Source: Candidatus Nomurabacteria bacterium (lineage in GTDB: Bacteria; Patescibacteriota; Minisyncoccia; Phycocordibacterales; CAIZLB01). Taken from it: a stretch of DNA of 64,000 nucleotides. Position numbers and translations under genes: made by a program. How positions within the stretch are numbered: the first letter of the stretch is position 1; the number at the start of each line of letters is the position of its first letter. The notes below the pieces were generated by a model. The model did not search any database. It was given only the letters and a program-made list of their open reading frames with translations, and was not told where the DNA came from. Positions 1 to 64,000 of the stretch are shown in pieces. Where the stretch lies: the NCBI GenBank assembly GCA_943356525.1, contig CALRFG010000005.1, forward strand, positions 2,921 to 66,920, written 5' to 3'.

Positions 1-413
1 AATTTTTCACTAGGGTTGTTTGAAAAGCTTTGTCCAAAGGTCCTTATTTCCTTAAGTAGTCCTGCATCCATTAAGTCTACAATCTTCCCAAGATCTCCTG
101 CATTTCTTGAAATACGATCAGGAGCCCATGTTAGGATACCGTTGTATTTGTTCGCCTTTATATCCTCGATTATCTCGTTAAAGACCTCACGTTGTCCTGT
201 TTCTTTGGCTGAGTGGCTTTCTCTCTTCATTGTTACAATCTCCAGGTTTTCTCTCTCAGCGAGCTGTAACATCTCTTTTATCTGTGAATCTATTGAAAGA
301 ACCTGTCTTTCCTCAGATTCGGTTGATTTTCTTGCATAAAGGCAGTATTTAACCTTTACTGCTACTTGTGCCAATTGTGGCATTTCATAACCGATCGGTG
401 CTGTTGTTTTCAT
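1..413 (-). CDS. Serine recombinase (resolvase/invertase catalytic domain), N-terminal ~137 aa. The gene runs off the left window edge.
   Basis: Reverse-strand translation from ATG at 413: MKTTAPIGYEMPQLAQVAVKVKYCLYARKSTESEERQVLSIDSQIKEML...ILTWAPDRISRNAGDL. It shows the YxRxSTxxQ catalytic Ser motif and the resolvase DR(I/L)sR motif. It is absent from the ORF track only because it is truncated. Confidence 0.75.
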   Translation of the reverse strand, partial: MKTTAPIGYEMPQLAQVAVKVKYCLYARKSTESEERQVLSIDSQIKEMLQLAERENLEIVTMKRESHSAKETGQREVFNEIIEDIKANKYNGILTWAPDRISRNAGDLGKIVDLMDAGLLKEIRTFGQSFSNNPSEK

Positions 414-520
414 ATATACATTGATGACGCAAAAGTGAGAGTAAGTCTAGGGTTTTTGTTGATTGTAAAAGTTTATCCTGTTTACCAAAATACTTTAAAA
501 ATAAAGGTTTTTATAGTAAG

Positions 521-3500
521 ATGGATAATATGTCTACCTCAATAAATAATATTGGCGATAATACACTTTCTTCAAATTTAAAGAGTATTTTACCAAATTG
601 TGACAAAATAGATGCACTGGTTGGATATTTTTATTTCTCTGGATTTAAGGATTTACATAATGAATTAGCAGATAAACAGATAAGAATATTGGTTGGAATG
701 GATATTGATAAAAAGATTATAGATAAAGTTTCAACATTAAAAGATCTTAATTTAGATTCACATACAACTGATACAAAAATATCTTCTAGATCTGGATCAA
801 AGGATGATTATATTGAAAATTTTTCAAGGATTTTTAACGACACAGACTTTTTTGACAATGATGAGTCACAAAAATCTTTTGAGGTATTTCTGGATAAAAT
901 CAAAGACGGTAGTTTACAAATTAAAAAAACTCCACAAGCAAATCATTCTAAATTTTATATATTACATAATAAACCCGAATTCTCGACAAATGGAATAACT
1001 CCGGGTATTGTCATAGAAGGATCTAGTAACCTAACTTTCTCAGGTCTAAAAGGTCAAGGTGAGCATAATCGTATTTTAACCGAAAAACATTATTATGAAG
1101 AGGATGTTAAAAGATTTAATGAGACATGGGCTGATCCTAATAACATTATCATAACAGATTTAGATTCCGCAGAGAGTTTTATAAAAGAGATAAAAGATAA
1201 AATATGGCTCTATGCTCTGCCTGATCCAATGTTGATGTACTATAAGGTTTTAAGTGAGTATTTTGCAGTCTCCGAAATAGAAGATATGAAAACCCCAAAA
1301 CATATAACAGGCGGGAAGTTCTCTGATCTTAAGTATCAAAAAGATGCGATTAATCTAGGTATAGATCGTATTAAGAAATTCGGCGGCGTGATTATTGCTG
1401 ACGTGGTGGGTTTAGGTAAAAGTATTATCGCTTCTGCAATAGCTCATAATTTAGGATATAAAACTATAATCATTGCACCACCTCATCTTGAAAGTCAATG
1501 GAAAGATTATGCATCGGAATTTGATTTTAAGGGTCATATTTATTCAACAGGAAAAATAGAAGATGCCCTTCAAAGACATGAAGACGATAAAGGTAAGTTG
1601 TTAATAATACTAGATGAGGCTCATAAACACCGAAATGAGGATACTGGTAATTATAAATCTCTGCACAGACTTTGTGCAGGTAATTATGTAATGGCTTTAT
1701 CTGCAACACCTTTTAATAACGACCCAAAAGATATTTATGCCTTAATTAAATTATTTAGTACCCCCGGTCAATCAACAATAAGGACTGTTGAAAATTTAAG
1801 TATGTCATTCCATATGTTATTTAAAAGATACAAGGCTGTTCGGAGGGATTTAAGAAAAAATTCAAAAGATGAATCAGATGGTTCCGAAATTAAGATAGAA
1901 CTTCATTCAATTGCTGATGAATTAAGAAAAATGATCGAACCTCTTATTATAAGACGTTCTAGACTTGATTTGGAAGAGATCGATGAATATCGAGAGGACT
2001 TAAAAGCACAAGGTGTTGCTTTTGCGAAAGTAAAAGATCCTCAATTGTTAGAGTATGACCTTGGAGAAATGTTTGATTTATATGTTGAAACTCTTGAGAA
2101 GATAGCACCTGAAGATAAAAGTACTAGTTTTATAGGTGCCAGATATAAACCAGCGTCATATATAAATGAAGGATCAAAATTTTTAGAAAAACTTATTGAG
2201 CAGGATGATGAGGATGGTATGTCTGCTGAAGAAAAGTTGCAGAGAATTACTCAAGCGCAAAGTAACCTCGCTCGTTTTATGAGAAGACTTTTGGTACGTC
2301 GTTTTGAAAGTTCTATAGGTGCTTTCAAGTTGTCTTTAAAAAATATGATTGATTCTTCTGAAATAATGTTAGATTGGTATGTGAATCGTCGTGAGGTTCC
2401 TATATTTAAAAAAGGAATGTTGCCAGATACAGAATATTTAGATGAATTACCTGACAATGAGTTAGATGCTTTGATTCTAAATTTAGAAGAAAAAGGTTTG
2501 ATTAGAATACCTATTAATGAATTAAAATCTGACTTTATCAATGATCTTCAGCATGATATTAGTATATTAAGAGATATAGATAATGCTTGGTCAAACAAAA
2601 CAACTGATCCTAAATATAATTTTTTCAAACAAAAAATTATTCAATCACTTGAAGAAAATTCAAATAGAAAAATTGTAGTATTTACCGAATTCTCTGACAC
2701 TGCTAATTATGTGTTTGAAAAGTTAAAAAAAGATGGATTAAATAGGGCTTTTAAATATAGTTCTGAAGACGCATCTGATGATAATAAAAAAATAATAAAA
2801 CAAAACTTTGACGCAGGTTTAGATGAATCAAAACAGGTTAACGATTTTGATATTATTATTGCCACTGATGCAATTTCAGAAGGGTTCAATCTTCACAGGG
2901 CGGGTGCAATTATTAACTATGACATACCTTATAATCCAACACGTGTAATTCAACGTGTTGGACGTATTAATCGTATAAACAGAAAAGTGTTTGAAGAATT
3001 GTATATCTATAACTTTTTCCCAACACTTACTGGTGAAAAAGAAACAAGAACTAAAGCTATATCTACACTTAAGATGGATTTGATCCACACCCTTTTAGGT
3101 GAAGATACTAAAACCTTAACTTCAGAAGAGGATCTTCATAATTATTTTGCAAAACAATATAATGAAGAAAATAATAAAAATGAAAGTTTATCTTGGGATG
3201 CTCCATATAGAAACATGTGGCTTAAGATAAAAGATGATAAGAATATTATGGATCAAATATCTCGTATTCCTCATCGATCAAGAATTGCACGTAAAAATAA
3301 AGATGTCGATGGTGTTGTAGCTTTTGCAAAAAAAGGAAGTAGTTATGTGTTTGCTTTTGGTAAAACACCTGAAACCGTTGAAATAGTTTCTCCAAGAATT
3401 GCATTACCTTTATTTAATCAAGTTCTAGATTCTGAAACATCCTCACAGACAACTGTAAATTTTGATCCTATATACAAAATGGCAAAAGATCACATCTTTA

Positions 3501-3823
3501 AAGATAATACAAAAGCATCTGTTGATGGAGGTAGAAAGCAAGATTCTCTGAATAGAATTAAATTATTAAGTGAATTGTATCCACAAGCAAAAGATTTGTG
3601 TTTAGATATTATAAGATCAATCAAAGATCTGGATGCGTTACCAAATGGTGTTCTTAAGGAAATTGTTGAACTTCGTATTGATAAAACTAATCCAGAAAAA
3701 GCGTATCTTGAACTAAAAGAACTTATCCCAAGTAAATATCTAGAAAGTATATTTGAAACTGCTGATAGAGCAAATGATGATAGTCAACTAATTGTTCTTT
3801 CTGAAGAATTAATTAAAATATGA
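521..3823 (+). CDS. Fusion of an HKD (phospholipase-D family) nuclease domain and an SNF2-family helicase. Likely the restriction/translocase subunit of an RM-like defence module.
   Basis: The N-terminus carries HSKFYILHNK...GSSNLT (HxK(x)4D...GSxN PLD motif). Helicase motif I is ADVVGLGKSIIA, motif II is ILDEAHKHRN (DEAH), and motif III is SNF2-type LSATPFNNDPKDIYALIKLF. The C-lobe reads IIIATDAISEGFNLH...QRVGRINR. The gene overlaps the next gene by ATGA. Confidence 0.8.
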   Translation: MDNMSTSINNIGDNTLSSNLKSILPNCDKIDALVGYFYFSGFKDLHNELADKQIRILVGMDIDKKIIDKVSTLKDLNLDSHTTDTKISSRSGSKDDYIENFSRIFNDTDFFDNDESQKSFEVFLDKIKDGSLQIKKTPQANHSKFYILHNKPEFSTNGITPGIVIEGSSNLTFSGLKGQGEHNRILTEKHYYEEDVKRFNETWADPNNIIITDLDSAESFIKEIKDKIWLYALPDPMLMYYKVLSEYFAVSEIEDMKTPKHITGGKFSDLKYQKDAINLGIDRIKKFGGVIIADVVGLGKSIIASAIAHNLGYKTIIIAPPHLESQWKDYASEFDFKGHIYSTGKIEDALQRHEDDKGKLLIILDEAHKHRNEDTGNYKSLHRLCAGNYVMALSATPFNNDPKDIYALIKLFSTPGQSTIRTVENLSMSFHMLFKRYKAVRRDLRKNSKDESDGSEIKIELHSIADELRKMIEPLIIRRSRLDLEEIDEYREDLKAQGVAFAKVKDPQLLEYDLGEMFDLYVETLEKIAPEDKSTSFIGARYKPASYINEGSKFLEKLIEQDDEDGMSAEEKLQRITQAQSNLARFMRRLLVRRFESSIGAFKLSLKNMIDSSEIMLDWYVNRREVPIFKKGMLPDTEYLDELPDNELDALILNLEEKGLIRIPINELKSDFINDLQHDISILRDIDNAWSNKTTDPKYNFFKQKIIQSLEENSNRKIVVFTEFSDTANYVFEKLKKDGLNRAFKYSSEDASDDNKKIIKQNFDAGLDESKQVNDFDIIIATDAISEGFNLHRAGAIINYDIPYNPTRVIQRVGRINRINRKVFEELYIYNFFPTLTGEKETRTKAISTLKMDLIHTLLGEDTKTLTSEEDLHNYFAKQYNEENNKNESLSWDAPYRNMWLKIKDDKNIMDQISRIPHRSRIARKNKDVDGVVAFAKKGSSYVFAFGKTPETVEIVSPRIALPLFNQVLDSETSSQTTVNFDPIYKMAKDHIFKDNTKASVDGGRKQDSLNRIKLLSELYPQAKDLCLDIIRSIKDLDALPNGVLKEIVELRIDKTNPEKAYLELKELIPSKYLESIFETADRANDDSQLIVLSEELIKI

Positions 3824-6800
3824 AATTAAACGAAAAATACAATCAAACTTATTTTACTGAATTTGTGGCAAATCTTTTACCAGAAGATTTTGTTTTACGT
3901 GAGGAAGATATAATAATTAAAAAAGATAGGTATAAGGAAATAACCAAGGCAAAAGAACTTGGTTTTTGTAAGTCTTTAGATTTACATGTTTTAGAAATGG
4001 ATCATAATCACAACAAAGACCCTAGGGTTATTATTGCTACTGATGCGTTTAAGATATTGGCAGATCATTGGATTAATAAGGCACTAGTTATATTTAAAAA
4101 TAACGATTCAGAAAATTATCGTCTCTCGTACCTAACCATAAATCTTGATTTAAATGATAAAAACAAAATAATTAAAAATTACTCTAATGCCAGAAGATAT
4201 TCATTTTATCTAGGTGTTGGTGCTAAAACAAAAACACCTGAACAACAACTTTTGGGGAAGGGTAAGATAAAAGACCTAGAGGATTTACTTAACAGGTTTT
4301 CTGTTGAGGTAGTTAATAAACAGTTCTATTTAGAAGTTGCTAAGTTTTTCGACGAACTTGTTTCTGTTGATAAAGAAAATTTGGTTACACTTAATCCATT
4401 AAATGTTGGTTTAAACGCTCGAAAAAGTTTTGCTGTAAGACTTATTGGACGTATTATGTTTTGTTGGTTTCTTAAGCAAAAAAAATCTGACAGAGGTCAA
4501 TTAATTCCAGATGAAATACTGTCCTCTAAGGCTGTGTCTGGTAATTATTATCACAACATTTTAGAGCCTTTATTTTTTGGTATTTTAAACACAAGTATTG
4601 ACGCACGTGACATAAGAAGTGAATTATTTGATAATGTTCCTTATTTAAACGGTGGATTATTTAATCCTCAGGCTGATGATTATTATGAGTTAAATCGTGA
4701 TACTTTTGTTTCTAAATATGTAGATATTTTTACTATAAAAGATGATTGGTTTATAAAATTCTTTGAGCTTCTAGAGTTGTATAATTTCACCATTGATGAG
4801 AATACTGTTTTTGATCAAGAATTGTCTGTTGATCCTGAAATGTTGGGTCGTATTTTTGAAAATTTACTTGCTGAAATTAATCCAGAGACAGGTAGTAGTG
4901 AGCGTAAAAGAACAGGTAGTTTTTATACACCAAGGCAGATTGTAGAGTACATGGTTGATCAATCGTTGATTGAATATTTAGAAATAAATACTGGTATAGA
5001 AAATGGGAAAATAGCCGCCCTCGTTAGTTATGATTTAAATGATGATACAGAAAACCCTATTAATGATGAAGAAAAAAAGAAAATTATATATGCTCTTGAA
5101 TCTTTAAAGATATTAGATCCTGCCTGTGGATCTGGTGCTTATCCAATAGGTGTATTACAAAAAATTGTATATATACTTCAACAAATTGATCCAGATTGTA
5201 CCATGTGGTTAGATGAAAAACTTGTGGGTGTGTCGGATTTATATAAACAAAAAATAATCAACGAGGTAAAACAAAATCCTTTTGACTACACTAGAAAATT
5301 AGATGTAATTAAGAATTCTATTTTTGGTGTTGATATTCAACCCATTGCTGTAGATGTGGCTCGTTTAAGATGTTTCCTGACTTTGATTGTAGAATCTGAA
5401 ATTAATGATACAAAACCAAATAGGGGTATAGAACCATTACCAAACTTAGATTTTAAATTTGTGTGTGCTAACACTCTTATATCAGCACCTGAGCAAAGTA
5501 TTGAAGATGAAAACACTCTCTTCGGTGATTTTTTTCAAGAAAAAATGACTTCTGCCATAGATAGATATTTTTCATCATCTGGAGAAAATAAAAGAAGTGC
5601 TAATAATGAAATACATAAATTAATTGATGGAAAAATAGAAGAAAAAATAGGTCATATTGCAAATTTCACTTCACTTGGAGGTATTAAAGAGATTGAAGAG
5701 ATGCTTATAAAGGCTAATAAAAAAGATATAGACAAACATTCAAATATACTTAAATTATGGGCTAGTTATAAAAATATTTTTGAAAATAAACCTGTAGATT
5801 TTTTTGATACTAAATATTTTTTCCCGGGAATTAAAGATGGTTTTGATATAGTTATAGGTAATCCTCCTTATGTTCAAATTCAGAAGTTTTCAGGTACTGA
5901 GGTACAAAAAAATCTCCAAGATCAAAATTATAAAACTTTTGAAAAAACAGGTGACTTGTATGCTTTATTTTATGAGAGGGGTTTAATGTTAACAAAAAAG
6001 GATTATGGATTGCTTTGTTATATTACTTCAAATAAGTGGATGAGATCTGAATACGGAAGATCTCTTCGTCAATATTTTGTTGAACATGATCCTAAGATTC
6101 TTATTGATCTTGGGGGAAATGTTTTTGAATCTGCTACTGTTGATACGAATATTTTATTAATACAAAATAGAAAAAACAGAAAAGAAACAAGCGTGGTTTC
6201 TGTTAAAAGCGATAAGGGTGAATTTGGTACTCAAATAAAAAAAGATTCTATAAATATGTCTTTTTCAAACAACGACGGTTGGTTCATTGGATCTTTGTCA
6301 GAAATAGGTTTGAAAAATAAGATAGAAAAAATAGGAAAAAGACTTAAAGATTGGGATATTAAAATAAATTATGGAATAAAAACAGGTTACAATGAAGCTT
6401 TTGTTATCACAAAAGAAAAAAGAGATGAATTAATAAGTAAAGATTTTAAATCAGCTGAAATTATAAAGCCGATATTAAGAGGTAGAGATATAAAAAGATA
6501 TGCTTATGATTTTAAAGATTTGTATATTATAGCAACTGGTTATGATTTAGATGTGCCAAATATGTACCCAGCTATTTTTAATCATTTAAAACAATTTGAA
6601 CAAAAAGCAAAAAAGAGATGTGATAAGGGTAAGAATTGGTGGAATCTTCGGGCCTGTGTTTACTACGATGATTTTGCAAAAGATAAGGTTGTATGGGCAG
6701 AGACAGATCAAAACCTGAATAGTGTTTTAATTTCTGACGAATTTTATTTACAGAAAACTTGCTTTATGATTACTGGATCCAACTTGAAGTACATAAATGC

Positions 6801-7086
6801 TTTATTAAATTCAAAAATTTCTCAATATAATATTAGATCAATATGCTCTGGTTTAGGAGAAAAGGGTATGAGTTTAACCAAAGAATCAGTATCTAAGTTA
6901 CAAATTCCACCTATCACTAAAGAAAATCAAGATATTATTTCTAATATAGAAGCACTTGCTGGTCAAATCATTGAAGCAAAAAAATCAAATCTAGATTTAA
7001 CCACAAAGCATTTAGAAGCAAAAATTGATGATCTTGTATATAAACTATATGAATTGACTGAAAATGAAATAAAAATTATAGATTAA
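3820..7086 (+). CDS. Eco57I/MmeI/PglX-family (gamma-class) N6-adenine DNA methyltransferase with a C-terminal target-recognition domain. DrmMI/Type IIG-like.
   Basis: SFYTPRQIVEYMVDQ (FYTP motif X) is followed by ILDPACGSGAYP (motif I, FxGxG) and IVIGNPPYVQIQ (motif IV, NPPY). About 330 aa precede the MTase core and a ~380-aa C-terminal region is typical of a TRD. The 4-bp overlap with the upstream helicase implies translational coupling. Confidence 0.8.
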   Translation: MKLNEKYNQTYFTEFVANLLPEDFVLREEDIIIKKDRYKEITKAKELGFCKSLDLHVLEMDHNHNKDPRVIIATDAFKILADHWINKALVIFKNNDSENYRLSYLTINLDLNDKNKIIKNYSNARRYSFYLGVGAKTKTPEQQLLGKGKIKDLEDLLNRFSVEVVNKQFYLEVAKFFDELVSVDKENLVTLNPLNVGLNARKSFAVRLIGRIMFCWFLKQKKSDRGQLIPDEILSSKAVSGNYYHNILEPLFFGILNTSIDARDIRSELFDNVPYLNGGLFNPQADDYYELNRDTFVSKYVDIFTIKDDWFIKFFELLELYNFTIDENTVFDQELSVDPEMLGRIFENLLAEINPETGSSERKRTGSFYTPRQIVEYMVDQSLIEYLEINTGIENGKIAALVSYDLNDDTENPINDEEKKKIIYALESLKILDPACGSGAYPIGVLQKIVYILQQIDPDCTMWLDEKLVGVSDLYKQKIINEVKQNPFDYTRKLDVIKNSIFGVDIQPIAVDVARLRCFLTLIVESEINDTKPNRGIEPLPNLDFKFVCANTLISAPEQSIEDENTLFGDFFQEKMTSAIDRYFSSSGENKRSANNEIHKLIDGKIEEKIGHIANFTSLGGIKEIEEMLIKANKKDIDKHSNILKLWASYKNIFENKPVDFFDTKYFFPGIKDGFDIVIGNPPYVQIQKFSGTEVQKNLQDQNYKTFEKTGDLYALFYERGLMLTKKDYGLLCYITSNKWMRSEYGRSLRQYFVEHDPKILIDLGGNVFESATVDTNILLIQNRKNRKETSVVSVKSDKGEFGTQIKKDSINMSFSNNDGWFIGSLSEIGLKNKIEKIGKRLKDWDIKINYGIKTGYNEAFVITKEKRDELISKDFKSAEIIKPILRGRDIKRYAYDFKDLYIIATGYDLDVPNMYPAIFNHLKQFEQKAKKRCDKGKNWWNLRACVYYDDFAKDKVVWAETDQNLNSVLISDEFYLQKTCFMITGSNLKYINALLNSKISQYNIRSICSGLGEKGMSLTKESVSKLQIPPITKENQDIISNIEALAGQIIEAKKSNLDLTTKHLEAKIDDLVYKLYELTENEIKIID

Positions 7087-7394
7087 CTTTGTTAATAGTG
7101 TGGTGTTGGTAACTTAACTACACAAATCCTTTTTATTAAGCTAAGCTTTAAAAGTACCTAAAAAATTGGTATAATCAAATCACAATTTAACAGTCGACCT
7201 AACCCCTAAAAGCCTTGTGTTTCTAGGATATGGTTGCAAATCCGTCCAAAGTAAAGAACTCCTAGTCAGGGTTCACTTTGGACGGTCATATCTGGAAACA
7301 GGTATGGACACTCCCTACGGGGTTTGTCGACCTGGCTAGGAGCTTTTTACTACCTAGTCAGATCACAATTAATCATAAAAAACCGTCCAAATTT

Positions 7395-7736
7395 ATGAAA
7401 AAAATAATTAGTAGTATTTTTAATTCTACAACCGCACTCATACTTGGTATATTAGTTTTAATTTCAGGAGCTAATCCGGGTCAGTATGGAAATTTAGCAA
7501 CAGGTTTTCTTATTATAATCGGAACCTTAGCATATAGGTCAGCTAAAAAAAGAATTGCATCAGGTTCTAAAAATAACACTAAGTTTGTTTTTGAGATAAT
7601 TGCAATGATTGTAATTGTTCTCACAATTATACTTCAAAACAACCTTGCTCAAGTTCTTGTGGAGGATCCTTTTCCGAATCTAATAATCCCTGCAATATTG
7701 ATAGGTTCATATATTAATATTATAAGAAAAAAATAA
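7395..7736 (+). CDS. Small hydrophobic membrane protein (hypothetical).
   Basis: The ATG at 7395 (MKKIISSIF...) sits inside track ORF 7278..7736. Several predicted TM segments. The long upstream region is structured and non-coding. Confidence 0.4.
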   Translation: MKKIISSIFNSTTALILGILVLISGANPGQYGNLATGFLIIIGTLAYRSAKKRIASGSKNNTKFVFEIIAMIVIVLTIILQNNLAQVLVEDPFPNLIIPAILIGSYINIIRKK

Positions 7737-7777
7737 TCATATAAATAAATACCACAGATTACTCTGTGGTATTTACG

Positions 7778-8311
7778 TTACTCACTCTCATAGGTTTCTT
7801 GTTCGTCAGATTGATCCATCATTTCCTTGAATGTTCCGTTGTGTACCATCTCAACTAATTTTTCTACCTCTTCCTCAGACATGTTTTCTTTCTCGGCTAC
7901 ATATGCAATATTCTCTAAGTATTCCATCTCTTCTTTCGTTAAAGCAATAACGTTAGGTATGCGAGCATGTGCATATGCTGGAGAATCGTGATAATTCCTG
8001 TCTTTCAAAGTTTCAATTCTGTATTTTCGGTTCATGTAATTACCATGATTGTTTTCAAGATAGAATTTGATAGCACCGAAGTGACCTTCTTTAATCTTTT
8101 TGAACAATGCAGACTCTGTAAGCTCAATCATACACTTGTGTCCTTCTTGTAATGCTCCATTTACATTGATTTGAAACATCTTATCGCTCCTCATCCAACG
8201 ATAGAAAGTGTTACGAGATATACCAACTTTTTTGGTCGCATGGTTTATGAAAGGGGCATCACGAAGAATATCGACGATATCTTGCTTAAACTTGTTGTGG
8301 TTGAGACTCAT
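7778..8311 (-). CDS. Phage-type HTH DNA-binding protein, terminase small subunit-like.
   Basis: ATKKVGISRNTFYRWMRSDKMF helix-turn-helix near the N-terminus and an acidic C-terminus. Its start overlaps the upstream ParB-MTase stop by 26 bp. This pairing is common in phage packaging modules. Confidence 0.4.
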   Translation of the reverse strand: MSLNHNKFKQDIVDILRDAPFINHATKKVGISRNTFYRWMRSDKMFQINVNGALQEGHKCMIELTESALFKKIKEGHFGAIKFYLENNHGNYMNRKYRIETLKDRNYHDSPAYAHARIPNVIALTKEEMEYLENIAYVAEKENMSEEEVEKLVEMVHNGTFKEMMDQSDEQETYESE

Positions 8312-9659
8312 GAATTTTTACCCGTTTTTTACCGGTTAATTTTTCCCAACGATTTAGTATTACTTCAGCATACACAGGAGACTTCTCCATGATGAAGCAT
8401 TTTCTGTGTAGCTTTGTTGAAGCGATAAGTGTCGATCCAGATCCACCGAAAGGTTCAAGAACGAGCTGTCCTCGTTTGGTGAGTACTTTGATATATGGAA
8501 TCAGAATCTCGATTGGTTTCGTACCGAATATTATCCCTTGTCCCGATGACTTCTCATCAGCTGCATTGTAATCAATGAAATCAGTTGGACAGAATTTCTT
8601 TCCTTTACCATATGACTCCCAATGAGGTTTACCTTGAATAGCAAAGAGGGCGGTCTCGTATTCATTCTGTAATAACTGATCATCTTCAGGTTCAATATCA
8701 CATTCGATATTTTCATCCGATGTAGCAACCATGGCTATGTCATGTTTGTTAAAGAACTTATGAGTTCCTGCATAACCTTGATTACGATTCGGAAGTCTCC
8801 ACACGACCATGTTTCTTACTTTCCAATGCTTATCCATCTCACCCCAAATGGTTCGAATGTTTTTCCAATTCTCATAGCAAATGATTGAGAAATCTTTTGC
8901 TTGAACTTTGGTGACGTTTGCCATCCATAATTCTGTGAAGTTGTCAGGTAATATATCTGTCTCAAGATATCTGCGATTTTTCTTAGCACCAAATCCTGTA
9001 ACAGCATCTCCATGTTTTCCTTTACCGTGTAGGTAATCTAGAATATATGGAGGATCTGTCATCACCATGTCTACCTTATTTTCGCCACATAGCATCAGCA
9101 TGTTTTCTTCGATGGTGGAATCACCGCACATTAAGCGTGATCCATCTAGATCATATATGTCACCTTTTTGCACCGTTACGTTTTCAATACCAACCTTACT
9201 CAACTCTTTTTCAAGATCAAATATGGTTTCGGTATCCTCGTCCTCGAATATCTGATCAAGCTCAATAGAATCAAATCCCAAGTCTTCAAGAAATGACTCG
9301 TCGAACTTAGCTAATAATTCTAAATCCCATTCACCCTGGTTTTTGTTAAGACGAAGACACAGCTCTTTTTCTTTATCTAGATCTGGAATATTAATGTATA
9401 CGACAGGAACTTCTGTGTATCCAAGCTCTTTGAGAACTTTGAGTCTGAAGTTTCCTCCGATGACAATATTTTTTCTTTCTTCGGCAGAGTTGGCAAGGAT
9501 AGGATCAACTATGCCGTAGCGAGTGATACTATCTTTTAACTCTTTTGTATTTTGTTCTGACCAAGTCCGTGGATTATAGTCAGGGGAGATTAGTAAGTTT
9601 GTTTCGATGTACACGACATCAAGTTTTGGATCATTTGACCCTATGTTTATGTTTTGCAT
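8286..9659 (-). CDS. ParB-like nuclease domain fused to a beta-class (N4-C/N6-A) DNA methyltransferase. Phage-type orphan methylase.
   Basis: The N-terminus is ParBc-like (YNPRTWSEQNTKELKDSITRYGIVDPILAN). The MTase has motif IV VMTDPPY upstream of motif I FGGSGST, which is the beta-class order. Confidence 0.8.
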   Translation of the reverse strand: MQNINIGSNDPKLDVVYIETNLLISPDYNPRTWSEQNTKELKDSITRYGIVDPILANSAEERKNIVIGGNFRLKVLKELGYTEVPVVYINIPDLDKEKELCLRLNKNQGEWDLELLAKFDESFLEDLGFDSIELDQIFEDEDTETIFDLEKELSKVGIENVTVQKGDIYDLDGSRLMCGDSTIEENMLMLCGENKVDMVMTDPPYILDYLHGKGKHGDAVTGFGAKKNRRYLETDILPDNFTELWMANVTKVQAKDFSIICYENWKNIRTIWGEMDKHWKVRNMVVWRLPNRNQGYAGTHKFFNKHDIAMVATSDENIECDIEPEDDQLLQNEYETALFAIQGKPHWESYGKGKKFCPTDFIDYNAADEKSSGQGIIFGTKPIEILIPYIKVLTKRGQLVLEPFGGSGSTLIASTKLHRKCFIMEKSPVYAEVILNRWEKLTGKKRVKIHESQPQQV

Positions 9660-10083
9660 GGTTTTGTTGTTTTTGTTGAGACGTCTTACTATAGGACAGT
9701 AAAACTATCTCGTTATTACAACTTCTTACGAAGAGGGGTCAGTGATGTATTTTCATTATTGCACTATAAAAAATCTTAGCAAGTGGTATGTGTTAATAAG
9801 TCTTATATTATAGCACTGCTATAATATCCTTATACAGTAAGGCTTTTATGTGTATCATTTGTAACATTTTTGTCAAAACACCTATGTTTTTCAATGAATT
9901 GTCGTTCAAAAATGATACACATAATTTTTCTATTTTTATACTAAAAAGTATCGGTTTGACACATGTATTTTATTGTTTTATATAAATATATTACTTATCA
10001 ATATCAATATTTTATTGCAAAGATGTAAAATTGTTAAAAATATCTATATTGATTTATAGAATGAAAGTAATAAAATTATATAC

Positions 10084-10752
10084 ATGGCAATATCTAAAAA
10101 GGCTATTGAAAATTACGAAAAAAGTTTAAATAAAAAGAATGGTATGAGTATTTTGTATGAACAATCGTCAGGTGGTATGGATAACCTGGCAAAGGTATTT
10201 GATCTTTTGTTTAAATTCAAAGTAGAAGACGATAAGAGAAAAGAAAAGTTAAAAGATTTTCCAAATGGTTTTGAATTAGAGGGTAGGGGTAGAACCTGCT
10301 ATATATGTAAAGACTCAAATTATGGAGATAAACCAAGCTGGTATGATAAATATGGTGTTAAGTGTTTAGTCTGTCAGTACGCTATTAACCAAAATGAGAT
10401 AGATCCAGAACTTATAAAAAGCGATGAGGATTGGTATTCAAAATATGACCTAGAATCTAAGTTTAATTTAAAAACACCGACCATAAGAGGTTGGGTAAAG
10501 AAAGGTCTCCTTAAGGAGAGGATTTTGAGTTGTTATGGAAAAGGTGCACATGTTAGGTTGTACTTAGTAGAAGATAATAAAGATTTTTTACCACCTAAAT
10601 ACATGGTTAAATCAGATATTGTAAATATTAAAGAGGGTGACAGAACTTATTCAAGTTTAGAGCCTTGGTATAATTTTGTTGATCCATACAAACATTTGAA
10701 AGGATATGGAATTATGGAGTATGTGATGGTTAGTGAAAAAGATGGTGAATAA
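10084..10752 (+). CDS. Zinc-ribbon protein (CxxC...CxxC). Candidate retron accessory/effector protein.
   Basis: GRTCYICKDSNYGDKPSWYDKYGVKCLVCQ. It is co-oriented with, and immediately upstream of, the candidate msr/msd and the RT. No recognisable enzymatic motif. Confidence 0.5.
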   Translation: MAISKKAIENYEKSLNKKNGMSILYEQSSGGMDNLAKVFDLLFKFKVEDDKRKEKLKDFPNGFELEGRGRTCYICKDSNYGDKPSWYDKYGVKCLVCQYAINQNEIDPELIKSDEDWYSKYDLESKFNLKTPTIRGWVKKGLLKERILSCYGKGAHVRLYLVEDNKDFLPPKYMVKSDIVNIKEGDRTYSSLEPWYNFVDPYKHLKGYGIMEYVMVSEKDGE

Positions 10753-10802
10753 CTTATATTAGAATAATAATTTTCATGTTATAATACTTATGCTTGTATT
10801 TT

Positions 10803-11014
10803 AAAAACCACCCATTTTTTATCTTTTTATACAAAAGATTTCAAGTTTAAAATCAAAACATAAGACACTGTATAAACTTTACTATAAGACTTCGTCGAAT
10901 AGAATAGTTTGAACAGTTGAGATGTTAGAATTTGTCCCTTGAGAGATTATCTTTTTGAGAGGTATAGTAGTCACATACTAACAATGATCGCAATACAAGT
11001 TAGTGGGGTGGTTT
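10803..11014 (+). ncRNA. Candidate retron msr/msd non-coding RNA bounded by a1/a2 inverted repeats.
   Basis: a1 is aaaaaccaccc (10803-10813) and a2 is ggggtggttt (11005-11014). Their 10-nt cores (10804-10813 vs 11005-11014) are reverse complements at 9/10 positions and lie ~200 nt apart. An extended -10 TGTTATAAT at 10778-10786 sits just upstream, and the RT ORF follows a2. The internal msd stem and the branching G were not confidently resolved. Confidence 0.35.
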
Positions 11015-11129
11015 GGTCGTTGTCCACTTCAACAAATTAAATATATGGATAATATTATTATCACTTTATTTATAATGTATCTCATAATATGTGAGACACA
11101 TAAAAGATAAGACCTTAGTGGATAATAAA

Positions 11130-12005
11130 ATGATATACTCATCCAAAAAAGAACTATTAGAATTTCTAAATATAAAAGAAAATTTTCTTTATCCTGATTT
11201 TTCAAAAAAATATTATACAAAAGAATTAAAAAAGAAAAGTGGAGGTATTCGCTTAATAAAACCTCCGAGTGTTAACCTAAAAAAAGTTCAAAGATTAATT
11301 CTGGATAAAATACTTTATAAACATAAGAACCTTGAGTGTGTGTATGGTTTATCTAAAGATAAAGGTGTTGTTGCAAATGCAAATTTTCATAAGAAAAATT
11401 TTGATAAACAATTGGTAAATTTAGATATAGAAAACTTTTTTACTAATGTTTTAAAAAAAGAGGTCAACAAGGTATTTAAAAGTTTAGGTTTTAATAAAGA
11501 AAATTCAAATATTCTAACAAAAATATGTACGGTGGAAGGTTCTTTACCTCAGGGTGCGCCAACCAGTCCATATTTAGCTTCTTTATCTTGTATAAAAATG
11601 GATAAAGAGATATATAACTATTGTAGAAAACAAAAGTTTACTTATACTCGTTATTTTGACGATATAAGTATTTCTGGAATGAATATTAATGATAAAAATA
11701 TTGTTGATATTGAAAAGATAGTAAACAAAAATAAATTTAATTTAAATAAAACAAAAACTACATTTTATGAAGCAGATTTAGATAAGATTATAAATGGAGT
11801 TTTTATATCCAAAAATGGTTTATCTGTTACTAATAAATATAAAGATGAGGTAAAGAGTTTGTATATTAATTATTTGAAAGATCCCTGTGTTCATAATAAA
11901 AAAGCCTACAAAGGTAAACTTAGTTTTTATTTACATATAAACAAAAAAGAAGCTGTTGATTTTATTAATAAAATAAGCTATCTAACTGGGATTGGACCAG
12001 TGTAG
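11130..12005 (+). CDS. Retron-type reverse transcriptase.
   Basis: The RT motifs are SGGIRLIKPPS (RT1/2), NANFH (NAxxH) directly before LDIENFF (motif A), LPQGAPTSPYLASL (motif B'), YTRYFDDISISG (Y-x-DD), and INGVFIS in the position of the retron VTG motif. The protein is ~290 aa. The track ORF starts at GTG 11091; the ATG at 11130 is preferred. Confidence 0.8.
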   Translation: MIYSSKKELLEFLNIKENFLYPDFSKKYYTKELKKKSGGIRLIKPPSVNLKKVQRLILDKILYKHKNLECVYGLSKDKGVVANANFHKKNFDKQLVNLDIENFFTNVLKKEVNKVFKSLGFNKENSNILTKICTVEGSLPQGAPTSPYLASLSCIKMDKEIYNYCRKQKFTYTRYFDDISISGMNINDKNIVDIEKIVNKNKFNLNKTKTTFYEADLDKIINGVFISKNGLSVTNKYKDEVKSLYINYLKDPCVHNKKAYKGKLSFYLHINKKEAVDFINKISYLTGIGPV

Positions 12006-12035
12006 ACAGCTTGTGTAAGAATGAATTAACGGAAA

Positions 12036-13058
12036 TTACTTCTTTCTTCTTGTGATAAACACGATTGAGAAAATCAAAAGTATCATTATTTGTGACGGTT
12101 CAGGAATTGTTGTGGGTGTTAGGAGGAAAACATTACCATTACTTCCTATACCTGCAATTTGTCCTTGATCGTTAATCACTCGAGGGTAAAAAACACCTCC
12201 AGTCGGATCTAAATCAGAAACAATTTCAATGTCTTTAAAAGTACCATTATCATAGATACGATTTCCAGCAATAATTTGACCCAAATTGTTAATATCTCTC
12301 ATGTCATAATCGGGAAAGTAAGCAGTAACACCGTCTTTCCAAAGAAAACCACCGTTGCTGGACATTCCGATTATTTGACCGTCGTCGTTTATTGCAAATG
12401 ACTCACTATAACTTCCTGTAAGACCAAGACTTGATATGGTACCGTTTTGCCACATAACTGCACTTATTGTTCCTGATCCGTAAGATTTACCAACTGTTAT
12501 ATTGTTGTTATTAATATCATTTGCCTGCGCTCTGGTGTCATTAGAGAGATGAGGTAGGCTAATCGTGATTCCGTTTTCGAGATAAAAGTTACCTCCAAGA
12601 TTTACAGATCCACCTCCGACTACGACACCGCTGTCGTTTATTGAATATGCAATGCTTCCGTTTGATGGACCTATTCCTGTTGTTAATAAATCGGCACCAA
12701 TGTTGTTTTGTAAAACAAAGCTACGATTTACCCCTGGTAAACTAGGGGAAGTGTATGAACCAACCACTTGTCCAGAGTTGTTTACGGAATATGCTCTTGT
12801 AGATGTGTTTGTAAATATTCCACCGAGGTTGTTAAGAATCGTGACCGATCCATTATTCCAGACAATACCTTTGGTTGATGAGTTTGCGCCGTGTAACGAA
12901 TAACCTGTTACAGTTCCTGAATTGTTGATGTCTGTAAGTGTGATTGTGTCACTGAGGTCTGTGTTCGGATTACCAAGGTTGACCGCTGTGTAGAACAGGC
13001 TAGCTGCCGACAGTATTGGACTGAATGCGAGGACGATGATTGAGATGTAAGTTTTCAT
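12036..13058 (-). CDS. Secreted repeat protein with a PEP-CTERM sorting signal (exosortase substrate-like).
   Basis: N-terminal signal peptide MKTYISIIVLAFSPILSAAS. Repeated NxSGxVVG/NDDGQIIG modules. The C-terminus ...TTIPEPSQIMILLIFSIVFITRRKK has PEP, a TM helix and a basic tail. Confidence 0.65.
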   Translation of the reverse strand: MKTYISIIVLAFSPILSAASLFYTAVNLGNPNTDLSDTITLTDINNSGTVTGYSLHGANSSTKGIVWNNGSVTILNNLGGIFTNTSTRAYSVNNSGQVVGSYTSPSLPGVNRSFVLQNNIGADLLTTGIGPSNGSIAYSINDSGVVVGGGSVNLGGNFYLENGITISLPHLSNDTRAQANDINNNNITVGKSYGSGTISAVMWQNGTISSLGLTGSYSESFAINDDGQIIGMSSNGGFLWKDGVTAYFPDYDMRDINNLGQIIAGNRIYDNGTFKDIEIVSDLDPTGGVFYPRVINDQGQIAGIGSNGNVFLLTPTTIPEPSQIMILLIFSIVFITRRKK

Positions 13059-13695
13059 TTTGTGTTTTCAAGTTGTGCTTTTTGGATATAACTTAATATC
13101 CAAGATGTTTGTATTAGATAGTATATCAATATAAAAGTCAATATGTTGCAATAAAAAAATCCCGACCCACAGTCCTAAAATTCCACTTTAAAAACCACCC
13201 ATAATACCCTTACAACACTTGAAACATTTGGTACTTAACCCGAGTGTCCCGCATGTTTTGAACGTAGAGAAAAACTGCGGGATGAGAAAGCGCATAGTTG
13301 CGCTTTCGTGAGGGATTCGAAAAGCTTTGCTATATTTTTGAGAATTTGAAAAATTCGAGAAAATTGCAAAGGTGTACCGAACATGTAATGTTCGAATCCC
13401 TACAATAAAATAAGGAACGTAGTGACTATATTTTATACTATGTGATATAGGGAGCAGAGCGACCATATATCATCTCCGTCTCCGCCATTACAACTTAGTA
13501 TCGGAGTTGACCTACATGGCTTAATACAATGCTTTAGCTAAACTTGACAGATATGTTATAAATGGTGTATAAAATAAAACTATACCTTAACAAAGTTTAA
13601 AGTCGCCATAGCTAAAAGCTACCTAAATATAGGTATTTCCTAGCTATGGCGAAGTCAAAACGACTAGCCTGGCACAATAACTAAACTACAATACA

Positions 13696-14421
13696 ATGGG
13701 CCCGCCCCTGGTCTCGACGAGTGTCGAAGCTTTAGGTGAGCCGAAACTACAAAAAATTATGAGCCTAAAGCCCGTAACCACCGCACAAGCAGAAGGTCTT
13801 CGTAAGATCGTCAATGAAAAACAAGTCGGACGTGCACTATTCCAACAGGCGCTCGATAACGGATCCTTCGCATACTTCCTTGATTCACTTAAGGTTGGCG
13901 AGGAATCAGAATACGTTCCGCTCAGCGATGCTCGCATCGAGGAGTTGACAGCCCTGGCTACAAAAGCCGGAGCACGCATCTATGTCATTCGTCGTGTCCG
14001 TGTCAAGCAGAATCGCGAGTGGCAGGAAGCTGTCAATCTCGCTGGGCCAAACACACAGAGTCGTAACAATGTCTGCGACACCGGAGTCGGTGTCCGATAT
14101 CAGCCCATATCCACCAAGGATATCATTATGGACATGGTCCTTCTCAACTATCCGAAAGGTGATGGTAACTGGGACAAAGGCATTGCCTGGGGCAAAGAGG
14201 CCAAGCTTAATGCTGCCAACCCTCGCGAAGTTTTCGCGATTGGCGAGCAGAAGCCTGACCTTCATACCAACCTTAAAATAAACCCGATGTATGTAGTAGC
14301 CCCTGATTCATACAACAGTTACGCGTGCTGTGTCTTATGGGATGGTTACGACCGTGGAGCGGGTCTGTTTTGGCTCAGCCACTTCGACGATGCCTACGAT
14401 TGGTTTGCCTTCCGTGAGTAG
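13696..14421 (+). CDS. Hypothetical protein in a GC-elevated (~50%) ORF, likely horizontally acquired.
   Basis: Long ORF with base composition clearly different from its surroundings. The start is uncertain (alternative ATG at 13759). A strong GC-rich terminator follows. No recognisable motif. Confidence 0.5.
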   Translation: MGPPLVSTSVEALGEPKLQKIMSLKPVTTAQAEGLRKIVNEKQVGRALFQQALDNGSFAYFLDSLKVGEESEYVPLSDARIEELTALATKAGARIYVIRRVRVKQNREWQEAVNLAGPNTQSRNNVCDTGVGVRYQPISTKDIIMDMVLLNYPKGDGNWDKGIAWGKEAKLNAANPREVFAIGEQKPDLHTNLKINPMYVVAPDSYNSYACCVLWDGYDRGAGLFWLSHFDDAYDWFAFRE

Positions 14422-14472
14422 ATCCTAGAACTTTTTTCTTGACTCTACTCTGACACTTTGAACTTTGTCTTC

Positions 14473-14512
14473 AGCCCGGTTTTTGCAAAAGCAGAAACCG
14501 GGCTTTTTTTTT
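14473..14512 (+). terminator. Rho-independent terminator.
   Basis: agcccggttt-ttgcaaaagcag-aaaccgggct followed by T9. Confidence 0.7.
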
Positions 14513-14642
14513 CATTAAAAATTATAATACTAAACATTAATATATACATATACTTAGTATAAGTGTCGACCCACAACAATTATCAAAAGCTTAACTGAAA
14601 CAAACTATTATTTTGAGCATCACTATAGTATTATAATTTCAT

Positions 14643-15458
14643 ATGCAAAAGAAAACTATATTTATAACAGGAACATCTTCTGGTATCGGTAGGGCAACTG
14701 TAAAATATTTTTTAGAAAAAGACTGGAATGTCATCGCTACAATGAAGTTTCCTGAAAATGAAATGGAATTTAAAAACTCTGACTCATTACTTTTAGAAAA
14801 AGTAGATGTTACAGATTCTTTAACAATAAAAAAAGCTTTTGATAATGGGGTATTAAAATTTGGAAAAATAGATGCAATAGTAAACAATGCTGGTTATGGA
14901 CTATTAGGTCCTCTTGAAAATACAACTGAAGAACAGGCAAGGGCTCAGTTTGATGTCAATGTGTTGGGGGTTATCAGCACTATTCGTATAGCATTACCAC
15001 ATTTTAGAGAAAATAACTCCGGTAAAATTATAAATATCGGTTCAATGCTTGGAAGAATTACTCTTCCTTTTATGAGTCTATATTCAGCTAGTAAACATGC
15101 AATTGAAGGTTTGTCTGAAGACCTATATTATGAACTTAAGGATTTAAATATTCAGGTCAAAGTCATCGAACCAGGTAATGTACGCACAGATTTTTTTACC
15201 AGTTCACTTGTTAGAGCCGAAAGTGACTCTATAAAAGTATACGATAAATATTGGCATTCCTATATAAAAAATATGATACAAAGAGGAAGTGTAGGTGCTG
15301 ATACAATTCTTGCTGCAAAAGTTATCTATAAAGCAGTCAATAATAATAGTAATAAACTTAGATATACTGTAGACAAAACAGGTAAAAGGCTTATTTTTTT
15401 TAGATCTATATCAACACTTCCACTATTTCAATTTATAATTACAAAATTTGTAAAATAA
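14643..15458 (+). CDS. Short-chain dehydrogenase/reductase (SDR) family oxidoreductase.
   Basis: ITGTSSGIGRAT (TGxxxGxG), NNAG, and YSASK (catalytic YxxxK). Confidence 0.85.
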   Translation: MQKKTIFITGTSSGIGRATVKYFLEKDWNVIATMKFPENEMEFKNSDSLLLEKVDVTDSLTIKKAFDNGVLKFGKIDAIVNNAGYGLLGPLENTTEEQARAQFDVNVLGVISTIRIALPHFRENNSGKIINIGSMLGRITLPFMSLYSASKHAIEGLSEDLYYELKDLNIQVKVIEPGNVRTDFFTSSLVRAESDSIKVYDKYWHSYIKNMIQRGSVGADTILAAKVIYKAVNNNSNKLRYTVDKTGKRLIFFRSISTLPLFQFIITKFVK

Positions 15459-15550
15459 ATTTGTAATAGACTGGTAATTTTTATTTAATAAAAAAAAGTG
15501 ACATTCATCACTTTTTATTATCAATAGTTTTTTTTATATTCAAAATATAA

Positions 15551-15952
15551 CTATTCTGGCATTAAAACCGTATCGATCACATGTATAACTCCATTTGAAC
15601 ATTCTATGTCCACCGCTGTAACTTTTGCATCATTAACCATAACACCATTACTTGCATCGATATTTACCTCTGAACCTTCCACTGTCATTGCTTTAGAGAT
15701 TTTTACAACATCTTCTGACATCACTTTTCCTGCAACAACGTGATATGTAAGAATAGAAGTAAGTTTTGCTTTATCGGCAAGCACTGCGTTTAGTGTTTCC
15801 GCAGGAATTTTTGCAAACGCCTCGTTAGTTGGTGCAAAAACTGTAAATGGTCCAGTTCCTGAAAGTGTTTCTACAAGATCAGCTGCTTTGATAGCAGTAA
15901 CAAGAGTTGAAAAGTCAGGATTTGTAATAGCTGTTTCAATAATATTTTTCAT
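15551..15952 (-). CDS. Fasciclin (FAS1) domain protein.
   Basis: [23 protein letters not shown]...LTYHVVAGK is a typical FAS1 signature. Confidence 0.8.
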
Positions 15953-16177
15953 ATAGTTTTTTATTTTTATTATTTTATAATAGTAGATTATGGTAAAATC
16001 TGTGTTTTCATCTAACTGTGTTCTGTCGTTTTGTTAAAAGGATAGATAACTCTAACCTGTATTAACTATACACTCATTTTAAACCAATGGATAGTTTAAT
16101 AGTATTTAAGCTTATATGAAATACTATAAACAGCTTTACTAGTAATTTAATTGAAATATAAATGCTATAATAATTGT

Positions 16178-16807
16178 ATGAATATCTTTTATGTTTTAAT
16201 TAGTATAGTCATTCTTTGGTCAGCTTGGGGATACTTTTCTTCTAGGGTTGAAAAAACACAGTACACTATTCTAGACTCAAAAAATAATTATGAAATTCGT
16301 TTATACCCTGAGCATATTGTTGCTCAAACTGTAATCAAGGGATCATACACAGAAGCTTTAAATCAGGGTTTTAGAATTATTGCTGGATATATTTTTGGAG
16401 GGAATACTAAAAAAGAAAGTATTGCTATGACTTCACCTGTCGTAGAAAAAAGTTCAAAATCAGAATCTATTGCAATGACATCTCCTGTTACAGCCACAGT
16501 TGAAGGAGAAACTCATACAATTACCTTTGCCATGCCACGATCTTATACACTTGAAACATTACCAACTCCCAATGATGATCGTATTCAAATAGTTACTATT
16601 CCTGAAAAGAAAATGGCAGCTATTCAATTTTCTTGGATACGAACTGACGCTCGTGTGCAAGCAAAAAAGCAAGAACTTATTGATTTATTGAAAAAAGATA
16701 ATATAACGATAATGGGAGAGGTACAATATGCAGGTTATAGCGCACCTTGGACTCCACCATGGATGACTCGCAATGAAGTATTGGTAGATATTATTTACAA
16801 TGACTAA
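16178..16807 (+). CDS. SOUL/HBP heme-binding family protein, membrane-anchored.
   Basis: YEIRLYPEHIVAQT...GFRIIAGYIFGGN...MTSPV (duplicated SIAMTSPV). The ATG at 16178 is preferred over the track's TTG at 16151. Confidence 0.7.
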   Translation: MNIFYVLISIVILWSAWGYFSSRVEKTQYTILDSKNNYEIRLYPEHIVAQTVIKGSYTEALNQGFRIIAGYIFGGNTKKESIAMTSPVVEKSSKSESIAMTSPVTATVEGETHTITFAMPRSYTLETLPTPNDDRIQIVTIPEKKMAAIQFSWIRTDARVQAKKQELIDLLKKDNITIMGEVQYAGYSAPWTPPWMTRNEVLVDIIYND

Positions 16808-16838
16808 CTTTTTTCTACTTAGTATAAAATAAATACTG

Positions 16839-17744
16839 ATGACTAAGATATACCCTCAAGCATATTTCGAAAACATCATAACCCCTATAGACTCAGCTAA
16901 TATAAGTATAGCAAGCTCCGCCGTACTTTACGGTTTAAGTGTGTATACTGTTTTTCCAATAATCTTCAAAAAACAAGGTATATCAGCTTTTCGTCTACAG
17001 GATCATTATATTCGACTTATAAATTCAGCCAAGATTATAGGTATAGACACTTTTGAAAAAGATTGGAATTTTGAAAGATTTACAAAAGCTGTAAAAGAGT
17101 TAATACAAGCAAATACTATTGATCAATTGGTTTTTATCAGAGCAACTATTCATGTGACAGATCTTGTTCCTGGCACTCGTTCACGTGGACTTGCAACAAA
17201 CTTGAGTATGTTTATATATGAAGCAAATCCTATCATACCTCAAAACGGTGCTCGTTTGAAAACAAGTGTATGGAGACGTATCCCTGACTCATCTATACCT
17301 TCTCGTGCAAAAGTCAACGGTGCTTATGTAAACTCAGTACTTGGAAAACAGGACGCTATAGATAGTGGGTATGACGATTGTTTGTTCCTAGATACTCAAG
17401 GTCATGTATGTGAGCTCAGCGCTGCAAACATTTTTATGGTCCGAGATGGGATTTTAATAACACCAAGTCAAAGTAGTGATATCTTAGAAGGCATTAACAG
17501 AAAGACCATAATTGAGATTGCAAAAAGTTTAAATATTCAGGTTATTGAAAGGGAAATAGATTTAACTGAGGTTTATATTGCTGATGAATTATTTGCTTGC
17601 GGGACATCGGCTTTTATTGCATCTATAATAGAAGTCGATAAAAGAAAAATTGGCTACAATGTTTATCCTATAACTCAAAAGATAAAAAAAGCGTATGATG
17701 AGGTTTTTTCTGATGAAGACAATCAATTTTTTAAATTAATATAA
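16839..17744 (+). CDS. Class IV aminotransferase (branched-chain amino acid / D-amino acid aminotransferase family).
   Basis: ~300 aa. Fold IV signatures ...RAKVNGAYVNSVLGKQDA... and ELFACGTSAFIASIIEVD (E-x-F-x-x-GT). Confidence 0.75.
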   Translation: MTKIYPQAYFENIITPIDSANISIASSAVLYGLSVYTVFPIIFKKQGISAFRLQDHYIRLINSAKIIGIDTFEKDWNFERFTKAVKELIQANTIDQLVFIRATIHVTDLVPGTRSRGLATNLSMFIYEANPIIPQNGARLKTSVWRRIPDSSIPSRAKVNGAYVNSVLGKQDAIDSGYDDCLFLDTQGHVCELSAANIFMVRDGILITPSQSSDILEGINRKTIIEIAKSLNIQVIEREIDLTEVYIADELFACGTSAFIASIIEVDKRKIGYNVYPITQKIKKAYDEVFSDEDNQFFKLI

Positions 17745-17765
17745 GAAACCTAAAATCAAAATAAA

Positions 17766-18443
17766 CTAATTAACTTTAACTTTTATATCCAATATTGGCT
17801 TCTCAACACCTAGTTCGTAAAACATTTTTCTATCTTTAACAAATATTTTCTCAGATAAATGGAAAATAGTGTAAGTTATAAAAAAAGCAGAGAATACATC
17901 TATAGAATAATGTATATGAGCCATAAGAACTATAACTGCAAAAGATAATGAGAATAATATAAAAATATAACGAATAATCTTATCCTTCCAAAACACTAAG
18001 GCAAATAAGAATGGCATACCAGTGTGTCCTGAGAAAAATAGATCTGCACCAAAAGATAGATTACTAAAAAAACCTTGATATATGATCTGCTGTTCTGCAA
18101 AAGGTCCTATATGAGTCAATATAATAAACAAAGATCTTATTAAAACGAATAAAGCTGTAGTTTTTACAGTAAAAGGTATACGCTCTGGTTTTTGTAAATA
18201 AACAAAAACAACAAAAATAGTAAATAGGATTGATCCATTGATAAATAGATAATGAACATTATAATAATCTATGTTTGAGAGAATAATATCTGTTACAGGG
18301 TTACTGGCAACACCAGCCGCATAGGTTCCAGCATAGAAATTAATAATAATCGCAACCATTAGGAAAATGATAGATGAAAATAATGAGATAATAAAATTTT
18401 TATTTGTAAAAACTTCTTTATATTCGATTAGTTTAGATTTCAT
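17766..18443 (-). CDS. PAP2-superfamily integral membrane protein (phosphatase/lipid-transferase like).
   Basis: Multi-TM protein with SGHTG and HIHYSIDV (SGH and SxH...D PAP2 motifs). Confidence 0.5.
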   Translation of the reverse strand: MKSKLIEYKEVFTNKNFIISLFSSIIFLMVAIIINFYAGTYAAGVASNPVTDIILSNIDYYNVHYLFINGSILFTIFVVFVYLQKPERIPFTVKTTALFVLIRSLFIILTHIGPFAEQQIIYQGFFSNLSFGADLFFSGHTGMPFLFALVFWKDKIIRYIFILFSLSFAVIVLMAHIHYSIDVFSAFFITYTIFHLSEKIFVKDRKMFYELGVEKPILDIKVKVN

Positions 18444-18530
18444 TTTATAAGTATAACAAACTTTTTACTTATCAACATTGATGTATGTTAAATTTTATTT
18501 CTTTATTATGATATAATTTTAATTAAAGAA

Positions 18531-19304
18531 ATGTTTTTATCAAATCACCATTCATTTACAATAGTAAGTAAAAAATCTTTAAAGAGAAAAGATGATTTAA
18601 TATTATCTCAGAATTTTGAAGAGGATGTTAAAGTAAACGTTAATGATGATGACAGACGCAATTTTCTAAAAATCTTAGGCGGGGCTTCGGTCGGTGCTGC
18701 TGTTTTATCTATGATTCCCTCTAAAGCCCAAGCTTATATAATTGGTAGTTCACCAACTGCTGGTATAGTAGGTGTTAAAAATAGTTTAAATGTCGGGGTT
18801 AACCCAGCAACAGAAGATGGAAACCTTGCAACATTGACTGCTAAAGATTTTGCAACAGAGACAACATTAAACACCTTAAACAGTAAGGATTTTGCAACAG
18901 AGACAACACTTGCAACCCGTGCTTCTGAAACTACATTATCTGCCATAAAAACTAATTCTGATAAGTTTTTATTTGATGTAGGTGGAAACCTTCTTACTGC
19001 GTCAACAGGAGGTGCTGCTGGAGCTGTAACAGTAAAAGACACAACAAATACTCAGATAAACCCAGCTACTGACGAGAGTATTTTATATCTTAGACGTATG
19101 GTTAAGTTGATGGAATCTCAAGCGGTTGTTGATAGTCAGATGAGACAGAGAATCGTAGTTGATATTATGCCCTCAGTTACTATTACTTCAGGTACTGTTA
19201 CAACATTAAACCAGATAGCTGGTGTTGATTCACGTTGGCAAATACTAGACTGGTCAAGACAAGCGTACAACAGTGGTATTAGAGGTAATCTTTTAAACTC
19301 TTAA
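18531..19304 (+). CDS. Tat-signal-peptide repeat protein.
   Basis: DRRNFLKILGGASVGAAVLSMIPSKAQA is a consensus twin-arginine signal. Tandem KDFATETTL(N/A)T repeats. Confidence 0.6.
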   Translation: MFLSNHHSFTIVSKKSLKRKDDLILSQNFEEDVKVNVNDDDRRNFLKILGGASVGAAVLSMIPSKAQAYIIGSSPTAGIVGVKNSLNVGVNPATEDGNLATLTAKDFATETTLNTLNSKDFATETTLATRASETTLSAIKTNSDKFLFDVGGNLLTASTGGAAGAVTVKDTTNTQINPATDESILYLRRMVKLMESQAVVDSQMRQRIVVDIMPSVTITSGTVTTLNQIAGVDSRWQILDWSRQAYNSGIRGNLLNS

Positions 19305-19307
19305 CTT

Positions 19308-22184
19308 ATGGCAATAACAAACAATTTAAAAAAACAAATAGATCTGCCGGTATGGGAATGGTGTCGTTTTGCACCTTCAGTAACTACAGCTGTTTCATCC
19401 TTGACGACTGGAAACAACTTGCTAAACCGCTTCTTGTACTATCAGGTATCAAACCTTCTCTATAGATATGATACTCACACTGATACATGGCATCAGCTGT
19501 CATCAACTCCAGCCAACACGCCAACTATCATGAACTCAAATGTTTTAAGCAACTCGGTAGGACATTATGGACAAGCTATATCAGGAGGGGTCAATACTAT
19601 ACAGCTTGCAGGACTTTCTGGACAAGTTTTGGTCGGATACAAAATACGTATATTATCAGGTACAGGTGTAGGACAGGAAAGAACAATAACCCAAGTATCT
19701 CTGCCAACTTATCATGAAAGAGGTGTTGTAACTACAACGAGTAGTACGCAGATAATCGATGCTTCAACAGGTATAGGTTTAAAACAATGGAAAACAAATC
19801 AGTGGAAAAATTATCAAGTTCGTATAGACTTTGGAACAGGTAGAACACAACTTAGGCCTATACTATACAATACACAAAACACTCTTACGTTTAGTGATCC
19901 AAACTATTTAACGGTAAACCCTTGGGCAAACACCCCCTTGATGGTTGGCGCGACTGCATCCTCATCTTTATTTGTTATAGAAAGTCATCAAGTTACTGTA
20001 AATACAAACTGGACAGTTCAACCCGACTCAACCTCAAATTTTGTTATTTTATCAGGTGGTATTTGGAATGTGTCACAAGGTACAGCATCGTCACCGTTCT
20101 TTTCCTTTATGTATTACGACATACTCTCTGATGTGTGGTATCAAAAATCAACTCAATCTGGTTTAAAAGCTGCAGTTTTTGGTGCCACTTCAGATCTTTC
20201 TCTTGAACGATTTACTGAGTTTGGGGGTGCTTTGTTTACAGAAACTGCTGCTGGAGGGGGTGCAAGATTTATTACTGCTTCGACCCCACTTATACCTATG
20301 AGTTACGCTAACTTAGAAATACGTATAGTTAACGGTACAGGTAAAGGTCAATCATTGTCTATTATTAGTAATACTGCCACACGAATAAATACTACCACCA
20401 ATTGGGATGTAATCCCTGATAATACTTCTGTTTATGAAATATGGAGAGATGTTAGTAAGATATTTCTTATAGGTGGAGGTGACTCATCAATGTTTCAGTA
20501 TTCGCAGACTAGTGACCAGTGGACAACAGGAAAACAACTTGATTACGGTCAATGTAATCAGTTAGCTGCTACAAAAATAGGTCAAAGTCCATTTGCCTTA
20601 ACGTCTATAACGAGAACAGCGACCGGTATTACTGGTTTGAACGCGACACCGACGGCCGGGGGTACTGGATATAATATAAATGATTTGCTTACACTTGCTA
20701 TTGGATCAGGTGGTATTGCTCGTGTTACTGCTATATCAAGTACCGGTGCTGTAACTGCGGTCACAATCGAATCAGTTGGAACAGGTTACTCTGTGACATC
20801 AGGTATTGCAACCACTGTTGTACCAGCCGGAGGTACGGGGTGTACACTACAGGTGACTGCTGTTGATTTTACAGAACTAGCTTTAACTCCCATACCTCAT
20901 AACTTTAAGGTTGGTGATACTGTTACTATGTCCGGAGCAAGTGGTACAGGTGCTGCAAAATTTAATGGAACCTACACAATCATCGGTATACCTGCTTTAA
21001 CAACAAATCTTTCTTTCAGTTATTGTTCTGTTGGTGATCCGGGTGCGGCAAGTGCAACTATAGCAAATTCACCATCTACGACTCAGCTTGTAGATTGTAC
21101 TAAAAACTGGACCGTAAACGAGCATGTTGGTAAACTTATCCAGATTTCAAATAATGCTGTTTTAGCAACCGGTCAAGTTAGACGTATTGTTTCAAATACT
21201 GCCACAACTTTAGTTTGGACATTGGCAGCAACCGCACCTGTAAACGGTTTAAATAGATATGTTATAGAAGATATAAAACCTTTTGGAACGGAGCGTATGT
21301 CTAAAGGTGAGATAACTGGAACAGAAGGTTTTGCAACTGGTGGATCGACAACAACTATCATTGATACTACAAAAGCTTGGGAGACAAACTATTGGTCTAG
21401 AACTGTGAACCGTAAGGTTCGTATAGTTGAAGGAACAGGTGTTGGTGCTGAACTTCCTATCACTTCAAACACTGCTACAACACTTACTTTTGCAGCACAA
21501 TCATTCACAGTTGATACGACAACTCGATATGTCATCATGGATACATTTGGAACTGCTACTGCTGGCTCTACTGGTGCACTTACTGATACTGCACAAAACT
21601 GGGAAACAAACTACTGGGTAGGGCGTAGAGTAAAATTTTTGTCAGGGACAGGACAGGGAAATGAGTATTCTATTACATCAAACACTTCAAACACACTCAA
21701 TTTTGCCGTTGCGACTGCACCAGATACATCAACTGCATATGCTATACTTGAGGCAACTCCAAAAACAAGTGGTTTACATCTTGATTGTATAGTAGGATCT
21801 TCCGATACGACCCTAAATAGCAAGTATGTGTATGCATGGACTGGATCAGGTACATCGGAAATTTCTAGATACAATATAAATACAGAGCATTGGGAATATT
21901 TGGCATATTTTCCACAATCGGAAACTCTGTCAACTGGTGCTATGTATTGTTATGATGGTGAAGATAGGATTTATTATTTACAAGGTTTCACAACTACGGC
22001 CAAGTTGATGTACTATGACTTGGTAAAAAACATAGTTGTACCAGCCTCTCAACCTCCATACGGTATGGGAATTTCAGTATCAGGTAACCGTATGGAGATA
22101 ATAGAAACAGAGGATGGTTTGAAATATTTATACCTGATGAGACAATCAGGTAACGAGATGTGGAGAATATTATTATACTTTTAA
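19308..22184 (+). CDS. Large (958 aa) beta-rich repeat protein with no signal peptide.
   Basis: At least six ~40-aa modules of the form W.TN.W....V.I..GTG.G....I.SNT.TTL.F. Separated from the upstream gene by 4 bp. Confidence 0.6.
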   Translation: MAITNNLKKQIDLPVWEWCRFAPSVTTAVSSLTTGNNLLNRFLYYQVSNLLYRYDTHTDTWHQLSSTPANTPTIMNSNVLSNSVGHYGQAISGGVNTIQLAGLSGQVLVGYKIRILSGTGVGQERTITQVSLPTYHERGVVTTTSSTQIIDASTGIGLKQWKTNQWKNYQVRIDFGTGRTQLRPILYNTQNTLTFSDPNYLTVNPWANTPLMVGATASSSLFVIESHQVTVNTNWTVQPDSTSNFVILSGGIWNVSQGTASSPFFSFMYYDILSDVWYQKSTQSGLKAAVFGATSDLSLERFTEFGGALFTETAAGGGARFITASTPLIPMSYANLEIRIVNGTGKGQSLSIISNTATRINTTTNWDVIPDNTSVYEIWRDVSKIFLIGGGDSSMFQYSQTSDQWTTGKQLDYGQCNQLAATKIGQSPFALTSITRTATGITGLNATPTAGGTGYNINDLLTLAIGSGGIARVTAISSTGAVTAVTIESVGTGYSVTSGIATTVVPAGGTGCTLQVTAVDFTELALTPIPHNFKVGDTVTMSGASGTGAAKFNGTYTIIGIPALTTNLSFSYCSVGDPGAASATIANSPSTTQLVDCTKNWTVNEHVGKLIQISNNAVLATGQVRRIVSNTATTLVWTLAATAPVNGLNRYVIEDIKPFGTERMSKGEITGTEGFATGGSTTTIIDTTKAWETNYWSRTVNRKVRIVEGTGVGAELPITSNTATTLTFAAQSFTVDTTTRYVIMDTFGTATAGSTGALTDTAQNWETNYWVGRRVKFLSGTGQGNEYSITSNTSNTLNFAVATAPDTSTAYAILEATPKTSGLHLDCIVGSSDTTLNSKYVYAWTGSGTSEISRYNINTEHWEYLAYFPQSETLSTGAMYCYDGEDRIYYLQGFTTTAKLMYYDLVKNIVVPASQPPYGMGISVSGNRMEIIETEDGLKYLYLMRQSGNEMWRILLYF

Positions 22185-22193
22185 TACAATATC

Positions 22194-23132
22194 ATGAATA
22201 TAGATTATCTTATACAATTATTAACAAATAGACTCTCAAAACTTGTTCTTACAAAAGATCAAGCTTTTTCCTCTGGAGATCTTGAGAGAATAAATACTGT
22301 TGATGGTGAGATACTAGATGTGCACAATACACTTTCAAAACTTAGGCTTGTATTAAACGTAGACGAGGCTGCAGCTGTATCATCTTTGTCTGCTTCACAA
22401 ATAGTGCAAAGGGGAATAGAGTCTATTTTTACACCAAGTATTATAAACGGTTCTACTGAAGTAATGTTAAAATATAATATAGTTCCATATGCTACAGATC
22501 CGTATCACGAGACTAAGATTCAAACAATATTAGAAAATATGGGAAGTATGGATCGTTATGATCAAATAGATACTTACTTGAGGAGAAGTACACCAGACAC
22601 CCCACTTACAGGTTTGATGATTTACAATTCTGCTATGAAATATAACGTAGACATCCGTTTGATGATGGCTATTATGGAACTTGATTCTAGATATGGAACA
22701 CAAGGTTTAGGTGCTAGAACTTTTAACCCTGGCAATGTTGGTAATAATGGTTTTGAGGAAAGAAGCTATGGTTCATGGGAGGCCGGGGTTGATGCAGTAG
22801 CAAACTGGTTAAATAATCATAGAATCGCACAAGATAATACAATTACAATTAGTCCTACTATTGAACCACAACCGTCGATTTCTTTCATAACGATTCCATC
22901 TATCGTTCCAGCTGTTTCCAGTATAGTCATAACACCTGATACCGCTAGTGGTTTGACATCGGCGGCCACCTCAACAGTTTCTTTTGACATAGCTAGTTCT
23001 ACAGAGCCTGTTGCTGTAACTTCTACGACAACAGAAACTTTGGCCATAAGTACAGATTCCATTGTCGATACAGTTACTATCGATATAGCAACAACAACTG
23101 ACGCTACTGCAAGTTTTACAGAATCAAATTAG
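22194..23132 (+). CDS. Putative peptidoglycan hydrolase-like domain protein (glucosaminidase/GH73-like) with a Ser/Thr-rich C-terminal tail.
   Basis: MAIMELDSRYGTQGLGARTFNPGNVGNNGFEERSYGSWEAGVDAVANWL weakly resembles the FlgJ/GH73 core. The C-terminal ~100 aa are T/S/I-rich. Low-confidence function. Confidence 0.35.
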   Translation: MNIDYLIQLLTNRLSKLVLTKDQAFSSGDLERINTVDGEILDVHNTLSKLRLVLNVDEAAAVSSLSASQIVQRGIESIFTPSIINGSTEVMLKYNIVPYATDPYHETKIQTILENMGSMDRYDQIDTYLRRSTPDTPLTGLMIYNSAMKYNVDIRLMMAIMELDSRYGTQGLGARTFNPGNVGNNGFEERSYGSWEAGVDAVANWLNNHRIAQDNTITISPTIEPQPSISFITIPSIVPAVSSIVITPDTASGLTSAATSTVSFDIASSTEPVAVTSTTTETLAISTDSIVDTVTIDIATTTDATASFTESN

Positions 23133-23169
23133 TATAGAGCTGTAGAATCGTGCTAATCTTACTTCATAT

Positions 23170-23901
23170 ATGGAAAAGGTACACGGAAAATACGAAAAAT
23201 TTTATCCATATTTGGAAGACTTAAAACAACGTTTATATAAAGGGGTTGTTCTTTTTTCTATTATGTTTTTTGTAGGTTTTTTTCAAACATCTATAATACT
23301 TAGATATATTATTTCAAATTTAAATATAAAAGATGTAGTAATAGCAGCAACCTCACCTTTTCAATTTACAAGTCTTGCAACGGATGTTGGTTTCTTTTTA
23401 GCTATTATTGTTTCTATTCCTTATTTTATGTATAACGTATATGCATTTATAGCACCAGCTATAACAAAAAAAGAAAGAAATTTTATATATCTATCAATAC
23501 CTGTTTGTTTGTTATTATTTACCTTTGGATTTTTGTACGGTTTTTTTATACTTTACTATACACTTCAGTTATTGGCCAACATAAATACAGGAATAGGAAT
23601 TCAAAATATTTGGGATGTTAGTAATTTTATAATGCAGATATTTATGACAGCAAGTTTTTTGGGCTTATTTTTTGAGTTTCCAATTATCATGACTCTTATG
23701 ATAAAAACTAATATGTTAAATGTAAAAACACTTAAAAATAAAAGAAGAATAGCCTATTTTCTAATATTTGCATTGACAGCTTTACTTCCACCAACTGATG
23801 GTATATCATTAATAGCAATATCTTTGCCACTTATACTTTTATATGAAGTGACAATTTTATTTAATAATAATAATAAAAATAATAAAATAAAAATATGTTA
23901 G
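23170..23901 (+). CDS. tatC: Sec-independent protein translocase TatC.
   Basis: Six-TM protein. It carries ATSPFQFTSLA, FIAPAITKKERNF (TatC F-x-x-P-x-L-x-x-E-R) and ALLPPTDGIS (TatC LTPPD motif). Confidence 0.8.
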   Translation: MEKVHGKYEKFYPYLEDLKQRLYKGVVLFSIMFFVGFFQTSIILRYIISNLNIKDVVIAATSPFQFTSLATDVGFFLAIIVSIPYFMYNVYAFIAPAITKKERNFIYLSIPVCLLLFTFGFLYGFFILYYTLQLLANINTGIGIQNIWDVSNFIMQIFMTASFLGLFFEFPIIMTLMIKTNMLNVKTLKNKRRIAYFLIFALTALLPPTDGISLIAISLPLILLYEVTILFNNNNKNNKIKIC

Positions 23902-24059
23902 GATTAGGAAACAGAGAAATAATAATATTAGCAATTATTTTAGTTTTACTATTTGGAGCAAAGAAAATTCCAGAACTTGCAAGAGGTGTGGGTGATGCAG
24001 TACGTCATATAAGAAATGGTTTTACAGACGAAGTCGATAAGGATGGAAAAAAGAAATAA
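23895..24059 (+). CDS. tatA: Tat translocase TatA/E family protein. 54 aa, below the ORF-track size cutoff.
   Basis: MLGLGNREIIILAIILVLLFGAKKIPELARGVGDAVRHIRNGF is the TatA TM-hinge-amphipathic helix signature (LLFGxKK(I/L)PEL). It overlaps the tatC stop. Confidence 0.75.
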   Translation: MLGLGNREIIILAIILVLLFGAKKIPELARGVGDAVRHIRNGFTDEVDKDGKKK

Positions 24060-24075
24060 TTCATTTGAATAAAAA

Positions 24076-24690
24076 ATGTCACACGTAAAGAGGATAGTTT
24101 TTTGGACAATATTGCTGATTGGGTCAGCGGTATTGTTTTATTTTTGGTCAACAAATCAAATGCTTATGATAAAGGCAGAAGAATCGGTTTACTCTGAACC
24201 TCAGACAGCTTTATCTGTGCAAAAAGAAGTTATAATCACTCCTAAATTTTACACCGTATCAACTTCAAGTTTTATGAAAATATTAACAATGAAAGATCTT
24301 GATTTAAATGAGTGGTCAAGTTCAACTCTCAAAATCAGTTCAACTACCATAGATTCTACAGATTTTGCTTTCAATTTCCCTAATGAAAAAAGTCTATTAT
24401 ATCAAAACTGTACTTACAGGGTAGAACTTGATTTTGGTGATAGCTTAAAACCTAACTATATGGGAGTTTTACTTGTAGATGCCGGTACACAAAAAGAGGT
24501 TAAATCAAAAGATAGTGGACTTATTTATTCATCAACATTCAAAGAAAATATTTTCTTGTGGAGTGTTGGAAATATATGGCCTGGAGAATATTATTTATCC
24601 ATACCGATGATCGAAGGTAAGGAGGTTGTAGTAAAAAGTAAAAAATTTATTATTGAAGAAAAACCTGAAGGCTATGTATGTAAAAAATAG
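24076..24690 (+). CDS. N-terminally membrane-anchored hypothetical protein.
   Basis: N-terminal TM segment, then a soluble domain with no recognisable motif. Confidence 0.4.
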   Translation: MSHVKRIVFWTILLIGSAVLFYFWSTNQMLMIKAEESVYSEPQTALSVQKEVIITPKFYTVSTSSFMKILTMKDLDLNEWSSSTLKISSTTIDSTDFAFNFPNEKSLLYQNCTYRVELDFGDSLKPNYMGVLLVDAGTQKEVKSKDSGLIYSSTFKENIFLWSVGNIWPGEYYLSIPMIEGKEVVVKSKKFIIEEKPEGYVCKK

Positions 24691-24728
24691 TTTTATATTT
24701 TATTTTTTTATCGTATAATTACTTCAAC

Positions 24729-26636
24729 ATGAAGACAAAAATATTATTTTCTATAATTATAGTTTTTGTTTTTACGTCTCTAAATGTTTACGCTGGAACC
24801 GAAAGGGTTTACTTGGGACAAACGATAAGAATAGGAGATTTTGTTTTTGAAGATGACTACACTCCAAGTACTGATGATTGTACTATTTCCATATATGACC
24901 CGAGTGGTGTACAGAAGGTAACTGAGCAAATAATGTTAGATAATGTTAGCGGTTGGCATTATTATGATTATACTGTTGGCATAAATGAAGTGACTGGAAA
25001 ATGGCCTGTTATTATGTCTTGCGGAAGTAATTTAACTCTTGATTTGGTTAAAGTTAATAAAGATTTTATCGTTGAGGTTGATACAACACTCTCAACTTCT
25101 ACCATAGCAGCTTCTGTTTCTACTTCGGTTTGGTCAAATCCATTACGAACTTTGACCGACTATGCAACATCATCCATAGCTGCTGCTATTTGGGGTTCAG
25201 CAAATAGAAGTCTTACCACTTTTGGAAGTTTAGTTTCTGATATATGGGCAAGCCCGACACGTGACCTTACAAGTTATGGAAATAACATAACCGCTGTAGA
25301 TGTATGGAATGCTGCAAACAGGTCTTTAACTGATTATTCAACTTCAAGTATAGCCAATGCTTCAGCTGATCTGGTTTGGAACAAGGCTTCTTCACAGCTT
25401 AACAGTATTGGTTCTATTGGTAAATTATTAACAGATAATATCGATGCGCAGATATCAAGTAGGGGAACAAGTTCTCTAACAGCTCTTGATGTTTGGAATG
25501 CTGGAACAAGATCTCTTACAAATTATTCTGAATCATCTATTGCTTCAGCTGCAGCGACAGCAGTGTGGGCAAATGGATCAAAAGAGCTTACAAATTACGG
25601 TAATGATATAACCGCAGCTGATGTATGGAGTGTTTTAACATCAAACCTAACAACAATAAATTCTATTGGAAAATTACTGGCTGACAATGTTGACTCACAA
25701 GTCTCAACTCGAGCAAATTTAACAAATCAAGAAGCTGGCTGGACAGTAAACATGTCTGATTTCACAACGGTTCAGACAGGTAAAACCTATAGAGCAAAAG
25801 TTTCTATTTTGAATTACCAATCTATACAAACAAATCCTTTTTCAACCCCAACGATAACCCTATTTGATCCAAGTAGGAATGTTGTTGTTTCAAACATTGC
25901 AATGACAAACATATCACCAGGTATATATGAATACACATATACTGTTGCAGGTACTGCAGAGCAAGGTGTATGGGAAGGTGTTGTAAATACTCAAGTTGAA
26001 TCCGGAAAAACTATAAATACAAATGATTATTGGCTAGTGGCAGGTTCACCGGCACAGGTTATTATTAACGGAGTTACGACATCAGGGCCTACTGTAACTG
26101 CAAACTTGACTGTAACAAACGAAGGTCTTGCTGGTTATGAATATCAATATGAATGGTGTGTTGTTTCAGATATAAACAATCCATGTGGTGGAGGTGATGA
26201 TGTATATAGAGGAACAGGGGCTAAGTACATAAATCCAGGTGAAGATTGGAATACTAACCTAACAGCTACTGTTACAACTGATGGGAATTATTATTTTAAA
26301 GTTATAGTTTATTTTGGGACTGAAAAATCTGGATCATCAAGAACATTTACTATGACAGGGGCAAATGTTATTACACCTCCTGCAGGTGGCGGTGGTGGAG
26401 GAGGTGGCGGTGGTGGAGGAGCTTATTCTTCCAGTGTGGCTGTATGTATGGGTGGGGACCTCAATGGAGATAAAAAAGTAAATACAGTAGATTTCTCTAT
26501 ATTACTTTCATTTTGGAAAACAAAACCACCGTTTAAAAATTCTTGTGTTGATATAAATAAAGATGGAAATATAAACACTTCTGACTTCTCTATACTATTA
26601 TCTCAATGGGGAACTAAAGGTAAAAATATAAAATAA
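24729..26636 (+). CDS. Secreted repeat protein with a C-terminal type-I-like dockerin domain.
   Basis: Signal peptide. SLT(D/N)Y..SSIA repeats. A Gly12 linker. Two Ca-binding dockerin repeats, DLNGDKKVNTVDFSILL and DINKDGNINTSDFSILL. Confidence 0.6.
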   Translation: MKTKILFSIIIVFVFTSLNVYAGTERVYLGQTIRIGDFVFEDDYTPSTDDCTISIYDPSGVQKVTEQIMLDNVSGWHYYDYTVGINEVTGKWPVIMSCGSNLTLDLVKVNKDFIVEVDTTLSTSTIAASVSTSVWSNPLRTLTDYATSSIAAAIWGSANRSLTTFGSLVSDIWASPTRDLTSYGNNITAVDVWNAANRSLTDYSTSSIANASADLVWNKASSQLNSIGSIGKLLTDNIDAQISSRGTSSLTALDVWNAGTRSLTNYSESSIASAAATAVWANGSKELTNYGNDITAADVWSVLTSNLTTINSIGKLLADNVDSQVSTRANLTNQEAGWTVNMSDFTTVQTGKTYRAKVSILNYQSIQTNPFSTPTITLFDPSRNVVVSNIAMTNISPGIYEYTYTVAGTAEQGVWEGVVNTQVESGKTINTNDYWLVAGSPAQVIINGVTTSGPTVTANLTVTNEGLAGYEYQYEWCVVSDINNPCGGGDDVYRGTGAKYINPGEDWNTNLTATVTTDGNYYFKVIVYFGTEKSGSSRTFTMTGANVITPPAGGGGGGGGGGGGAYSSSVAVCMGGDLNGDKKVNTVDFSILLSFWKTKPPFKNSCVDINKDGNINTSDFSILLSQWGTKGKNIK

Positions 26637-26647
26637 TATAAATAAAT

Positions 26648-27544
26648 ATGTTAATTCATCATAATTTTAAAAAAATAGTAAAATCAACACTCATTTTATG
26701 TGTTATTTTAATTTCTATTAAAAGTGAGGCTATGTCTCTGTATTTTGAAAAACCTGAGTCAGAAATACGTGTTGGCGATACTGTCATGTTAAATATCTTT
26801 CTAGATACTGAAAATATTGAAGTTAATGGGATAGAAGGTGTTGCAAAAATATCAGGTGCCGGAGTGGTTAGTAATTTAAATGTAGCAGGTTCTGTTTTTA
26901 GTCTGTGGCCAAATAAACCATCACTCTTAGGTGAAGAAGTTAGTTTTGTTGGCGGAACACCTTCAGGTGTGTTCGGTAAGAAGAATAAAGTATTTAGTAT
27001 TTTTTTTAAAGCAACAGAGGTAGGTAAGGTTAATCTTTCTATAAAGCAGGCCGACGTTTTTTTAAATGATGGTAAAGGTACAAAATTAGCCTTACTTGGT
27101 ATAAATGAAGTTTTAGATATTTCTAAATCAATCAATGAATCCAAGAATGAATTGAGTAATTTAATTATAAACGATAAGGTTTTACCAAATCCATTTAAAA
27201 TAGAATTGGGAAAAGACCCAAACATGTTTGATGGAAAATATTTTATAAGCTTTTACTCTACTGATGATATGTCCGGTATAAATAGATATGAAGTTAGAGA
27301 GAATAATTTACCAGCTGTAAGATCTGGTAATACTTATGTTTTGGAAGACCAATCTTTAAGTGGGAAAGTCGAAGTTAAAGTGATAGATAATGCTGGTAAT
27401 TTTACTATCAAAACAATAGACCTTAAAGAAAAAGATAATAAATATAATTCATATATATTATTACTAATTATTATTATTATTTGTATATTATTATATTTTA
27501 AGATTAAAAAAATAAGAAAAAGTAAGAAAAAAAATAAAAAATAA
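26648..27544 (+). CDS. Cohesin-like domain protein with a C-terminal TM anchor.
   Basis: Signal peptide and a cohesin-like beta-sandwich block (VGDTVMLNIFLDTENIEVNGIEGVAKISG...VSFVGGTPSGVFGKKNKVFSIFFKATEVGKVNLSI). C-terminal hydrophobic anchor plus a KKxRK tail. Confidence 0.45.
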   Translation: MLIHHNFKKIVKSTLILCVILISIKSEAMSLYFEKPESEIRVGDTVMLNIFLDTENIEVNGIEGVAKISGAGVVSNLNVAGSVFSLWPNKPSLLGEEVSFVGGTPSGVFGKKNKVFSIFFKATEVGKVNLSIKQADVFLNDGKGTKLALLGINEVLDISKSINESKNELSNLIINDKVLPNPFKIELGKDPNMFDGKYFISFYSTDDMSGINRYEVRENNLPAVRSGNTYVLEDQSLSGKVEVKVIDNAGNFTIKTIDLKEKDNKYNSYILLLIIIIICILLYFKIKKIRKSKKKNKK

Positions 27545-27551
27545 TATTGTC

Positions 27552-29348
27552 ATGAAAAAAATACTAATTATTATATTTTCCACAGCAGCTTTTTTAAGTA
27601 TATCAAATGCTTCAGCAGCTGACTTTCTTACAGGCTCGAATAAGGCAGAGGTAAGTGAAGGTGAAACTTTTGATATAAGTGTATATGTAAACAGCCAGGG
27701 GGTTGCTATAAATAGTGCTGAAGGTTCACTGTCATTTCCAAGTGATTTGGTCAGTGTTGTTTCAGTAAATAATGCCGGGTCTATATTTCCAATATGGGTT
27801 GAACAACCATCTTATTCAAACACCTCCGGCTCAGTTAGTTTTAACGGAGGAGTACCAAACCCTGGATATGCAGGTTCAAGGGGTTATGTTGCTAAAGTAA
27901 CATTCAAGGCAAAAAAAGCAGGTAAAGCTTCTATCGCGTTTGGAGCTTCAAGTATTTATTCTAACGATGGTTCAGGTACAGATGTTTTAAACAAAAAAAG
28001 TGGTGTATCGGTTTTGATAAAAGCTGCAGAAGCTACTCCTGTTGTCAAAGAAGAACCTCTAAAAGATGGGGTAATAGATGTAGATAGAAAACCAATAATA
28101 GAAAAACCTATCCCTATTAAAAGTGATGAAATTGTTGAAAATATAAATAATAGAGATACAGTATTGCCACCAATGCCTGTTATTTCATCTAAGGATTTGA
28201 CTGACGGAAAAGAATGGTTCACTACAAAAAAAATAATGCTGGACTGGGATGTTCCTGGGGGAGTGACAGCTGTTCAGTTTTCTTTCGGTGGTAAAGAAGA
28301 CGCGATACCAACATCAATATATTCACCGGCTATTAATTTTGCAAAAATATTAAATATTGCTAACGGCGTATCCTACTTCCATATCAGGTTTAAAAATAGT
28401 GCAGGTTGGGGGGGGATATTACATAAAAAAATAATGGTAGACTCCTTTTCGCCAGGAGATATTACGGGCACCTCAGTCTTAAATGATAAAAAACTTATAT
28501 CTCTTTCTGTTTACTCTGAAGATTTGCACTCAGGGATAGATAGATATGAGGCATATGTTGATGGAAAAAAGGTTGCAGAAATAAAAGGTGGTTTTGATAA
28601 AAATACTACTATAGATTTACCGTTACTTAAAACAGGTCAGAATAAAGTAACTATTATCGCCTACGATGTCGCAGGAAATAAAAATACAAAAATAATTGAC
28701 ATTAATTCTCCTGAAGCTGAATCTCCTCAAATAAAAATTTCAAAAATAGAAACGAAAATAGATGAAGGTAACAATCTTTCCGTTTATACATATCCAAATA
28801 TAGAAATAGTACTTTATATAAAAGATGAAACCGGAAAAGTAACGAGTTCTTCTACAGTTAGTGGTTTAGACGGTTCTATAAGTATTCCTATAGAAGCTTT
28901 TAAATCAGTAGGTTTGAAAACTTTATGGGTATCATTGAATAATGATTGTGAAGATATGTGTGTACTTTCTGAAAAGCTGACAGTACAAGTTGTTGAAGGT
29001 GATTTAACTCGAGTACCTAAAGAATTTTTAAGCATGATACGTAAAAACTATTCAGGGACAATACCTTGGCTTATAGCAATTATATTCATGTTACTATACC
29101 TATCTACATTTAAAAGAAATAAAAATAAAGATATTATCCAAGAATTAAATAAGGCCGAGATAGATGTATATAAAATATTTAAAGTATTAAAAAATGATGC
29201 TAAGAGATATAAAGCAATGCTTAAGAGAAATAAAATTGATATAGTTGAAAAAGATCAGGTTATTATTGAAAATCTGGAAAAAGATTTGGAAGAAGCAGAG
29301 ACTTGTTTTGCAAAAAGAATAGAGAAAATAGAAAAAGAATTGGAATAG
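27552..29348 (+). CDS. Cohesin-like domain protein with a C-terminal TM anchor and a coiled-coil tail.
   Basis: Signal peptide. Cohesin-like block paralogous to the previous ORF (GETFDISVYVNSQGVAINSAEGSLSF...YVAKVTFKAKKAGKASIAF). TM segment near the C-terminus. Confidence 0.45.
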   Translation: MKKILIIIFSTAAFLSISNASAADFLTGSNKAEVSEGETFDISVYVNSQGVAINSAEGSLSFPSDLVSVVSVNNAGSIFPIWVEQPSYSNTSGSVSFNGGVPNPGYAGSRGYVAKVTFKAKKAGKASIAFGASSIYSNDGSGTDVLNKKSGVSVLIKAAEATPVVKEEPLKDGVIDVDRKPIIEKPIPIKSDEIVENINNRDTVLPPMPVISSKDLTDGKEWFTTKKIMLDWDVPGGVTAVQFSFGGKEDAIPTSIYSPAINFAKILNIANGVSYFHIRFKNSAGWGGILHKKIMVDSFSPGDITGTSVLNDKKLISLSVYSEDLHSGIDRYEAYVDGKKVAEIKGGFDKNTTIDLPLLKTGQNKVTIIAYDVAGNKNTKIIDINSPEAESPQIKISKIETKIDEGNNLSVYTYPNIEIVLYIKDETGKVTSSSTVSGLDGSISIPIEAFKSVGLKTLWVSLNNDCEDMCVLSEKLTVQVVEGDLTRVPKEFLSMIRKNYSGTIPWLIAIIFMLLYLSTFKRNKNKDIIQELNKAEIDVYKIFKVLKNDAKRYKAMLKRNKIDIVEKDQVIIENLEKDLEEAETCFAKRIEKIEKELE

Positions 29349-29356
29349 GTAAATAT

Positions 29357-29394
29357 AAAACCACTTATATTAAATAATATAAGTGGTTTTTTTT
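29357..29394. terminator. Bidirectional rho-independent terminator between convergent genes.
   Basis: Perfect 14-bp hairpin aaaaccacttatatt/aatataagtggtttt, with an A-tract on one side and a T-tract on the other. Confidence 0.6.
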
Positions 29395-29405
29395 GAATCT
29401 AAAAA

Positions 29406-30038
29406 TTATTTCTCAATAACCAAATTTTCTTTAGACACTCTAACTTTTGCCATACTTGCAGAACTATCATTCTCTGATCTATATCCAGCTGTACAAACAA
29501 CAGTTGACGTCAATCCAAGATCTTTCAGGCCAAGTATTTCATCAAACTGTTTCTTATCAAAGCCTTCCATGGGAGTAGAGTCTATCTCCTCAAGTGCTGC
29601 TGTGGAAAGTAAGACGCCAAGTGCTAAATAAGCTTGTTTGGCAGCCCAAGTTGTTTTATGATCTTCAGAAAGTGATTTTAGTGTTCCTTTGATCATAGCT
29701 GCAAATTTGGATAACGATTCAGCGGAAACATTTCTTGTTTCCATAATAAGGTTTACATAGTCATCTACGCTAGCATCCCCCAGATCAGTTTTTACTGCAA
29801 ATACAAATAAATCTGAAGCATCTGTTATTTGAGGTTGATCCCAAGCTACAGCCTTTAATTTTTTACGAGTTTCAATATCTTTAACATGAATAACTTTATA
29901 TACAGGTAAACCGTAAGAAGAAGGTGCAAGTCTTATAGATTCTATAAGTGTATTAACTTGTTCATCTGATAATTTTTTATTTGTATCATATGCATTTGCT
30001 GCATATCTCCAATTTAAAGCATTTATTATATTTAACAT
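29406..30038 (-). CDS. Nitroreductase family protein (NAD(P)H-dependent, NfsB-like).
   Basis: ~210 aa. The N-terminal RYAANAYD...LSDEQVNTLIESIRLAPSSYGLPVY is a typical nitroreductase fold signature. Confidence 0.8.
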   Translation of the reverse strand: MLNIINALNWRYAANAYDTNKKLSDEQVNTLIESIRLAPSSYGLPVYKVIHVKDIETRKKLKAVAWDQPQITDASDLFVFAVKTDLGDASVDDYVNLIMETRNVSAESLSKFAAMIKGTLKSLSEDHKTTWAAKQAYLALGVLLSTAALEEIDSTPMEGFDKKQFDEILGLKDLGLTSTVVCTAGYRSENDSSASMAKVRVSKENLVIEK

Positions 30039-30125
30039 TTTTTTTTAAAATTTAATGATAATAATTTAATTATAATCTCTATACTTTCATTTGTAAAGTT
30101 TCAAAAAAAATGTTATTTTGTAGAT

Positions 30126-30455
30126 ATGTTTAGGACAACATCACAAAAGAAAAAAATGTGCATAAATTGTCCAATAGCCAAGGCGTCTGACTTAGTTGGT
30201 GATTCGGTTATACTAATAATTGTTAGAGAGTTATTGGGTGGTTCAAAAAGGTTTGGAGAATTATATGAATCATTGGGAGGGGTAAGCACAAGAACCTTAA
30301 CAGAAAAACTCAAGAAGCTTGAAGAAAATAAACTTATTTTAAGAGTTGAATTCAAACAAAAACCACCCCATGTAGAGTATTCACTGACCGTTAAAGGTAA
30401 AGGGTTAAAAAAGATTGTTATAGCTTTGTCTGAGTACGGTGAGAAGTTTTTGTAA
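30126..30455 (+). CDS. HxlR-family winged-helix transcriptional regulator.
   Basis: CPIAKASDLVGDSVILIIVRELLGGSKRFGELYESLGGVSTRTLTEKLKKLEENKLI. It is divergent from a nitroreductase, the classic HxlR pairing. Confidence 0.75.
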   Translation: MFRTTSQKKKMCINCPIAKASDLVGDSVILIIVRELLGGSKRFGELYESLGGVSTRTLTEKLKKLEENKLILRVEFKQKPPHVEYSLTVKGKGLKKIVIALSEYGEKFL

Positions 30456-30510
30456 GCCTTTTAAATGAAGCTAGTTTTACATAAACTTGTTTAGCGAGTA
30501 TAATAAATAC

Positions 30511-31020
30511 ATGAAATCAGTAAATATAATAATTACAATAATAATTTTTATTTTAATCGGTGGAGGTATATATGTTTTAAATAATAATACCGGCACTGAA
30601 AGTATGATAAAAGATGAAATGCCAGGTGAGACAATGATGATGGAGAAAGATGCTACGATGTCTTCAACATCTGAAACTATGATGAAAAAAGATGATACCA
30701 TGATTATGGTAAAAGGTGGAAGTTATGAAGCTTACTCACCTGAAAAACTAGCAAATGCAGAGAAAGGTAATGTAGTTCTATTCTTCAGAGCAGGATGGTG
30801 TCAAACATGTAGAACCGTAGACGCAGATATAAAAGCAAATATAAAAAATATTCCTCCAAATCTTACTATACTAGATATTGATTATGATAAATCTTCAGAT
30901 CTTAAGAAAAAATACGGAGTAACTACACAACATACATTTATTCAAATTGACTCAAAAGGTAAATTTAAAAAATGGATAGGTGGATCGACACTTGACTCTG
31001 TTGTAGATCAAGTAGAATAA
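30511..31020 (+). CDS. Membrane-anchored thioredoxin-fold protein with a Met-rich segment.
   Basis: N-terminal TM segment. Met-rich stretch (ETMMMEKDATMSSTSETMMKKDDTMIM). FFRAGWCQTCR carries a CxxC motif. The ATG at 30511 is preferred over the track's TTG at 30487. Confidence 0.6.
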   Translation: MKSVNIIITIIIFILIGGGIYVLNNNTGTESMIKDEMPGETMMMEKDATMSSTSETMMKKDDTMIMVKGGSYEAYSPEKLANAEKGNVVLFFRAGWCQTCRTVDADIKANIKNIPPNLTILDIDYDKSSDLKKKYGVTTQHTFIQIDSKGKFKKWIGGSTLDSVVDQVE

Positions 31021-31032
31021 TTAAAACATAGT

Positions 31033-32733
31033 ATGTTATTACTTACAGTATCATTCATAGCTGGTATATTAACCATACTTGCACCATGTGTGTTACCAGT
31101 ACTCCCTGTTATCTTGGGTGGTTCCTTAAATAATAAAAAAGCTAATAAAAAAAAGACATTAATAATAATACTTTCTTTAGGAATATCGGTTATAGTATTT
31201 ACTTTTTTATTAAAAGTTAGTACGTTATTTATAGATATACCAGAATATACTTGGAAAATAGTTTCAAGTATTATAATATTGATATTTGGCTTGATCACTA
31301 TTTTTCCTTCACTTTGGGAAAATAAATTTATTGCAAAGTTAAGTAGAAAATCTAACATTATCCTAGGTAAAGGGGATCAGAAGAAAAGCTTTTGGGGAGA
31401 CGTGATAGTTGGTGTATCTCTTGGTCCCGTGTTCTCAACATGTAGTCCAACATACTTTATTATCTTGGCTACTGTATTGCCAGTGAGTCTTTTACTTGGC
31501 TTTATTTACTTATTGGCTTATACACTTGGTTTATGTTTGGCATTGCTTATGGTGGCATTGATAGGTCAAAGAATAGTTGATAAATTGGGCGTAGCAGCAA
31601 ATCCTGACGGCTGGTTTAAGAAAACTCTTGGAATAATCCTTGTTATCGTTGCTATAGGTATAGTTACAGGTGCCGATAAAAAACTACAGACATATATATT
31701 AGATAAAGGTTTTTTTGATGTGACTAAGATAGAGCAAATGTTATTACGTTCACAAGACGAAAAAAGTTCATCTGTAAATCTTTCTGGTGGATATTTGTCT
31801 ATAGCAGAAAAAGAAAAAAAATATAAAAGATTTACTGAGCTTGTTTCTCCTAATGGATACATAAATACCGATGGTAAAAAGATAACTCTTGAAGGTTTAA
31901 AGGGCGAAGTTATACTTCTAGATATATGGACATATACATGTATAAATTGTCAAAGAACAATACCTTATATAAATCAGTGGTATGACAAATACAAAGATCA
32001 AGGCTTTGAAGTTGTTGGTGTACATACTCCAGAGTTTGCTTTTGAAAAAGTTCAAGCAAATGTAGAAAAAGAGGTTTTAGGTTTTAAAATAAAATACCCT
32101 GTTGTTTTGGATAATGATTATCAAACGTGGAAGGCTCTTCAAAATCAATACTGGCCACGAAAATATATTATAGATATAGATGGATATGTTATATATGATC
32201 ATATAGGTGAGGGAGCTTATGAGGAAACAGAAAAAGTTATACAATATGCCTTAAAAGAAAGAGCGGAACGCATGGGTATAGTATTAGATATATCTTTAGA
32301 TGAACTTGTAAATATAAAAACTGAAAAAGGAAATGTAGGTAGTCCTGAAATTTATTTTGGTTCTGTTCGAAATGAGTATCTGGCAAATGGAAAAGTCGGA
32401 GTCCTTGGAGTTCAGGAGTTAAAACTTCCTAAAAATATTTTACCCAACAGATTATATTTTGATGGTAGTTGGAATATGACCTCTGAGTATGCAGAAAATA
32501 TAAATCCAGGAAGTGTAGTTTTCAAATATGATGCAAAGAATATATATATAACAGCAGGATCAGATCTCCCACTAGAGGTAGAAATATATTTAGACGGGCA
32601 GTTTTTAAAAAAGTTAATGATTAAAGATGCGGGTTTATATACCCTTATTGAAGGAACTGAATATGGACAGTATACTATTGAGATCAAGGTATCAAAACCA
32701 GGGTTAAAGGTGTTTACATTTACGTTTGGATAA
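31033..32733 (+). CDS. CcdA/DsbD-like transmembrane electron-transfer domain fused to a TlpA-like thioredoxin domain.
   Basis: ILAPCVLPVLPVILG (CcdA Cys motif) lies in a multi-TM N-terminal half. The C-terminal half has DIWTYTCINCQRTIPYINQWYDKY (CxxC). Confidence 0.7.
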   Translation: MLLLTVSFIAGILTILAPCVLPVLPVILGGSLNNKKANKKKTLIIILSLGISVIVFTFLLKVSTLFIDIPEYTWKIVSSIIILIFGLITIFPSLWENKFIAKLSRKSNIILGKGDQKKSFWGDVIVGVSLGPVFSTCSPTYFIILATVLPVSLLLGFIYLLAYTLGLCLALLMVALIGQRIVDKLGVAANPDGWFKKTLGIILVIVAIGIVTGADKKLQTYILDKGFFDVTKIEQMLLRSQDEKSSSVNLSGGYLSIAEKEKKYKRFTELVSPNGYINTDGKKITLEGLKGEVILLDIWTYTCINCQRTIPYINQWYDKYKDQGFEVVGVHTPEFAFEKVQANVEKEVLGFKIKYPVVLDNDYQTWKALQNQYWPRKYIIDIDGYVIYDHIGEGAYEETEKVIQYALKERAERMGIVLDISLDELVNIKTEKGNVGSPEIYFGSVRNEYLANGKVGVLGVQELKLPKNILPNRLYFDGSWNMTSEYAENINPGSVVFKYDAKNIYITAGSDLPLEVEIYLDGQFLKKLMIKDAGLYTLIEGTEYGQYTIEIKVSKPGLKVFTFTFG

Positions 32734-33043
32734 TAACTTGAAAAAAGCTATTCTTTCTGTGAATGGTTTATTTTTTATTCAGGACTAAAGAAGGTTAGTA
32801 TTAATTGTGTAGACGAAACCAGAGATAAGAATATTCATAAATAAATACAAATCAAAGCTTACTATGTTATTATGTAAGTATAGATGAATTCAAAATCCAC
32901 TCAATTACCCATAGTTTTAAAGGATTTTCATAATGAAATCCAAACTCTTAAAATCGAGCAAAAAGATCTTTTATTTAGAGTAAAAAAATCTATAGATGTA
33001 GCAAAATTGAAAAAGATTAACAGCAAATTAGGCAAGTAATTCT

Positions 33044-36000
33044 ATGTCTGAAAATAGTGAAAAAAAATATATAAAGGTTGAGGATTTTGTCGGAGCTACA
33101 AAACACGAGGTTGGTGATTCTGTAGAACATGCAATTGAAGAGTTGGATACCATACAAGCAAGAAATGAAGAAATTGCATTATTAATAGAAAGTGCCGATA
33201 TTCCCCTTGCTGATAAAGAGGCTTTTAGATCAGAACTTGCAAGTGTAGAAAATAAAACGTTATCCTTTAAAGAGAAATTTTTAATAAGATTAGAAAAAGT
33301 AGCCGAGACTGTGCTTACTCCTATTGCAAAAGGTATTGAAGCATACGGTAGAAATTTTGGAGAAAGTAAAAAAAAGATAGATGGGGTAAATTTTATACTT
33401 GAAAATTTAGTATGTGAAAATAAGGAAGAGTTGTTAGAAGATTTAAGGCAAAAGGTTGAAAAAAATTATTTGTATTCAATTCCGGTTCCAGAATTTCCAC
33501 TTGATAAAAATGGTTTAGAAATAATATCTTATATTAAAAAGAAAGATATCGGGTCTATGTACGATGTAGAGAGTATAATTAAGAAGGTAAATTTTATGCA
33601 CAAGCTGCATAAAAAAAGTGTTTCTTTACAAATGATAGGGTGTTTTGATCTGGATCATGATTTTTACAATAGCGATTCTGTATTAGAAAATAAAGATTTA
33701 ATAGCTAAGCTAATCTTATTGGACAAAACTGATTTCAAGCTTTATCTAAAAGATATTCCAATGTATAAGATAGAGAAATTAGAGCTTGAAAAAATAAATC
33801 TAATTATTCAAAATCCGTTTCTACGTATTTCATTTCACGAATCTTATTATCTAAATGTAGATAAAATAAATAACTATATTACCGAGGAAAATCTTAAAAA
33901 AATCAAGGATTTTATTAGTGGTCCGATGTATCCGAGTAAAAACATTAGTGAAATTTTTACTTTCGTAGAAAAAGTTTTTAATTTACCTAAAGGTGTTCAG
34001 GGTATTTGTGATTTCTTATATCACCGTAATGGTGGACAAATAAATCAGATATTGACTAACTATGAAATTGATATGCGCTACAATATGCTTAAAAACCTAA
34101 AAGAGCAAGAAATAATAATTTTAAACAGGTTGGTCAAAGAGGTTGACGTCTCAATGTGGAAAAAAGACGATATTAAAGAATATTTACAACTTAATGAAAA
34201 TATTTTTGATAGGTGTAAAGAGTTGGATATATATATAGGCAGTTCCTATCGACCTGTCAGTTTGTTTTTGGAAATAAGTAGTATGTCTGATGACGAATTT
34301 GATCTATTTAAGCAAATATACAATAAAACACCAGCAAAAAGAGTAGATCTTGCTTTAAAAACTTTTACTTCAATAAATGAATCGCTAACCTCTGAACGCT
34401 TTAAGGAAGTTATTTCGTTTATTGATAGGATTGGTGAAACACATAACTTAAGATTTTATATAGAAGATAATCGTTCATTAGCAGATCTGGTTTATTTTAT
34501 GGGAGTTGTGGAAGAAGAAAAAGATATTGATCTTCTAGACTTAATAGAAAGCGCCTTCGGAAAGTATACACTGCATAAATGTGCAAGAGATAAGTTTTTA
34601 CTTGATGAGATTTTGGCTGGATTCGTGTATGAAAGGTCGTTTGCTGTTCCGCGAATTATAAATGATCAGAATATGTGTTTACATACATTTCAAAATTTTG
34701 AAAAGGTAAACGGTTATCTAAAACTTAAAAATAGCAAATTTTCAGAACAAGATATTGAGACAATATATTATAATATTTTAAACTCGAATCCTAACATTTT
34801 TTTAACAGAAAATACTTTTCCGTTGACAGTTGAAATGAGAGCTGAAATAACAAGAAGTATTACCGGGATATCATCACCTGAAATTTTGAATAGATTTTAT
34901 TTCTTTAAAAAAGAATATCTTGACCATACTAATAATCAACAAGAATTACTAAACCGTTTATTTGATACGCTTATTGTAACCCAACCAAAAGAACTCTTAG
35001 AATCTAAAGATTTTCCTTTTACCGAGGAACAAATGCGATATGTAGAGATCTTTAAAAGAATTAACGATTCACCATCAAGGGAATTAAAAAATCTTTCTAC
35101 AGAAATAATTCCACTCTTGTTAAAAAACAATACAATAGAATTAATGCATGAGTATGTTTCAAGGATCGAGCATATATTTTTAACTAATAATATACCGATG
35201 GTAGGAAAGCAATATAAGGTTTTTGAAATATTATATGGAGATACACAATTAAAAAATGGGGTATCAAGAAGTAAAGTCGAGTCTTTGAAAAAAATGAATA
35301 ACCCTATTAAGCAACGATTAACAATCTTTAAGGATTTGATGAGGGCTCATATTGCATCAGCCGATAGTAATCTAATGCAATACTTAACTGCACTTAAGGA
35401 AGGTAGAAATGCTTTAGAAAAATTTGAAAGTGACACACCTCTTGAGGAAAATGAAAAGAAAAGTCTGAAGGCATTTATAAAAAAAATAAATATCTTAACA
35501 GGTCATATAGGAAAAGAATCTATTGTAATGGGAGATGATATATCTGATGAAGAAATGGCTCAGGAAATACGAGAACTGAGTACGTCATTGGGGGTTGAGG
35601 AAGGAGGAAGTATAATCCATAAATTTGAGAAATTTTTTCTAAAAGGAATAGGGATAGAAACAATAAATGAAGCAATTGAAATAATGAAGCAACGTAAGAT
35701 TGGGGCACATAATCGAAATGTTGAGTTGTCCATATCAGGAAAAATATCACTACAAAATGGTGATTTAGTAAAAGGTGTATCAAGTAATTATTTTGATACC
35801 TATCTTGATAAAGGTGTCTACGCGCCTGAATTTGTTGGTGCGCAAAGTGTCGGTGCAAAATCTGTAAGTAGATCAAGTGATGGTACACCGTTTGATACTG
35901 ATTTAATAATAATAGAAGATGATAAAACGGATCTAGAAGACAATCTCACTGGGTACGGTGATATAAACCTGATATTAAAAAATAAATCCCAATTTGAACA

Positions 36001-37126
36001 AGACGATTTAGACATATTTAGAACTGGAGTAATCTCAAAAAACCATTATGGTATTCGCACAGGTTTCGGTTCAACTCAGATAGATGCAATCTGTATCAAG
36101 CCTCAAGAAATAAAAGATTCAGGTATAGATAAAATAAAATATTTCATAGCAAAAAAAGGATTTTATATTCCAATATGTAACCTTGATGGAAATATAGTTT
36201 TTACAAAAGAAGATTATGATGAGTATCGAAAAATATTTAAAGGTATAAAAAGATATGAAGGTGGAGAATTAGAGATTAGTCAAGAATGGAAAACGGATAA
36301 GATGTCAGAGGAAATAGATTCTATAACTCAAACAGAAGAAAATATTTCCAATATGGAAATTATCAGAGATAATGTTCAATTAAAAATAAAGAAAATATTG
36401 ACCGATACAGGGGTTCTCATACATAAAGGTGAATTCGATGACAGTCTTCTGGGTGCTATCATTTCAGATACAGGGTCTACGGGTCGTGGATCTGCCCTTG
36501 ATGAAAAGTTTGATTTTGATTTTGTAGTAAAGCTAGATGATACTGATTGGAATAAGGTTCCAGGTATTCTTGAAAAAATAAAAGAAATTTTCCAGGTTAA
36601 AGATCAATATGATGACAATGGAATGATAATGTTTAGATCACAGGAGATAGAAATCGATGGAGTTAAGATGGATATTGATATAGGTTTCAATAAAAAATCA
36701 GATTCTGAGGAGTTTGCAGCACATGATGCGCTTAAGGAAAAATATAATGCAATCGAAAATTCTCAAGGAAAACAGGCATTATTGGATACATTGACAAATA
36801 TCAGGTTTGCAAAGAAAAAACTCAAAGAAGCAGAGTGTTATAAAAAAGGAAATAAAGGCGGTGAACAACAAGGTGGTTTGGGTGGTATTGGGGTTGAGTA
36901 CTGGATTATTCAAAACGGTGGAGATGCAGTGAAGGCATTTAAAAATCTTGCAGAAGCGGCGATTCACGACGGACAAGTTATCCCTTTTGAAGATTTTAAA
37001 AAGTCTTATAAGGTCTTTAGTGCTGGGCAAAATCTACGTGGTTCAGTCAAGGTGGAGAATTTTACATATAATATGTCTGAATCTGGATATCAAAAAATGG
37101 TAGAACTTGCAAAATCATTCTTATAG
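33044..37126 (+). CDS. Giant (1360 aa) hypothetical protein with a C-terminal pol-beta/CD-NTase-like nucleotidyltransferase core.
   Basis: The C-terminal region reads GSTGRGSALDEKFDFDFVV (G[GS]x9-13 D-h-D-h) followed ~60 aa later by MDIDIGF (third acidic residue). The N-terminal ~1100 aa have no recognisable motif. Confidence 0.6.
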   Translation: MSENSEKKYIKVEDFVGATKHEVGDSVEHAIEELDTIQARNEEIALLIESADIPLADKEAFRSELASVENKTLSFKEKFLIRLEKVAETVLTPIAKGIEAYGRNFGESKKKIDGVNFILENLVCENKEELLEDLRQKVEKNYLYSIPVPEFPLDKNGLEIISYIKKKDIGSMYDVESIIKKVNFMHKLHKKSVSLQMIGCFDLDHDFYNSDSVLENKDLIAKLILLDKTDFKLYLKDIPMYKIEKLELEKINLIIQNPFLRISFHESYYLNVDKINNYITEENLKKIKDFISGPMYPSKNISEIFTFVEKVFNLPKGVQGICDFLYHRNGGQINQILTNYEIDMRYNMLKNLKEQEIIILNRLVKEVDVSMWKKDDIKEYLQLNENIFDRCKELDIYIGSSYRPVSLFLEISSMSDDEFDLFKQIYNKTPAKRVDLALKTFTSINESLTSERFKEVISFIDRIGETHNLRFYIEDNRSLADLVYFMGVVEEEKDIDLLDLIESAFGKYTLHKCARDKFLLDEILAGFVYERSFAVPRIINDQNMCLHTFQNFEKVNGYLKLKNSKFSEQDIETIYYNILNSNPNIFLTENTFPLTVEMRAEITRSITGISSPEILNRFYFFKKEYLDHTNNQQELLNRLFDTLIVTQPKELLESKDFPFTEEQMRYVEIFKRINDSPSRELKNLSTEIIPLLLKNNTIELMHEYVSRIEHIFLTNNIPMVGKQYKVFEILYGDTQLKNGVSRSKVESLKKMNNPIKQRLTIFKDLMRAHIASADSNLMQYLTALKEGRNALEKFESDTPLEENEKKSLKAFIKKINILTGHIGKESIVMGDDISDEEMAQEIRELSTSLGVEEGGSIIHKFEKFFLKGIGIETINEAIEIMKQRKIGAHNRNVELSISGKISLQNGDLVKGVSSNYFDTYLDKGVYAPEFVGAQSVGAKSVSRSSDGTPFDTDLIIIEDDKTDLEDNLTGYGDINLILKNKSQFEQDDLDIFRTGVISKNHYGIRTGFGSTQIDAICIKPQEIKDSGIDKIKYFIAKKGFYIPICNLDGNIVFTKEDYDEYRKIFKGIKRYEGGELEISQEWKTDKMSEEIDSITQTEENISNMEIIRDNVQLKIKKILTDTGVLIHKGEFDDSLLGAIISDTGSTGRGSALDEKFDFDFVVKLDDTDWNKVPGILEKIKEIFQVKDQYDDNGMIMFRSQEIEIDGVKMDIDIGFNKKSDSEEFAAHDALKEKYNAIENSQGKQALLDTLTNIRFAKKKLKEAECYKKGNKGGEQQGGLGGIGVEYWIIQNGGDAVKAFKNLAEAAIHDGQVIPFEDFKKSYKVFSAGQNLRGSVKVENFTYNMSESGYQKMVELAKSFL

Positions 37127-37149
37127 TTTTATGCTACCATGACAATATA

Positions 37150-37878
37150 ATGACAATAGAACAGAAGCAAATACAAATCATACACGAAGAAAAAGACTTT
37201 GTTATCATCAACAAACCTGCAGGTCTTATAACCCATAGTGACGGTAGAAAAAAAGAAGCGGTTGACTCAGTTGCTGCTCAGATTTTAAAATTATACCCGG
37301 AGACTGCATCAGTGGGCGAGCAAAATGACAAGTTTGAAAGATATGGCATAGTTCACAGACTTGATCTAGAAACTTCAGGGGTTATGATCATAGCTCGCAA
37401 TCAAAAGTTTTATACATATATAAAGGAACAGTTTAAAAATCATGAAATAGATAAAGAATATAGAGCTATAGTTTATGGACATTTCAAATCCTCTAAGGGA
37501 TGTATACAAGATCCTATCGGTCGTAGTCAGTCAGATTTTAGAAAATATGTCTGTGGTCGTTTTGCCCGAGGTGAACTTAGGGAAGCTGTTACATATTATG
37601 AAGTTTTGAAAGAGTTTGAAAAAAAAGGGGATAAATACTCTTATGTGTCTGTTAAGCCTAAAACAGGTCGTACACATCAGATCAGGGTGCATATGAAGCA
37701 TATTAACCACGGTATAGTCGCAGATAGTTTATATATGCCAAAACATAAAACTTTAGGTCTTAAAAGACAGGCTTTACATGCTTATAAAATAACGTTTAAA
37801 AACATGAAAAATAAAGAGGTTTCCTTTGAGGCTCCGTTGAGTACTGATATGCTTGATTTAATAACGCAAATATGTTAA
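37150..37878 (+). CDS. RluA-family pseudouridine synthase.
   Basis: HRLDLETSGVMIIAR (catalytic Asp motif) and FVIINKPAGL. Confidence 0.85.
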   Translation: MTIEQKQIQIIHEEKDFVIINKPAGLITHSDGRKKEAVDSVAAQILKLYPETASVGEQNDKFERYGIVHRLDLETSGVMIIARNQKFYTYIKEQFKNHEIDKEYRAIVYGHFKSSKGCIQDPIGRSQSDFRKYVCGRFARGELREAVTYYEVLKEFEKKGDKYSYVSVKPKTGRTHQIRVHMKHINHGIVADSLYMPKHKTLGLKRQALHAYKITFKNMKNKEVSFEAPLSTDMLDLITQIC

Positions 37879-37891
37879 TAATTAGTCTATT

Positions 37892-38353
37892 ATGGCTATA
37901 ACATTATCGACATTAGACAAAACAACAAGAAAAACACTTGATTTACGTACAGGTGATACTGTAAAAGTACATCAAAAGATTCAAGAAAAAAACAAAACTC
38001 GTATACAGATTTTTGAAGGTATGATCTTGGCAAGAAAGCATGGAAATGAAGCAGGTGCCACTTTAACAGTTAGACGATCTGCTAACGGATACGGTGTAGA
38101 AAAGATTTTCCCACTATATTCACCTATGATAGACAAGATAGAACTTGTTAAGAGATCTAAAGTTAGACGTGCTAAACTGTACTATATAAGAGATAAGGCT
38201 GTTAAGGAGATCAATAAGCGCCTTAAGATGCAGATGGTAAGAGCTCCTAAAAAAGACGCTTTGGCGGCTGCTCCTGACAATGATTTATTAGATAATACTC
38301 CAGAAGATATAGATATGGAGCAAGTAAAAGCGATTGAATCATCAGAAAAATAA
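37892..38353 (+). CDS. rplS: Ribosomal protein L19 with a C-terminal extension.
   Basis: [42 protein letters not shown]...[18 protein letters not shown] is the conserved L19 core. A ~35-aa acidic C-terminal tail is extra. Confidence 0.85.
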
Positions 38354-39089
38354 TCATATACCTGAGACAGGTCATACGTACACAAAATACAGGATCATAA
38401 CAGAGACCTGTATTTTGATATACAAGAAAGTTGGCTTTTCTCCATTTCAGGTTTTAAAAGAAATAAAACCATTTATAGATGAGGAAAGTAGAGGTAAATT
38501 AACATTTGTTGGAAGACTTGATCCTATGGCTGAAGGTAATATACATGTATTGTGGAGCGGCGATGCTGAAGAGAAAAAAACTATAACATTACAAGATAAA
38601 GAATATCAGATAGACGTTCTATTAGGTGTGAAAACTGATACAGATGATATTTTAGGCTTGATTGATTTTGAAAATATTGAGACTGAAGTCCATACCGCTG
38701 ATTTTGATATAAAAATTCTGAAAAATTTTATTGGTCCATTTCACTATAATTATCCAAAATATTCATCACCTCATATAAAGAAAGTTTTAAAAGGTGAGAG
38801 TGTAGAGTTAAAAAAACAAGATGGTGAGATATATAGTATAGATTTTTTAAGTTTGGAAAATATTTCGAATACGGAGCTTAAATTTAAGATATTTACAAAA
38901 TTGAATCTGTGTCAAATGGAAGGAGATTTCAGATTGGATGAGATAAAGCTTAGTTGGAAAAAATTTTTTGAGAAAAATAAAGGAAATTTTAAAGTTTTAA
39001 GCTTAAATGTTAAGTGCAAGAGGGGGACATATATGAGGGTCCTGAGTCGAGAGTTGGGAGGTTTGGCACTAAGTATAGTTAGAGGGTAA
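38334..39089 (+). CDS. Diverged TruB-like tRNA pseudouridine synthase. Start uncertain; possibly TTG near 38415.
   Basis: [19 protein letters not shown]...[19 protein letters not shown] resembles the TruB GxLDPxAxG catalytic-Asp motif. The annotated ATG overlaps the rplS 3' end. Confidence 0.5.
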
Positions 39090-39359
39090 ATTTATTTATT
39101 TCTTTCCGTTTCAGTCCTCTCTACATCTATATAATAATTTTAAAAGGTAAGGAGTATTTTAGTTTTGTCTATATATTATCAAATTTAAATAATTTAAGTT
39201 TAATTTTAGCAATAAGAATAAAGCTATTAACATTTAATTTGCATTTATTTTTTTATTTAGGGTATAATGTAATTATCTTTTATTTTTACAAATTAATAAA
39301 AGAGTTAGATTAGCCAATTTGTTTACTCATTAATCAAAAAATAAAAAAAATTAAATAAT

Positions 39360-39887
39360 ATGAAAAATTTACAAAAAGGATTTACGCTTATAGAGCTATT
39401 GGTGGTGATTGCGATCATCGGTATACTTTCAAGTATAGTGTTGGCGTCATTGAATAGTGCTAGAAGTAAAGGGACTGATACAGCAATTCAGTCAACTCTT
39501 TCAAACATGAGATCACAGGCTGAGTTGTATTACAGTACCAACAATAACTATGGTGGAAATACTGCCGCTAGTAACATAACATGTCCAACCAGTGCTGTTG
39601 CAAGTTCAACTAGTGGATTACTAGGAGTTGCTGCAGGTTCAGGTGGTTTGTTGGCACTTACTACAGACTTAGTATCCAAGGCTGGCGCAGCCAATAAAAC
39701 TCTGTGTTCAGTTTCTGCATATGGTACAGCTTGGGCTGCTGCTGCAGTTCTGTCAGATACAACAAAAGCTTTTTGTGTTGATAGTTCAGGTGTGTCAAAA
39801 GTTGTTACTATAACTGGCCCAGCTTTGAGTACGACTCTTGCCGCTTTACCTACAAACGTTATTAATGCAGCTGGTGTTTGTAACTAA
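39360..39887 (+). CDS. Type IV pilin / pseudopilin (prepilin N-terminal methylation motif).
   Basis: KGFTLIELLVVIAIIGILSSIVLASL, then a soluble domain with two Cys near the C-terminus. Confidence 0.8.
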   Translation: MKNLQKGFTLIELLVVIAIIGILSSIVLASLNSARSKGTDTAIQSTLSNMRSQAELYYSTNNNYGGNTAASNITCPTSAVASSTSGLLGVAAGSGGLLALTTDLVSKAGAANKTLCSVSAYGTAWAAAAVLSDTTKAFCVDSSGVSKVVTITGPALSTTLAALPTNVINAAGVCN

Positions 39888-39914
39888 TCCAACCCCATTC
39901 ACCCAGAACTTCCA

Positions 39915-39943
39915 AAAAACCACCTTCACAGGTGGTTTTTTTA
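39915..39943 (+). terminator. Rho-independent terminator.
   Basis: aaaaaccacc-ttcaca-ggtggttttttt. Confidence 0.7.
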
Positions 39944-40147
39944 TTGTAATATTTTTCACCATAATACATCACTAAATCAAACCATGACTATAAAATAATT
40001 TATATATAAACATATTAAGTTAATATTCACCTTTAAAAATAAGAATATGTTTTACTCTAAATGATTTACCATTTCTTCATAACTTCTTTTGCGTTTCTTT
40101 AACTTTTCTTTCATGAGACTTTATCTGGTGTCCGTATAATATCTGTT

Positions 40148-42739
40148 ATGAAAAAAATAATCATAACAATCATATTCATATTATCTACGAATATATCAGC
40201 TAAAACCATTATCACTGATACTTACTTTAACAATAAAACTATAAATTGGACTGCTGACGGTAGTCCTTATATTATTCAAAAAAAAATAACTTTAGCCTCG
40301 TCTACGTTAAATATAGATAATGCTCAAATCATATTTGAAAACAGCTCTATAAACCTATTCACCAATAGTTTTGTAAATATAAATAACACAGATATATCTG
40401 GAATATCTCCTTCATATGCATTTGCTTTGTTTAACTCTAAGTTTTCACTCAAAAATACAAAGATAAATACCAATAGATTTATTGAATCATATGGAAGCGA
40501 TATAAATATAGATAATCTAAGAAGTCTAAACTCTTATAATAAAGATTTATTTAGTCTTTATGGTGGTTCAAACCTAAATATGACAAACTCTTATATTGAA
40601 AACTATAAAGGTAACGTCTTTGGTATAAATAATGCAAATAAAGTTAATATTCAAAATACTGAGTTTATAAAGAATGAAAGGGTTATAGAGTTATATTATG
40701 CAAGCTCTACTTTGATAAATAAAAACGATTTCGAGCATAACAATATAGCCATAGAATCATATATAAAAGGTAATTTCGAAAATAACTATTTTCAAAAAGA
40801 TAATCCAACTATACACTCATTCAAAGATAGTGCTGAGGAAAATGAAAATAATATATTGGCTGGACCATTTAATATAAATATCTTTTCTAAAGAGAAAAAC
40901 ATTAAAAAATTAGAAAACTGTTGCTCGAATATCCTTTTTCTACCAGGTGTTATGGGTAGTCGTTTATATATGTCAGGCCTTACTCAAAATCAACTTTGGG
41001 AACCAAATAAGAATACTGATGTTAAAAAGTTATATCTTGATGAGTTAGGTAAAAGTATAAATAATATATTCACTAAGGATATTATTGTTAAGACAAATAT
41101 CTTAGGAGGCTTACCGTTTGTTGATAAAGATATATATAAAGATTTTTCAGATTACTTAGAAAAATTAAAAAAAGATAAAATTATAACTGATTATAATGCT
41201 GTTCCGTACGATTGGAGAATGTCAGCCGATTATATATTATCTGAAGGTATAAAAACAAAAGATAAAAATATAGACCTAATAAAAACTATACAAGATTTAC
41301 AAAAAACATCTCGTAATGGAAAAGTTACTATAATCACTCATAGTAATGGGGGACTTGTTGCCAAACAGCTTATCATTGAACTTAAAAAACAACATTTAGA
41401 AAACATTATTGAAAATGTGATATTTGTTGCTATGCCCGAGTATGGCACAGCCCAGGCAATAACAGCACTTATGTTTGGACATCAACAATCTTTGGCAGGT
41501 GGTTTGATCATGCGGTCATCTATTGCTCGGGAGTTGGGAAAAAATATGCCAACAGCCTACACGTTTTTACCTTCAGAAAAATATTACACATATAATCCAT
41601 ACTCCGATAAACTATTACAAGAAACTGTTATCAGAAATTATTCGCGTATAAATCTAACGCTTCAAGAAAAAGCTAAGACTTTACACCAAGAGTTAGACAA
41701 TATTGTGTACCCATCAAACATAAATATTTATCAAATACTCGGTACAGGGATAAACACCATGTCAGATATAAAACTTGATGATAAAAATTTATTTAAAATA
41801 ATACCGCTCTATAATAAAAATGGAGATGGGGTTGTTCAAGACATGTATTCATCACGTTACGGAACTACAACCTTTGTTGATTTAAAAGACACTATATATA
41901 AACATGCCAATATTATGAATAGTGATAGAGTTATATCAAATATAAACAGTATAATAAACCCAATACGGTTTGACCGCACTGACTATGGTCTTGATTATAA
42001 TAAGATAATCAAAAACAATAATTATAAATTATTAAGAATCACCCGGAGCCAAAACGAAGGTTCTCAGTATTTAGCTCCGTTAGATATGGATTTGAGTTTA
42101 GGTATGACAAAGTTAAATCATAATCCAGCCAATGAGTTATATATAAATAAATACAACTCAAATAGTCTAAGTAATTTTGATAAAGTAATAGAAGTTTTGG
42201 ATAATAGCAATAGATTTGAACTATATGATCAAAGTATAAACTATCTATATAGTGATGATTTAGATAAAATATCCATAAACTCAAAAACAAATAACACTTT
42301 AGATCTTAGTATTTTAGAAAATATAGATGGTGAGATTTCAGAATTGGAATATAAAAATATACCTGTATTTAGAAATAGTGAGATGATTTTTGATATTAAT
42401 GAAAACTCTGATGCTTTAAATATAAGTTTACCTCTAACAAAGCAGATGTTAAGTTTTCATAATCAAAAATCTGGTAGCTCTACAGATGAAAAAATTAATA
42501 AAATAGTTAGTGACATAAACTCTTCCAAGATGGAGTTTTACTTAAAGGATAGATATATAAGACGTATAGAAGTATATAGGAAAAATAAAGATGATAAATA
42601 TCTCAAAACCCTAGGAAAAAGAGTTGCTGATGCCATAGATTCTATAGCGAAACTGTCATACAGCCCTGCTCTGAAAGCCCGTTATTCTAAGGTGAAAGAG
42701 GATTATATTTATCTAAAATTATTATTGCTAATATTGTAA
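40148..42739 (+). CDS. Secreted 863-aa protein with beta-helix-like N-terminal repeats and an alpha/beta-hydrolase (lipase/LCAT-PGAP1-like) domain.
   Basis: Signal peptide. LFLPGVMGSRLY and TIITHSNGGLVAKQL (GxSxG nucleophile elbow). Confidence 0.5.
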   Translation: MKKIIITIIFILSTNISAKTIITDTYFNNKTINWTADGSPYIIQKKITLASSTLNIDNAQIIFENSSINLFTNSFVNINNTDISGISPSYAFALFNSKFSLKNTKINTNRFIESYGSDINIDNLRSLNSYNKDLFSLYGGSNLNMTNSYIENYKGNVFGINNANKVNIQNTEFIKNERVIELYYASSTLINKNDFEHNNIAIESYIKGNFENNYFQKDNPTIHSFKDSAEENENNILAGPFNINIFSKEKNIKKLENCCSNILFLPGVMGSRLYMSGLTQNQLWEPNKNTDVKKLYLDELGKSINNIFTKDIIVKTNILGGLPFVDKDIYKDFSDYLEKLKKDKIITDYNAVPYDWRMSADYILSEGIKTKDKNIDLIKTIQDLQKTSRNGKVTIITHSNGGLVAKQLIIELKKQHLENIIENVIFVAMPEYGTAQAITALMFGHQQSLAGGLIMRSSIARELGKNMPTAYTFLPSEKYYTYNPYSDKLLQETVIRNYSRINLTLQEKAKTLHQELDNIVYPSNINIYQILGTGINTMSDIKLDDKNLFKIIPLYNKNGDGVVQDMYSSRYGTTTFVDLKDTIYKHANIMNSDRVISNINSIINPIRFDRTDYGLDYNKIIKNNNYKLLRITRSQNEGSQYLAPLDMDLSLGMTKLNHNPANELYINKYNSNSLSNFDKVIEVLDNSNRFELYDQSINYLYSDDLDKISINSKTNNTLDLSILENIDGEISELEYKNIPVFRNSEMIFDINENSDALNISLPLTKQMLSFHNQKSGSSTDEKINKIVSDINSSKMEFYLKDRYIRRIEVYRKNKDDKYLKTLGKRVADAIDSIAKLSYSPALKARYSKVKEDYIYLKLLLLIL

Positions 42740-42883
42740 AACCGTGATAATGTATCAACGTGGTCTCGAATACCATAGGTGGCAATAAACGAAAGTTTAA
42801 AACCATAAACCCTGTGTAGATTCCGGCAAATGTCTTTGACAAATGCCAGACCTAATTAAAAGAAACTTAATATAAATCAATAT

Positions 42884-43372
42884 ATGGCAATTTCAAAAAA
42901 CAAAAAAGTTGAAGTTGTGTCGAATGTATCTGATATCGCTAAAAAATCTGGATCATTAGTGTTTGTGAATTTTCACAAATTGAATGTTGTAGAGACAGGT
43001 GAAGTTCGAAACTCACTTCGAAAAGCAGATGTTGGATATAGAGTCGCTAAGAAGACATTGATAAAAAGAGCTTTATCTGATCTAGGTATAAAAGGTGAAC
43101 TACCATCTCTTGATGGGGAAGTTGCTATAGTATATGGAGATGATTTGCTTGCCCCTTCACGTGAGGTTCTTGGATTTACAAAAAAATTCAAAGACAGACT
43201 TACAATAATAGGTGGTATATTTGATAATGAATACAAATCAAAAGAGGAAATGATTTCAATCGCTTCTATTCCTGACTTTAAAACATTACAAGCTCAATTC
43301 GTTCAACTTATCAATTCACCGATACAACGATTTGTACTTGCTCTTGACGCTATTGCGAAAAAGAACAGTTAA
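42884..43372 (+). CDS. rplJ: Ribosomal protein L10.
   Basis: ~160 aa, conserved L10 N-terminal region, directly upstream of rplL. Confidence 0.85.
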   Translation: MAISKNKKVEVVSNVSDIAKKSGSLVFVNFHKLNVVETGEVRNSLRKADVGYRVAKKTLIKRALSDLGIKGELPSLDGEVAIVYGDDLLAPSREVLGFTKKFKDRLTIIGGIFDNEYKSKEEMISIASIPDFKTLQAQFVQLINSPIQRFVLALDAIAKKNS

Positions 43373-43419
43373 AACAATCAACTATATTTATTAAATAATA
43401 ATTAAATTAAAATAAAATT

Positions 43420-43935
43420 ATGAAAGATCAAGAAGAAACAATCGTAGATACAGCCGCAGATGTGGTTGTGGATACAACAGCAGATACAGTAGAAGAAACA
43501 GTAGCTCCAGCTCCTGTAGCAGCCCCTGTAGCTGAAAAAAAGGTAGAAGTAGAAGAAAATGTTGCAACTCCAGCTCAATTTAAAACAGTTGTAGAGGCAA
43601 TAGAAAAAATGACAGTTCTAGAATTACATGAACTTGTAAAATTCCTAGAAAAGAAGTTTGGCGTTTCAGCATCAGCTGTAGCTGTAGCGGCTCCAGCCGG
43701 AGGTGCGGCATCTGCAGATGAGAAATCATCATTTGATGTAGTTTTGAAAGATGGAGGTGCTAACAAAATCTCAGTTATCAAAGTTATCAAAGAAGTACTA
43801 GGTCTAGGTCTTAAAGAGGCAAAAGACTTAGTTGACGCAGCCCCATCACCTATAAAAGCAGGTATGAAAAAAGAGGATGCAGACGCTTTGAAAAAACAAA
43901 TAGAAGAGGCTGGTGGAACTGTAGAATTGAAATAA
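43420..43935 (+). CDS. rplL: Ribosomal protein L7/L12 with a ~45-aa acidic N-terminal extension.
   Basis: The C-terminal domain [56 protein letters not shown] is canonical. The N-terminal dimerisation motif is ...[15 protein letters not shown]. No alternative in-frame start would remove the extension. Confidence 0.85.
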
Positions 43936-43983
43936 TTCAACATCCTACACAATCTTTTGTAAGTTTTAACACTTTTGACAAAT

Positions 43984-44011
43984 AAACCGTATATATTATA
44001 TGGTTTTTTTG
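43984..44011 (+). terminator. Rho-independent terminator after rplL.
   Basis: aaaccgtatata-ttatatggtttttttg hairpin plus a T-run. Confidence 0.5.
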
Positions 44012-44050
44012 TTTACCTAAAACTAGGTCAAAGCATGTTATATTATATAT

Positions 44051-44932
44051 ATGAATAAGAATAAATCTGCTATCAAAAAAACTGCAAGAAAACCTGTTAT
44101 TGTAAAAAAAACAGTCTCTAAGGTAAAAAAGATTGTTAAAAAAATCGAAATATCGAAATCGAAATCGAAATCGAAATCAAAATTAAAATCAAAATCAATA
44201 TCAAAAACAAAAACAAGGTCAATGTCAAAACCTGCACCTAAGCCAGTACCTAAGCCTGTATTAAAGCCAAAAGTTCAAGTTATTTCTAGGCCAAAAGAAA
44301 TAATTGTAGACTCAAAAGATGCCAATGACAATCAGATCTTAGAAAGTTTTTTAGGTAGTTCAAATAAGGTTAAATTATGGAAAGTTTTTTTACTGAACAC
44401 TTCGAAAGATTTTTTGTTAAAAGATTTACTTAAATTAACAAAAATTAAGCATGATACTCTTATATTGGAATTACGCGATCTTATGAGGTTGGGAATAATC
44501 AAAGCTGGAAAAAAAGAAAAAATTATTACATATAGAACAAATAAAGATTTTCCCTTACTTGTGGAGATTACAGAAATGATTCTATCTGTAATACCTAGAT
44601 CAGTAGAAAAAATTTTAGAAAAATTGAACAGACTAAGTCGTTTAAAAGTTGTTTTACTATCAGGTTTTTTTACTGCCCAGCTAGCAAAACAAAAAACTCT
44701 ATCAAATACAATGAACTCAAATGTTGATCTACTATTAGTTTTTGAGAAAGTTCCTGACAATGTAGATATTGTAGTTTCTGAACTAGAATACAATATTGGT
44801 AAAGAGTTGACCTATTCAGCCTTAGATCAAAATGATTTCAAGTACAGACACTCTATAGGGGATAAGCTTATTCGCGATATACTTGATTTTGACCACATAA
44901 TAGCTATGGATAAGTTGTCTTTCTTTAGATAA
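44051..44932 (+). CDS. Hypothetical protein with a highly basic Lys/Ser-repeat N-terminus.
   Basis: ISKSKSKSKSKLKSKSISKTKTRSMSKPAPKPVPKPVLKPK is followed by a globular region with no recognisable motif. It contains a hexanucleotide tandem repeat. Confidence 0.45.
   Translation: MNKNKSAIKKTARKPVIVKKTVSKVKKIVKKIEISKSKSKSKSKLKSKSISKTKTRSMSKPAPKPVPKPVLKPKVQVISRPKEIIVDSKDANDNQILESFLGSSNKVKLWKVFLLNTSKDFLLKDLLKLTKIKHDTLILELRDLMRLGIIKAGKKEKIITYRTNKDFPLLVEITEMILSVIPRSVEKILEKLNRLSRLKVVLLSGFFTAQLAKQKTLSNTMNSNVDLLLVFEKVPDNVDIVVSELEYNIGKELTYSALDQNDFKYRHSIGDKLIRDILDFDHIIAMDKLSFFR
44143..44216 (+). repeat. In-frame hexanucleotide tandem repeat (tcgaaa)n degenerating to (tcaaaa)n and (acaaaa)n.
   Basis: atcgaaatatcgaaatcgaaatcgaaatcgaaatcaaaattaaaatcaaaatcaa... 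encodes the (KS)n stretch. Confidence 0.7.
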
Positions 44933-44999
44933 AGATATGATATAATTAATATGTATTATTAGCTTAATAAAATATAAAAAAATATAAAAAACAAAACAT

Positions 45000-45704
45000 A
45001 TGCCGACACAAATTTTTAGTTCAGGATTATTAGGAAGTGCAGTATCAGAATCATACCTTAGCGTAAAAGAAGCTTTGCTTGGCTACGGTATACTTATAGT
45101 ATTTGCGACAATTATTTTTGTTATAACTTGGGTTGTTGCAGATTATATTGGAAAATTAGTTAAAAAAGTTTTTGATAAAATGAAGTTAGATGAGGCTTTA
45201 AAACAAGCTGGTTTTGGTGAGGTTCTACGTAAAGGTGGAGTAAATCTAAGCACAGGATCTTTCTTTGGTGGATTATTAAAATGGACTATTATTACAATAA
45301 TATTCCTAGCAATACTACAAATGCTGGGTCTAAGTGATGTTTCAATGATTATAGGATCAATAATTGCCTTATATCTTCCAAAGATAGTTGCATCTATACT
45401 TATCCTATTAGTCGCATTTATATTAGGTGATGTATTAAAAAAAGTTGTAACCACAGGTGCTGCAAATGCTCACTTGGCGTCAGCTAAAATGTTAGGCTCC
45501 CTTACTAAAGCTTCTATTATAATATTTGCTGTACTTTCAGCCCTAGTGCAGCTAGGTATTGCAGTTACACTTATAAATACAATATTCATAGGTGTTGTTG
45601 TAGCAATCTCACTTGCAACAGGCTTAGCCTTTGGTCTTGGTGGAAAAGATATGGCTACTCGTATATTGAACAAGGCATCTGATGAATTAACTCATAGAAA
45701 ATAG
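45000..45704 (+). CDS. Integral membrane protein with two conserved-TM-helix repeats (MscS-associated TM_helix-like).
   Basis: Four or five TM segments with the repeated patterns ...DYIGKLVKKVFDKMKLDEALKQ and ...ILGDVLKKVVTTGAAN. Function not assignable. Confidence 0.45.
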   Translation: MPTQIFSSGLLGSAVSESYLSVKEALLGYGILIVFATIIFVITWVVADYIGKLVKKVFDKMKLDEALKQAGFGEVLRKGGVNLSTGSFFGGLLKWTIITIIFLAILQMLGLSDVSMIIGSIIALYLPKIVASILILLVAFILGDVLKKVVTTGAANAHLASAKMLGSLTKASIIIFAVLSALVQLGIAVTLINTIFIGVVVAISLATGLAFGLGGKDMATRILNKASDELTHRK

Positions 45705-45945
45705 CTTGACTTTCGTGTCTGAACATGCTATCATAGCTTATGTGAGGTGGAGGAAGGATGTTAAGCAATTAACAGAAACCCTCTAATTCCAAACGAAATT
45801 GTAAAAACCTTTTAGCACTGCTGTGTTGAAGGGTTTTTACTTTTGTATATTTATGTAATAATAGAAGGGTATTCATTAATATAGTCGACTAGCCACTGCA
45901 CTCACATTAACATTTCGTTTGGAGCTCGCATTCGGCTAGTCGACT

Positions 45946-46662
45946 ATGGGTGTGAATATTTCTAAAATATCTAAAAAAACTAAAAAGACCGATACGCTAA
46001 ATTTTCACATAATATCTCTTTTTCCAGAGTCTTTTGATTCATATATAGATAAATCAATCATAGCTCGTGCTATAGAAAAAAAATTCATTAAAGTTGAATT
46101 TTATAATCCAAAAATTTTTGCTACACCGAATCCTGCAGGCATCTCAAAAGTTGATGACAGGCCTTATGGTGGAGGACCAGGTATGGTCATAAAAGCTGAA
46201 CCGATTCTAAAATCTGTAGAGAAAATATTCTCAAAAAAAACTATAGTAAAAACTAAAACTCTGATCGTTTTTTTATCACCATCAGGAGTTCAATTTGATA
46301 CAGAATTAGCCACCAAATTTTCAAAAAAATATAAAGATATAATCATCGTTTGTGGTCGCTATGAGGGCATAGATGCAAGAGTAAAAAAAGTTTTTCCTAT
46401 GATAGATGTATCTGTCGGTCCTTGGGTAACTACAGGTGGTGAGCTACCTGCGCTTATAATGATAGATGTTATTGCTAGGCAAGTAGAAGGTGTTCTTGGA
46501 AAATTTGAATCACGTGAAGAATCTCGTATATCATCATCTGATGTTTACACTCGTCCAGAAGTTTTGATATATAAAAATAAAAAATACAAAGTACCGAAAG
46601 TTTTACTTTCTGGTAATCATAAAGAGATAGATAAATGGAAGGAAAACAGCGGGTTAAAATAG
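45946..46662 (+). CDS. trmD: tRNA (guanine37-N1)-methyltransferase TrmD.
   Basis: FHIISLFPESFDSY...DDRPYGGGPGMVIKAEPI...GRYEGIDARV are classic TrmD motifs. Confidence 0.85.
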   Translation: MGVNISKISKKTKKTDTLNFHIISLFPESFDSYIDKSIIARAIEKKFIKVEFYNPKIFATPNPAGISKVDDRPYGGGPGMVIKAEPILKSVEKIFSKKTIVKTKTLIVFLSPSGVQFDTELATKFSKKYKDIIIVCGRYEGIDARVKKVFPMIDVSVGPWVTTGGELPALIMIDVIARQVEGVLGKFESREESRISSSDVYTRPEVLIYKNKKYKVPKVLLSGNHKEIDKWKENSGLK

Positions 46663-46780
46663 ATTTTTTTAATGGACAGAGTGTCCTTTAAAAGAACCTT
46701 TGTTTATATAGTGTATAGCTTGATTTGAACGGGACAGATTATCCACAAATTACCCACAAAGATAAAGGTATATACAATGC

Positions 46781-46808
46781 TTGACTTTATTTCCCATTCG
46801 AGTATAAT
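46781..46808 (+). promoter_or_regulatory. Sigma70-like promoter for the 23S-5S rRNA operon.
   Basis: TTGACT, then 16 nt, then TATAAT, ~270 nt upstream of the 23S 5' end. Confidence 0.5.
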
Positions 46809-47071
46809 AGACGACCATACAGTATGATAATAAACCAACGAAAAAAACGGATATAAAGACCAAAGCAATAGCTTAAAGTTTTCATATCCGCTTTTCGTTG
46901 AAAGCGGATTTTCCTTCGCAAATTGACAATTACAAACCTTCGCGTAAACAAATTGTTGAGTAAACAGTTTGGCAATCGGGATTTCTCAGGAAAGCCCCCG
47001 GTTGAAAAATTAGGTAAACGCAGAAGGATAATTAACATACATTTTCACGATTGTGGTATATGTATTTCCTA

Positions 47072-50465
<3,394 letters not shown>

Positions 50466-50591
50466 ATATGTATATCCAATCGTGAAAGTGTATGTTAATT
50501 AAATTGTAATTGAAAATCAAAAGTACGTGAGCTAAGCGAAAGATTTCTTTCTTGAAATCTGAAAGCTTAGCGAGCGTCATCGAATCTTTTG

Positions 50592-50708
50592 TTCTGGTGA
50601 CTCGTTGGAGGGGCCACACCTGATCTCATTCCGAACTCAGAAGTTAAGCCCTCTTAAGGCGATGGTACAAGCTTTACGCAAGGAGAGTAGCTTGTCGCCG
50701 GAACAAAG
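50592..50708 (+). rRNA. rrf: 5S ribosomal RNA.
   Basis: CCACACCTGATCTCATTCCGAACTCAGAAGTTAAGCCC...GCGATGGTAC...GAGAGTAGCTTGTCGCCGGAA. The terminal helix pairs with the 5' end ttctggtgac. Confidence 0.85.
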
Positions 50709-50745
50709 TATTCGATTTTTCTTTGAAAAATTTTTGAAATAATAA

Positions 50746-50768
50746 CCCGCCTCACTGGTGGTTTTTTT
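50746..50768 (+). terminator. Terminator after 5S.
   Basis: cccgcc-tcac-tggtgg followed by T7 (with G-U wobble pairs). Confidence 0.45.
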
Positions 50769-50784
50769 GTGGTATGATATTTGT

Positions 50785-51075
50785 ATGTCTAAAATAAATA
50801 AAATAAGTTTAATTATAGCCGGTGCTGTTTTTTTAATATATATTCTTTCTTATAATTCAATGTTAGGTGAAAGTGGTAATTTTATTGTATTGATTACAAT
50901 GTTTTTATTTGGATGGTTGGATGATATTGGCTATGGAAGTATTTTAGGGCTAGATAATCCAAGTTTTAATCTTGTAGTTGTTATCATAATGTCAGTTATG
51001 TTTTATATAATTTCTTTTATAATATTATCAATATTAAAATTTGTTTATAATAAAACCAAAAAGCTTATTGTTTAG
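50785..51075 (+). CDS. Small hydrophobic membrane protein (hypothetical).
   Basis: ATG preceded by TATGATAT (-10-like), three predicted TM helices. The track start (GTG 50758) lies inside the 5S terminator. Confidence 0.35.
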   Translation: MSKINKISLIIAGAVFLIYILSYNSMLGESGNFIVLITMFLFGWLDDIGYGSILGLDNPSFNLVVVIIMSVMFYIISFIILSILKFVYNKTKKLIV

Positions 51076-51257
51076 AATTTAAAATAATGTAATGAATAGT
51101 GTTTTACTAGCTTGCATCCAGCCCAGTAAAATGGTATAAATACTGTACTCCTTCTGTTATTTCGATGGCAGAACGCGAAACCGTAACCTAGTGTTGTGGT
51201 TTCTGCTTTTTACACCCATCATTCTCATACTCAACCATATCTGCTATACTAACACAC

Positions 51258-51674
51258 ATGACAGACCTAAAAAATGATCAGCGTTGGCTACAAAGACTCG
51301 ATAATCTCGATCGTGTTTTGTTGCAATTACAAAAAGAATTGGCGGATCCGCAAAAAGAGTTCTCTCTCATAGAAAGAACAGGCATAATTCATTTTTTTGA
51401 AATGGCCTTCGAATTATCTTGGAAAACACTTAAAGATTTTTTTGAATACAAAGATATAGAAGTTTTTTCGTCCCCTAGAGACATTATAAAGCATGCTGGA
51501 AAACTTGAGATGATTGATAGTGAGTTATGGTTAAACATGCTTGAGGACAGAAATCTTTCAAATCATACCTATGATGAAAAACTTTCAATAGAATTGTTTA
51601 ATGACATAAGAGAAAATACATATTTAGGTTTATTTAAAAAATTAAGCAATGCTTTACATGCTCTTAAATCATAA
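51258..51674 (+). CDS. HEPN-domain protein, HI0074-family (nucleotidyltransferase substrate-binding protein).
   Basis: 138 aa. The C-terminal RNLSNHTY matches the HEPN Rx4-6H motif. It is paired with the downstream MNT gene. Confidence 0.7.
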   Translation: MTDLKNDQRWLQRLDNLDRVLLQLQKELADPQKEFSLIERTGIIHFFEMAFELSWKTLKDFFEYKDIEVFSSPRDIIKHAGKLEMIDSELWLNMLEDRNLSNHTYDEKLSIELFNDIRENTYLGLFKKLSNALHALKS

Positions 51675-51677
51675 TAT

Positions 51678-51962
51678 ATGGGACTTGAAAATAAATATGT
51701 AAATGAAATAAAAAAAGCTGGTAAGAAATACGGTATACAAAAAATCATACTGTTTGGATCCAGAGCGTTGGGAACTCAAAAAAAACACTCAGATGTTGAT
51801 ATTGCCATTTTGTGTAAAGATAGAAAAACATTTTTAAGTTATAAAACATACCTGGAGTACGAAACATCTGTACCTTATACTTTTGACGTAATTCGCTTAA
51901 GTGATGTAAGTCATAAAAAATTATTGAAACATATAGAAGATCACGGTATTTTACTGATGTGA
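51678..51962 (+). CDS. Minimal nucleotidyltransferase (MNT, pol-beta superfamily), partner of the HEPN protein.
   Basis: KIILFGSRALGTQKKHSDVDIAIL (GSx9-13DxD). 94 aa, 4 nt downstream of the HEPN gene. Confidence 0.7.
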   Translation: MGLENKYVNEIKKAGKKYGIQKIILFGSRALGTQKKHSDVDIAILCKDRKTFLSYKTYLEYETSVPYTFDVIRLSDVSHKKLLKHIEDHGILLM

Positions 51963-51988
51963 TATAAAAAATATGGTATAATCCGTTT

Positions 51989-52762
51989 ATGCTTTCATGG
52001 TCATCTAAAAGAAAACTAGCCATCATATTATCCCTTTTTATATTATTCGGTACACCGATAGGTTTTTATGTTTATAAAAAACTACAAAAACCTGAATCAT
52101 GTTTTGACGACAAACAAAATCAAGACGAACGTGGTGTGGATTGCGGAGGTATTTGTCGTATAGCATGTTTAGCAAATGTAACAGCTGAACCTGCAATACA
52201 ATGGTCTAGAGCTTATTATGTAGCACCAGGTGTATATAACTTAACTGCTTATATACAAAACCCAAACATAGATTATATTTCAAAACCGACTAAATATATA
52301 TTTAGAGTATATGATGAAAAAAATATTTTAATAACTACACGAAAAGGTATTGTAGGTATTCCTACATCTAAAATTTTTCCTATATTTGAACCAACGGTAA
52401 GTACCGGTAATGGTATTCCTAAGATAGTTACATTTGAATTCGTCGAGCCTGTAACTTGGATAGAATATTTTGGAAATAAGCCTGAACTTGAGGTCGTAGA
52501 ACAGAAGTTAACACGTATAGACAGTTCACCAAAACTTGATGTTAAGATAGTAAACAAAACCTTGAATACTTTTAAAAACGTAGAAGTAGTTGCTATAATT
52601 TACGACGAAGAAGGTAATGGTGTTTTATCTTCTAGAACTTTTGTAGATAGTATAGGAGATAAAGGTGAGGCAAGTGTTGTATTTACGTGGCCCGAACCCA
52701 TATCTTTCAAGCCTTCGAAGATTGAAGTTATTCCAAACCTTGCTTTAAAGGAATATAAATAA
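51989..52762 (+). CDS. N-terminally anchored extracytoplasmic hypothetical protein.
   Basis: TM segment near the N-terminus and a Cys-rich segment (CFDDKQNQDERGVDCGGICRIAC). TATAAT lies 7 nt upstream of the ATG. Confidence 0.45.
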   Translation: MLSWSSKRKLAIILSLFILFGTPIGFYVYKKLQKPESCFDDKQNQDERGVDCGGICRIACLANVTAEPAIQWSRAYYVAPGVYNLTAYIQNPNIDYISKPTKYIFRVYDEKNILITTRKGIVGIPTSKIFPIFEPTVSTGNGIPKIVTFEFVEPVTWIEYFGNKPELEVVEQKLTRIDSSPKLDVKIVNKTLNTFKNVEVVAIIYDEEGNGVLSSRTFVDSIGDKGEASVVFTWPEPISFKPSKIEVIPNLALKEYK

Positions 52763-52784
52763 AGATAATTAAATAATATAATTG

Positions 52785-53918
52785 ATGATTAATTATCTGA
52801 AAAAAATACAAGTGGATTGGTATTTGATTATACCAGGTTTACTTTTGTCTATTTTTGCTTTATTTACACTTATATCTTTCGGTGAAATTTCGGCACGTTT
52901 TATAAAACAATCCGTTTGGGTATTGTTTGGACTGGGTTTATTTATATATTTACAAAAAACACATATTTATTTTTTAAAAAATAGAAAATTTATATTGACC
53001 ATATATGCTATATCAATAGCATCGCTACTGCTACTATTTATATCAGGTCATATAGCCAAAGGTGCGCAATCCTGGATAAAGCTTGGTTTTTTATCCATTC
53101 AACCAACTGACCCTGCCAAGTTGGTTTTAATTATACTTTTAGCAAAATATTTTTCAAAAAGGTATGTAGAGATATCAGTTTTTAAACATGTTTTTATCTC
53201 GGGGTTATATGCAGGGATTCTTGGGCTACTTGTTTTATTGCAACCTGACTTTGGATCCGCTATAACTATATTTGCTATCTGGGGAGGGATTATTTTTATC
53301 TCAGGACTTTCAAAAAAACAAGTTTTGTTTTTAGTTACTATTTCAATAATTATTCTTACATTAGGCTGGAACTTTGCATTTAAACAATATCAAAAAGATA
53401 GAGTTATAAATTTTATACATCCTATGCGTGACATAAGAGGTTCTGGATATAATCAATATCAGGCTGTTATAGCTGTAGGTTCAGGACAGATACTTGGTAA
53501 GGGTATAGGTTATGGAACTCAGTCAAAATTAAAGTTTTTACCAGAATACCAAACTGACTTTATTTTCTCAGCTTTTGCAGAAGAATGGGGATTTGTAGGT
53601 GTATGTATAGTATTGATTTTATTTTTGATAATGCTTTTACGCATACTCATTATAGCCATGAATGCTGACACTAATTTCAATGCACTGATAGCTTCGGGGG
53701 TATTTATATTTTTTGGTGTCCATGTGTTTATAAATATAGGTATGAATCTGGGTATTATGCCTATAACAGGTATTCCATTGCCGTTTATGAGCTACGGAGG
53801 TTCGCATATTCTTATAGAATTTATAGCACTAGGAATAGTCTCAAATATATCGATGGGTAAGAAAAATACAGGTATACAGCTAAATTCTTTGAAAAATGAG
53901 TTTGTAGGGTTCAATTAA
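52785..53918 (+). CDS. SEDS-family peptidoglycan glycosyltransferase (FtsW/RodA/SpoVE).
   Basis: ~10 TM segments, SIQPTDPAKLVLIILLAKYF (SEDS signature), and GSGYNQYQAVIAVGSG. Confidence 0.8.
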   Translation: MINYLKKIQVDWYLIIPGLLLSIFALFTLISFGEISARFIKQSVWVLFGLGLFIYLQKTHIYFLKNRKFILTIYAISIASLLLLFISGHIAKGAQSWIKLGFLSIQPTDPAKLVLIILLAKYFSKRYVEISVFKHVFISGLYAGILGLLVLLQPDFGSAITIFAIWGGIIFISGLSKKQVLFLVTISIIILTLGWNFAFKQYQKDRVINFIHPMRDIRGSGYNQYQAVIAVGSGQILGKGIGYGTQSKLKFLPEYQTDFIFSAFAEEWGFVGVCIVLILFLIMLLRILIIAMNADTNFNALIASGVFIFFGVHVFINIGMNLGIMPITGIPLPFMSYGGSHILIEFIALGIVSNISMGKKNTGIQLNSLKNEFVGFN

Positions 53919-54248
53919 GGAGTTTATTTTTCTCATTTCGTTTTTGATCCTCGATCCTTTGTCTAGGACAAAAGGTCTGCGGAGAAACTCATTCTATAAA
54001 ATAATTTTGGAAAAGATGAATGCTGGTTGTGTTTTTTTTATGATGTAAGATAAAGGGATTTTGTAGGTTTAGACTATTCGGTAATCCGTGTGAGGTGTTG
54101 AGCCATTGCGTATTTCGATGTCTTTTGGATAGTAATCAAGAGTGATTTGGGTGTAATCTTGTCTTAGACAAGTCTACAACACCATGCATTTGGTTTATGG
54201 CCATGATATAATTACTCCAACAAATTAACACCAAACATCAAAAAATAA

Positions 54249-57200
54249 ATGAATAAATTAAAACTATTACCAATCATTGCATTATTTGTAATAATTATCA
54301 GTTTAAATGTTCGTGCCGATATATCAAACGGACTCTTAACTCACCTTCCATTTGATGCTTCTGGGGCTACAGGATCACTCGCCGATACAAGTGGAGCTGG
54401 CTATAGTGCAGGAGTCTCAAGTACTAAACCAACTTGGGTTGCTGGAAAGTCTAGTTCACACGCATTGAAGTTCACAGGTGAGAATAATCCACTTACTCTC
54501 GCATCAGAAATTCCGATAAAAAATATTCCTGCGTTATCAGTTGCTATGTGGGTTAAGTTTGATACCTTAAGCTCATCTGATGAACACATTGTTTCAAACT
54601 ACTTAAACTCAGCAAACTTTACCATTGGTATAGTTAGAAATAAAGGCAATATAAAATGTAATGTTCGTACAACATATAATGTGAATGCACAAGCAACGTT
54701 TACAAACGACACTGCTAATTGGCATCATATCGCATGTGTGTATGACGGGTCTAAAGTTACTGTATATATTGACGGCATAGCGGGAAATTCAGTAGCTTTA
54801 ACAGGGAATACGTCTAACGCATTTAAAAATCTTACAATCGGTGGGTCAGGTGCATACTCTATTGATGATTTACGAATATACAATAGAGGTTTGAGTTCTG
54901 GGGATGTTTCTGAACTTGTGACACCTCCTGTTACAACTCCTCCAGTAGTCATACCTCCTGTTGTAACTCCGCCAGCTACAACTCCACCAGTAGTAGCTAC
55001 TCCCATCAGTACTGTAGGTACAGTTGGTGTTGGAAATTCAATAACGCACAAAGTAGCTATGATTGATTTTACATGGCAATTTAATTGCGGAGGGAGAGCG
55101 TGTAAATATGGACAATTCGTAAACGGTGATTATTGGGTTGTGCCAATCGATGACCAAGGAAACAATACTGGAACTGTAACTATTACAAATATTTCTCCAG
55201 TAAGTACTACAGATGTATCAGGAAAGACTGTTTCTCATGGTGCTGAAGTGAATCCAATCGTCGATGGATTTCAGGGGCTTATGCCAATGTATCCGGATCT
55301 CTACAGAGCTTCAAGAAATATTATGCTTCAATTGCCATATACTGCAAATCCTGGAGATTCAATATTTAAATCATATGTCATTACCGCTGTAGGTCCAACC
55401 CTTACAGTACCATATCACCTTGGAGGTGGGGGAGGAACAAAACCTAAGTGCAGACCGCCTGGCTGTGTAGGTTCAAACGATGTGCTTACTATTTTACCAG
55501 CAATTCCACCAAACAACGGAGCCACAGTTTTCCGCCCTCCGTTCTCTGGAACTTGGAAACCATTATTTACTACTGACAAAGTGCGCTTTGAGCGATTGGC
55601 ATCTATCCCTGCTGTAAGTGCAACATTTAAGGGTGGATTCCAGGCAAATGCAGACAGGGCTGTATATATGCAACTACCTGCTATGTATGAGTTGCTTTCT
55701 GCCGGCGACACGTATAGAGATATTGTACCGTTGTATGCTATGGAAGGGTATGCAAGAGATCAGGCAACTGCGTTTGATGGAAGTGTACACTTGACATTAG
55801 GGTCAGAAACAAATACACAAAAGGCTCCTATTGTCTATGCACTGATGCAAAAAGGAATTGATAAATATGCCATGTTTAGAGCAGGGATAGGATTTGGATC
55901 AGGAGCAGGACAAAGATTGGGAAAGAAAGGCCCTATTGCATACTTTGCGGCACTTTACGATGACACTTCAATTTTAAATCAAGTGAGAGCGATTGCAACT
56001 GATCCTAAGTATCGAGGATTTTTCCAAGAAGATACACAAGTAAAAAGAAATAAATTCGGAGTTCCGATTTGGGGTGATTTTGCACCGGAAAGTTACTATT
56101 GGTCAGAATACATGTCAGAGTGGCGAGGCTTTAACGGTTATGTAGGTGGAGCTGTAGGTGGTCGAGGAGATCCGTATGGATATATTGACGGAGGAAGTGG
56201 TAAATCCACTAAATCATATCAAGGTGTTACCTCAGGGCCGTTTGCAATATTTACCTTTAATCAACTTCTAATGCCATGGTATCGATATGCCAACGGTTAT
56301 GATGCATTGATTGAATATATTGATCGAATGAGAGGTAGGAACACTCTAGGAAACGTTGGCGGATGGTATGGTAAGTCAGACCTATGTGCTGGTGTTGATA
56401 CTCGAGAATTGCCAACATGTGACCCATTTAATGAGAGTACATGTAAATATTACAAAAAAACATGGGGTCCTGACCCTGTAAACCCAGGACAATGTCTGTT
56501 ACATAGTGCGAATCCGGCAACTACATTGAACGGAAGGTGGACAAATTTACATGGAGCTAACTCAGATCCTACTGAGGGATTTGGAAATGCTGTAACGAAT
56601 AGTCTTTGGAACTCACTCCGAGATTGTTTAGATCCTGCTCATTCAACTTATGGAACAGGACTATGTACAAGTATGGGGGCTGAAGGACCGGATGGAAACC
56701 CTGCCTTAAATCCTCCAGTCACTACTCCATTTTCTAATTATTTCAATCTTACAGTTGAAAGAATTGGCAATGGAGGAGGGTATGTTCTTGGAAAATATTC
56801 TCCACTAAATTGTGGAATTTTATGTACTATCTCATTTTTTGTTGCAGGAGCACCTAAACTTATTGCGGTTCCTGATGCTGGAAGTGTGTTTAGTGGATGG
56901 AGTGGTACAGGAAGATGTAGAGGGTCCTTAACTGAGTGCTACCCCTCACTTTACAATGACATAACAGTAAAGGCCAACTTCACAAGAGTAGGCGCTGCGG
57001 TTTCTTCTCCAACCATAGACTCTCGACCAATATCATTTATCGAATCAACAAAAGCATGGGGTAATGCAAGTGTTACTTCAATAGGTGGAGGGTTTATTAA
57101 TTCTCGAGGTTTCCAATTTGGGACAACTACTGCATACGGAAGAGCAACAGTTGAAAACGGTTCATTCAACATTGGAAACTTTGGTGCGCCTATAAGAGAT

Positions 57201-58559
57201 TTAGTTTGTAATACTACATACAACGCTCGTCCATATGTAATCAATGCCGGAGGAATAGCATATGGCTCTAACGTTGTGTTTACAACTGCATCTTGTGATG
57301 GAAAAAATCCTGGAACAACAACAGTTCCTCCGGTAACTACAACTCCTATTACAGATAATGATAAAGACGGAGTTGTCGAATCAATCGACTTCTGTCCAGG
57401 AACCCCAGCTGGAATGAAAGAGTTTGTAAACACTCGCGGATGTATTAAACCTAAATTTTCAACATTTGATATTAAACCAGATGATACAAACCTTGACCTC
57501 TCCTCTATCTCATTTCTTGAGCTTGGTAAGACAAATGTAGGTAAGATTAAATGGATCCCTGCTGTACAATTGACTCGAAGTGATGCACGGCTTGATGTAG
57601 ACACTAACCTGACATTTTCAACAAAGAAGATCACACTCAACTCAGCTAATCTTCCAGAACTTAACAAACCTGCACAAATTACATTGTATGGTATTACAGA
57701 GACTAGACCTAAAATCTTGAAAGATGGTTTGGAGTGTACGACTTGTGTGATTAATTCATTTGTAAATGGAATACTGGTGTTCACTGTTACTGGATTTTCA
57801 ACTTATGAAGTAAAAGAAGGAACCGCTCCAGTTGTAATCGTTGTAACAACAACCTCAGAAACTGTACCTGTAACTTCTGCTCCAGCACCAGTTTACAGTG
57901 GTGGAGATGGGAGCTATACCTCTCCTACAAATGCCTCTGTCTCAACACAAAACACACAAACTACAGCAAGCACAGTACCTCAAGTAAACTTCAACTTCAC
58001 CCGAAACCTCACACTAGGCTCAAAAGGAGTTGATGTAAAGGCACTTCAAGTAATCCTAAATAGTCTACAGTTTAAAATCTCAGCAGTAGGTGCAGGATCA
58101 CCAGGCTTAGAGTCAGACTACTTCGGCCCAGCAACCAAAAACTCCTTGGGAAGATATCAGCTATCAAAAAAGATATTCCCAGCTCTAGGATACTTTGGAC
58201 TTCGCACAAGAGCAGTCATTAACAAAGAAACATCACCAACACAAACATCTGCACCCTCCGCTTCTACTACCACTTCTGTTACTACTAGTTTAATAAAAAA
58301 GCCAATACTAAAATTTGGAGACAGTGGCGCAGATGTCAAAGCACTTCGAACCAAACTTCGAAACCTTGGATATTCATCAGCTTATGGAACTGCAGGTGTA
58401 CCGACATCAGCTTCAGTCGAAACAACATTTTTTGGAACAGAGACTTTGACTCAAGTAAAGAAGTTCCAATGTGACAAGCTATCAATCTGTTCAGGGTCTC
58501 CAACAACCAATGGATATGGTACAGTTGGACCAAAGACAATGGCAAGTTTGGAATTGTAA
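54249..58559 (+). CDS. Giant secreted surface protein with a LamG/concanavalin-like N-terminal domain, Pro/Thr linkers and two C-terminal peptidoglycan-binding (PGBD-like) repeats.
   Basis: Signal peptide. Linker PPVTTPPVVIPPVVTPPATTPPVV. C-terminal repeats ...LGSKGVDVKALQVILNSL...FGPATKNSLGRYQ and ...GDSGADVKALRTKLRNLGY...FGTETLTQVKKFQ. Confidence 0.6.
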   Translation: MNKLKLLPIIALFVIIISLNVRADISNGLLTHLPFDASGATGSLADTSGAGYSAGVSSTKPTWVAGKSSSHALKFTGENNPLTLASEIPIKNIPALSVAMWVKFDTLSSSDEHIVSNYLNSANFTIGIVRNKGNIKCNVRTTYNVNAQATFTNDTANWHHIACVYDGSKVTVYIDGIAGNSVALTGNTSNAFKNLTIGGSGAYSIDDLRIYNRGLSSGDVSELVTPPVTTPPVVIPPVVTPPATTPPVVATPISTVGTVGVGNSITHKVAMIDFTWQFNCGGRACKYGQFVNGDYWVVPIDDQGNNTGTVTITNISPVSTTDVSGKTVSHGAEVNPIVDGFQGLMPMYPDLYRASRNIMLQLPYTANPGDSIFKSYVITAVGPTLTVPYHLGGGGGTKPKCRPPGCVGSNDVLTILPAIPPNNGATVFRPPFSGTWKPLFTTDKVRFERLASIPAVSATFKGGFQANADRAVYMQLPAMYELLSAGDTYRDIVPLYAMEGYARDQATAFDGSVHLTLGSETNTQKAPIVYALMQKGIDKYAMFRAGIGFGSGAGQRLGKKGPIAYFAALYDDTSILNQVRAIATDPKYRGFFQEDTQVKRNKFGVPIWGDFAPESYYWSEYMSEWRGFNGYVGGAVGGRGDPYGYIDGGSGKSTKSYQGVTSGPFAIFTFNQLLMPWYRYANGYDALIEYIDRMRGRNTLGNVGGWYGKSDLCAGVDTRELPTCDPFNESTCKYYKKTWGPDPVNPGQCLLHSANPATTLNGRWTNLHGANSDPTEGFGNAVTNSLWNSLRDCLDPAHSTYGTGLCTSMGAEGPDGNPALNPPVTTPFSNYFNLTVERIGNGGGYVLGKYSPLNCGILCTISFFVAGAPKLIAVPDAGSVFSGWSGTGRCRGSLTECYPSLYNDITVKANFTRVGAAVSSPTIDSRPISFIESTKAWGNASVTSIGGGFINSRGFQFGTTTAYGRATVENGSFNIGNFGAPIRDLVCNTTYNARPYVINAGGIAYGSNVVFTTASCDGKNPGTTTVPPVTTTPITDNDKDGVVESIDFCPGTPAGMKEFVNTRGCIKPKFSTFDIKPDDTNLDLSSISFLELGKTNVGKIKWIPAVQLTRSDARLDVDTNLTFSTKKITLNSANLPELNKPAQITLYGITETRPKILKDGLECTTCVINSFVNGILVFTVTGFSTYEVKEGTAPVVIVVTTTSETVPVTSAPAPVYSGGDGSYTSPTNASVSTQNTQTTASTVPQVNFNFTRNLTLGSKGVDVKALQVILNSLQFKISAVGAGSPGLESDYFGPATKNSLGRYQLSKKIFPALGYFGLRTRAVINKETSPTQTSAPSASTTTSVTTSLIKKPILKFGDSGADVKALRTKLRNLGYSSAYGTAGVPTSASVETTFFGTETLTQVKKFQCDKLSICSGSPTTNGYGTVGPKTMASLEL

Positions 58560-58852
58560 AGGTGATAGATAGAGATCGTAAACAAAAACACTACAAAGTG
58601 AGTAGTGTTTTTGTTTACAGTATGAAATACTGGATTGTATTTGTGTTTCAGGTAGGGAAGAAGATGATTTGATATTTGTCTCAGTTCAAGGTTCGATTGA
58701 AAAATCATAAACTAACAGCTGGACTTTTAAAATCCATAAAAGAGGTTATTGTGCAATACAAAAAAGGAAGTATGAAAACCTACAAAAATGCAGGTGAGCT
58801 CTTTAAATCTTTAGGTATATAAACCCATTTCCCCCTACCCAAAACTCAAAAA

Positions 58853-60130
58853 ATGAGTATAATAATATCTTATATGACAAGAACAAGACTTTGGGCCATT
58901 ATAATAGTTCTTATTTCAGGACTATTGGCTCTATACCTAAACAACACTTATCAAACTTCACCCTTTAAACTTGGCCTCGATTTAAACGGAGGAATACACC
59001 TAGTATACAAAGCAGATATCTCTAAAGTTGCCAAAGAGGAAGTTGGACCTTCTATGGAAACTTTGAAAAATGTTATCGAAGCTCGTATAAACTCTGATGG
59101 AAGAAAAGAGTCTACTGTACAAACTGAAGGGCAAGATAAACTTATAGTTGAGATACCTGGAGTGTCTGATACAAAAGAGGCTATAGAGCTTATTGGGCAA
59201 ACTCCAGTACTTACTTTTTCTCTTATAGAAGAAGTTGCAACATCTACTAGAGTATCAGCAACATCAACTGCCATGGCTACAACCACAGAGCAGATATTAG
59301 TACCAACTTTGCTTACAGGTAAATACATAAAGACTGCTCGTGTAGAATACGATGGAACAACAAATAAACCTCAAATTGGTATCGTGTTTGACAGTGAAGG
59401 TTCAAAGCTTTTTGCTGAAATAACAAAAACAAATATAGGTAAACAACTAGCTATACTTTTAGATGGACAAGTTATATCTGCTCCAACTATACAATCAGAG
59501 ATATTGGGTGGACAAGCTCAGATTTCAGGAACATTCTCTATACAAGAAGCCAACGCTTTGTCACGTAGTTTGAAATTTGGTGCGCTACCTATACCCATAG
59601 AACTTGTTGGTAATCAAACTATAGGTGCTTCACTTGGAACTGATGCTTTAAATAAAAGTATAAATGCTGGTATATATGGGTTTGTCATAGTAGCTTTGTT
59701 CTTGATAGTTTGGTATAGATTTAGAGGTCTTGTAGCATCTATTGCCTTAGCTGTTTACGTTATATTAAACCTAGTGATATTCAAGATATTTGGCATAACT
59801 TTAACATCTGCTGGACTAGCTGCATTTATTATATCTATGGGTATGGCAGTCGATGGAAACATTCTTATCTTTGAGCGTATGAGAGAGGAGTTGAAACGTG
59901 GTAAATCAAAACACGAAGCACTTAAAGCTGGTTTTGAAAGAGCTTGGCCATCTATAAGAGATTCAAATATCTCATCTATGATCACTGCATTCATACTGTT
60001 TGCTTTCGCAGCTTCACCTCTTATAAAGGGATTTGCTATAGTATTTTTCATAGGTGTAGCTGTATCGATGTTTACATCAGTTATAGTCTCTAAAAACCTA
60101 TTATTAGCAATGTCTAAAAAAAATAAATAA
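58853..60130 (+). CDS. secD: Protein translocase subunit SecD.
   Basis: LGLDLNGGIHLVY, a periplasmic domain, and C-terminal six-TM bundle motifs. Confidence 0.85.
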   Translation: MSIIISYMTRTRLWAIIIVLISGLLALYLNNTYQTSPFKLGLDLNGGIHLVYKADISKVAKEEVGPSMETLKNVIEARINSDGRKESTVQTEGQDKLIVEIPGVSDTKEAIELIGQTPVLTFSLIEEVATSTRVSATSTAMATTTEQILVPTLLTGKYIKTARVEYDGTTNKPQIGIVFDSEGSKLFAEITKTNIGKQLAILLDGQVISAPTIQSEILGGQAQISGTFSIQEANALSRSLKFGALPIPIELVGNQTIGASLGTDALNKSINAGIYGFVIVALFLIVWYRFRGLVASIALAVYVILNLVIFKIFGITLTSAGLAAFIISMGMAVDGNILIFERMREELKRGKSKHEALKAGFERAWPSIRDSNISSMITAFILFAFAASPLIKGFAIVFFIGVAVSMFTSVIVSKNLLLAMSKKNK

Positions 60131-60148
60131 TAAAATAAATACAAATAT

Positions 60149-61045
60149 ATGCTTATAGTTAAAAACAGAATCGTATTCTACATATTTTCATTCCTACTTA
60201 TAGGCGTGTCATTATTCTCTTACTTTAAATATGGCTTAAATTACGGTATAGATTTTACAGGCGGATCAAGTATAGAAGTACAGCCTATAGCTTCTTCAAC
60301 AAATATTTCCATGATAGATGCTAAAAAAGTTTTAGATCAAAATTTTTCAGATACCACAGTTAGACCTTATGGTGAGAAAGGTTTTATAATAAGAACAAAA
60401 GAAGTTATAGATGCAAAAGATCTAACTTTGAATAATAAATTAGCTTCAGTTTTACCAACACATCAGATAGCAAGAGTTGACACTATTGGTCCAACACTAG
60501 GTGCTGAGTTAAAACAAAAATCAATTACATCAATCATACTAGTATTGTTAGCCATAGTTCTGTTTATTACTTTTGCTTTCAGACAAGTTTCAGGTACAGT
60601 TTCTTCTTGGAAATATGGTTTAGCTGCTATCATAGCTTTATTTCACGATGTCGTGGTGCCTGTGGGATTTTTTGCAATCATGAATCATTTCTTCGGAGGT
60701 TATGAAATAGATGCTTTGTTTATTACAGCTTTACTTGTTGTTCTTGGTTTCTCTATACACGATACAATTGTGGTGTTTGACCGTGTACGTGAGAACTTGA
60801 GAGTAAGCAAAGATAAAAACTTTGAAAATATTGTAGGCGCATCTGTTTCAGAGACGTTTATACGATCTATCAACACATCTTTGACTACCATTTTGGCTTT
60901 GATTGCAGTTTATGTTTGGGGTCCTGACACAACACGTCACTTTGCTCTTGTGCTTATTGTCGGTATAGCAGCAGGAACATATTCATCTATATTTGTAGGG
61001 TCAAACCTGTTGGTGACTATGTCAAAGTGGGGGAAAGGAAAGTAG
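60149..61045 (+). CDS. secF: Protein translocase subunit SecF.
   Basis: YGLNYGIDFTGGSSIEV and C-terminal TM bundle. Confidence 0.85.
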   Translation: MLIVKNRIVFYIFSFLLIGVSLFSYFKYGLNYGIDFTGGSSIEVQPIASSTNISMIDAKKVLDQNFSDTTVRPYGEKGFIIRTKEVIDAKDLTLNNKLASVLPTHQIARVDTIGPTLGAELKQKSITSIILVLLAIVLFITFAFRQVSGTVSSWKYGLAAIIALFHDVVVPVGFFAIMNHFFGGYEIDALFITALLVVLGFSIHDTIVVFDRVRENLRVSKDKNFENIVGASVSETFIRSINTSLTTILALIAVYVWGPDTTRHFALVLIVGIAAGTYSSIFVGSNLLVTMSKWGKGK

Positions 61046-61084
61046 GGTTTGGTGACACTTTAGTGTTGTATATTTAGGAAAATG

Positions 61085-61112
61085 GAAAAACCGCCTGAGA
61101 GGTGGTTTTTTG
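61085..61112 (+). terminator. Rho-independent terminator after secF.
   Basis: aaaaaccgcc-tgag-aggtggtttttt. Confidence 0.6.
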
Positions 61113-61280
61113 TTGATTGACGACGCTTTCTTGACTTATTGGTATATTATGTGCTATAATGTGTATGTAATCTTTCCTTCAATCTCCTGTATACCAATTC
61201 TGGTATTTAGGATCTTTGAAGGAAAGGATAGTTCCTTAACAAAGACTGACTTCTACTATCCAACAAATAAACTGACTGAA

Positions 61281-62669
61281 ATGCAAAATAATAGATATAT
61301 TGGCCGGATCGTAACTGTTCCGGGAAGAGAAGATTATGCCTTCATTGGTATTTCAACTGTATCACTTGAAAAGGATGGGGGTTATCAAGATTTAGGAACT
61401 GCAGATATTTTTATCCACCAGGATGAATGTTCTGTAGAACTTATAGTTGGTACCAAGGTTGGATTTAATGTAATTCCGGACCTTAATCGTGGTGAAGGAT
61501 TTTTCCGTGCCACTGGTGCAATTCAACATGTTGAAGAACTTGAGCTTATGCCTGAGGGAAAACCGATGGAAGGGTTCAATGCGCTGATGCCGTTTGGTTC
61601 TAGTAATGGAAACCTGATTGTTGCTGCGACTCCTGCACAGAATAAAATGAAGGATGTTGATCCTGAGGTCGTTAAAACCGTCCTCGCGAATCAACCTGCT
61701 TCTGGAGTTCCTCGAGATTCATCTGTACCGCCTAACGTTACAGATCTACTAAAGGAGTTTCTATTGTTCTTGTTTCCTGCAATGGAACAATTCGGTAGTC
61801 ATTTCCGTATTGATGCTAACGAAGAAGAGCTGCAAATACAGATGAATGAGGCACAGGTGCTTCATACGGATATGGGTATGTTGGATCAACTTGTGTTACT
61901 TGAGGAAGAATTTAAAAAATTTCTCTCGTTTCGCAAGGCACTGATGTTGATGGTTCAGGAAAATTTGGTACGGCGTGATACGATCATTCCCATTGAATAT
62001 CTTCCTGACTTTTTTACAGCAGTGCCCGTTTGGTATTTATGGGCTGACGAAGCTGGGGTGCGTGACTCCGATAATGCACAAATTAGTGACGATCCTCAAG
62101 TTCATAAATCAACTGATTATTTTTGTGACTTGTTTCCCAATCAAAATTGGGCTGACATGTTCCAGATGTTTAATCGTAGGTTCAGGACATTGAAGATGTA
62201 TAAAGGTGATCTTATTCCCCCGGCAGTTATGCGACGTATGAAAGAGGCAAGTCAACATTTCGATTACGTTGTTATTATGACACCGTATCACGATGTTGTA
62301 GGCAGGGACTGGCAAGATGCTGTATGGATGAGATCTATTGATCCCTATGTTGTAGGCTTTAAGAAAGGGATACCATATTTCTTCATTTTGGCACGGTTTA
62401 GTGACTCTGGAACCTTTCCACTCTTTGCAGAGTTGATTGGCGATACTGTCGAATTCCTACGTACAAATAAGTCTAAGCTTAACGGATTCAATTCTACGCA
62501 AAATCCTTATTGGCACACTGCGGGTGGAAGTCATGGATCATATCGTAGTGGTCACGGACTTGGTAATCACCTTAAAGCTGTGGCACAAAATGCTCTGAAA
62601 GCATTTGATCAAGGAATATTGTTTGATTGGCTTCGAGGCAAAGTCACAGACGAGGAGCTCAACAATTGA
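61281..62669 (+). CDS. Hypothetical protein with an N-terminal cold-shock/S1-like domain, in a GC-elevated ORF.
   Basis: YIGRIVTVPGREDYAFIGISTV...GTADIFIHQDE...GTKVGFNVIPDLNRGEGFFRATGAIQ follows the CSD pattern. The TTGACT-18-TATAAT promoter at 61133-61162 places the track's TTG start (61110) in the 5' region, so the ATG at 61281 is preferred. Confidence 0.5.
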   Translation: MQNNRYIGRIVTVPGREDYAFIGISTVSLEKDGGYQDLGTADIFIHQDECSVELIVGTKVGFNVIPDLNRGEGFFRATGAIQHVEELELMPEGKPMEGFNALMPFGSSNGNLIVAATPAQNKMKDVDPEVVKTVLANQPASGVPRDSSVPPNVTDLLKEFLLFLFPAMEQFGSHFRIDANEEELQIQMNEAQVLHTDMGMLDQLVLLEEEFKKFLSFRKALMLMVQENLVRRDTIIPIEYLPDFFTAVPVWYLWADEAGVRDSDNAQISDDPQVHKSTDYFCDLFPNQNWADMFQMFNRRFRTLKMYKGDLIPPAVMRRMKEASQHFDYVVIMTPYHDVVGRDWQDAVWMRSIDPYVVGFKKGIPYFFILARFSDSGTFPLFAELIGDTVEFLRTNKSKLNGFNSTQNPYWHTAGGSHGSYRSGHGLGNHLKAVAQNALKAFDQGILFDWLRGKVTDEELNN

Positions 62670-62704
62670 TGGAAGTATCAGGGACTTGATTCCATAACTT
62701 CCAA

Positions 62705-62740
62705 CCCGGCACGACATAACAGTCGTCGCCGGGTTTTTTT
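62705..62740 (+). terminator. GC-rich rho-independent terminator.
   Basis: cccggcacgac-ataac-agtcgtcgccggg followed by T7. Confidence 0.7.
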
Positions 62741-62818
62741 ATTCCAATTTTTAATAAAAGAAAAACGCTGAGACCTTTAATAGGTCCCAGCGTGATTGGG
62801 TGGGTGATTCACTCAGGG

Positions 62819-63202
62819 TTAGTTGTCCAGTGCGTGCTGCACAACTTCTACTTCAGTGTTGAAGTAATGAGTCACTCCACGGGTAACAGTTAGAAACGGT
62901 CCTTTCATCAGACCTGTTCCTTTCGCCGATGGCACTTCGATGGTGACTAGTTGTCCTTGCGGGGTAACTTTTCCACCAACCAACGGCTTTACTTTCTGCC
63001 CAATTACGAAGATGGCGGAGCCTTTCTTCGTGATGGATTGGATCGAATAGTACGATCCAATCTCGGGCTGAAGCAAGCTTTGGTATGTTTGTATCTTTGA
63101 TACATCATCCATAAGGTTTATACCTTTGTTGGAATACATGAGTCCAACAGCGGCAAGACTTGCAATAATGCCAAACATAACAACGATTTTAAATATTTTC
63201 AT
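62819..63202 (-). CDS. Small secreted protein (signal peptide), hypothetical.
   Basis: MKIFKIVVMFGIIASLAAVGLMYS is a signal peptide. GC-elevated. Confidence 0.45.
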   Translation of the reverse strand: MKIFKIVVMFGIIASLAAVGLMYSNKGINLMDDVSKIQTYQSLLQPEIGSYYSIQSITKKGSAIFVIGQKVKPLVGGKVTPQGQLVTIEVPSAKGTGLMKGPFLTVTRGVTHYFNTEVEVVQHALDN

Positions 63203-63364
63203 ATAGGGTACAGTGTAGAGTCCTAAGCGACATTGCTTTGGATATGCATATTATATACTATATAAACAATAAAGTCAAGTCTAATACAAAAACCCACGAA
63301 CGCTTATAATCTAATACTCAAAAAACCCCGCCAAACCACCTATATTTTGCTATAATATTCCCAT

Positions 63365-64000
63365 ATGGCCAACATCTCACCTAAAAAGCAAAAAACCCTA
63401 CTACTATTAGACTCACATGCTATTATTCATCGTGCCTACCACGCTGTACCTGATTTTAGAAATTCGCAAGGGGTACCAACAGGTGCCTTGTTTGGCATAA
63501 TTAACATGCTTTTTGGTATCTTAGAAAAATATAAGCCTGATGCAGTGATAGCTTGCTATGATTTACCTCACCCGACGTATCGTCATGAGATATATGAAGC
63601 TTATAAAGGTCACAGAAAGAAAAGTGATGATGATCTTATTACACAGATAAAAAGTTCTCGTGAGATTTTTCAAGATCTGTGCATCCCAATGTATGACAAA
63701 GCTGGTTTTGAAGCCGATGATATACTGGGAACCATAGTTCACAAAGTAACATCTGATGGACACAATCAGGATGAAGAATATAAAGTTATCATTGCTTCAG
63801 GAGACATGGATACTATGCAACTTATAAAAGGTGATCAAGTTTTGGTTTATACTTTGAAAAAAGGTTTAAATGACACTATCATCTATAACGAGGAAGCTGT
63901 GATTGCAAAATATGGTATGAAACCGATACAACTTATTGACTACAAAGGTTTACGAGGAGATACGTCGGACAATATCATCGGGGTTCCTGGTGTTGGTGAA
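63365..64000 (+). CDS. polA: DNA polymerase I, 5'-3' exonuclease domain. The gene runs off the right window edge.
   Basis: LLLLDSHAIIHRAYHA...GVPTGALFGIINML...GFEADDILGTIV...LRGDTSDNIIGVPGVGE are classic 5' nuclease/FEN motifs. Confidence 0.85.
   Translation, partial: MANISPKKQKTLLLLDSHAIIHRAYHAVPDFRNSQGVPTGALFGIINMLFGILEKYKPDAVIACYDLPHPTYRHEIYEAYKGHRKKSDDDLITQIKSSREIFQDLCIPMYDKAGFEADDILGTIVHKVTSDGHNQDEEYKVIIASGDMDTMQLIKGDQVLVYTLKKGLNDTIIYNEEAVIAKYGMKPIQLIDYKGLRGDTSDNIIGVPGVGE

Follow-up and report, generated by a model that had tools for sequence, protein, structure and literature searches.

The left-hand part of a stretch of DNA from a Candidatus Nomurabacteria bacterium raises the question of whether its recombinase, methylase and reverse transcriptase genes belong to the core genome or to a mobile element and, in the latter case, where this element ends and which enzyme inserts it. 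The window is the whole stretch of DNA that was analysed (64,000 nucleotides). The original prediction described positions 1-9659 as the remnant of a prophage-derived integrative island. All of the genes that it named (recombinase, RM-like pair, HTH gene, ParB methylase and retron reverse transcriptase) were found where it had placed them, and the recombinase gene on the minus strand is indeed divergent from the RM-like pair, both genes of which are on the plus strand. The features of the locus are collected in Table 1.

Table 1. Features of the island and of its right-hand border (window coordinates)
Feature	Position	Strand	Basis or remark
Large serine recombinase (LSR), N-terminal 137 codons	1..413 (codons 3-413)	-	Translation; Pfam Resolvase 6e-13; includes YARKSTESEERQVLSIDSQ
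HKD(PLD)-nuclease + SNF2 helicase fusion, 1100 aa, cargo	521..3823	+	Pfam PLDc_2, SNF2-rel_dom, Helicase_C
N6-adenine DNA methylase with C-terminal TaqI_C target-recognition domain, 1088 aa, cargo	3820..7086	+	Pfam Eco57I 2e-36, N6_Mtase, TaqI_C
LOOT promoter-like site	7147..7175	+	TTTAAA-17-tgGTATAAT
LOOT RNA (Rfam RF03000)	7196..7324	+	70.9 bits vs gathering score 46.4; full length, model 1-121
Small membrane protein ORF, 113 aa	7395..7736	+	Starts 69 nt after LOOT
Hairpin, TACCACAGA-ttact-CTGTGGTA	7750..7773		Between convergent 113-aa ORF and TerS-like gene
TerS-like HTH protein, 177 aa, backbone	7778..8311	-	Pfam HTH_Tnp_1_2 1.8e-7
ParB_N + N6_N4_Mtase fusion, 457 aa, backbone	8286..9659	-	Pfam; phrog_498 3e-73
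222-aa protein, CxxC..CxxC motif	10084..10752	+	No family match
Retron-type reverse transcriptase, 304 aa, cargo	11091..12005	+	Pfam RVT_1 5.5e-20; PADLOC RT_II-A 2e-65
Secreted HAF-repeat protein with PEP-CTERM-like tail, 340 aa, cargo	12036..13058	-	NCBIfam HAF_rpt 1.6e-7
attR	13225..13252	+	P arm, then 4-bp common core CCGC at 13249-13252 = right end of island; from empty-site contigs
Native segment S	13253..13473		Directly right of the island, outside it; B' side of attB
39-bp perfect copy of attL junction	13474..13512	+	Last 14 nt of tRNA-Ser + 25-nt P' arm

Extent of the island and its attachment sites

The recombinase gene had been read as truncated. Two sibling contigs (L001 and L002) with 100% identity to the window across the overlap hold the complete gene, which is cut only by the window edge; it continues 909 bp past that edge and encodes a protein of 440 amino acids (L001 8571-9893). 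The leftward extension that had been proposed as a check recovered the rest of this gene and, in these contigs, a tRNA-Ser(GCU) gene that lies 1.9 kb further to the left, outside the window. The tRNA gene was left intact by the insertion and is whole at attL. The integrase, attL and attR are all intact, and the term remnant does not apply.

The ends of the island were located using three metagenome contigs of the same species with an empty site (L098, L099, and L100). These contigs are independent, having come from three samples with two contig-naming styles, and in each the tRNA-Ser gene (L001 up to 6687) is joined to window position 13246 onward with a 4-bp overlap. Window positions 1-13252 and the 2,793 bp that precede the window very probably constitute one site-specific integrative element of 16,045 bp, of which the right-hand 13.25 kb lie in the window; the range 1-9659 was too small. 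In the empty-site contigs, as in L093 and L091 from related species, segment S adjoins tRNA-Ser. The suggested comparison with island-free relatives provided exact junctions within the species and two related species (flanking ferric reductase 74% identical) in which tRNA-Ser is followed by S and the right-flank genes without the island. In a sister strain with a 98% identical flank, a different element of the same family, whose LSR is 61% identical, occupies the same tRNA gene.

Comparison of the occupied and empty alleles gave the attB site at the 3' end of tRNA-Ser as ...GGGTTCGAATCCCTCCGTCTCCGC before the crossover and ATGTTTTGAACG... after it. The attP site was deduced as ...TTGGTACTTAACCCGAGTGTCCCGC followed by CATTACAACTTAGTATCGGAGTTGACC.... 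The sole identity between attB and attP is CCGC, and the two sites are thus dissimilar in the manner of LSR sites. The P arm in attR is an imperfect mimic of the tRNA-Ser 3' end (12/18 nt), and the inverted symmetry of the deduced att arms is weak.

A 54-kb scaffold terminates at window position 13249, exactly at the junction, and the same sample yielded a 16,151-bp scaffold that contains the island with about 51-55 nt of either flank. Together these scaffolds indicate that occupied and empty alleles coexist in that sample, and their coexistence at 100% flank identity points to a recent event. The 16,151-bp scaffold was considered as an excised circle and rejected, as it extends 51 nt into the right flank and represents the integrated form. 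No attP junction of an excised circular form was found among the contigs carrying the terminal HAF-repeat gene. The element may still be able to move. The discontinuity in GC skew that had been suggested as a further sign was not observed: GC content and GC skew track gene orientation, and the island is marked by neither.

To the right of segment S lies a perfect 39-bp repeat whose other copy is found at L001 6676-6714. An exact scan of JGI metagenome contigs with this 39-mer returned no match. With the last 14 nt of tRNA-Ser on both sides of the region, the repeat could be taken as attL and attR of a 16.28-kb island of the classical tRNA-gene type, generated through a tyrosine integrase or homologous recombination, with the serine recombinase as a passenger. 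This explanation is very improbable. The empty-site contigs retain the right-hand copy together with the preceding 228 bp and join the tRNA to window position 13246 instead, so the repeat is not the island end and was rejected as such. No match of the Phage_integrase type was detected in any island ORF, and the tyrosine recombinase of an Islander-type island is therefore absent. Directly after the tRNA end come the 25 nt of the P' arm, which is conserved across the family and travels with the LSR. An Islander-type insertion combines an intact tRNA gene with a displaced fragment; attR contains the imperfect mimic only, and the perfect fragment lies outside the island. That fragment appears to be a scar that a family member left in an earlier insertion. 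For the window, the practical gain is an exact island boundary at 13252 and the recognition that the conspicuous 39-bp repeat is not a boundary.

Still less probable, and refuted by the empty sites, is the view that the region is core genome of conserved synteny, with the recombinase a domesticated host gene beside tRNA-Ser. Several Patescibacteria with a nearby LSR do keep the tRNA-Ser(GCU), RecG, tRNA-Ile, and FtsH genes in synteny. Against this explanation stand the presence/absence polymorphism inside one species, the difference in content between strains that are 98% identical, and the variable cargo among 80 loci kept for analysis from the more than 471 LSR relatives confirmed in one-genome-per-species contigs. 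Moreover, LSR identity between lineages amounts to 67-87%, against a maximum of 84%, and mostly 51-80%, for the closest ferric-reductase homologues detected outside the species. A mobile island rather than core genome, as originally proposed, is supported by the empty sites, the exact junctions, and the different family element at the same tRNA in a sister strain.

Recombinase and packaging genes

The 440-residue LSR contains Resolvase, Recombinase, and Zn_ribbon_recom domains by Pfam, with a weak match for Zn_ribbon_recom, and a CxxC motif at residue 304. It matches the integrase family phrog_95 at 2e-63. The catalytic motif Y26ARKS30 is present, as in resolvase domains with a serine nucleophile. 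The best NCBIfam match is CcrB, at 116 bits against a cutoff of 900, and this score, far under the cutoff, indicates that the LSR is not a Ccr orthologue. The island's own LSR appears to have catalysed insertion at the extreme 3' end of tRNA-Ser(GCU).

In LSR elements, attB and attP are dissimilar except for a very short core, and insertion is site-specific. The island resembles the phiC31 and Bxb1 prophages and the SCCmec Ccr cassettes in having a Resolvase-Recombinase-Zn-ribbon protein at one end of the element and in its site-specific insertion between unlike attB and attP sites with a very short core (CCGC here). It differs from them in that the 3' end of a tRNA gene is the target and the P arm imitates this end, and in that dozens of hosts share the P' arm, the B' side being whichever sequence comes after the tRNA. 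Targeting of tRNA genes by serine integrases was stated as not known by the Islander authors (PMC4383910). Islander-type islands, tycheposons, and PICI-like satellites share with this island integration at tRNA 3' ends, tandem arrays and scars at one tRNA, a hot spot with differing cargo in sister strains, and a layout of integrase, TerS and cargo. In contrast to these elements, the recombinase here is a serine rather than a tyrosine enzyme, the true junction is without a long identity block, no replication module was recognised, and the hosts are Patescibacteria.

The HTH protein of the backbone matches several small-terminase families of PHROG (best 1.1e-7). Homologues are found in 16 sibling loci, and in four of these (L041, L047, L075, and L080) and in many IMG/VR contigs the large terminase gene follows directly (phrog_38, 1.4e-84). 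The ParB-methylase has homologues of 60-79% identity at the same relative position in sibling elements, and its DPPY and FGGSG motifs are present here. No large terminase (TerL), capsid, portal, or tail gene was found among the island ORFs using Pfam and PHROG, TerL being confined to sibling elements, and no capsid or portal genes were detected by PHROG scan beside the LSR of siblings L075, L131, and L123. The island ORFs likewise contain no match to a primase, helicase or Rep protein of a replication module. As neither TerL nor capsid genes were recognised, the locus is a phage-derived island rather than a complete prophage; the island may have lost its large terminase or may never have had one. 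Of the predicted prophage origin, the link to phage packaging is upheld by the TerL that follows the HTH homologues in siblings, and a prophage with structural genes is not what was found.

With no phage structural genes, a prophage, a phage satellite and a relic of a packaging module have the same appearance in this locus. That the island is a phage satellite of the PICI-like or tycheposon-like kind is possible but less likely than not. Such an element would use its own integrase, TerS, and methylase and would receive TerL and capsids from a helper of the same family, with defence genes as cargo. Its size of 16,045 bp (within the range of approximately 10-20 kb), the combination of integrase and TerS-like HTH protein, and the absence of TerL and capsid genes agree with this, and related elements with TerS and TerL exist that could serve as helpers. 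Tycheposons of the PICI-like kind that carry cargo and target tRNA genes provide a precedent (10.1101/2020.12.28.424599). On the other side, no replication module, no helper-responsive regulator and no complete helper phage bearing structural genes was recognised, and the identity of TerS is given by weak profile matches and synteny. A decayed and immobile prophage is the less likely of the two; the polymorphism would then reflect one old insertion or a later deletion, and TerS and the ParB-methylase would be functionless relics. The missing TerL, capsid, portal, and replication genes, the failure to find an attP junction, and the neighbouring scar, by which such elements are seen to decay in place, favour decay. 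The backbone ORFs and catalytic motifs are all intact, however, the att junctions are precise, and occupied alleles occur alongside empty ones with 100% identical flanks. TerS without TerL also occurs in many siblings, which suggests a stable satellite-like form and not random decay.

Cargo genes and the LOOT RNA

The helicase and methylase genes of the RM-like pair overlap by 4 nt. The helicase matches the PADLOC model 'HKD+Snf2' C3a139 over its full length (2.7e-31) and DrmD models in part, and its motifs (H142xK..GSSN, GLGKS, DEAH, and QRVGR) are intact. The methylase contains DPACGSG and NPPY motifs and a weak MmeI_hel match at residues 208-281. It matches the PADLOC model REase_MTase_IIG at 5e-142, with the first 200 profile positions, corresponding to the nuclease part, unmatched. 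The N-terminal 157 residues of the methylase lie outside the type IIG alignment, and the candidate ExK lysine is D here and D, K or C among homologues. The same pair is located between TerL and LSR in L132, is 85% and 65% identical in L128, and is conserved in a Parabacteroides plasmid. Sequence searches of solved structures with the pair returned generic helicase and TaqI-methylase matches only.

On the strength of its domains, the pair is interpreted as an ATP-dependent restriction-modification-like system. The methylase with its target-recognition domain (TRD) would mark host DNA, and the HKD-SNF2 helicase-nuclease would move along DNA that lacks the mark and cleave it. Type-2 BREX-related (BR) systems consist of an HKD-Swi2/Snf2 helicase and an N6-methylase with a DUF499 AAA+ ATPase and a standalone DUF3780 protein (PMC12839542). 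The island pair shares with these systems and with class 1 DISARM (DrmD + DrmMI) the fusion of an N-terminal HKD nuclease to a Swi2/Snf2 helicase and the large N6-adenine methylase, as well as the predicted RM-like logic of self-marking by the methylase and restriction by the helicase-nuclease (PMC12839542). The helicase and methylase of type-2 BR are thus present, whereas the required DUF499 ATPase and DUF3780 are absent, and the pair is situated between the LSR and LOOT. Unlike the BR methylase with its nested TRD, the methylase here has a C-terminal TaqI_C TRD in a layout resembling types IIG and IIL. Class 1 DISARM does not apply either: DrmA, DrmB, and DrmC are absent from the island, and the DrmD-like and DrmMI-like matches are partial and under the NCBIfam cutoff (141 bits vs 610). 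Nor does the pair qualify as type ISP. With the type IIG/IIL enzymes Eco57I and MmeI the methylase has in common an N-terminal domain, a helical spacer, a gamma-class N6A methylase, and a TRD in one polypeptide; it differs in that the nuclease part of the profile is unmatched and the protein is always paired with the HKD-SNF2 helicase.

The reverse transcriptase (RT) belongs to the retron clade by the PADLOC retron RT models. No Rfam match to a retron msr/msd RNA was obtained, and the RT gene is preceded by inverted repeats of ambiguous assignment. The 222-aa protein contains a stretch, LKTPTIRGWVKKGLLK, that looks like an excisionase-type HTH. Homologues are present in L014, L121, L130, L131, L133, and L138, and the protein recurs in sibling elements without the RT. 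The HAF-repeat gene is inside the island limits set by the empty-site contigs, and the cargo also includes a DUF3800 protein and the small membrane protein led by LOOT.

A gap of about 700 bp had been noted before the HTH gene. The genes on either side are as described, and the gap itself is not empty: it contains the LOOT RNA, its promoter-like site, and the 113-aa membrane protein ORF. A 152-aa ORF that had been listed from position 7278 reads through LOOT and was discarded as an artefact. The LOOT RNA is divergent from the LSR, convergent with the terminase genes, and followed by a variable ORF; among 16 sibling LOOT loci, 10 have an ORF that begins 50-71 nt after the RNA, and these ORFs are unrelated and often encode transmembrane segments. 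At the position of the promoter-like site, sibling elements share a conserved CTAAGCTA box, and a TACC-N8-GGTA palindrome covers their -10 hexamer. The structured LOOT RNA is a hallmark of the element family. Of the 80 sibling genome loci, 18 contain LOOT, in every case on the strand opposite the LSR and upstream of it, and a search starting from LOOT returned backbone genes in 11 of 13 long metagenome loci. In the alignment, 93% of cells are paired and 19 of 25 pairs are changed on both sides. The full-length match above the gathering score and the strong covariation agree with RF03000, which Rfam lists as an sRNA gene without a stated function and for which a genomic home is now defined. The literature searched contains one passing mention of LOOT, on cross-covariation. 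Behind its operator-like promoter, the RNA could act as an immunity RNA, as an antisense RNA, or as a leader controlling packaging, excision or an exclusion gene.

The hairpin between the convergent 113-aa ORF and TerS-like gene is probably a bidirectional terminator; it was not called by a consensus terminator scan. The same hairpin also surfaced as the stem of a chance CsrC-like match.

The element family in Patescibacteria

The element is one of a large family whose members occur mainly in Patescibacteria; the 80 LSR relatives share 67-87% identity, most of them being from Patescibacteria MAGs. The host assignment is drawn from the names of homologues and from common synteny. Of the 49 loci with at least 5 kb of downstream DNA, 44 have a tRNA-Ser gene on the other strand no more than 6 kb from the LSR stop codon, and the conserved arm ...ACAAyTTwnTATCGG... 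directly follows the tRNA end in 45 of 53 loci. The tRNA targets are mostly tRNA-Ser; more distant members are found at tRNA-Asp, Gln, Asn, Glu or Trp. The gene order of the family is ParB-methylase, TerS, (TerL), variable cargo, LOOT RNA (divergent from the LSR), LSR, and tRNA, and 33 IMG/VR contigs show the order ParB-MTase, TerS, TerL, LSR, and tRNA. The cargo differs among the 80 loci, the slot in siblings being occupied by type I or type III RM systems or DGRs. A regular expression for the P-arm motif (the inverted P' copy) was too noisy in AT-rich DNA to be used at other loci. Direct repeats of the tRNA end in siblings gave a few candidates (L042, L043, L051, L078, and L041). Such repeats were also considered as the ends of sibling elements, and some proved to be attL-like junctions of tandem elements.

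No description of this family was found in the literature searched. It is proposed, tentatively and with less than even confidence, that the island is a member of a very large family of phage-derived elements of Patescibacteria, whose LSR clade uses tRNA 3' ends as attB and whose regulatory RNA is LOOT. Site-specific islands at tRNA genes are textbook knowledge and are ascribed to tyrosine integrases. If the proposal is true, the existence of a populous serine-integrase clade directed at tRNA 3' ends would revise this rule. Serine integrases are the preferred tools for the insertion of large DNA cargo, and the compact 440-aa LSR with its conserved P' arm is ready for testing. An orphan structured RNA now has a genomic context, a promoter, and neighbours, by which its function becomes testable. 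The family has a constant cargo slot, bounded by the packaging genes and the integrase, and illustrates concretely the exchange of RM systems, retrons, and DGRs among the small-genome Patescibacteria.

Limits of the island and the occupied tRNA-Ser gene

The exact helicase protein was used as a look-up query to extend the window leftwards, and contigs were obtained that are 100% identical to the window in the overlapping DNA. On these contigs the large serine recombinase (LSR) is an intact gene of 440 aa with Resolvase, Recombinase, and Zn-ribbon domains, and its truncation in the original prediction is an artefact of the window edge. The proposed leftward extension thus yielded the rest of the recombinase together with a tRNA gene, tRNA-Ser(GCU), whose 3' end points towards the island. 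The interval between the two holds a DUF3800 gene and two small ORFs, and past the tRNA the order is cytochrome b5, ferric reductase, RecG, tRNA-Ile, FtsH, and SmpB. A 130-aa ORF adjoins the LSR (8146–8538 of L001, a sibling contig, left of the window) and starts with MNLYIDIDGVLL, which resembles motif I of HAD-type phosphatases. Its Pfam match to Hydrolase_3 is weak, with E = 0.05 only.

By look-up of the exact 241-aa protein encoded to the right of a 39-bp repeat, three short contigs from three samples were retrieved. In these contigs the cytochrome b5 gene and tRNA-Ser (ending at L001 6687) are joined directly to window 13246 onward, and the 39-bp copy is still present 228 bp further on. 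Therefore, the island runs from L001 6688 to window 13252 and measures 16,045 bp. The attB site is GGGTTCGAATCCCTCCGTCTCCGC|ATGTTTTGAACG, attL at the tRNA is ...CTCCGTCTCCGC|CATTACAACTTAGTATCGGAGTTGACC, and attR at the right end is TTGGTACTTAACCCGAGTGTCCCGC|ATGTTTTGAACG. Only CCGC is shared by attB and the deduced attP (GTCCCGC|CATTAC at its centre), which fits the product of a serine recombinase and not that of a tyrosine integrase. A single sample yielded both a 54-kb scaffold ending exactly at 13249 and a 16,151-bp scaffold that consists of the island plus 51–55 nt of each flank, a pattern characteristic of an assembly bubble with two coexisting alleles. Samples in which both alleles occur include SAMN08297370 / ERZ28614203, SRR6475633, and ERR3719138. 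No circular attP junction was found in the contigs searched.

The last 14 nt of tRNA-Ser and the next 25 nt are repeated perfectly at window 13474–13512. This 39-bp repeat was at first read as the ends of the island, and the reading was dropped because the empty-site contigs hold the right copy and join at window 13246. The copy comprises the tRNA-Ser end and a 25-nt P' arm (the element-side att arm), is separated from the island by 221 bp, and looks like an attL-like scar left behind by an earlier member of the family. Next to it are genes for the 241-aa protein, an SDR, and a fasciclin (window 13513 to about 16100), with a higher GC content of about 0.40; two related species lack them at this position. 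These genes may be remaining cargo of such an older element.

Related genomes were compared at the same tRNA-Ser. In two related species, which have a ferric reductase of 74% identity, the tRNA is followed by a 228-bp segment and the right-flank genes, with no island. In the sister strain (98% identity in the flank), a different element occupies the same tRNA, with an LSR of 61% identity and another tRNA-side arm. Therefore, the alternative that the gene order is conserved core synteny, named in the original prediction as the refuting case, is ruled out. Between the LSR and the tRNA, the sister-strain element (L090 1231–7491, GCA_964928005.1) encodes two unassigned ORFs and a 2086-aa HATPase-like protein with only a faint match to HATPase_c_3, which may be a large single-gene defence candidate.

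The 228-bp segment between the island and the scar (window 13246–13473; L093 9216–9441 and L091 5050–5292 in the related species) is 91–98% identical across species, with flanking genes at 75–84%. It contains a hairpin with a 9-bp stem, ends in a partial tRNA-Ser 3' end, and is partly duplicated in tandem in L091. In the sister strain, partial copies adjoin the tmRNA gene (L090 18243–18344 and 19095–19194). The segment may be a small repeat element or an RNA.

Gene content, cargo slot, and phage origin

The features of the island in the window are collected in the table. The serine recombinase, the RM-like pair divergent from it, the HTH gene, the ParB-methylase, and the retron reverse transcriptase were each found where the original prediction had placed them, and every catalytic motif checked is intact. 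The gap of about 700 bp exists (7087–7777) but is not empty, as it holds a LOOT RNA, a promoter-like site, and a 113-aa ORF.

Features of the island within the window
Feature	Position	Strand	Remarks
Serine recombinase, first 137 residues	3–413	-	Pfam Resolvase, 6e-13
HKD/PLD + SNF2 helicase, 1100 aa	521–3823		Divergent from recombinase
Eco57I/TaqI_C-type N6-adenine methylase, 1088 aa	3820–7086		Divergent from recombinase; 4-nt overlap with helicase reading frame
Strong promoter-like site	7147–7175		TTTAAA-17-tgGTATAAT
LOOT RNA (Rfam RF03000)	7196–7324		70.9 bits, full length
Membrane ORF, 113 aa	7395–7736		
HTH protein, 177 aa	7778–8311	-	Matches several small-terminase PHROGs
ParB_N + N6/N4 methylase, 457 aa	8286–9659	-	
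Retron-type reverse transcriptase	11091–12005		

The order of genes in the family was obtained from ORF clustering of 80 loci and from profile searches. The common order is ParB-methylase, TerS-like HTH, (TerL, phrog_38, 1.4e-84), variable genes, LSR, and tRNA. The variable slot holds a type I RM system (HsdM/R/S + YgjP), a type III RM system, or a DGR (RT + Avd) in different members, and the HKD-SNF2/methylase pair in the window. The same pair occupies this slot in the related locus L132 (43% and 38% identical). In L128 6961–12524 (IMGVR_UViG_3300042286_000458) the helicase is 85% and the methylase 65% identical, next to an LSR of 52%; the lower identity of the methylase is compatible with transfer of the RM pair from one element to another, in which the target-recognition domain was perhaps swapped. 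A two-gene operon of this type is also carried by a Parabacteroides plasmid (42% and 31% identical). The pair resembles the effector and methylase core of Type-2 BREX-related systems and DrmD/DrmMI of DISARM, but the other defining genes of both systems are absent here. The N-terminal domain of the methylase could not be shown to be a nuclease, and the HKD domain of the helicase is therefore presumed to do the cutting.

No capsid, portal, or replication genes were recognized in the island or beside the LSR in three siblings. The element is phage-derived, and a satellite and a decayed prophage are both compatible with this gene content. The original prediction of a mobile, phage-derived defence island is supported, with three corrections: the integrase is intact, the island is larger than 1–9659, and it has exact ends at tRNA-Ser.

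A 222-aa protein encoded upstream of the retron reverse transcriptase (window 10084–10752) has a CxxC..CxxC motif and a putative excisionase-like HTH stretch. Homologues are present in sibling elements that lack a reverse transcriptase (L014 381–1013; L121, L130, L131, L133, and L138), and for this reason the protein may serve as a backbone regulator or recombination directionality factor instead of a retron effector.

Elsewhere in the window, the 23S rRNA gene (47067–50466) exceeds the model length by about 475 nt and carries a group I intron at 49960–50163 (Rfam, 65.5 bits). A 5S gene is at 50593–50703, and no tRNA or 16S gene adjoins the 23S gene in the window.

LOOT RNA in the family

LOOT was detected by Rfam in seven of the eight sibling loci tested, and these matches were used to build a covariance model. 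The model recovered LOOT from 18 genome loci out of 80, and another 9 loci also gave a hit. In all 18 genome loci it lies upstream of the LSR on the opposite strand; the 9 further copies are on the opposite strand except in L111 (strand of the LSR) and upstream except in L111 and L118 (downstream). Across the family, pairing is seen in 93% of cells and double changes in 19 of 25 pairs; slid controls stay below 48%.

In a reverse test, a search with a LOOT sequence pattern gave 4 contigs from IMG/VR and at least 120 from metagenomes. The LSR, ParB-methylase, and TerS-like gene were present on all three informative IMG/VR contigs. Backbone genes were identified on 70 of 120 metagenome contigs, the median length of which is only 5 kb, and on 11 of the 13 that extend 4 kb or more in both directions. 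For the pattern-found copies, the LSR is upstream in 40/44 and on the opposite strand in 41/44, and the terminase genes are convergent with LOOT. The promoter region is conserved: it has a CTAAGCTA box and, over the -10 hexamer, a TACC-N8-GGTA palindrome. An unrelated ORF, which often encodes a small membrane protein, starts 50–71 nt past LOOT in 10 of 16 loci. This layout suggests that LOOT is an element-encoded regulatory RNA or leader.

The 10–16 nt before the 5' end of LOOT (window 7176–7195 and siblings; TTACAACTTAATAGG / TCACAATTTAACAGTC) resemble the attP P'-arm core TTACAACTTAGTATCGG. This stretch could be an integrase half-site or a chance AT-rich similarity. Weak LOOT-like matches of 27–33 bits were also obtained in L049 (4916–5020), L052 (4387–4451), and L074 (9755–9871). 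The match in L049 directly follows the DGR reverse-transcriptase gene (3841–4920), and those in L052 and L074 apparently have the same position relative to that gene; a strong LOOT copy is present as well in L049 and L074. LOOT-like folds and DGR RNAs may be linked.

Recombinase clade and its tRNA targets

More than 471 relatives of the LSR were confirmed in a scan of one genome per species, and 80 were kept, at 67–87% identity. Most of these originate from Patescibacteria MAGs, and a few carry the labels Gammaproteobacteria, Rhabdochlamydiaceae, or archaea. Of 49 loci with 5 kb or more of downstream sequence, 44 have a tRNA-Ser on the opposite strand within 6 kb of the LSR stop, at a median distance of 1.5 kb; two more loci have it at 6–9 kb. 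The anticodons of the target genes are GCT, TGA, CGA, GGA, and 'ACT'. The arm (A/G)GACAAyTTwnTATCGGnG..ACC directly follows the tRNA end (..TCCGC[CA]) in 45 of 53 loci. A single close relative is located at tRNA-Asp, whose end is likewise ..TCCGCCA and is followed by the same arm. More distant LSRs (44–59% identical, IMG/VR contigs) adjoin tRNA-Gln, Asn, Glu, Trp, or Asp and have other arms.

The target beside the LSR is assigned by ARAGORN as tRNA-Ser with anticodon ACT in L016, L023, L024, L033, L034, L061, and L114. Genes with this unusual anticodon are often direct neighbours of a normal tRNA-Ser(GCT), and they may be genuine host tRNAs or copies that the element has modified.

According to the authors of Islander, serine integrases were not known to target tRNA genes (PMC4383910), and the literature searched held no later report of an LSR clade that does. 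The island is ordinary as a single case, and its interest lies in the clade of tRNA-targeting serine integrases and in the association of that clade with LOOT.

Follow-up and report, generated by a model that had tools for sequence, protein, structure and literature searches.

A putative two-subunit restriction-modification module joining a PLD-SNF2 protein to a Type IIG-like methyltransferase on a mobile element of a candidate-phyla-radiation bacterium

Introduction

Type ISP restriction enzymes such as LlaGI and LlaBIII carry an Mrr-type nuclease, an SF2 HsdR-like motor, a methyltransferase (MTase) and a target recognition domain (TRD) in one chain; they recognise an asymmetric site and then translocate by ATP hydrolysis before cleavage, which occurs when convergent enzymes collide. 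For these enzymes, PMC12707154 cites Chand et al. 2015. CglI and NgoAVII divide nuclease and ATPase between two proteins; the nuclease uses a B3 DNA-binding domain, and the MTases are separate Type II enzymes. Class 1 DISARM consists of DrmA, DrmB, the PLD protein DrmC, the SNF2 protein DrmD and DrmMI.

Restriction subunits that join an HKD domain to an SF2 or SNF2 helicase have already been described (PMC12839542, PMC10853773). SauUSI has an N-terminal PLD nuclease fused to a helicase (PMC12707154), in PbeA the helicase joined to the HKD domain is of the SF2 type (PMC10853773), and ATP-dependent systems resembling restriction-modification (RM), with an HKD+SF2-helicase restriction subunit, form a general kind (PMC10853773, PMC12839542). 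A DUF499 AAA+ ATPase is the defining component of BREX-related (BR) systems, and 98% of Type-2 BR taxa also carry DUF3780; the Type-2 effector has an N-terminal HKD endoDNase and a Swi2/Snf2 helicase, and its partner in this RM-like arrangement is an N6-adenine MTase (PMC12839542).

Here we analyse a gene pair within 64,000 nucleotides of DNA (the window) from a Candidatus Nomurabacteria bacterium. A preliminary description had called the pair a minimal DISARM-like or split Type ISP-like module of undescribed architecture. It has neither a name nor a study of its own, but the claim that the architecture is undescribed was too strong: HKD+SF2/SNF2 subunits are known, and the exact HKD-SNF2/MTase pairing has one incidental mention, in Table 3 of PMC9881135. 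PADLOC labels the pair only "Type IIG". We regard it as a conserved, widespread and unnamed module of RM type, putatively for defence, and favour, with a probability of about 0.68, the reading that it is a two-subunit ATP-dependent RM system, analogous to a Type ISP enzyme divided in two but built from a PLD nuclease and SNF2 motor.

Results

The features of the locus are as follows (nucleotide positions in the window, with strand; aa, residues of the protein).

1-413, minus: N-terminus of a serine recombinase (from the translation), its gene cut by the window edge
521-3823, plus: gene 1, 1100 aa, putative restriction (R) subunit (ORF and Pfam)
Gene 1, about aa 15-230: N-terminal nuclease domain of the PLD family with a single HKD motif (H142, K144, GSSN 167-170)
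Gene 1, about aa 270-840: SNF2-type ATPase/translocase (Walker A 297-301, DEAH 365-368, motif VI 810-817)
Gene 1, about aa 840-1100: conserved C-terminal region with no assigned fold
3820-3823, plus: ATGA junction, in which the gene 2 ATG (3820-3822) overlaps the gene 1 TGA (3821-3823), read from the sequence
3820-7086, plus: gene 2, 1088 aa, Eco57I/MmeI-family N6-adenine MTase with a TaqI_C-type TRD (ORF and Pfam)
3820-4389, plus: gene 2 N-terminal domain, aa 1-190, alpha-beta-beta-beta-alpha-beta, a restriction-endonuclease-like topology
4390-4809, plus: gene 2 helical spacer, about aa 195-330
4810-5469, plus: conserved half of the gamma-class N6-adenine MTase domain, about aa 330-550 (Pfam Eco57I, MmeI_Mtase)
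5470-7086, plus: gene 2 hypervariable half, about aa 550-1088, with a helical insert, motif IV and the TaqI_C-type TRD (about aa 880-1030)
7778-8311, minus: TerS-like HTH protein (Pfam HTH_Tnp_1_2)
8286-9659, minus: ParB_N + N6_N4_Mtase protein (Pfam)

Both reading frames, their strand and extents, and all motifs quoted in the preliminary description were present in the translations. Gene 1 is predicted to encode a PLD nuclease with one HKD motif, joined to a full SNF2 ATPase, the fusion proposed earlier: PLDc_2 (29.8 bits; cut-off 27), SNF2-rel_dom (41.9; cut-off 24.9) and Helicase_C (60.2; cut-off 23.5) all matched above their Pfam thresholds, the PADLOC 'HKD+Snf2' model C3a139 spanned aa 15-837, and the PADLOC PbeA model aligned to aa 13-344. 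The translation contains the PLD motifs HSKFYILH (aa 142-149) and GSSNLT (167-172), together with the motor motifs GLGKS (297-301), DEAH (365-368), LSATPFNN (393-400) and QRVGRINR (810-817). Catalytic residues, those of the HKD motif included, were invariant across nine homologs of 25-61% identity from several phyla and an archaeon, and conservation was even along the protein (0.48-0.92; 27 sequences). For the C-terminal region, the structure model was of low confidence (pLDDT 60).

Gene 2 matched the Pfam families Eco57I (126 bits), N6_Mtase (47.9 bits; aa 672-797) and TaqI_C (36.5 bits; aa 883-1027), which bears out the assignment to an Eco57I/MmeI-family MTase with a TRD. Motif X (SFYTP) lies at aa 366-370, the SAM-binding motif I (DPACGSG) at 432-438 and the catalytic motif IV (NPPY) at 680-683. 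Mean identity to the window's protein was 0.71-0.88 over aa 330-550 (25 sequences); it fell to 0.11-0.46 in the C-terminal half, while aa 1-550 held at 0.60-0.88. Many tblastn alignments to relatives ended at about aa 684-800, and truncated or split relatives broke at about aa 520-560. This pattern points to the hypervariable half as the specificity module, exchanged between relatives.

What had been taken for a single N-terminal domain of ~330 aa in gene 2 proved to be two parts, an alpha/beta domain of ~190 aa and an MmeI-type helical spacer of ~100 aa, the latter equivalent to the 'helicase spacer' domain of MmeI and to the helical domain with which Type I M subunits begin. The alpha/beta domain occupies the place of the PD-(D/E)xK nuclease in MmeI and other Type IIG enzymes. 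Among 65 homologs, no conserved Asp or Lys was found at the PD-(D/E)xK positions; the invariant residues were Arg, Ser, Thr, Asn and Lys on other strands, and a basic/polar patch was kept (R101, S103, T106, S122, N123, R126, K136, T139). Judged by sequence, the domain appears to have retained a restriction endonuclease (REase)-like fold and lost its catalytic residues, and the nuclease looks dead. It marks the family and may act as its docking or DNA-contact module.

The ATGA overlap, reported earlier and confirmed at 3820-3823, implies translational coupling of genes 1 and 2. The pairing itself was conserved, with the MTase gene following the helicase gene in 30/30 related Patescibacteria loci; counting the window's own pair among these 30, the 4-nt ATGA overlap occurred in 26 and a 2-nt gap in the remaining four. 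At distant loci, the genes overlapped by 1-14 nt. The pair was also found in Bacteroidota, and related gene orders in Thermaceae and one archaeon. An HKD-SNF2 gene lay directly upstream in all six distant proteins that had gene 2's N-terminal domain, and a domain of this type adjoined an HKD-SNF2 gene in 37/37 loci inspected, no other setting being found. In every locus examined, the gene pair is an obligate, translationally coupled unit. There was no fused single-chain form among the 150 representatives listed, since the N-terminal domain begins within 15 residues of the N-terminus in nearly all of them and the longest is 1,351 aa or less.

This linkage bears on the best-surviving alternative, in which gene 2 would be a self-sufficient Type IIG enzyme whose N-terminal nuclease is atypical yet active, and gene 1 an accessory or second-line effector that, for example, processively degrades cut DNA. 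A strong full-length PADLOC Type IIG match to gene 2 (473 bits) is consistent with such an enzyme, as are the MmeI-like layout of an REase-like domain followed by a helical spacer, the retention of E59 in 53/65 homologs, and the listing of such genes by Milman et al. among the homologs of Cj0031, an active Type IIG enzyme. However, the model leaves aa 1-157 of gene 2 uncovered, the 65 homologs conserve no Asp or Lys where PD-(D/E)xK would place them, and constant adjacency to HKD-SNF2 genes would be unexpected for an autonomous enzyme. We therefore consider this alternative unlikely and prefer the two-subunit RM system: with an HKD-SNF2 gene invariably coupled to gene 2, cleavage would be expected to require ATP and to fall to the other subunit.

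A smaller chance still attaches to a reduced DISARM or BREX-related (BR/Hma) system that would share the mechanism of its parent system and need partners (DrmA/DrmB, or a DUF499 ATPase and DUF3780) elsewhere in the genome. DrmD was the best named match for gene 1 (PADLOC 108 bits, NCBIfam 141 bits), gene 2 gave weak DrmMI and PglX matches, a distant gene 1 homolog from B. cereus (25% identity) is located in a DrmA/DUF1998 locus, and Type-2 BR likewise pairs an HKD+Swi2/Snf2 helicase with an N6-MTase (PMC12839542). Against this, the 141 bits of DrmD (NF038317 DISARM_DrmD) compare with a cut-off of 610 and cover aa 576-924 only, the C-terminal part of the helicase, to which the PADLOC HmaA match (84 bits) was also confined. 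PglX (NCBIfam BREX_1_MTaseX) scored 92.5 bits against a cut-off of 500, and gene 2 scored 472.9 bits (E 5e-142) with PADLOC REase_MTase_IIG versus 92.7 with DrmMI.

Partner genes were likewise missing. As the preliminary description had remarked for DrmA, DrmB and PglZ, these and BrxC had no match in the neighbours or large ORFs of the window, which starts inside the recombinase gene. DrmA/DrmB were absent within about 10 kb in >35 related loci, and DrmA, DrmB, PglZ, BrxC and DUF499 were not among the recurrent neighbours in these (7-10 kb flanks), DrmA and DrmB being missing from the recurrent neighbour clusters of 36 loci; the DUF499 AAA+ ATPase and DUF3780 were absent from the window's neighbours, from Pfam-annotated related loci and from recurrent clusters. 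Because DrmA/DrmB/PglZ/DUF499 are not conserved at these loci and the scores fall far under the DrmD and PglX cut-offs, the pair is not DISARM or BREX. Class 1 DISARM was rejected for its missing DrmA/DrmB, the low DrmD score and an MTase not of DrmMI type; BREX (types 1-6) for its missing PglZ/BrxC and the low PglX score; and BR/Hma for its missing DUF499, which defines it, and the missing DUF3780 of Type-2 BR. Movement as a two-gene unit on small elements also argues against dependence on such partners.

The serine recombinase, HTH_Tnp_1_2 and ParB_N + N6_N4_Mtase genes of the window place the pair beside recombinase and phage genes, as first described. Serine recombinases (Resolvase + Recombinase + Zn_ribbon_recom) adjoined the pair in 16 related loci, and clusters of TerS-like HTH and ParB-methylase genes recurred next to it in 13-14. 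These recurring element genes support the proposal of a mobile defence cargo, and the two genes spread together from one genome to another on small mobile elements. That the pair serves its element and not host defence, through addiction, exclusion of competitors, or epigenetic control with SNF2 remodelling DNA-protein complexes, would fit its position beside a serine recombinase, TerS/TerL, a ParB-methylase and a LexA-like repressor in about half of the loci and its presence in two IMG/VR contigs, but is improbable given that many loci (at least six) hold the pair without those genes, that the catalytic HKD residues are strictly kept, that TRD hypervariability is a signature of RM arms races, and that defence, addiction and exclusion can coexist in RM systems.

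Discussion

Under the two-subunit reading, gene 2 would be the modification-and-specificity (M+S) subunit, a gamma N6-adenine MTase derived from Type IIG/IIL enzymes, whose TRD would read a short, probably asymmetric DNA site and whose activity would methylate the host copies, presumably on one strand. Gene 1 would be the R subunit. Once a physical complex of the two sits on an unmethylated site, the SNF2 motor would begin to translocate on dsDNA by ATP hydrolysis. Since a PLD active site takes two HKD motifs and gene 1 supplies one, cutting is expected when two complexes meet or dimerise. Riding as cargo on a serine-recombinase mobile element, the pair would probably act against phage.

More tentatively, and at somewhat less than even odds, the pair could typify a separate class of NTP-dependent RM systems, widespread but as yet without a name, in which a IIG-derived MTase-TRD subunit with a dead nuclease recruits a PLD/SNF2 subunit, and cleavage is gated by HKD dimerisation as translocating complexes meet. 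If so, many 'Type IIG' annotations would denote M+S subunits of two-component enzymes, and the class would rank among the main defences of Patescibacteria (CPR), with small serine-recombinase/terminase elements as its vehicles.

Among known systems, class 1 DISARM shares a PLD nuclease, an SNF2 helicase and an Eco57I/PglX-like N6-adenine MTase with the pair, but PLD and SNF2 are fused in gene 1, and neither DrmA nor DrmB (DUF1998) is present. Type-2 BR matches gene 1 by Pfam in architecture (HKD + Swi2/Snf2), orthology aside; BR MTases, however, are described as resembling BrxXI and as ending in HTH-like domains, whereas gene 2 resembles Type IIG enzymes and has a TRD of the TaqI_C type. As in Type IIG enzymes, an Eco57I/MmeI-family MTase and a TRD share one polypeptide; unlike in MmeI, Eco57I, BpuSI and Cj0031 (Type IIG/IIL), the N-terminal domain falls outside the models and, among the 65 homologs, is without the PD-(D/E)xK residues of an active endonuclease.

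Joined end to end, genes 1 and 2 would give the Type ISP order of nuclease, SF2 motor, linker, gamma N6-adenine MTase and TRD, a separate methyltransferase or specificity gene is unnecessary in both, and by analogy the pair is predicted to recognise an asymmetric site and to translocate by ATP prior to cleavage. The pair differs in consisting of two coupled genes, in having a single-HKD PLD and not an Mrr-type PD-(D/E)xK nuclease, in its SNF2-family and not HsdR/RecA-type motor, and in the degenerate REase-like domain and MmeI-type spacer retained in gene 2. Sequence searches of the PDB gave only TaqI MTase and generic SNF2/DEAD proteins, with no sequence-level kinship to Type ISP detected. 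The likeness is functional, not one of membership. Of the two labels first proposed, split Type ISP-like is thus upheld in this sense, by domain order, coupling and the apparent loss of the MTase's nuclease, and DISARM-like is not, in view of the scores and the missing DrmA/DrmB.

CglI, NgoAVII, SauUSI and PbeA rely for NTP-dependent restriction on an HKD/PLD nuclease coupled to an SF2-type ATPase, a combination that the pair shares. SauUSI differs in being a Type IV enzyme that depends on modification, carries an SRA domain and has no MTase, and Pbe in requiring both a CxC ABC ATPase and a protein like DndE. With an HKD endoDNase-SF2 helicase fusion genetically linked to a DNA methyltransferase, the pair belongs to the general RM-like kind in the Aravind lab's usage.

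The HKD-SNF2 gene and its overlapping methyltransferase gene

The preliminary description placed two translationally coupled open reading frames on the forward strand of the window. We recovered both at the same coordinates, together with the ATGA overlap of stop and start codons and every motif that it had quoted from the two translations:

521-3823, + strand: gene 1, 1100 aa by ORF translation, HKD-PLD nuclease fused to a SNF2 ATPase
3820-7086, + strand: gene 2, 1088 aa by ORF translation, Eco57I/MmeI-family N6-adenine methyltransferase (MTase) with a TaqI_C TRD
3820-3823, + strand: ATGA junction read from the sequence, gene 2 ATG overlapping gene 1 TGA

Pfam searches assigned PLDc_2 (aa 53-203), SNF2-rel_dom and Helicase_C to gene 1 and Eco57I, N6_Mtase, MmeI_Mtase and TaqI_C to gene 2, and the initial observation of an HKD-SNF2 gene paired with an MTase gene is confirmed. 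Among PDB sequences, matches were confined to TaqI MTase and to SNF2 or DEAD proteins of a generic kind. A promoter/terminator scan of this AT-rich DNA returned 42 sites, with 41.3 expected.

We compared nine gene 1 homologs drawn from several bacterial phyla and an archaeon (25-61% identity). Residues H142, K144 and G167-S-S-N170 of the HKD nuclease were invariant in all nine, as were the Walker A motif (G297/G299/K300), the DEAH box (365-368), A395-T-P397 and motif VI (Q811-R812/G814-R815), so selection acts on nuclease and ATPase alike. Gene 1 holds one copy only of the HKD motif; single-HKD domains, such as those of Nuc and BfiI, need a second copy to complete the active site. The C-terminal ~260 residues of gene 1 are also conserved. 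An AlphaFold2 model of the last 267 aa was of low confidence (pLDDT 60, pTM 0.36). BrxHII, RapA and BR helicases end in an 'inactive REase + alpha/beta' module (PMC12839542), and one idea is that the gene 1 C-terminus is a candidate counterpart of it.

Conservation of the pair across genomes

Homologs of gene 1 number in the thousands. The best 120 protein clusters match it over the full length at 66-88% identity, and most of them come from metagenome bins of Patescibacteria (CPR). Scanning a single genome for each species yielded 31 loci, nearly all labelled CPR, to which we added five metagenome loci. Wherever downstream sequence was available (30 loci), a gene 2 homolog directly followed the helicase, so that the pairing is kept in 30/30 loci; 26 share the ATGA overlap and the remaining four have a 2-nt gap. 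When all neighbouring ORFs were clustered, the pair was the sole constant. Behind it in frequency came the genes of a mobile-element module: serine recombinase (16 loci), ParB-methylase (14), TerS-like HTH protein (13) and large terminase (10).

The linkage also held in the reverse direction. Starting from proteins that share only the first 200-340 residues of gene 2 (34-45% identity), we found a PLDc_2-SNF2-Helicase_C gene (~1,080-1,097 aa) immediately upstream in 6/6 cases, overlapping or closely adjoining the MTase gene (as two ORFs in L046, one of the related loci). A tblastn search of 72,556 plasmids with the N-terminal domain of gene 2 matched only a Parabacteroides distasonis plasmid, on which a 42%-identical 'SNF2-related protein' precedes an 'N-6 DNA methylase' of 1133 aa; the alignment of the latter with gene 2 runs over the whole length, N-terminus included. 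On a haloarchaeal plasmid a 1313-aa Eco57I-family MTase adjoins a gene 1 homolog. Among cultured-phage genomes there was no close homolog, the best match being 26% identical (Erysipelothrix phage phi1605). Two Thermaceae plasmids have a three-gene order of Eco57I-family MTase, conserved unknown gene and HKD-SNF2:

L038 3801-11342: Allomeiothermus plasmid pMESIL02
L039 4593-11378: Thermus oshimai pTHEOS02

The Thermaceae MTase is 787 aa long and lacks the TaqI_C TRD, and the middle protein (327-412 aa) is 43% identical between the two plasmids. Perhaps the middle gene encodes a detached specificity subunit; the three genes would then form a Type I-like R/M/S arrangement.

No universal third gene accompanies the pair: SduA_C, DUF2779, cluster c10 and the L048/L030 family were each present in subsets of loci only. 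In subsets of loci the pair is followed by large ORFs (~900-1,165 aa) that match nothing in Pfam or PADLOC and fall into two unrelated families. They may act as optional third components or may be unknown defence genes that adjoin the pair. Their positions are:

L015 16316-19813; L027 7358-10447; L003 17600-20335; L016 17088-20031; L048 10332-13244, overlapping the MTase stop by 8 nt; L030 11792-14539

In one lineage a complete Shedu gene, SduA (L001 16558-17775, + strand; PADLOC 4.7e-111), begins 3 nt past the MTase stop and is a complete, independent Shedu system. In L004 the same position is held by a DUF2779 gene with a weak Cas4-like nuclease match; further nucleases or defence genes seem to accumulate at this site behind the pair.

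A hypervariable specificity half in gene 2

We compared 25 gene 2 sequences with the window protein. Identity is 60-88% over residues 1-550 but only 11-46% over residues 550-1088, where the helical insert, the MTase half with NPPY and the TaqI_C TRD lie. In the genomes where this C-terminal half of gene 2 varies, gene 1 shows uniform conservation. Judged by sequence, this division is the pattern of TRD swapping in restriction-modification systems. PLD-SNF-linked loci elsewhere switch TRDs by a shufflon, or programmed inversion (PMC9881135). We rejected a shufflon here because window positions 1-12500 hold no meaningful inverted repeats and no silent TRD copies.

Several gene 2 relatives are truncated or split, with the break at ~residues 520-560, precisely where the conserved half gives way to the hypervariable one. 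Truncated, split or interrupted MTase genes lie at:

L003 13267-16114
L044 8001-9563
L045 8001-9680
L046 8001-11759
L047 8001-10564

One of these breaks is a DUF559/Vsr-like insertion. The HKD-SNF2 gene is intact beside the broken MTase genes except in L046, where it is also split. Breaks that recur at this boundary suggest either a hot spot of recombination or genes that are often inactivated.

A proposed mechanism

We conclude that the pair, which is widespread and unnamed, is probably an ATP-dependent restriction-modification system with an HKD-helicase restriction subunit. Gene 2 would serve as the modification and specificity (M+S) subunit, its TRD reading a short site at which host DNA is methylated, and gene 1 as the restriction (R) subunit, recruited to unmethylated sites. 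Driven by ATP, the SNF2 motor would then translocate on double-stranded DNA, and once two complexes met, their HKD domains would dimerise and cut. We put the probability of this general scheme at roughly two in three; within it, we infer complex formation, translocation, gating of cleavage by collision and methylation of one strand.

A scan with PADLOC models matched gene 2 to single-gene "Type IIG" models and gene 1 to no named two-gene system's model. PADLOC would thus call gene 2 'Type IIG' and place gene 1 in no system. The main rival reading keeps gene 2 as a self-sufficient Type IIG enzyme, with gene 1 in an accessory role; we consider it improbable, since gene 2 is strictly tied to its neighbouring gene and the catalytic residues are missing from its REase-like N-terminal domain (aa 1-190).

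The pair as cargo of a mobile element

The suggestion that the pair sits beside a serine recombinase and phage genes was borne out. The N-terminus of the recombinase lies on the minus strand to the left, cut by the window edge, and a TerS-like HTH protein and a ParB_N + N6_N4 methylase lie to the right, followed by a retron-type reverse transcriptase and then ordinary chromosomal genes. A small mobile element of CPR bacteria carries the pair as its cargo. In Patescibacteria we found a recurrent module of large serine recombinase, TerL (Terminase_6C), TerS-like HTH, ParB_N-N6_N4 methylase and LexA/S24 repressor, which looks like a prophage or phage satellite and within which the pair sits at varying positions. 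The window copy lacks TerL and has the reverse transcriptase, and two IMG/VR contigs (L042, L043) contain the pair. Features of the element and of the flanking DNA are:

1-413 (-) and 7778-9659 (-): mobile-element module, also in L001, L003, L004, L006, L010, L011, L015 and L020
7196-7324 (+): LOOT sRNA (Rfam RF03000, 70.9 bits), ~110 nt downstream of gene 2; also L003 4144-4263 (-) and L004 3508-3638 (+)
11091-12005 (+): retron-type reverse transcriptase (Pfam RVT_1; PADLOC RT_II-A 2.3e-65, RT_III-A 2.2e-64)
12036-13058 (-): 340-aa ORF, no Pfam match
47067-50466 (+): 23S rRNA, with a group I intron at 49960-50163
50593-50703 (+): 5S rRNA, after the 23S rRNA

We rejected the LOOT RNA as part of the pair: it has its own extended -10 promoter-like site (7147-7175), and in L003 and L004 its neighbour is the serine recombinase, with the pair far away. 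It therefore seems to be a part of the CPR mobile element, perhaps an RNA that the element encodes or an attachment region. A TTG-initiated ORF at 7278-7736 overlaps LOOT, and the start of this small membrane-protein gene is therefore probably at 7395.

The retron-type region spans 10084-12005 (+). Ahead of the reverse transcriptase come a 222-aa ORF without a Pfam or PADLOC match and a gap of 338 nt (10753-11090), which may accommodate msr/msd RNA; with this region the island would have a second candidate defence locus. The 340-aa ORF has an N-terminal signal-like segment, Gly/Asn/Ser-rich repeats and a C-terminal hydrophobic anchor. GC content climbs there from ~0.27 to 0.40, and the island probably ends on its right-hand side at 12036-13058. 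The host is of CPR type, with ~30% GC. The window lacks a 16S rRNA, and ARAGORN detected no tRNA across its 64 kb; the rRNA arrangement, with its intron-bearing 23S, fits a CPR/Patescibacteria genome.

Implications for defence annotation

Our search for literature on PLD, SNF2 and Eco57I found no paper naming, analysing or testing such a two-gene system, and a 2025 review of restriction-modification biology nowhere mentions SNF2. Automated defence annotation misses half of the HKD-SNF2/MTase system. The gene 2-type family comprises at least ~400-600 protein clusters at 50% identity; if the gene 2 nuclease is lost and HKD-SNF2 is needed, these are wrongly annotated as Type IIG enzymes that work alone. 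Mobile elements of CPR bacteria, a group with poorly known immune repertoires, appear to carry the pair commonly as defence cargo. If our reading is true, the pair is a compact two-gene, programmable (TRD-swapping) ATP-dependent restriction enzyme. Its union of SNF2 motor and PLD nuclease, a combination new to restriction-modification biochemistry, could reveal how SNF2 translocases are coupled to DNA cleavage.

Comparison with known systems

The preliminary description had also proposed a minimal DISARM, a reading that failed tests of membership. The best named matches of gene 1 are DrmD models, with coverage limited to the C-terminal part of the helicase, and against the NCBIfam DrmD equivalog it scores 141 bits (cut-off 610). 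The model with the best coverage of gene 1 is PADLOC C3a139 'HKD+Snf2', an uncharacterised cluster near type III CRISPR loci (PMC6546367). Gene 2 scores 92.5 bits against PglX (cut-off 500), and with PADLOC 473 bits against Type IIG models versus 93 bits against DrmMI. DrmA, DrmB, PglZ, BrxC and DUF499 were absent from the window and from the recurrent neighbours of the pair.

On Bacillus cereus plasmid pMRY14-0105_1 (L041 3134-16867), a 25%-identical HKD-SNF2 homolog lies with DrmA, DUF1998, DUF4391, a methyltransferase and a DEAD/DEAH helicase, in what appears to be a DISARM-like system with fused PLD and SNF2 functions. The wider HKD-SNF2 superfamily thus has DISARM-type members, from which the family of the pair is separate. 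[quoted passage not shown] By these scores and neighbourhoods the pair is not DISARM, BREX or BR/Hma.

The likening of the pair to a split Type ISP enzyme is supported as a functional analogy. Across the two proteins the order runs nuclease, motor, linker, (apparently dead nuclease + spacer), MTase and TRD; this matches the order in Type ISP enzymes, although the nuclease and motor come from different families. The pair is a variation on known restriction-modification logic and not a new principle; its main value lies in the reinterpretation of a sizeable set of 'Type IIG' genes and in a compact candidate SNF2-PLD restriction enzyme.

Follow-up and report, generated by a model that had tools for sequence, protein, structure and literature searches.

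A retron-type module with a structured RNA and an embedded small open reading frame in a Candidatus Nomurabacteria contig

Layout of the locus and the reverse transcriptase

The window (the whole 64,000-nt stretch of DNA analysed) carries at nt 10777–12005 a retron-type module that is self-contained and spans about 1.25 kb; its features are listed in Table 1 together with those of the neighbouring upstream gene. The module has an extended -10 promoter of its own, followed by a structured RNA (about 335 nt) with an embedded 21-codon hydrophobic ORF (the sORF), and a reverse transcriptase (RT) of 295 aa. The window also contains a group I intron-bearing 23S rRNA. The preliminary description of the locus had placed an extended -10 element just 5' of the strand it took to be a1, and the element is found there, with a similar box upstream in homologues. 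In the homologues read, a TGnTATAAT-type box precedes the conserved leader block A, and the sequence farther upstream is unrelated.

Table 1. Features of the retron-type module and its upstream neighbour (positions are those of the window)
Feature	Position (nt)	Strand	Basis
222-aa protein with zinc ribbon and Xis/MerR-type HTH; neighbour outside the retron module	10084–10752	+	Family context, fold match
Extended -10 promoter of the module, TGTTATAAT	10777–10785	+	Sequence; TGnTATAAT-type box in homologues
Leader block A (CTTGTATT), located at the RNA 5' end or close to it	10793–10800	+	Pairs with A' (10992–10999)
Leader block B (AAACCACCC), 'a1' of the preliminary description	10805–10813	+	Pairs with B' (11006–11014), its 'a2'
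Hairpin hp1 (ATCTTTT...AAAAGAT), short, conserved	10821–10839	+	RNAalifold, 97.9% of cells paired
Variable hairpin VH, long, imperfect; shape conserved, sequence not	10843–10931	+	Folds of 15 homologues
Main helix, 5' strand, candidate a1 (TTGTCC / TTGAG / TTATCTTTT)	10932–10955	+	Inverted repeat, RNAalifold, MFE folds
Invariant GAGAGG	10957–10962	+	Unchanged in 13 sequences; 1–3 nt after the main helix
Stem-loop SL1 (TAGTA...TACTA), short, in candidate msr	10965–10980	+	GC/AU/GU exchanges
Stem SL2 (ACAATGATC / GGTCGTTGT), loop bearing A' and B'	10981–11023	+	Covariation
Second TTGTCC repeat and B'' (CCACTTC)	11020–11030	+	Alternative partners B', GAGAGG, or GTGGATAA at the RT start
Hairpins X (11038–11072) and Y (11075–11101), candidate msd	11038–11101	+	Inverted repeat, MFE folds, covariation
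Conserved sORF, 21 codons, hydrophobic (MDNIIITLFIMYLIICETHKR)	11045–11110	+	Open frame, coding signature in relatives
Main helix, 3' strand, candidate a2 (AAAAGATAAGACCTTAGTGGATAA)	11102–11125	+	Inverted repeat, RNAalifold, MFE folds, covariation
Retron-type RT, 295 aa, GTG start	11118–12005	+	Pfam, PADLOC, NCBIfam, Ec86 structure match

The RT contains all of the motifs previously listed for it, namely NANFH (nt 11376–11390), LPQGAPTSP (nt 11544–11570), YFDD (nt 11652–11663) and INGVFIS (nt 11790–11810), but its start, given before as nt 11130, is better placed at the conserved GTG at nt 11118, where GTG and ATG interchange among homologues. Its classification as a retron RT is well supported. 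It matches Pfam RVT_1 (5e-20), the best 25 of its 52 PADLOC matches are all to retron RT models, and the nearest solved structure is the RT of Ec86 (7v9u, 3e-31), while the group II intron model (5e-11) and the Drt2 model (2e-9) score far more weakly. The PADLOC retron models all score about equally (RT_II-A, 2e-65; RT_III-A, 2e-64; RT_VI, 7e-56), the RT_Ec107-like model is not the top match, and the score with NCBIfam retron_St85_RT (NF038233) is 183.5 bits, under the cut-off of 235. Neither this score nor the neighbourhood, which has no NDT-like gene nearby, is that of type II-A (the St85/Ec86 family). NANFH agrees with the NAxxH signature of retron RTs, but ING stands at the position of the VTG triplet (clade consensus IINxV) and YFDD replaces YADD. 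No additional domain was detected in the protein (Pfam).

The absence of VTG and the YFDD variant, together with the lack of an Rfam match and of a canonical opposing G in the RNA (see below), might be read as signs of a retron-derived RT that simply follows an extended regulatory 5' UTR and yields no msDNA, or a different product. This is very unlikely given that the RT has kept its catalytic motifs intact and is conserved across about 60 homologues, and that the RNA shows an Ec86-like a1-GAGAGG arrangement and an elaborate covarying structure far exceeding that of a simple UTR.

Nomurabacteria, Saccharibacteria and Parcubacteria are the sources of the close RT homologues (45–63% identity), and the RT/RNA lineage is restricted to CPR/Patescibacteria (ultra-small bacteria). 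A scan of IMG/VR with the RT profile returned no relatives. Exact matches to the AAGACCTYARTGGATAA motif in the same database numbered 21, all of which are considered chance matches since none adjoins an RT. One review attributes about 80% of CPR RTs to DGRs (PMC8632793), and nothing relevant on retrons in CPR or on retrons with small transmembrane effectors was found in the literature searched.

The upstream 222-aa gene

The gene preceding the module had been proposed to encode a new accessory or effector protein, which would make the locus a tripartite retron of zinc-ribbon effector, ncRNA closed by the pair 10804–10813/11005–11014, and RT. The two genes are adjacent and co-oriented, the pairing at 10805–10813/11006–11014 is real and conserved, and upstream DNA-binding partners occur in retron types VI, IX and X (Mestre et al., PMC7736814). 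The proposal is nevertheless largely refuted by gene context. The 222-aa protein has 23 homologues in the database, and among the six family members whose contigs were looked up only that of the window (present on three near-identical contigs) adjoins an RT, the others being found next to Hachiman, Gabija/McrBC, a DnaB-like ATPase plus NTPase, or unknown genes. None of the 16 RT-clade loci carries the 222-aa gene, no protein of at least 60 aa is common to more than three of them, and in place of a linked effector gene the sORF is the one conserved element next to the RT. The retron promoter is also conserved independently of the 222-aa gene.

The protein itself points in the same direction. 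Its HTH domain matches the fold of Xis/Cox/AlpA/MerR-type (excisionase/MerR-type) DNA-binding domains, and no toxin-like domain was detected (Pfam, PADLOC, NCBIfam, fold match). Searches of Pfam, NCBIfam, PHROGs and PADLOC gave nothing beyond a weak match to the mad1 HTH, and Foldseek found no whole-fold match in the PDB. The 222-aa protein is not retron-specific, and the tripartite arrangement is hardly tenable. Homologues of the gene lie beside phage TerS/ParB-methylase genes. The retron module would be cargo of a defence hotspot that borders a phage-like element, with the Xis-like DNA-binding gene as the conserved anchor of the hotspot, and this family may mark such hotspots in CPR phage-like elements more generally.

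The structured RNA and its long-range helices

The stretch of about 335 nt upstream of the RT, on the same strand and contiguous with it, is a conserved RNA with at least nine covarying helices, as had been expected for this position. Its 75 pairs are 88.6% paired, compared with 40–47% in slid controls, and 25 of them are compensatory (8–13 in slid controls), with all covariation resting on 12–17 related sequences; none of 500 shuffles reached the observed values of pairing or covariation. The suggested check with retron covariance models gave no support, as no retron or other Rfam family matched within nt 9000–13000 at either the gathering or the E ≤ 10 threshold.

The main long-range helix (nt 10932–10955/11102–11125) was missed in the preliminary description, yet it is stronger and covaries more than the pair reported there. 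It is tripartite and closes the segment MFE in 13/13 homologues, in one of them via a shortened a1 without the first repeat unit, as well as 10 of the 15 full-length folds. Compensatory changes are seen at 6/7 inner pairs, and cognate strands pair at -10.6 kcal/mol, compared with -5.6 kcal/mol for non-cognate ones. The core of the 3' strand is GACCTnAnTGGATAA in all close-clade loci but one, which has ACACCTGAGTGGATAA. This helix is the better candidate for a1/a2. On that assignment the most likely msr-msd would be the 194-nt segment 10932–11125, closed by the 24-nt helix, in which G10957, at the helix junction, is, by analogy with the a1-G-(N)-GAGAGG layout of the Ec86 msr, the candidate priming (branching) G. 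SL1 and SL2 (4/8 pairs compensatory, 96.8% paired; permutation p<0.0002) would form the msr, and hairpins X and Y would serve as template, that is, as the msd.

The inverted repeat described earlier as a1/a2 (10804–10813/11005–11014) is real and conserved, although its right arm was off by one and the perfect part is the 9-bp repeat B/B' (10805–10813/11006–11014). Of shuffled versions of the 27%-GC intergenic region, 280/500 contain some perfect 9-mer inverted repeat, whatever its composition, but only 5/2000 contain one with at least five G/C. All cells of B/B' (100%) are paired in 12/12 aligned homologues; its covariation (1/5 pairs compensatory, p=0.008) is the weakest among all helices. 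The adjacent inverted repeat A/A' has 4/7 compensatory pairs (cognate versus non-cognate duplex energy, p=0.0002), the helix B'/B'' has 3/7, and the base of hp1 shows AU/GC/GU exchanges. A/A' and B/B' would tie a 140-nt 5' leader to the SL2 loop, either as a pseudoknot or in an alternative global fold. Such a fold, closed by B/B', is the full-length MFE in 5/15 homologues (the window and four others), and in it the second TTGTCC repeat would replace the main helix in pairing with the RT start. The RNA is possibly bistable.

These features also allow B/B', with A/A', to be taken as the helix closing the msr-msd. The msr would be hp1, the msd would comprise VH and the conserved block, the sORF and RT would form a downstream operon, and the main helix would act in translational control only, keeping the RT start hidden up to the point where the helix loses its 5' strand through reverse transcription and RNase H. 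Several observations favour this and count against the main helix: block A, where the RNA is predicted to begin, seems to be the transcript start and suits B/B' as a terminal a1; the window's own nested MFE favours the B/B' fold; and VH, the most msd-like hairpin, being long, variable and stable on both strands, lies outside the main helix. Folding z-scores of VH are mostly -2 to -5.8 (near zero in 2 of 15 homologues), and VH is as stable in antisense as in sense (ratio 0.98, 10.9% GU), a comparison that does not discriminate it from hairpins X and Y (0.84, 7.6% GU). The sORF would, moreover, remain outside the template. Against it, B is not followed by a conserved G (in the homologue alignment the next base is A or U, and hp1 begins with G or A), a highly conserved block of 75 nt would need to be template instead of msr, covariation is poorest for this helix, and the GAGAGG layout of Ec86 fits the main helix. 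We regard B/B' as a rather unlikely closing helix for the msr-msd, and of the original a1/a2 proposal it is the covarying pairing that stands.

Two opposing G residues are canonical in retron a1/a2 (Mestre et al., PMC7736814). Such an opposition is absent or inconsistent at either candidate, and at the inner end of the main helix most members have no consistent G opposite, which counts against that helix too. A permuted msd-msr order with VH as template was rejected because the segments flanking VH are direct and not inverted repeats. In the distant clades with 60-aa sORFs a search by eye gave no convincing a1/a2. Taken as a whole, the locus is probably a CPR retron module with an embedded peptide, its msr-msd at nt 10932–11125, carried as cargo in a defence hotspot.

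The embedded ORF and relation to known systems

The sORF was not reported in the preliminary description. Its start codon lies within hairpin X and its stop within the candidate a2 strand, which also holds the RT start codon. The frame is open in 17/17 clade members, with codon-position entropies of 0.91/0.44/1.12 and a synonymous fraction of 0.35 (0.13 and 0.02 in the other frames). The frame uses five different Leu codons and, for Arg, codons of the AGR as well as the CGN type, and it retains a [KR][ED] pair, all signs of selection at the amino-acid level. The close-clade peptide has 18–23 aa and distant CPR relatives carry unannotated versions of 33–87 aa, with 28–47% identity across RT clades; the small proteins of the distant clades matched no family in Pfam or PADLOC.

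The sORF stops 7–16 nt upstream of the RT start, and in some distant relatives the two frames overlap at ATGA. Shine-Dalgarno sites are absent from the genome, so accessibility of the start codon should matter. As the a2 strand holds the sORF stop and would bury the RT start codon, translation of the RT would require either the passage of ribosomes through the sORF or a refolding of the RNA. We know of no precedent for a translated ORF within an msd, which counts against placing the msr-msd within the main helix.

The same arrangement (stop within a2, ATGA overlap, no Shine-Dalgarno sites) suits an orphan retron in which the sORF is a mere leader whose translation unwinds the helix and brings ribosomes to the RT start, the peptide being functionless and the effector provided in trans or absent; stand-alone msr-msd-RT cassettes are known (PMC7736814). 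Selection at the amino-acid level and the persistence of a homologous small protein across RT clades speak against this, and we consider it unlikely. The peptide is the sole conserved partner of the RT in the RT-clade loci and, judged from sequence, the best candidate effector. A more specific scheme, which we think quite unlikely, has the retron template containing a toxin gene. The msDNA would be antisense to the mini-ORF, and RT and msDNA would counter a type-I-like membrane peptide as its DNA antitoxin. Reverse transcription, together with RNase H, would eliminate the peptide mRNA in cis, multicopy antisense ssDNA could silence it in trans, and a phage that interferes with the msDNA would set the toxin free. 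If so, this would be a CPR-specific two-gene retron without a protein effector.

Retrons are understood as an RT, an ncRNA and a protein effector, knowledge that comes nearly all from Proteobacteria. The combination of RNA, mini-ORF and RT described here is judged to be a new retron variant. Should the peptide of about 20 aa hold as partner, it would be the smallest known retron effector, of a kind missed by annotation-based effector searches, and the module would offer a compact system in which to study the coupling of RNA folding with translation and reverse transcription.

Among characterised retrons, Ec86 (Retron-Eco1, type II-A) has the nearest solved RT, an RT of similar size, and an ncRNA directly upstream on the same strand, in which a terminal helix is followed by a G and GAGAGG and then by pairing with a downstream CCUCU-type segment. 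The closed segment is also of comparable size (194 nt here, 170 nt in Ec86). Ec86 differs in having a gene for a nucleoside deoxyribosyltransferase-like effector, which is absent here, while only the present RNA has a 140-nt 5' leader pairing with the msr and a mini-ORF in the candidate msd. Its a2 overlaps the RT start, and the RT has YFDD and ING for YADD and VTG. Stand-alone or orphan retrons (e.g., the Ec107 branch; Mestre et al. 2020, PMC7736814) are similar in forming an msr-msd-RT cassette without a linked protein-sized partner, but here the RNA core and the RT are always separated by a conserved sORF, and sister clades have longer homologues. Type VI retrons share an upstream DNA-binding gene and the RT_VI model match; their partner is a Cro/C1 protein of 91–110 aa, whereas the 222-aa protein combines a zinc ribbon with an Xis/MerR-type HTH, has no Cro/C1 match and has no RT linked to it in the other genomes looked at. 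Type IV retrons (Ec48) have a membrane effector with two TM segments, to which the hydrophobic, membrane-type candidate effector is comparable, although it is a peptide of 18–23 aa (33–87 aa in relatives) encoded within the structured RNA.

Type I toxin-antitoxin systems encode peptides such as the Ibs toxins of about 19 aa, Hok and Fst. The likeness lies in a very short hydrophobic peptide with its start codon buried in mRNA structure; here, however, no antisense RNA gene is evident (promoter scan), and the partner is a reverse transcriptase.

Retron-type reverse transcriptase

The locus is a genuine retron-type element of a new variant, specific to CPR bacteria and made up of an RNA, a mini-ORF and a reverse transcriptase (RT). 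The four motifs that the preliminary description had reported for a retron-type RT are all present, and profile searches bear out that assignment. The protein matches Pfam RVT_1 (5e-20), and the best 25 of 52 PADLOC matches are all retron RT models (RT_II-A, 2e-65; RT_III-A, 2e-64; RT_VI, 7e-56); the group II intron and Drt2 models reach only 5e-11 and 2e-9, and the nearest solved structure is the Ec86 RT (3e-31). The NCBIfam model retron_St85_RT gave 183.5 bits, under its cut-off of 235. Since all 31 aligned clade members fit the PADLOC retron RT models about equally, the clade is not assignable to a defined type. About 60 homologues share 45–63% identity, and the next ones come only at about 38%; the named close ones are from Nomurabacteria, Saccharibacteria and Parcubacteria, and a search of IMG/VR found no relatives. 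The contig of a relative at 31% identity (locus L034) bears the label Bathyarchaeia archaeon; it may be misbinned or may mean that the RT family reaches archaea. The conserved start codon is GTG, with ATG there in two homologues.

Positions of the features discussed, in window coordinates
Feature	Position	Strand	Remark
PLD(HKD)-SNF2 helicase plus type IIG restriction-methylase	521–7086	+
LOOT RNA	7196–7324	+
ParB_N-N6_N4 methylase/terminase genes	7778–9659		divergent
222-aa ORF	10084–10752
TGTTATAAT	10777–10785		extended −10 of the preliminary description, upstream of leader
A/A'	10793–10800 with 10992–10999
B/B'	10805–10813 with 11006–11014		inverted repeat
VH	10843–10931		variable hairpin
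Main helix	10932–10955 with 11102–11125
GAGAGG	G10957		invariant
SL1	10965–10980		candidate msr stem
SL2	10981–11023		candidate msr stem
Second TTGTCC repeat	11020–11027
CCNCUC	11024–11030
X	11038–11072		candidate msd hairpin
Mini-ORF	11045–11110		ATG 11045, stop 11108–11110
Y	11075–11101		candidate msd hairpin
RT	11118–12005		GTG 11118
NANFH	11376–11390
LPQGAPTSP	11544–11570
YFDD	11652–11663
INGVFIS	11790–11810
340-aa protein	12036–13058	−	convergent with RT
23S rRNA, then 5S rRNA	47067–50703
Group I intron in 23S rRNA	49960–50163

The 340-aa protein belongs to no Pfam family, and its C-terminal ...IPEPSQIMILLIFSIVFITRRKK looks to us like a PEP-CTERM-type sorting signal. Elsewhere in the window, the 23S rRNA gene is interrupted by an intron, which we take to be consistent with a CPR origin; small-subunit rRNA families and tRNA genes were sought across the 64 kb and none was found.

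The 222-aa protein and its hotspot

The 222-aa protein had been suggested as a possible retron effector. It matches no Pfam, NCBIfam or PHROG family, and only 23 homologues were found among 5.8 billion proteins searched; three family members are extended at the C-terminus by about 115 aa. In the contigs of six members examined, an RT adjoins only the window's own protein (three near-identical contigs). The homologues sit by other cargo: Hachiman HamA/HamB precedes one (locus L006), another has a DnaB_C-like ATPase upstream and an S49 peptidase and STAND-like NTPase downstream (L007), and the others are next to two large unknown proteins of 272 and 995 aa (L009), flanked by Gabija-like genes and, on the opposite side, McrBC plus a type IIG R-M (L011), or next to unknown genes (L004). 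Divergently upstream of the homologues, most of five loci carry both a ParB_N-N6_N4 methylase and a small-terminase-like gene, in some cases with a large terminase as well, an arrangement also found in the window. RT relatives never carry the 222-aa gene; their RT is solitary, with 340–650 nt of non-coding DNA upstream, and no protein of at least 60 aa within about 3 kb of the RT is common to more than 3 of 16 loci compared. The 222-aa protein is thus not a retron component, and we read this zinc-ribbon/Xis-like protein as a DNA-binding protein encoded by a phage-like element, a marker of a variable defence hotspot.

Left of the 222-aa gene, the PLD-SNF2 helicase gene (PADLOC DrmD-like, 'HKD+Snf2') is overlapped by 4 nt by a type IIG restriction-methylase gene (PADLOC REase_MTase_IIG, 5e-142, also DrmMI-like), and the two may form a two-gene defence unit. 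The LOOT RNA (Rfam RF03000; 70.9 bits, gathering score 46.4) lies between the type IIG gene and the small-terminase-like gene. In a Nomurabacteria RT homologue locus (L015), the RT stop lies in an 8-nt overlap with a DUF3223 protein gene (5890–6558) on the same strand; comparison with the other clade loci gave no match to this protein close to the RT.

Leader RNA and mini-ORF

About 335 nt from promoter to RT start are kept across the clade, with unrelated flanks, and an Rfam search of the region matched no family. Covariation was assessed for 75 pairs in 13 helices of a 12-sequence alignment: 88.6% of cells were paired (slid controls 40–47%) and 25 pairs were changed on both sides (8–13), each value being reached by 0/500 shuffles. 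In every helix tested, cognate strands pair better than non-cognate ones. The strongest long-range helix is the main helix and not B/B', the pair previously proposed as a1/a2. Its three parts are TTGTCC/GGATAA, TTGAG/CTCAG and an 8–10-bp inner helix, the last varying in sequence among homologues while complementarity is kept (6/7 pairs compensatory; cognate −10.6 vs non-cognate −5.6 kcal/mol). The main helix closes the segment MFE in 13/13 homologues (in L022 via a shortened a1 without the first repeat unit) and the full-RNA MFE in 10/15. Enclosed are two short stems (SL1, SL2), then two hairpins (X, Y); VH, between leader and main helix, is long and folds well in most homologues.

The inverted repeat B/B' is a genuine perfect 9-mer; such repeats arose by chance in 280/500 shuffles of the spacer (27% GC), G+C-rich ones in 5/2000. 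Its assignment as a1/a2 is doubtful. B/B' and A/A' (4/7 pairs compensatory) link the 5' leader to the SL2 loop and cross SL2 and the main helix, which makes them pseudoknots or else an alternative fold. A further partner of B' is B'', the CCACTTC at the second TTGTCC repeat (3/7 compensatory). In 5/15 full-length folds, that of the window included, B/B' closes instead and the second TTGTCC repeat pairs with GTGGATAA, so that the RT start is paired in both folds.

The mini-ORF has 21 codons (MDNIIITLFIMYLIICETHKR) and stops inside the a2 strand, 7 nt ahead of the RT start. We take it to be translated because it is open in 17/17 clade members (18–23 aa; consensus MELIISLLLILLIL[KR][ED]x[NK]), its codon-position entropy is 0.91/0.44/1.12, it uses five codons for Leu and both AGR and CGN for Arg, indel lengths within its conserved N-terminal stretch are divisible by three, and the synonymous share of differing codon pairs is 35% (the other two frames give 13% and 2%). 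Those two frames contain stops in 15/17 and 13/17 sequences. RT clades at 28–47% identity nearly all have an ORF of 33–87 aa in the same place, with a hydrophobic helix in most and overlap of the RT start in some; a form of 33 aa is intermediate between the short and the long ones. The long forms match no Pfam or PADLOC family and have only 15 database matches, all hypothetical proteins of Patescibacteria. The mini-ORF peptide stands alone as a conserved effector candidate. Among L025–L095 (RT homologues at 28–47% identity), the 33–87-aa ORF runs, in most loci inspected visually, through a G+C-rich hairpin, then a U-run leads to the RT ATG; further upstream is a conserved AAGGUCG...UUCGAGRAGGUU-hairpin-GGCYUUUUCGAG core, and at L060 the two frames overlap at ATGA.

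A Shine-Dalgarno-like motif precedes only 1/35 window ORFs of at least 150 aa, so start-codon accessibility likely controls translation. Several of these ORFs have a TATAAT box no more than about 10–15 nt from the ATG, a spacing that suggests leaderless or very short-leader mRNAs. The a1/a2 fold would set G10957 against the template and hide the RT start. Ribosomes on the mini-ORF would open the inner helix along with X and Y, after which they could reinitiate at the RT GTG, while the leader pairings would select between the two folds.

The msr-msd segment and Ec86

That the main helix closes the msr-msd is, in our judgement, slightly better than an even prospect: it has an invariant G at the junction, an Ec86-like layout, the canonical order of conserved msr then hairpins, and a position directly before the RT. 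Closure by B/B', which lies at the RNA's predicted 5' end and encloses VH, whose two strands fold with equal stability (ratio 0.98 vs 0.84 for X/Y), is unlikely, and a non-canonical arrangement less likely again. The two opposing G residues described for retrons by Mestre et al. (PMC7736814) are absent or inconsistent at both candidate closing helices. Were X/Y, within the main helix, the template, any msDNA made would run antisense to the mRNA of the peptide; that it then serves as a DNA antitoxin for the peptide seems improbable.

The Ec86 msr-msd sequence has matches of 100% identity in 48 genomes of E. coli. In Ec86, a1 is followed by G, C and a GAGAGG that pairs with a downstream CCUCU. 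The same order is found here, the main helix a1 being followed by 1–3 U residues and the invariant GAGAGG, which in this clade is able to pair with CCNCUC, and the closed segment is 194 nt long, compared with 170 nt in Ec86.

Follow-up and report, generated by a model that had tools for sequence, protein, structure and literature searches.

We describe a nine-gene cassette, kept across CPR lineages, in a 64,000-nucleotide stretch of bacterial DNA (hereafter the window). Judging from the sequences, it is on balance probable that the cassette encodes a Tat adaptor exporting phage-derived, prefolded cargo by hitchhiking, in which a single signal-bearing protein would form a complex with signal-less partners and carry them across the membrane. 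We likewise lean towards the view that this cargo was derived from, or exchanged with, phage virion structural modules, and that TatC and TatA are wired to the one adaptor.

The window was low in GC (~0.30-0.40) and contained a bacterial 23S rRNA gene split by a group I intron, together with a 5S rRNA gene; no tRNA genes were found across its 64 kb. Homologs of its proteins came from assemblies of Yonath-, Nomura- and Paceibacteria, Saccharibacteria and other CPR/Patescibacteria which, with the rRNA genes, identifies the window as a chromosomal piece from a CPR bacterium with a tiny genome. The cassette occupied positions 18531-29348 and its flanks were cellular, encoding a short-chain dehydrogenase (SDR), fasciclin, SOUL, class IV aminotransferase, PAP2, nitroreductase, thioredoxin and DsbD-like proteins. 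At a GC of 0.40 the gene for the large cargo protein B was slightly richer than the flanks (0.32-0.34). All five open reading frames of the initial annotation were correctly placed, and it ended the unit too early: four chassis genes downstream had been missed, and because the gene order recurs across lineages the cassette in the window reaches 29348. The initial annotation also lacked three things set out below: that the trio apparently comes from phages, that KR outnumbers RR, and that cargo is swapped. The features are as follows.

18531..19304, + strand: adaptor A (p257, 257 aa); N-extension, Tat-type signal, mature segment and type I C-module
18636..18836, + strand: N-module core of A (signal and ~30 conserved mature residues), common to the adaptors of every cargo type
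19308..22184, + strand: type I cargo B (p958, 958 aa); all-beta, without signal
22194..23132, + strand: hyd312 (312 aa); hairpin, lysozyme-like domain (predicted) and S/T/P-rich tail, without signal
23170..23901, + strand: tatC (243 aa); PF00902
23895..24059, + strand: tatA (54 aa); PF02416
24076..24690, + strand: p204, chassis protein with an N-terminal membrane anchor; found alongside TatCA in loci of several cargo types
24729..26636, + strand: chassis surface protein with MG2 (PF01835, 1.8e-9) and C-terminal dockerin (PF00404, 4e-8); Sec-type signal
26648..27544, + strand: p298, chassis protein and paralog of p598; Sec-type signal, membrane anchor at the C-terminus
27552..29348, + strand: p598, chassis protein and paralog of p298; Sec-type signal, membrane anchor at the C-terminus

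TatC matched PF00902 well above its cutoff (E=2.2e-38, 132.6 bits, cutoff 25.1) and scored 113.4 against the NCBIfam equivalog, below the cutoff of 132.7, which marks it as a divergent TatC. TatA matched PF02416 (E=1.7e-12, 46.8 bits, cutoff 21), and its gene overlapped tatC by 7 nt (ATGTTAG), in agreement with the earlier call of a tatC whose end overlaps a 54-aa tatA. The last four proteins of the cassette carried Sec-type signals or membrane anchors, and the dockerin scored 33.7 against a Pfam cutoff of 22.9. We considered p298 and p598 as cohesin-like and dropped the idea, since neither matched cohesin in Pfam or in PDB sequences. Pfam and NCBIfam profiles found no cofactor domain in the cassette.

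The adaptor and its Tat-type signal

Four sections could be told apart in adaptor A. Residues 1-38 are an N-extension on the cytoplasmic side, and the Tat-type signal takes up aa ~39-68, with RR at 42-43 in DDDRRNFLKILGGASVGAAVLSMIPSKAQA and AQA at 66-68. A conserved mature segment (GSSPTAGIVGVKN..VNPATEDG) comes next, and aa ~165-257 (INPATDESILYLRRMVKLMESQAVVD...IRGNLLNS) make up the type I C-module, whose phage homolog has no signal. Homologs also conserve the 40-aa N-terminal extension (MxLxNxxSFxxV), which supports the start at 18531. The signal, D-R-R-N-F-L-K followed by an uncharged h-region and AQA, fits the consensus of S/T-R-R-x-F-L-K and AxA; it passed TIGR01409 TAT_signal_seq (19.7 bits, cutoff 16.7) and fell under the gathering score of Pfam TAT_signal (15.5 against 22.7). 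The Tat-type signal previously proposed for this open reading frame is thus borne out by its DRRNFLK motif, hydrophobic stretch, AQA and TIGR01409 score; the description "textbook" twin-arginine suits the RR of the window's protein and not the family, which mostly has KR.

All 120 database homologs of A carried the motif and the uncharged hydrophobic stretch, with KR in 93 and RR in 27. An exhaustive N-module search gave a similar picture over 141 representative clusters (98 KR, 31 RR), so that across orthologs the second arginine alone was invariant. A proline at -6 and the AxA (P63, A66 and A68) were invariant or nearly so. The signal did not sit at the extreme N-terminus behind a short n-region: the motif began at residue 42 in the window and at a median position of 45 in the family (range 11-113), behind the conserved extension (LxNxxSFxxV). 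KR signals are generally less efficient than RR signals. Natural examples are documented, according to the account of Hinsley (2001) in PMC6708511. Both the KR majority and the atypical N-extension of 10-110 aa before the signal count against the model of Tat-dependent hitchhiking.

No second signal of this kind was found nearby. A motif scan of every open reading frame of the 64-kb window recovered no RR/KR-x-F-L-K signal beyond that of A, and in related cellular loci the 505 neighbouring genes included no Tat-type candidates besides the A homologs, a finding in favour of the hitchhiker model. The AlphaFold2 monomer model of A was too poor to rely on (pLDDT 59.6), and the A-family profile matched nothing among PDB sequences.

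When adaptors from loci with three different types of cargo (I-III, described below) were aligned, the N-module was constant, consisting of the extension, [KR]RxFLK, AxA and then GSxPTSxVVGVKNxxNxRINPATE, and the C-module was specific to the cargo type. The C-modules of the 141 N-module clusters fell into these three types plus a few singletons. There was also a split variant, in which a signal-less C-module stays beside B and an RR-bearing N-module protein is encoded separately nearby; in that protein (L003, 13151-13951) the RR helix comes after several other transmembrane helices.

The last arrangement bears on a second view of A, in which the RR/KR segment is an uncleaved anchor inserted by Tat (or by Sec/YidC), so that A tethers an extracellular structure and its N-extension stays in the cytoplasm. 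The split variant is reminiscent of the Rieske proteins of actinobacteria, in which Tat inserts the last helix, and a long, conserved cytoplasmic extension ahead of the motif would suit an anchor; the near-invariance of P63, A66 and A68, as at signal-peptidase sites, argues for cleavage instead, and we judge a membrane anchor quite unlikely. It is a variant of the hitchhiker model, from which it differs in the fate of A.

Cargo proteins and their linkage to tatC and tatA

The gene for B began 3 nt after the stop codon of A, and the protein had no hydrophobic N-terminus and no signal. Its AlphaFold2 model was confident and all-beta (pLDDT 88.9, pTM 0.88), with Kelch-like blades at both ends and repeated inserted domains of ~80 aa. 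The open reading frame and the model together confirm the earlier description of a signal-less, 958-aa beta protein next to A. Against the PDB, a fold search with the model returned only generic beta-propellers (TM ~0.1) and no close fold, and a B-family profile found nothing among PDB sequences. A library of viral structures, in contrast, held a full-length relative (BFVD A0A6J7X8S1, TM 0.93, 42% identity). No natural A-B fusions were found; longer variants of B were internal domain duplications.

The third protein, hyd312, opened with a helical hairpin (first ~55 aa), whose homolog in phages is a ~52-aa protein with its gene immediately after that of B. A lysozyme-like (Glucosaminidase-like) domain is predicted at aa ~140-210 from a sub-threshold match to Glucosaminidase PF01832 (E=3.7e-6, 28.1 bits, cutoff 30.2), and is followed by an S/T/P-rich tail. 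PF01832 was matched by 13 of 14 hyd312 homologs (best E=1.5e-7), and a profile search weakly matched the active-site region of MltC (E=0.07). Residue E162 was Q or R in 4 of the 14 homologs, and D164 and S165 were invariant. The initial annotation had called this protein hydrolase-like with an S/T-rich tail; the tail is clear, and the hydrolase assignment is less so, with a match under the Pfam cutoff and a variable residue at the candidate catalytic Glu. The score under the cutoff and the non-conserved Glu near Asp-Ser also count against the hitchhiker model. The protein had no signal peptide, so if it is a wall hydrolase, as predicted, it needs some route of export.

We assembled 27 cellular type I loci, 23 of them from a B-family scan with one genome per species and 4 collected separately. 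In 23 of the 27, tat genes lay within a few kb of B; the contigs of the other 4 ended sooner. The common order was A, B, hyd312, TatC and TatA (1-2 copies) and, after a p204 present in some loci, the MG2/dockerin protein, p298 and p598, and the linkage of A and B to tatCA persisted where the latter were divergently oriented. Loci were also sampled through TatC homologs chosen without reference to B. Chassis genes were present on 6 of 6 long contigs chosen in this way, and between the adaptor and tatC these contigs encoded large, signal-less proteins of other families. A metagenome scan by TatC alone found TatA adjoining TatC in 36 of 36 loci, and cassette genes in 34 of 37 TatC loci with at least 3 kb of flank, the 3 exceptions having less than 510 nt of upstream sequence. 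On the linkage in 23 of 27 loci and the TatC-first sampling we rejected chance co-location. That an apparently dedicated TatC-TatA pair stands beside its substrate, as first suggested for the window, is therefore strongly supported, the linkage being conserved through several gene arrangements.

Besides type I, the loci held type II cargo, a protein of 718-888 aa with one of 229-260 aa, and type III cargo, consisting of three proteins (3a, 3b and 3c). Every cargo protein of the three types started without a signal. Where no adaptor was found, the locus mostly had tandem cargo paralogs or a cargo of ~2,800 aa running off the contig. One locus (L218), with cargo and TatCA and no detectable adaptor, seems truly adaptor-less and counts against the hitchhiker model.

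These data can also be read with A as the sole Tat substrate, secreted or anchored, while B and hyd312 remain cytoplasmic or leave otherwise, for example by lysis of some cells, and the linkage reflects co-regulation. Only A has a signal, cytoplasmic assembly followed by release on lysis is the norm for phage structural proteins, and the full complex of A, B and hyd312 would be large for Tat. We nevertheless regard this reading as unlikely. It sits poorly with the position of signal-less cargo of three types between the adaptor gene and tatC and with an adaptor C-module that varies in step with the cargo. It is also hard to see what a lysozyme-like protein would do in the cytoplasm, and the cassette had no recognisable holin or lysis genes.

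Phage relatives and probable exchange of cargo

Tailed phages encode the trio of A C-module, B and hairpin as well. In the isolated Pseudanabaena phage Pam2, Pam2_66 was 36.6% identical to B (E=4e-47) and lay among tail genes, and Pam2_65 and Pam2_66 corresponded to the A C-module and B in the same order and adjacency. At the place of the hairpin protein Pam2 had a 53-aa open reading frame, whose likeness was seen by eye only. Pam2_66 is mis-annotated as FliK.

In IMG/VR, 182 relatives of B were found. A homolog of the A C-module was present in 75 of 81 type I viral loci (GC 0.28-0.63), almost always directly upstream of B, and 5 of the 6 loci without such an open reading frame started at the contig edge. 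These small phage proteins began ...NPATDES..LLRRxVKLLES... and had no signal. We rejected the 'RR' matches within them as signals, as they fall in an internal helix. Because the small phage protein is signal-less and encoded directly upstream of B, a pre-existing partnership of the two is suggested. After B, 22 viral loci encoded a helical protein of ~52 aa that clustered with the first ~55 residues of hyd312.

Among the genes of these viral contigs were those for a tail sheath (2e-72), another virion structural protein (1e-98) and collagen-like tail fibres, which lay beside the A module or were joined to it (down to 6e-121). One phage had the C-module fused to the end of such a fibre. Since the same trio is found on contigs with phage hallmark genes, the A C-module, B and the hairpin are together, as far as homology and gene context can tell, a phage virion module. 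In the CPR version this module would have gained a signal-bearing N-module on its first protein and a lysozyme-like domain on its third. The type III trio was found in 27 IMG/VR loci, close to genes for a major head protein (3e-75) and a head-tail adaptor (8e-33), and by the same reasoning is again a phage module; the type III C-module had no detectable counterpart in the type III phage loci. A search of IMG/VR for the type II cargo pattern gave no match.

Close viral copies of B, on two contigs with terminase, portal and major head genes (L029 and L030), were 58-60% identical to that of the window, as against 41-43% between the latter and many canonical CPR cassettes. An unbootstrapped NJ tree of B placed Tat-linked cellular copies in at least 4 places among viral copies. 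In a TatC tree, likewise NJ and unbootstrapped, cargo types were not monophyletic, and the window's TatC stood beside the type III clade. Both trees are no more than suggestive; taken as a pair, they point to cargo replacement on a persistent chassis.

With phages so close, the cassette might itself be a prophage or other mobile phage-derived element whose TatCA serves the phage, for example in virion or lysis functions. Homologs of the A C-module, B and hairpin do occur in real phages, the close ones on L029 and L030 included, cellular and viral copies of B interleave in the NJ tree, and TatC and TatA had weak PHROG matches, in a cassette whose PHROG matches were all weak and to families of unknown function. 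Set against this, TatC, TatA, the A N-module and chassis proteins were found in none of the 81 type I viral loci, tat, N-module and chassis genes in none of the 27 type III viral loci, and no capsid, terminase, portal or sheath family was common to viral loci and any cellular locus. The flanks of the cassette are cellular, rRNA genes lie in the window, and the same chassis recurs across many CPR lineages. For its cellular flanks and the lack of shared hallmark families we rejected a prophage, and consider an element of this kind very unlikely.

Proposed export route and comparison with known systems

In the hitchhiker model, A, B and probably hyd312 would fold and assemble in the cytoplasm through the A C-module and the hyd312 hairpin. 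TatC would recognise [K/R]R-x-F-L-K of A, the whole complex would be translocated, and the signal would be removed at its conserved cleavage site, P-x-x-A-x-A. Once outside, hyd312 may act on the cell wall through its lysozyme-like domain, and the complex may function at the cell surface with the Sec-exported p204, MG2/dockerin protein, p298 and p598. Suggested in the initial annotation for B and its Tat-signal neighbour, such export is now partly and indirectly supported by the absence of signals on all cargo of the three types, the pairing of the A C-module and B already in phages, the co-variation of the C-module with the cargo while the N-module is constant, the split variant with its C-module beside B and its RR N-module apart, and a hydrolase-like yet signal-less hyd312. 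The size of A, B and hyd312 together (~160 kDa), near the upper end of the size range of known Tat cargo, counts against it, and an oligomeric fibre would be too large for Tat.

A broader idea, which we regard as possible and hold to be doubtful, is that CPR repeatedly capture virion-surface or receptor-binding modules of phages and display them through the Tat adaptor chassis, with its constant signal and N-module, exchangeable C-module for binding cargo and hairpin-hydrolase fusion. The source of captured modules could be phages that infect either the CPR cells or the bacteria hosting them. If this is true, the cassette would be a swappable device for adhesion or host recognition, or a receptor-masking defence against the cell's own phages, and it would explain why organisms without redox enzymes have kept Tat.

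The usual explanation for a Tat pathway is that enzymes loaded with cofactors have to be exported. In CPR the pathway appears instead to be linked to a single modular adaptor and to structural proteins that derive from phages and are folded beforehand. Should co-export by hitchhiking be real, the mechanism would extend to non-enzymatic, interchangeable cargo; the cassette would represent a conserved, lineage-wide surface apparatus in episymbionts, and would show that genes continue to pass between phages and a cellular secretion cassette. The adaptor, the cargo and tatC are testable targets in the few cultivable CPR-host systems. TatA and TatC occur in some CPR classes (PMC9166423), and we found no description of the cassette in the searchable literature on Tat in CPR/Saccharibacteria or on structural proteins of phage Pam2.

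Among known Tat systems, PhoD-TatAdCd of B. subtilis is a dedicated minimal translocase next to its substrate (PMC6708511). The cassette is alike in having a minimal TatA and TatC, no TatB, beside an apparently sole substrate with which they are presumably co-expressed. Unlike PhoD, a single enzyme with its own signal, it places one to three large proteins without signals after a small, modular adaptor, and it adds four Sec-dependent surface proteins and a signal that is usually KR. In the hitchhikers HybOC (E. coli hydrogenase-2), DmsAB and PaoABC, the last a ternary complex (PMC4273604), one subunit bears the signal and adjacent partners are signal-less, as in the cassette, where co-export would follow the precedent of Rodrigue (1999) as cited in PMC6708511. 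Those complexes are cofactor-containing redox enzymes, whereas the cargo here is phage virion-like, non-enzymatic and of interchangeable types.

With the phage modules of Pam2_65-66 and IMG/VR the cassette shares a homologous A C-module and B in the same order and adjacency; the phage versions differ in that they lack a signal peptide, tat genes and fusion to a hydrolase, and, unlike the phage contigs, the window contains no other phage genes. Tailocins, T6SS and extracellular contractile injection systems are phage structural proteins put to new use, with swappable specificity modules. The cassette would resemble them in that cells reuse phage structural proteins as swappable modules, although sheath, tube and baseplate genes are absent from the cellular loci, and where tailocin-type systems depend on lysis or a contractile machine the cassette would use export through Tat.

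Repeats, composition and phage relatives of the cargo B

B, the signal-less 958-aa all-beta cargo (window 19308-22184), contained an ~80-aa unit in about five copies (motif GTG.GQ...I.SNT...L......PD.TS.Y.I), and homologs of 1,040-1,250 aa were longer through additional copies of this unit. GC content in window 20001-22000, within the B gene, was 0.40 versus 0.32-0.34 in neighbouring sequence, which fits either a Gly/Thr/Ala-rich composition or a foreign origin of the gene. Relatives of this beta-propeller protein were encoded by tailed phages, including Pam2:

Pam2 (ON014754.1) 14986-17613: Pam2_66, homolog of B

Despite this homology, Pam2_66 is annotated as 'flagellar hook-length control protein FliK', and several of the neighbouring genes carry annotations (botulinum neurotoxin, receptor tyrosine phosphatase) that likewise seem artefactual. 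Two IMG/VR viral contigs (L029 and L030; GC 0.37-0.40) encoded B homologs with 58-60% identity to B of the window, and their terminase, portal and major head protein genes identified them as genuine phages. Both may be phages that infect CPR bacteria or the hosts of such bacteria.

Other large ORFs and RNA genes of the window

Beyond the Tat cassette, the window contained further very large ORFs and several RNA genes:

521-7086, 33044-37126 and 54249-58559: very large ORFs (1,088-1,436 aa)
7196-7324 (+): match to the LOOT RNA family (Rfam RF03000; 70.9 bits versus a gathering score of 46.4)
47067-50703 (+): 23S rRNA with a group I intron, followed by 5S rRNA
49960-50163: group I intron inside the 23S rRNA

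The 1,360-aa member of these large ORFs had no Pfam match. The LOOT RNA match was flanked by two ~1,100-aa ORFs and one small ORF. No 16S gene lay directly upstream of the 23S rRNA, and no tRNA genes were found in the whole 64 kb window.

Type II cargo and adaptor variants

Upstream of hyd (the lysozyme-like protein gene) and TatC, loci L150, L179, L182; L155, L156 carried either two to three tandem paralogs of type II cargo, one of the other classes of large signal-less proteins carried by such cassettes, or one ~2,800-aa cargo ORF. Elsewhere, an insertion separated type II cargo from TatC:

L211 1370-6449 (-): type IV pilin-like gene cluster with GFTLIE-type N-terminal motifs and a secretion-ATPase-sized gene

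In p257, the 257-aa Tat-signal adaptor, a conserved cytoplasmic extension (MxLxNxxSFxxVxxK; aa 1-40, window 18531-18650) preceded the Tat motif, an unusual feature for a Tat signal. Most members of the adaptor family possessed the extension, with two copies in L114. The extension may offer a docking site, either to a chaperone or for proofreading. In the split variant, where a signal-less C-module adjoins B, the RR-bearing N-module was encoded separately:

L003 13151-13951 (-): RR-bearing N-module protein
L011 13126-13992 (-): RR-bearing N-module protein

The cargo in L011 was flanked by two TatC/TatA pairs. Several extra TM helices were situated upstream of the RR helix in the N-module protein of the split variant, an arrangement that resembles dual Sec/Tat-inserted topology.
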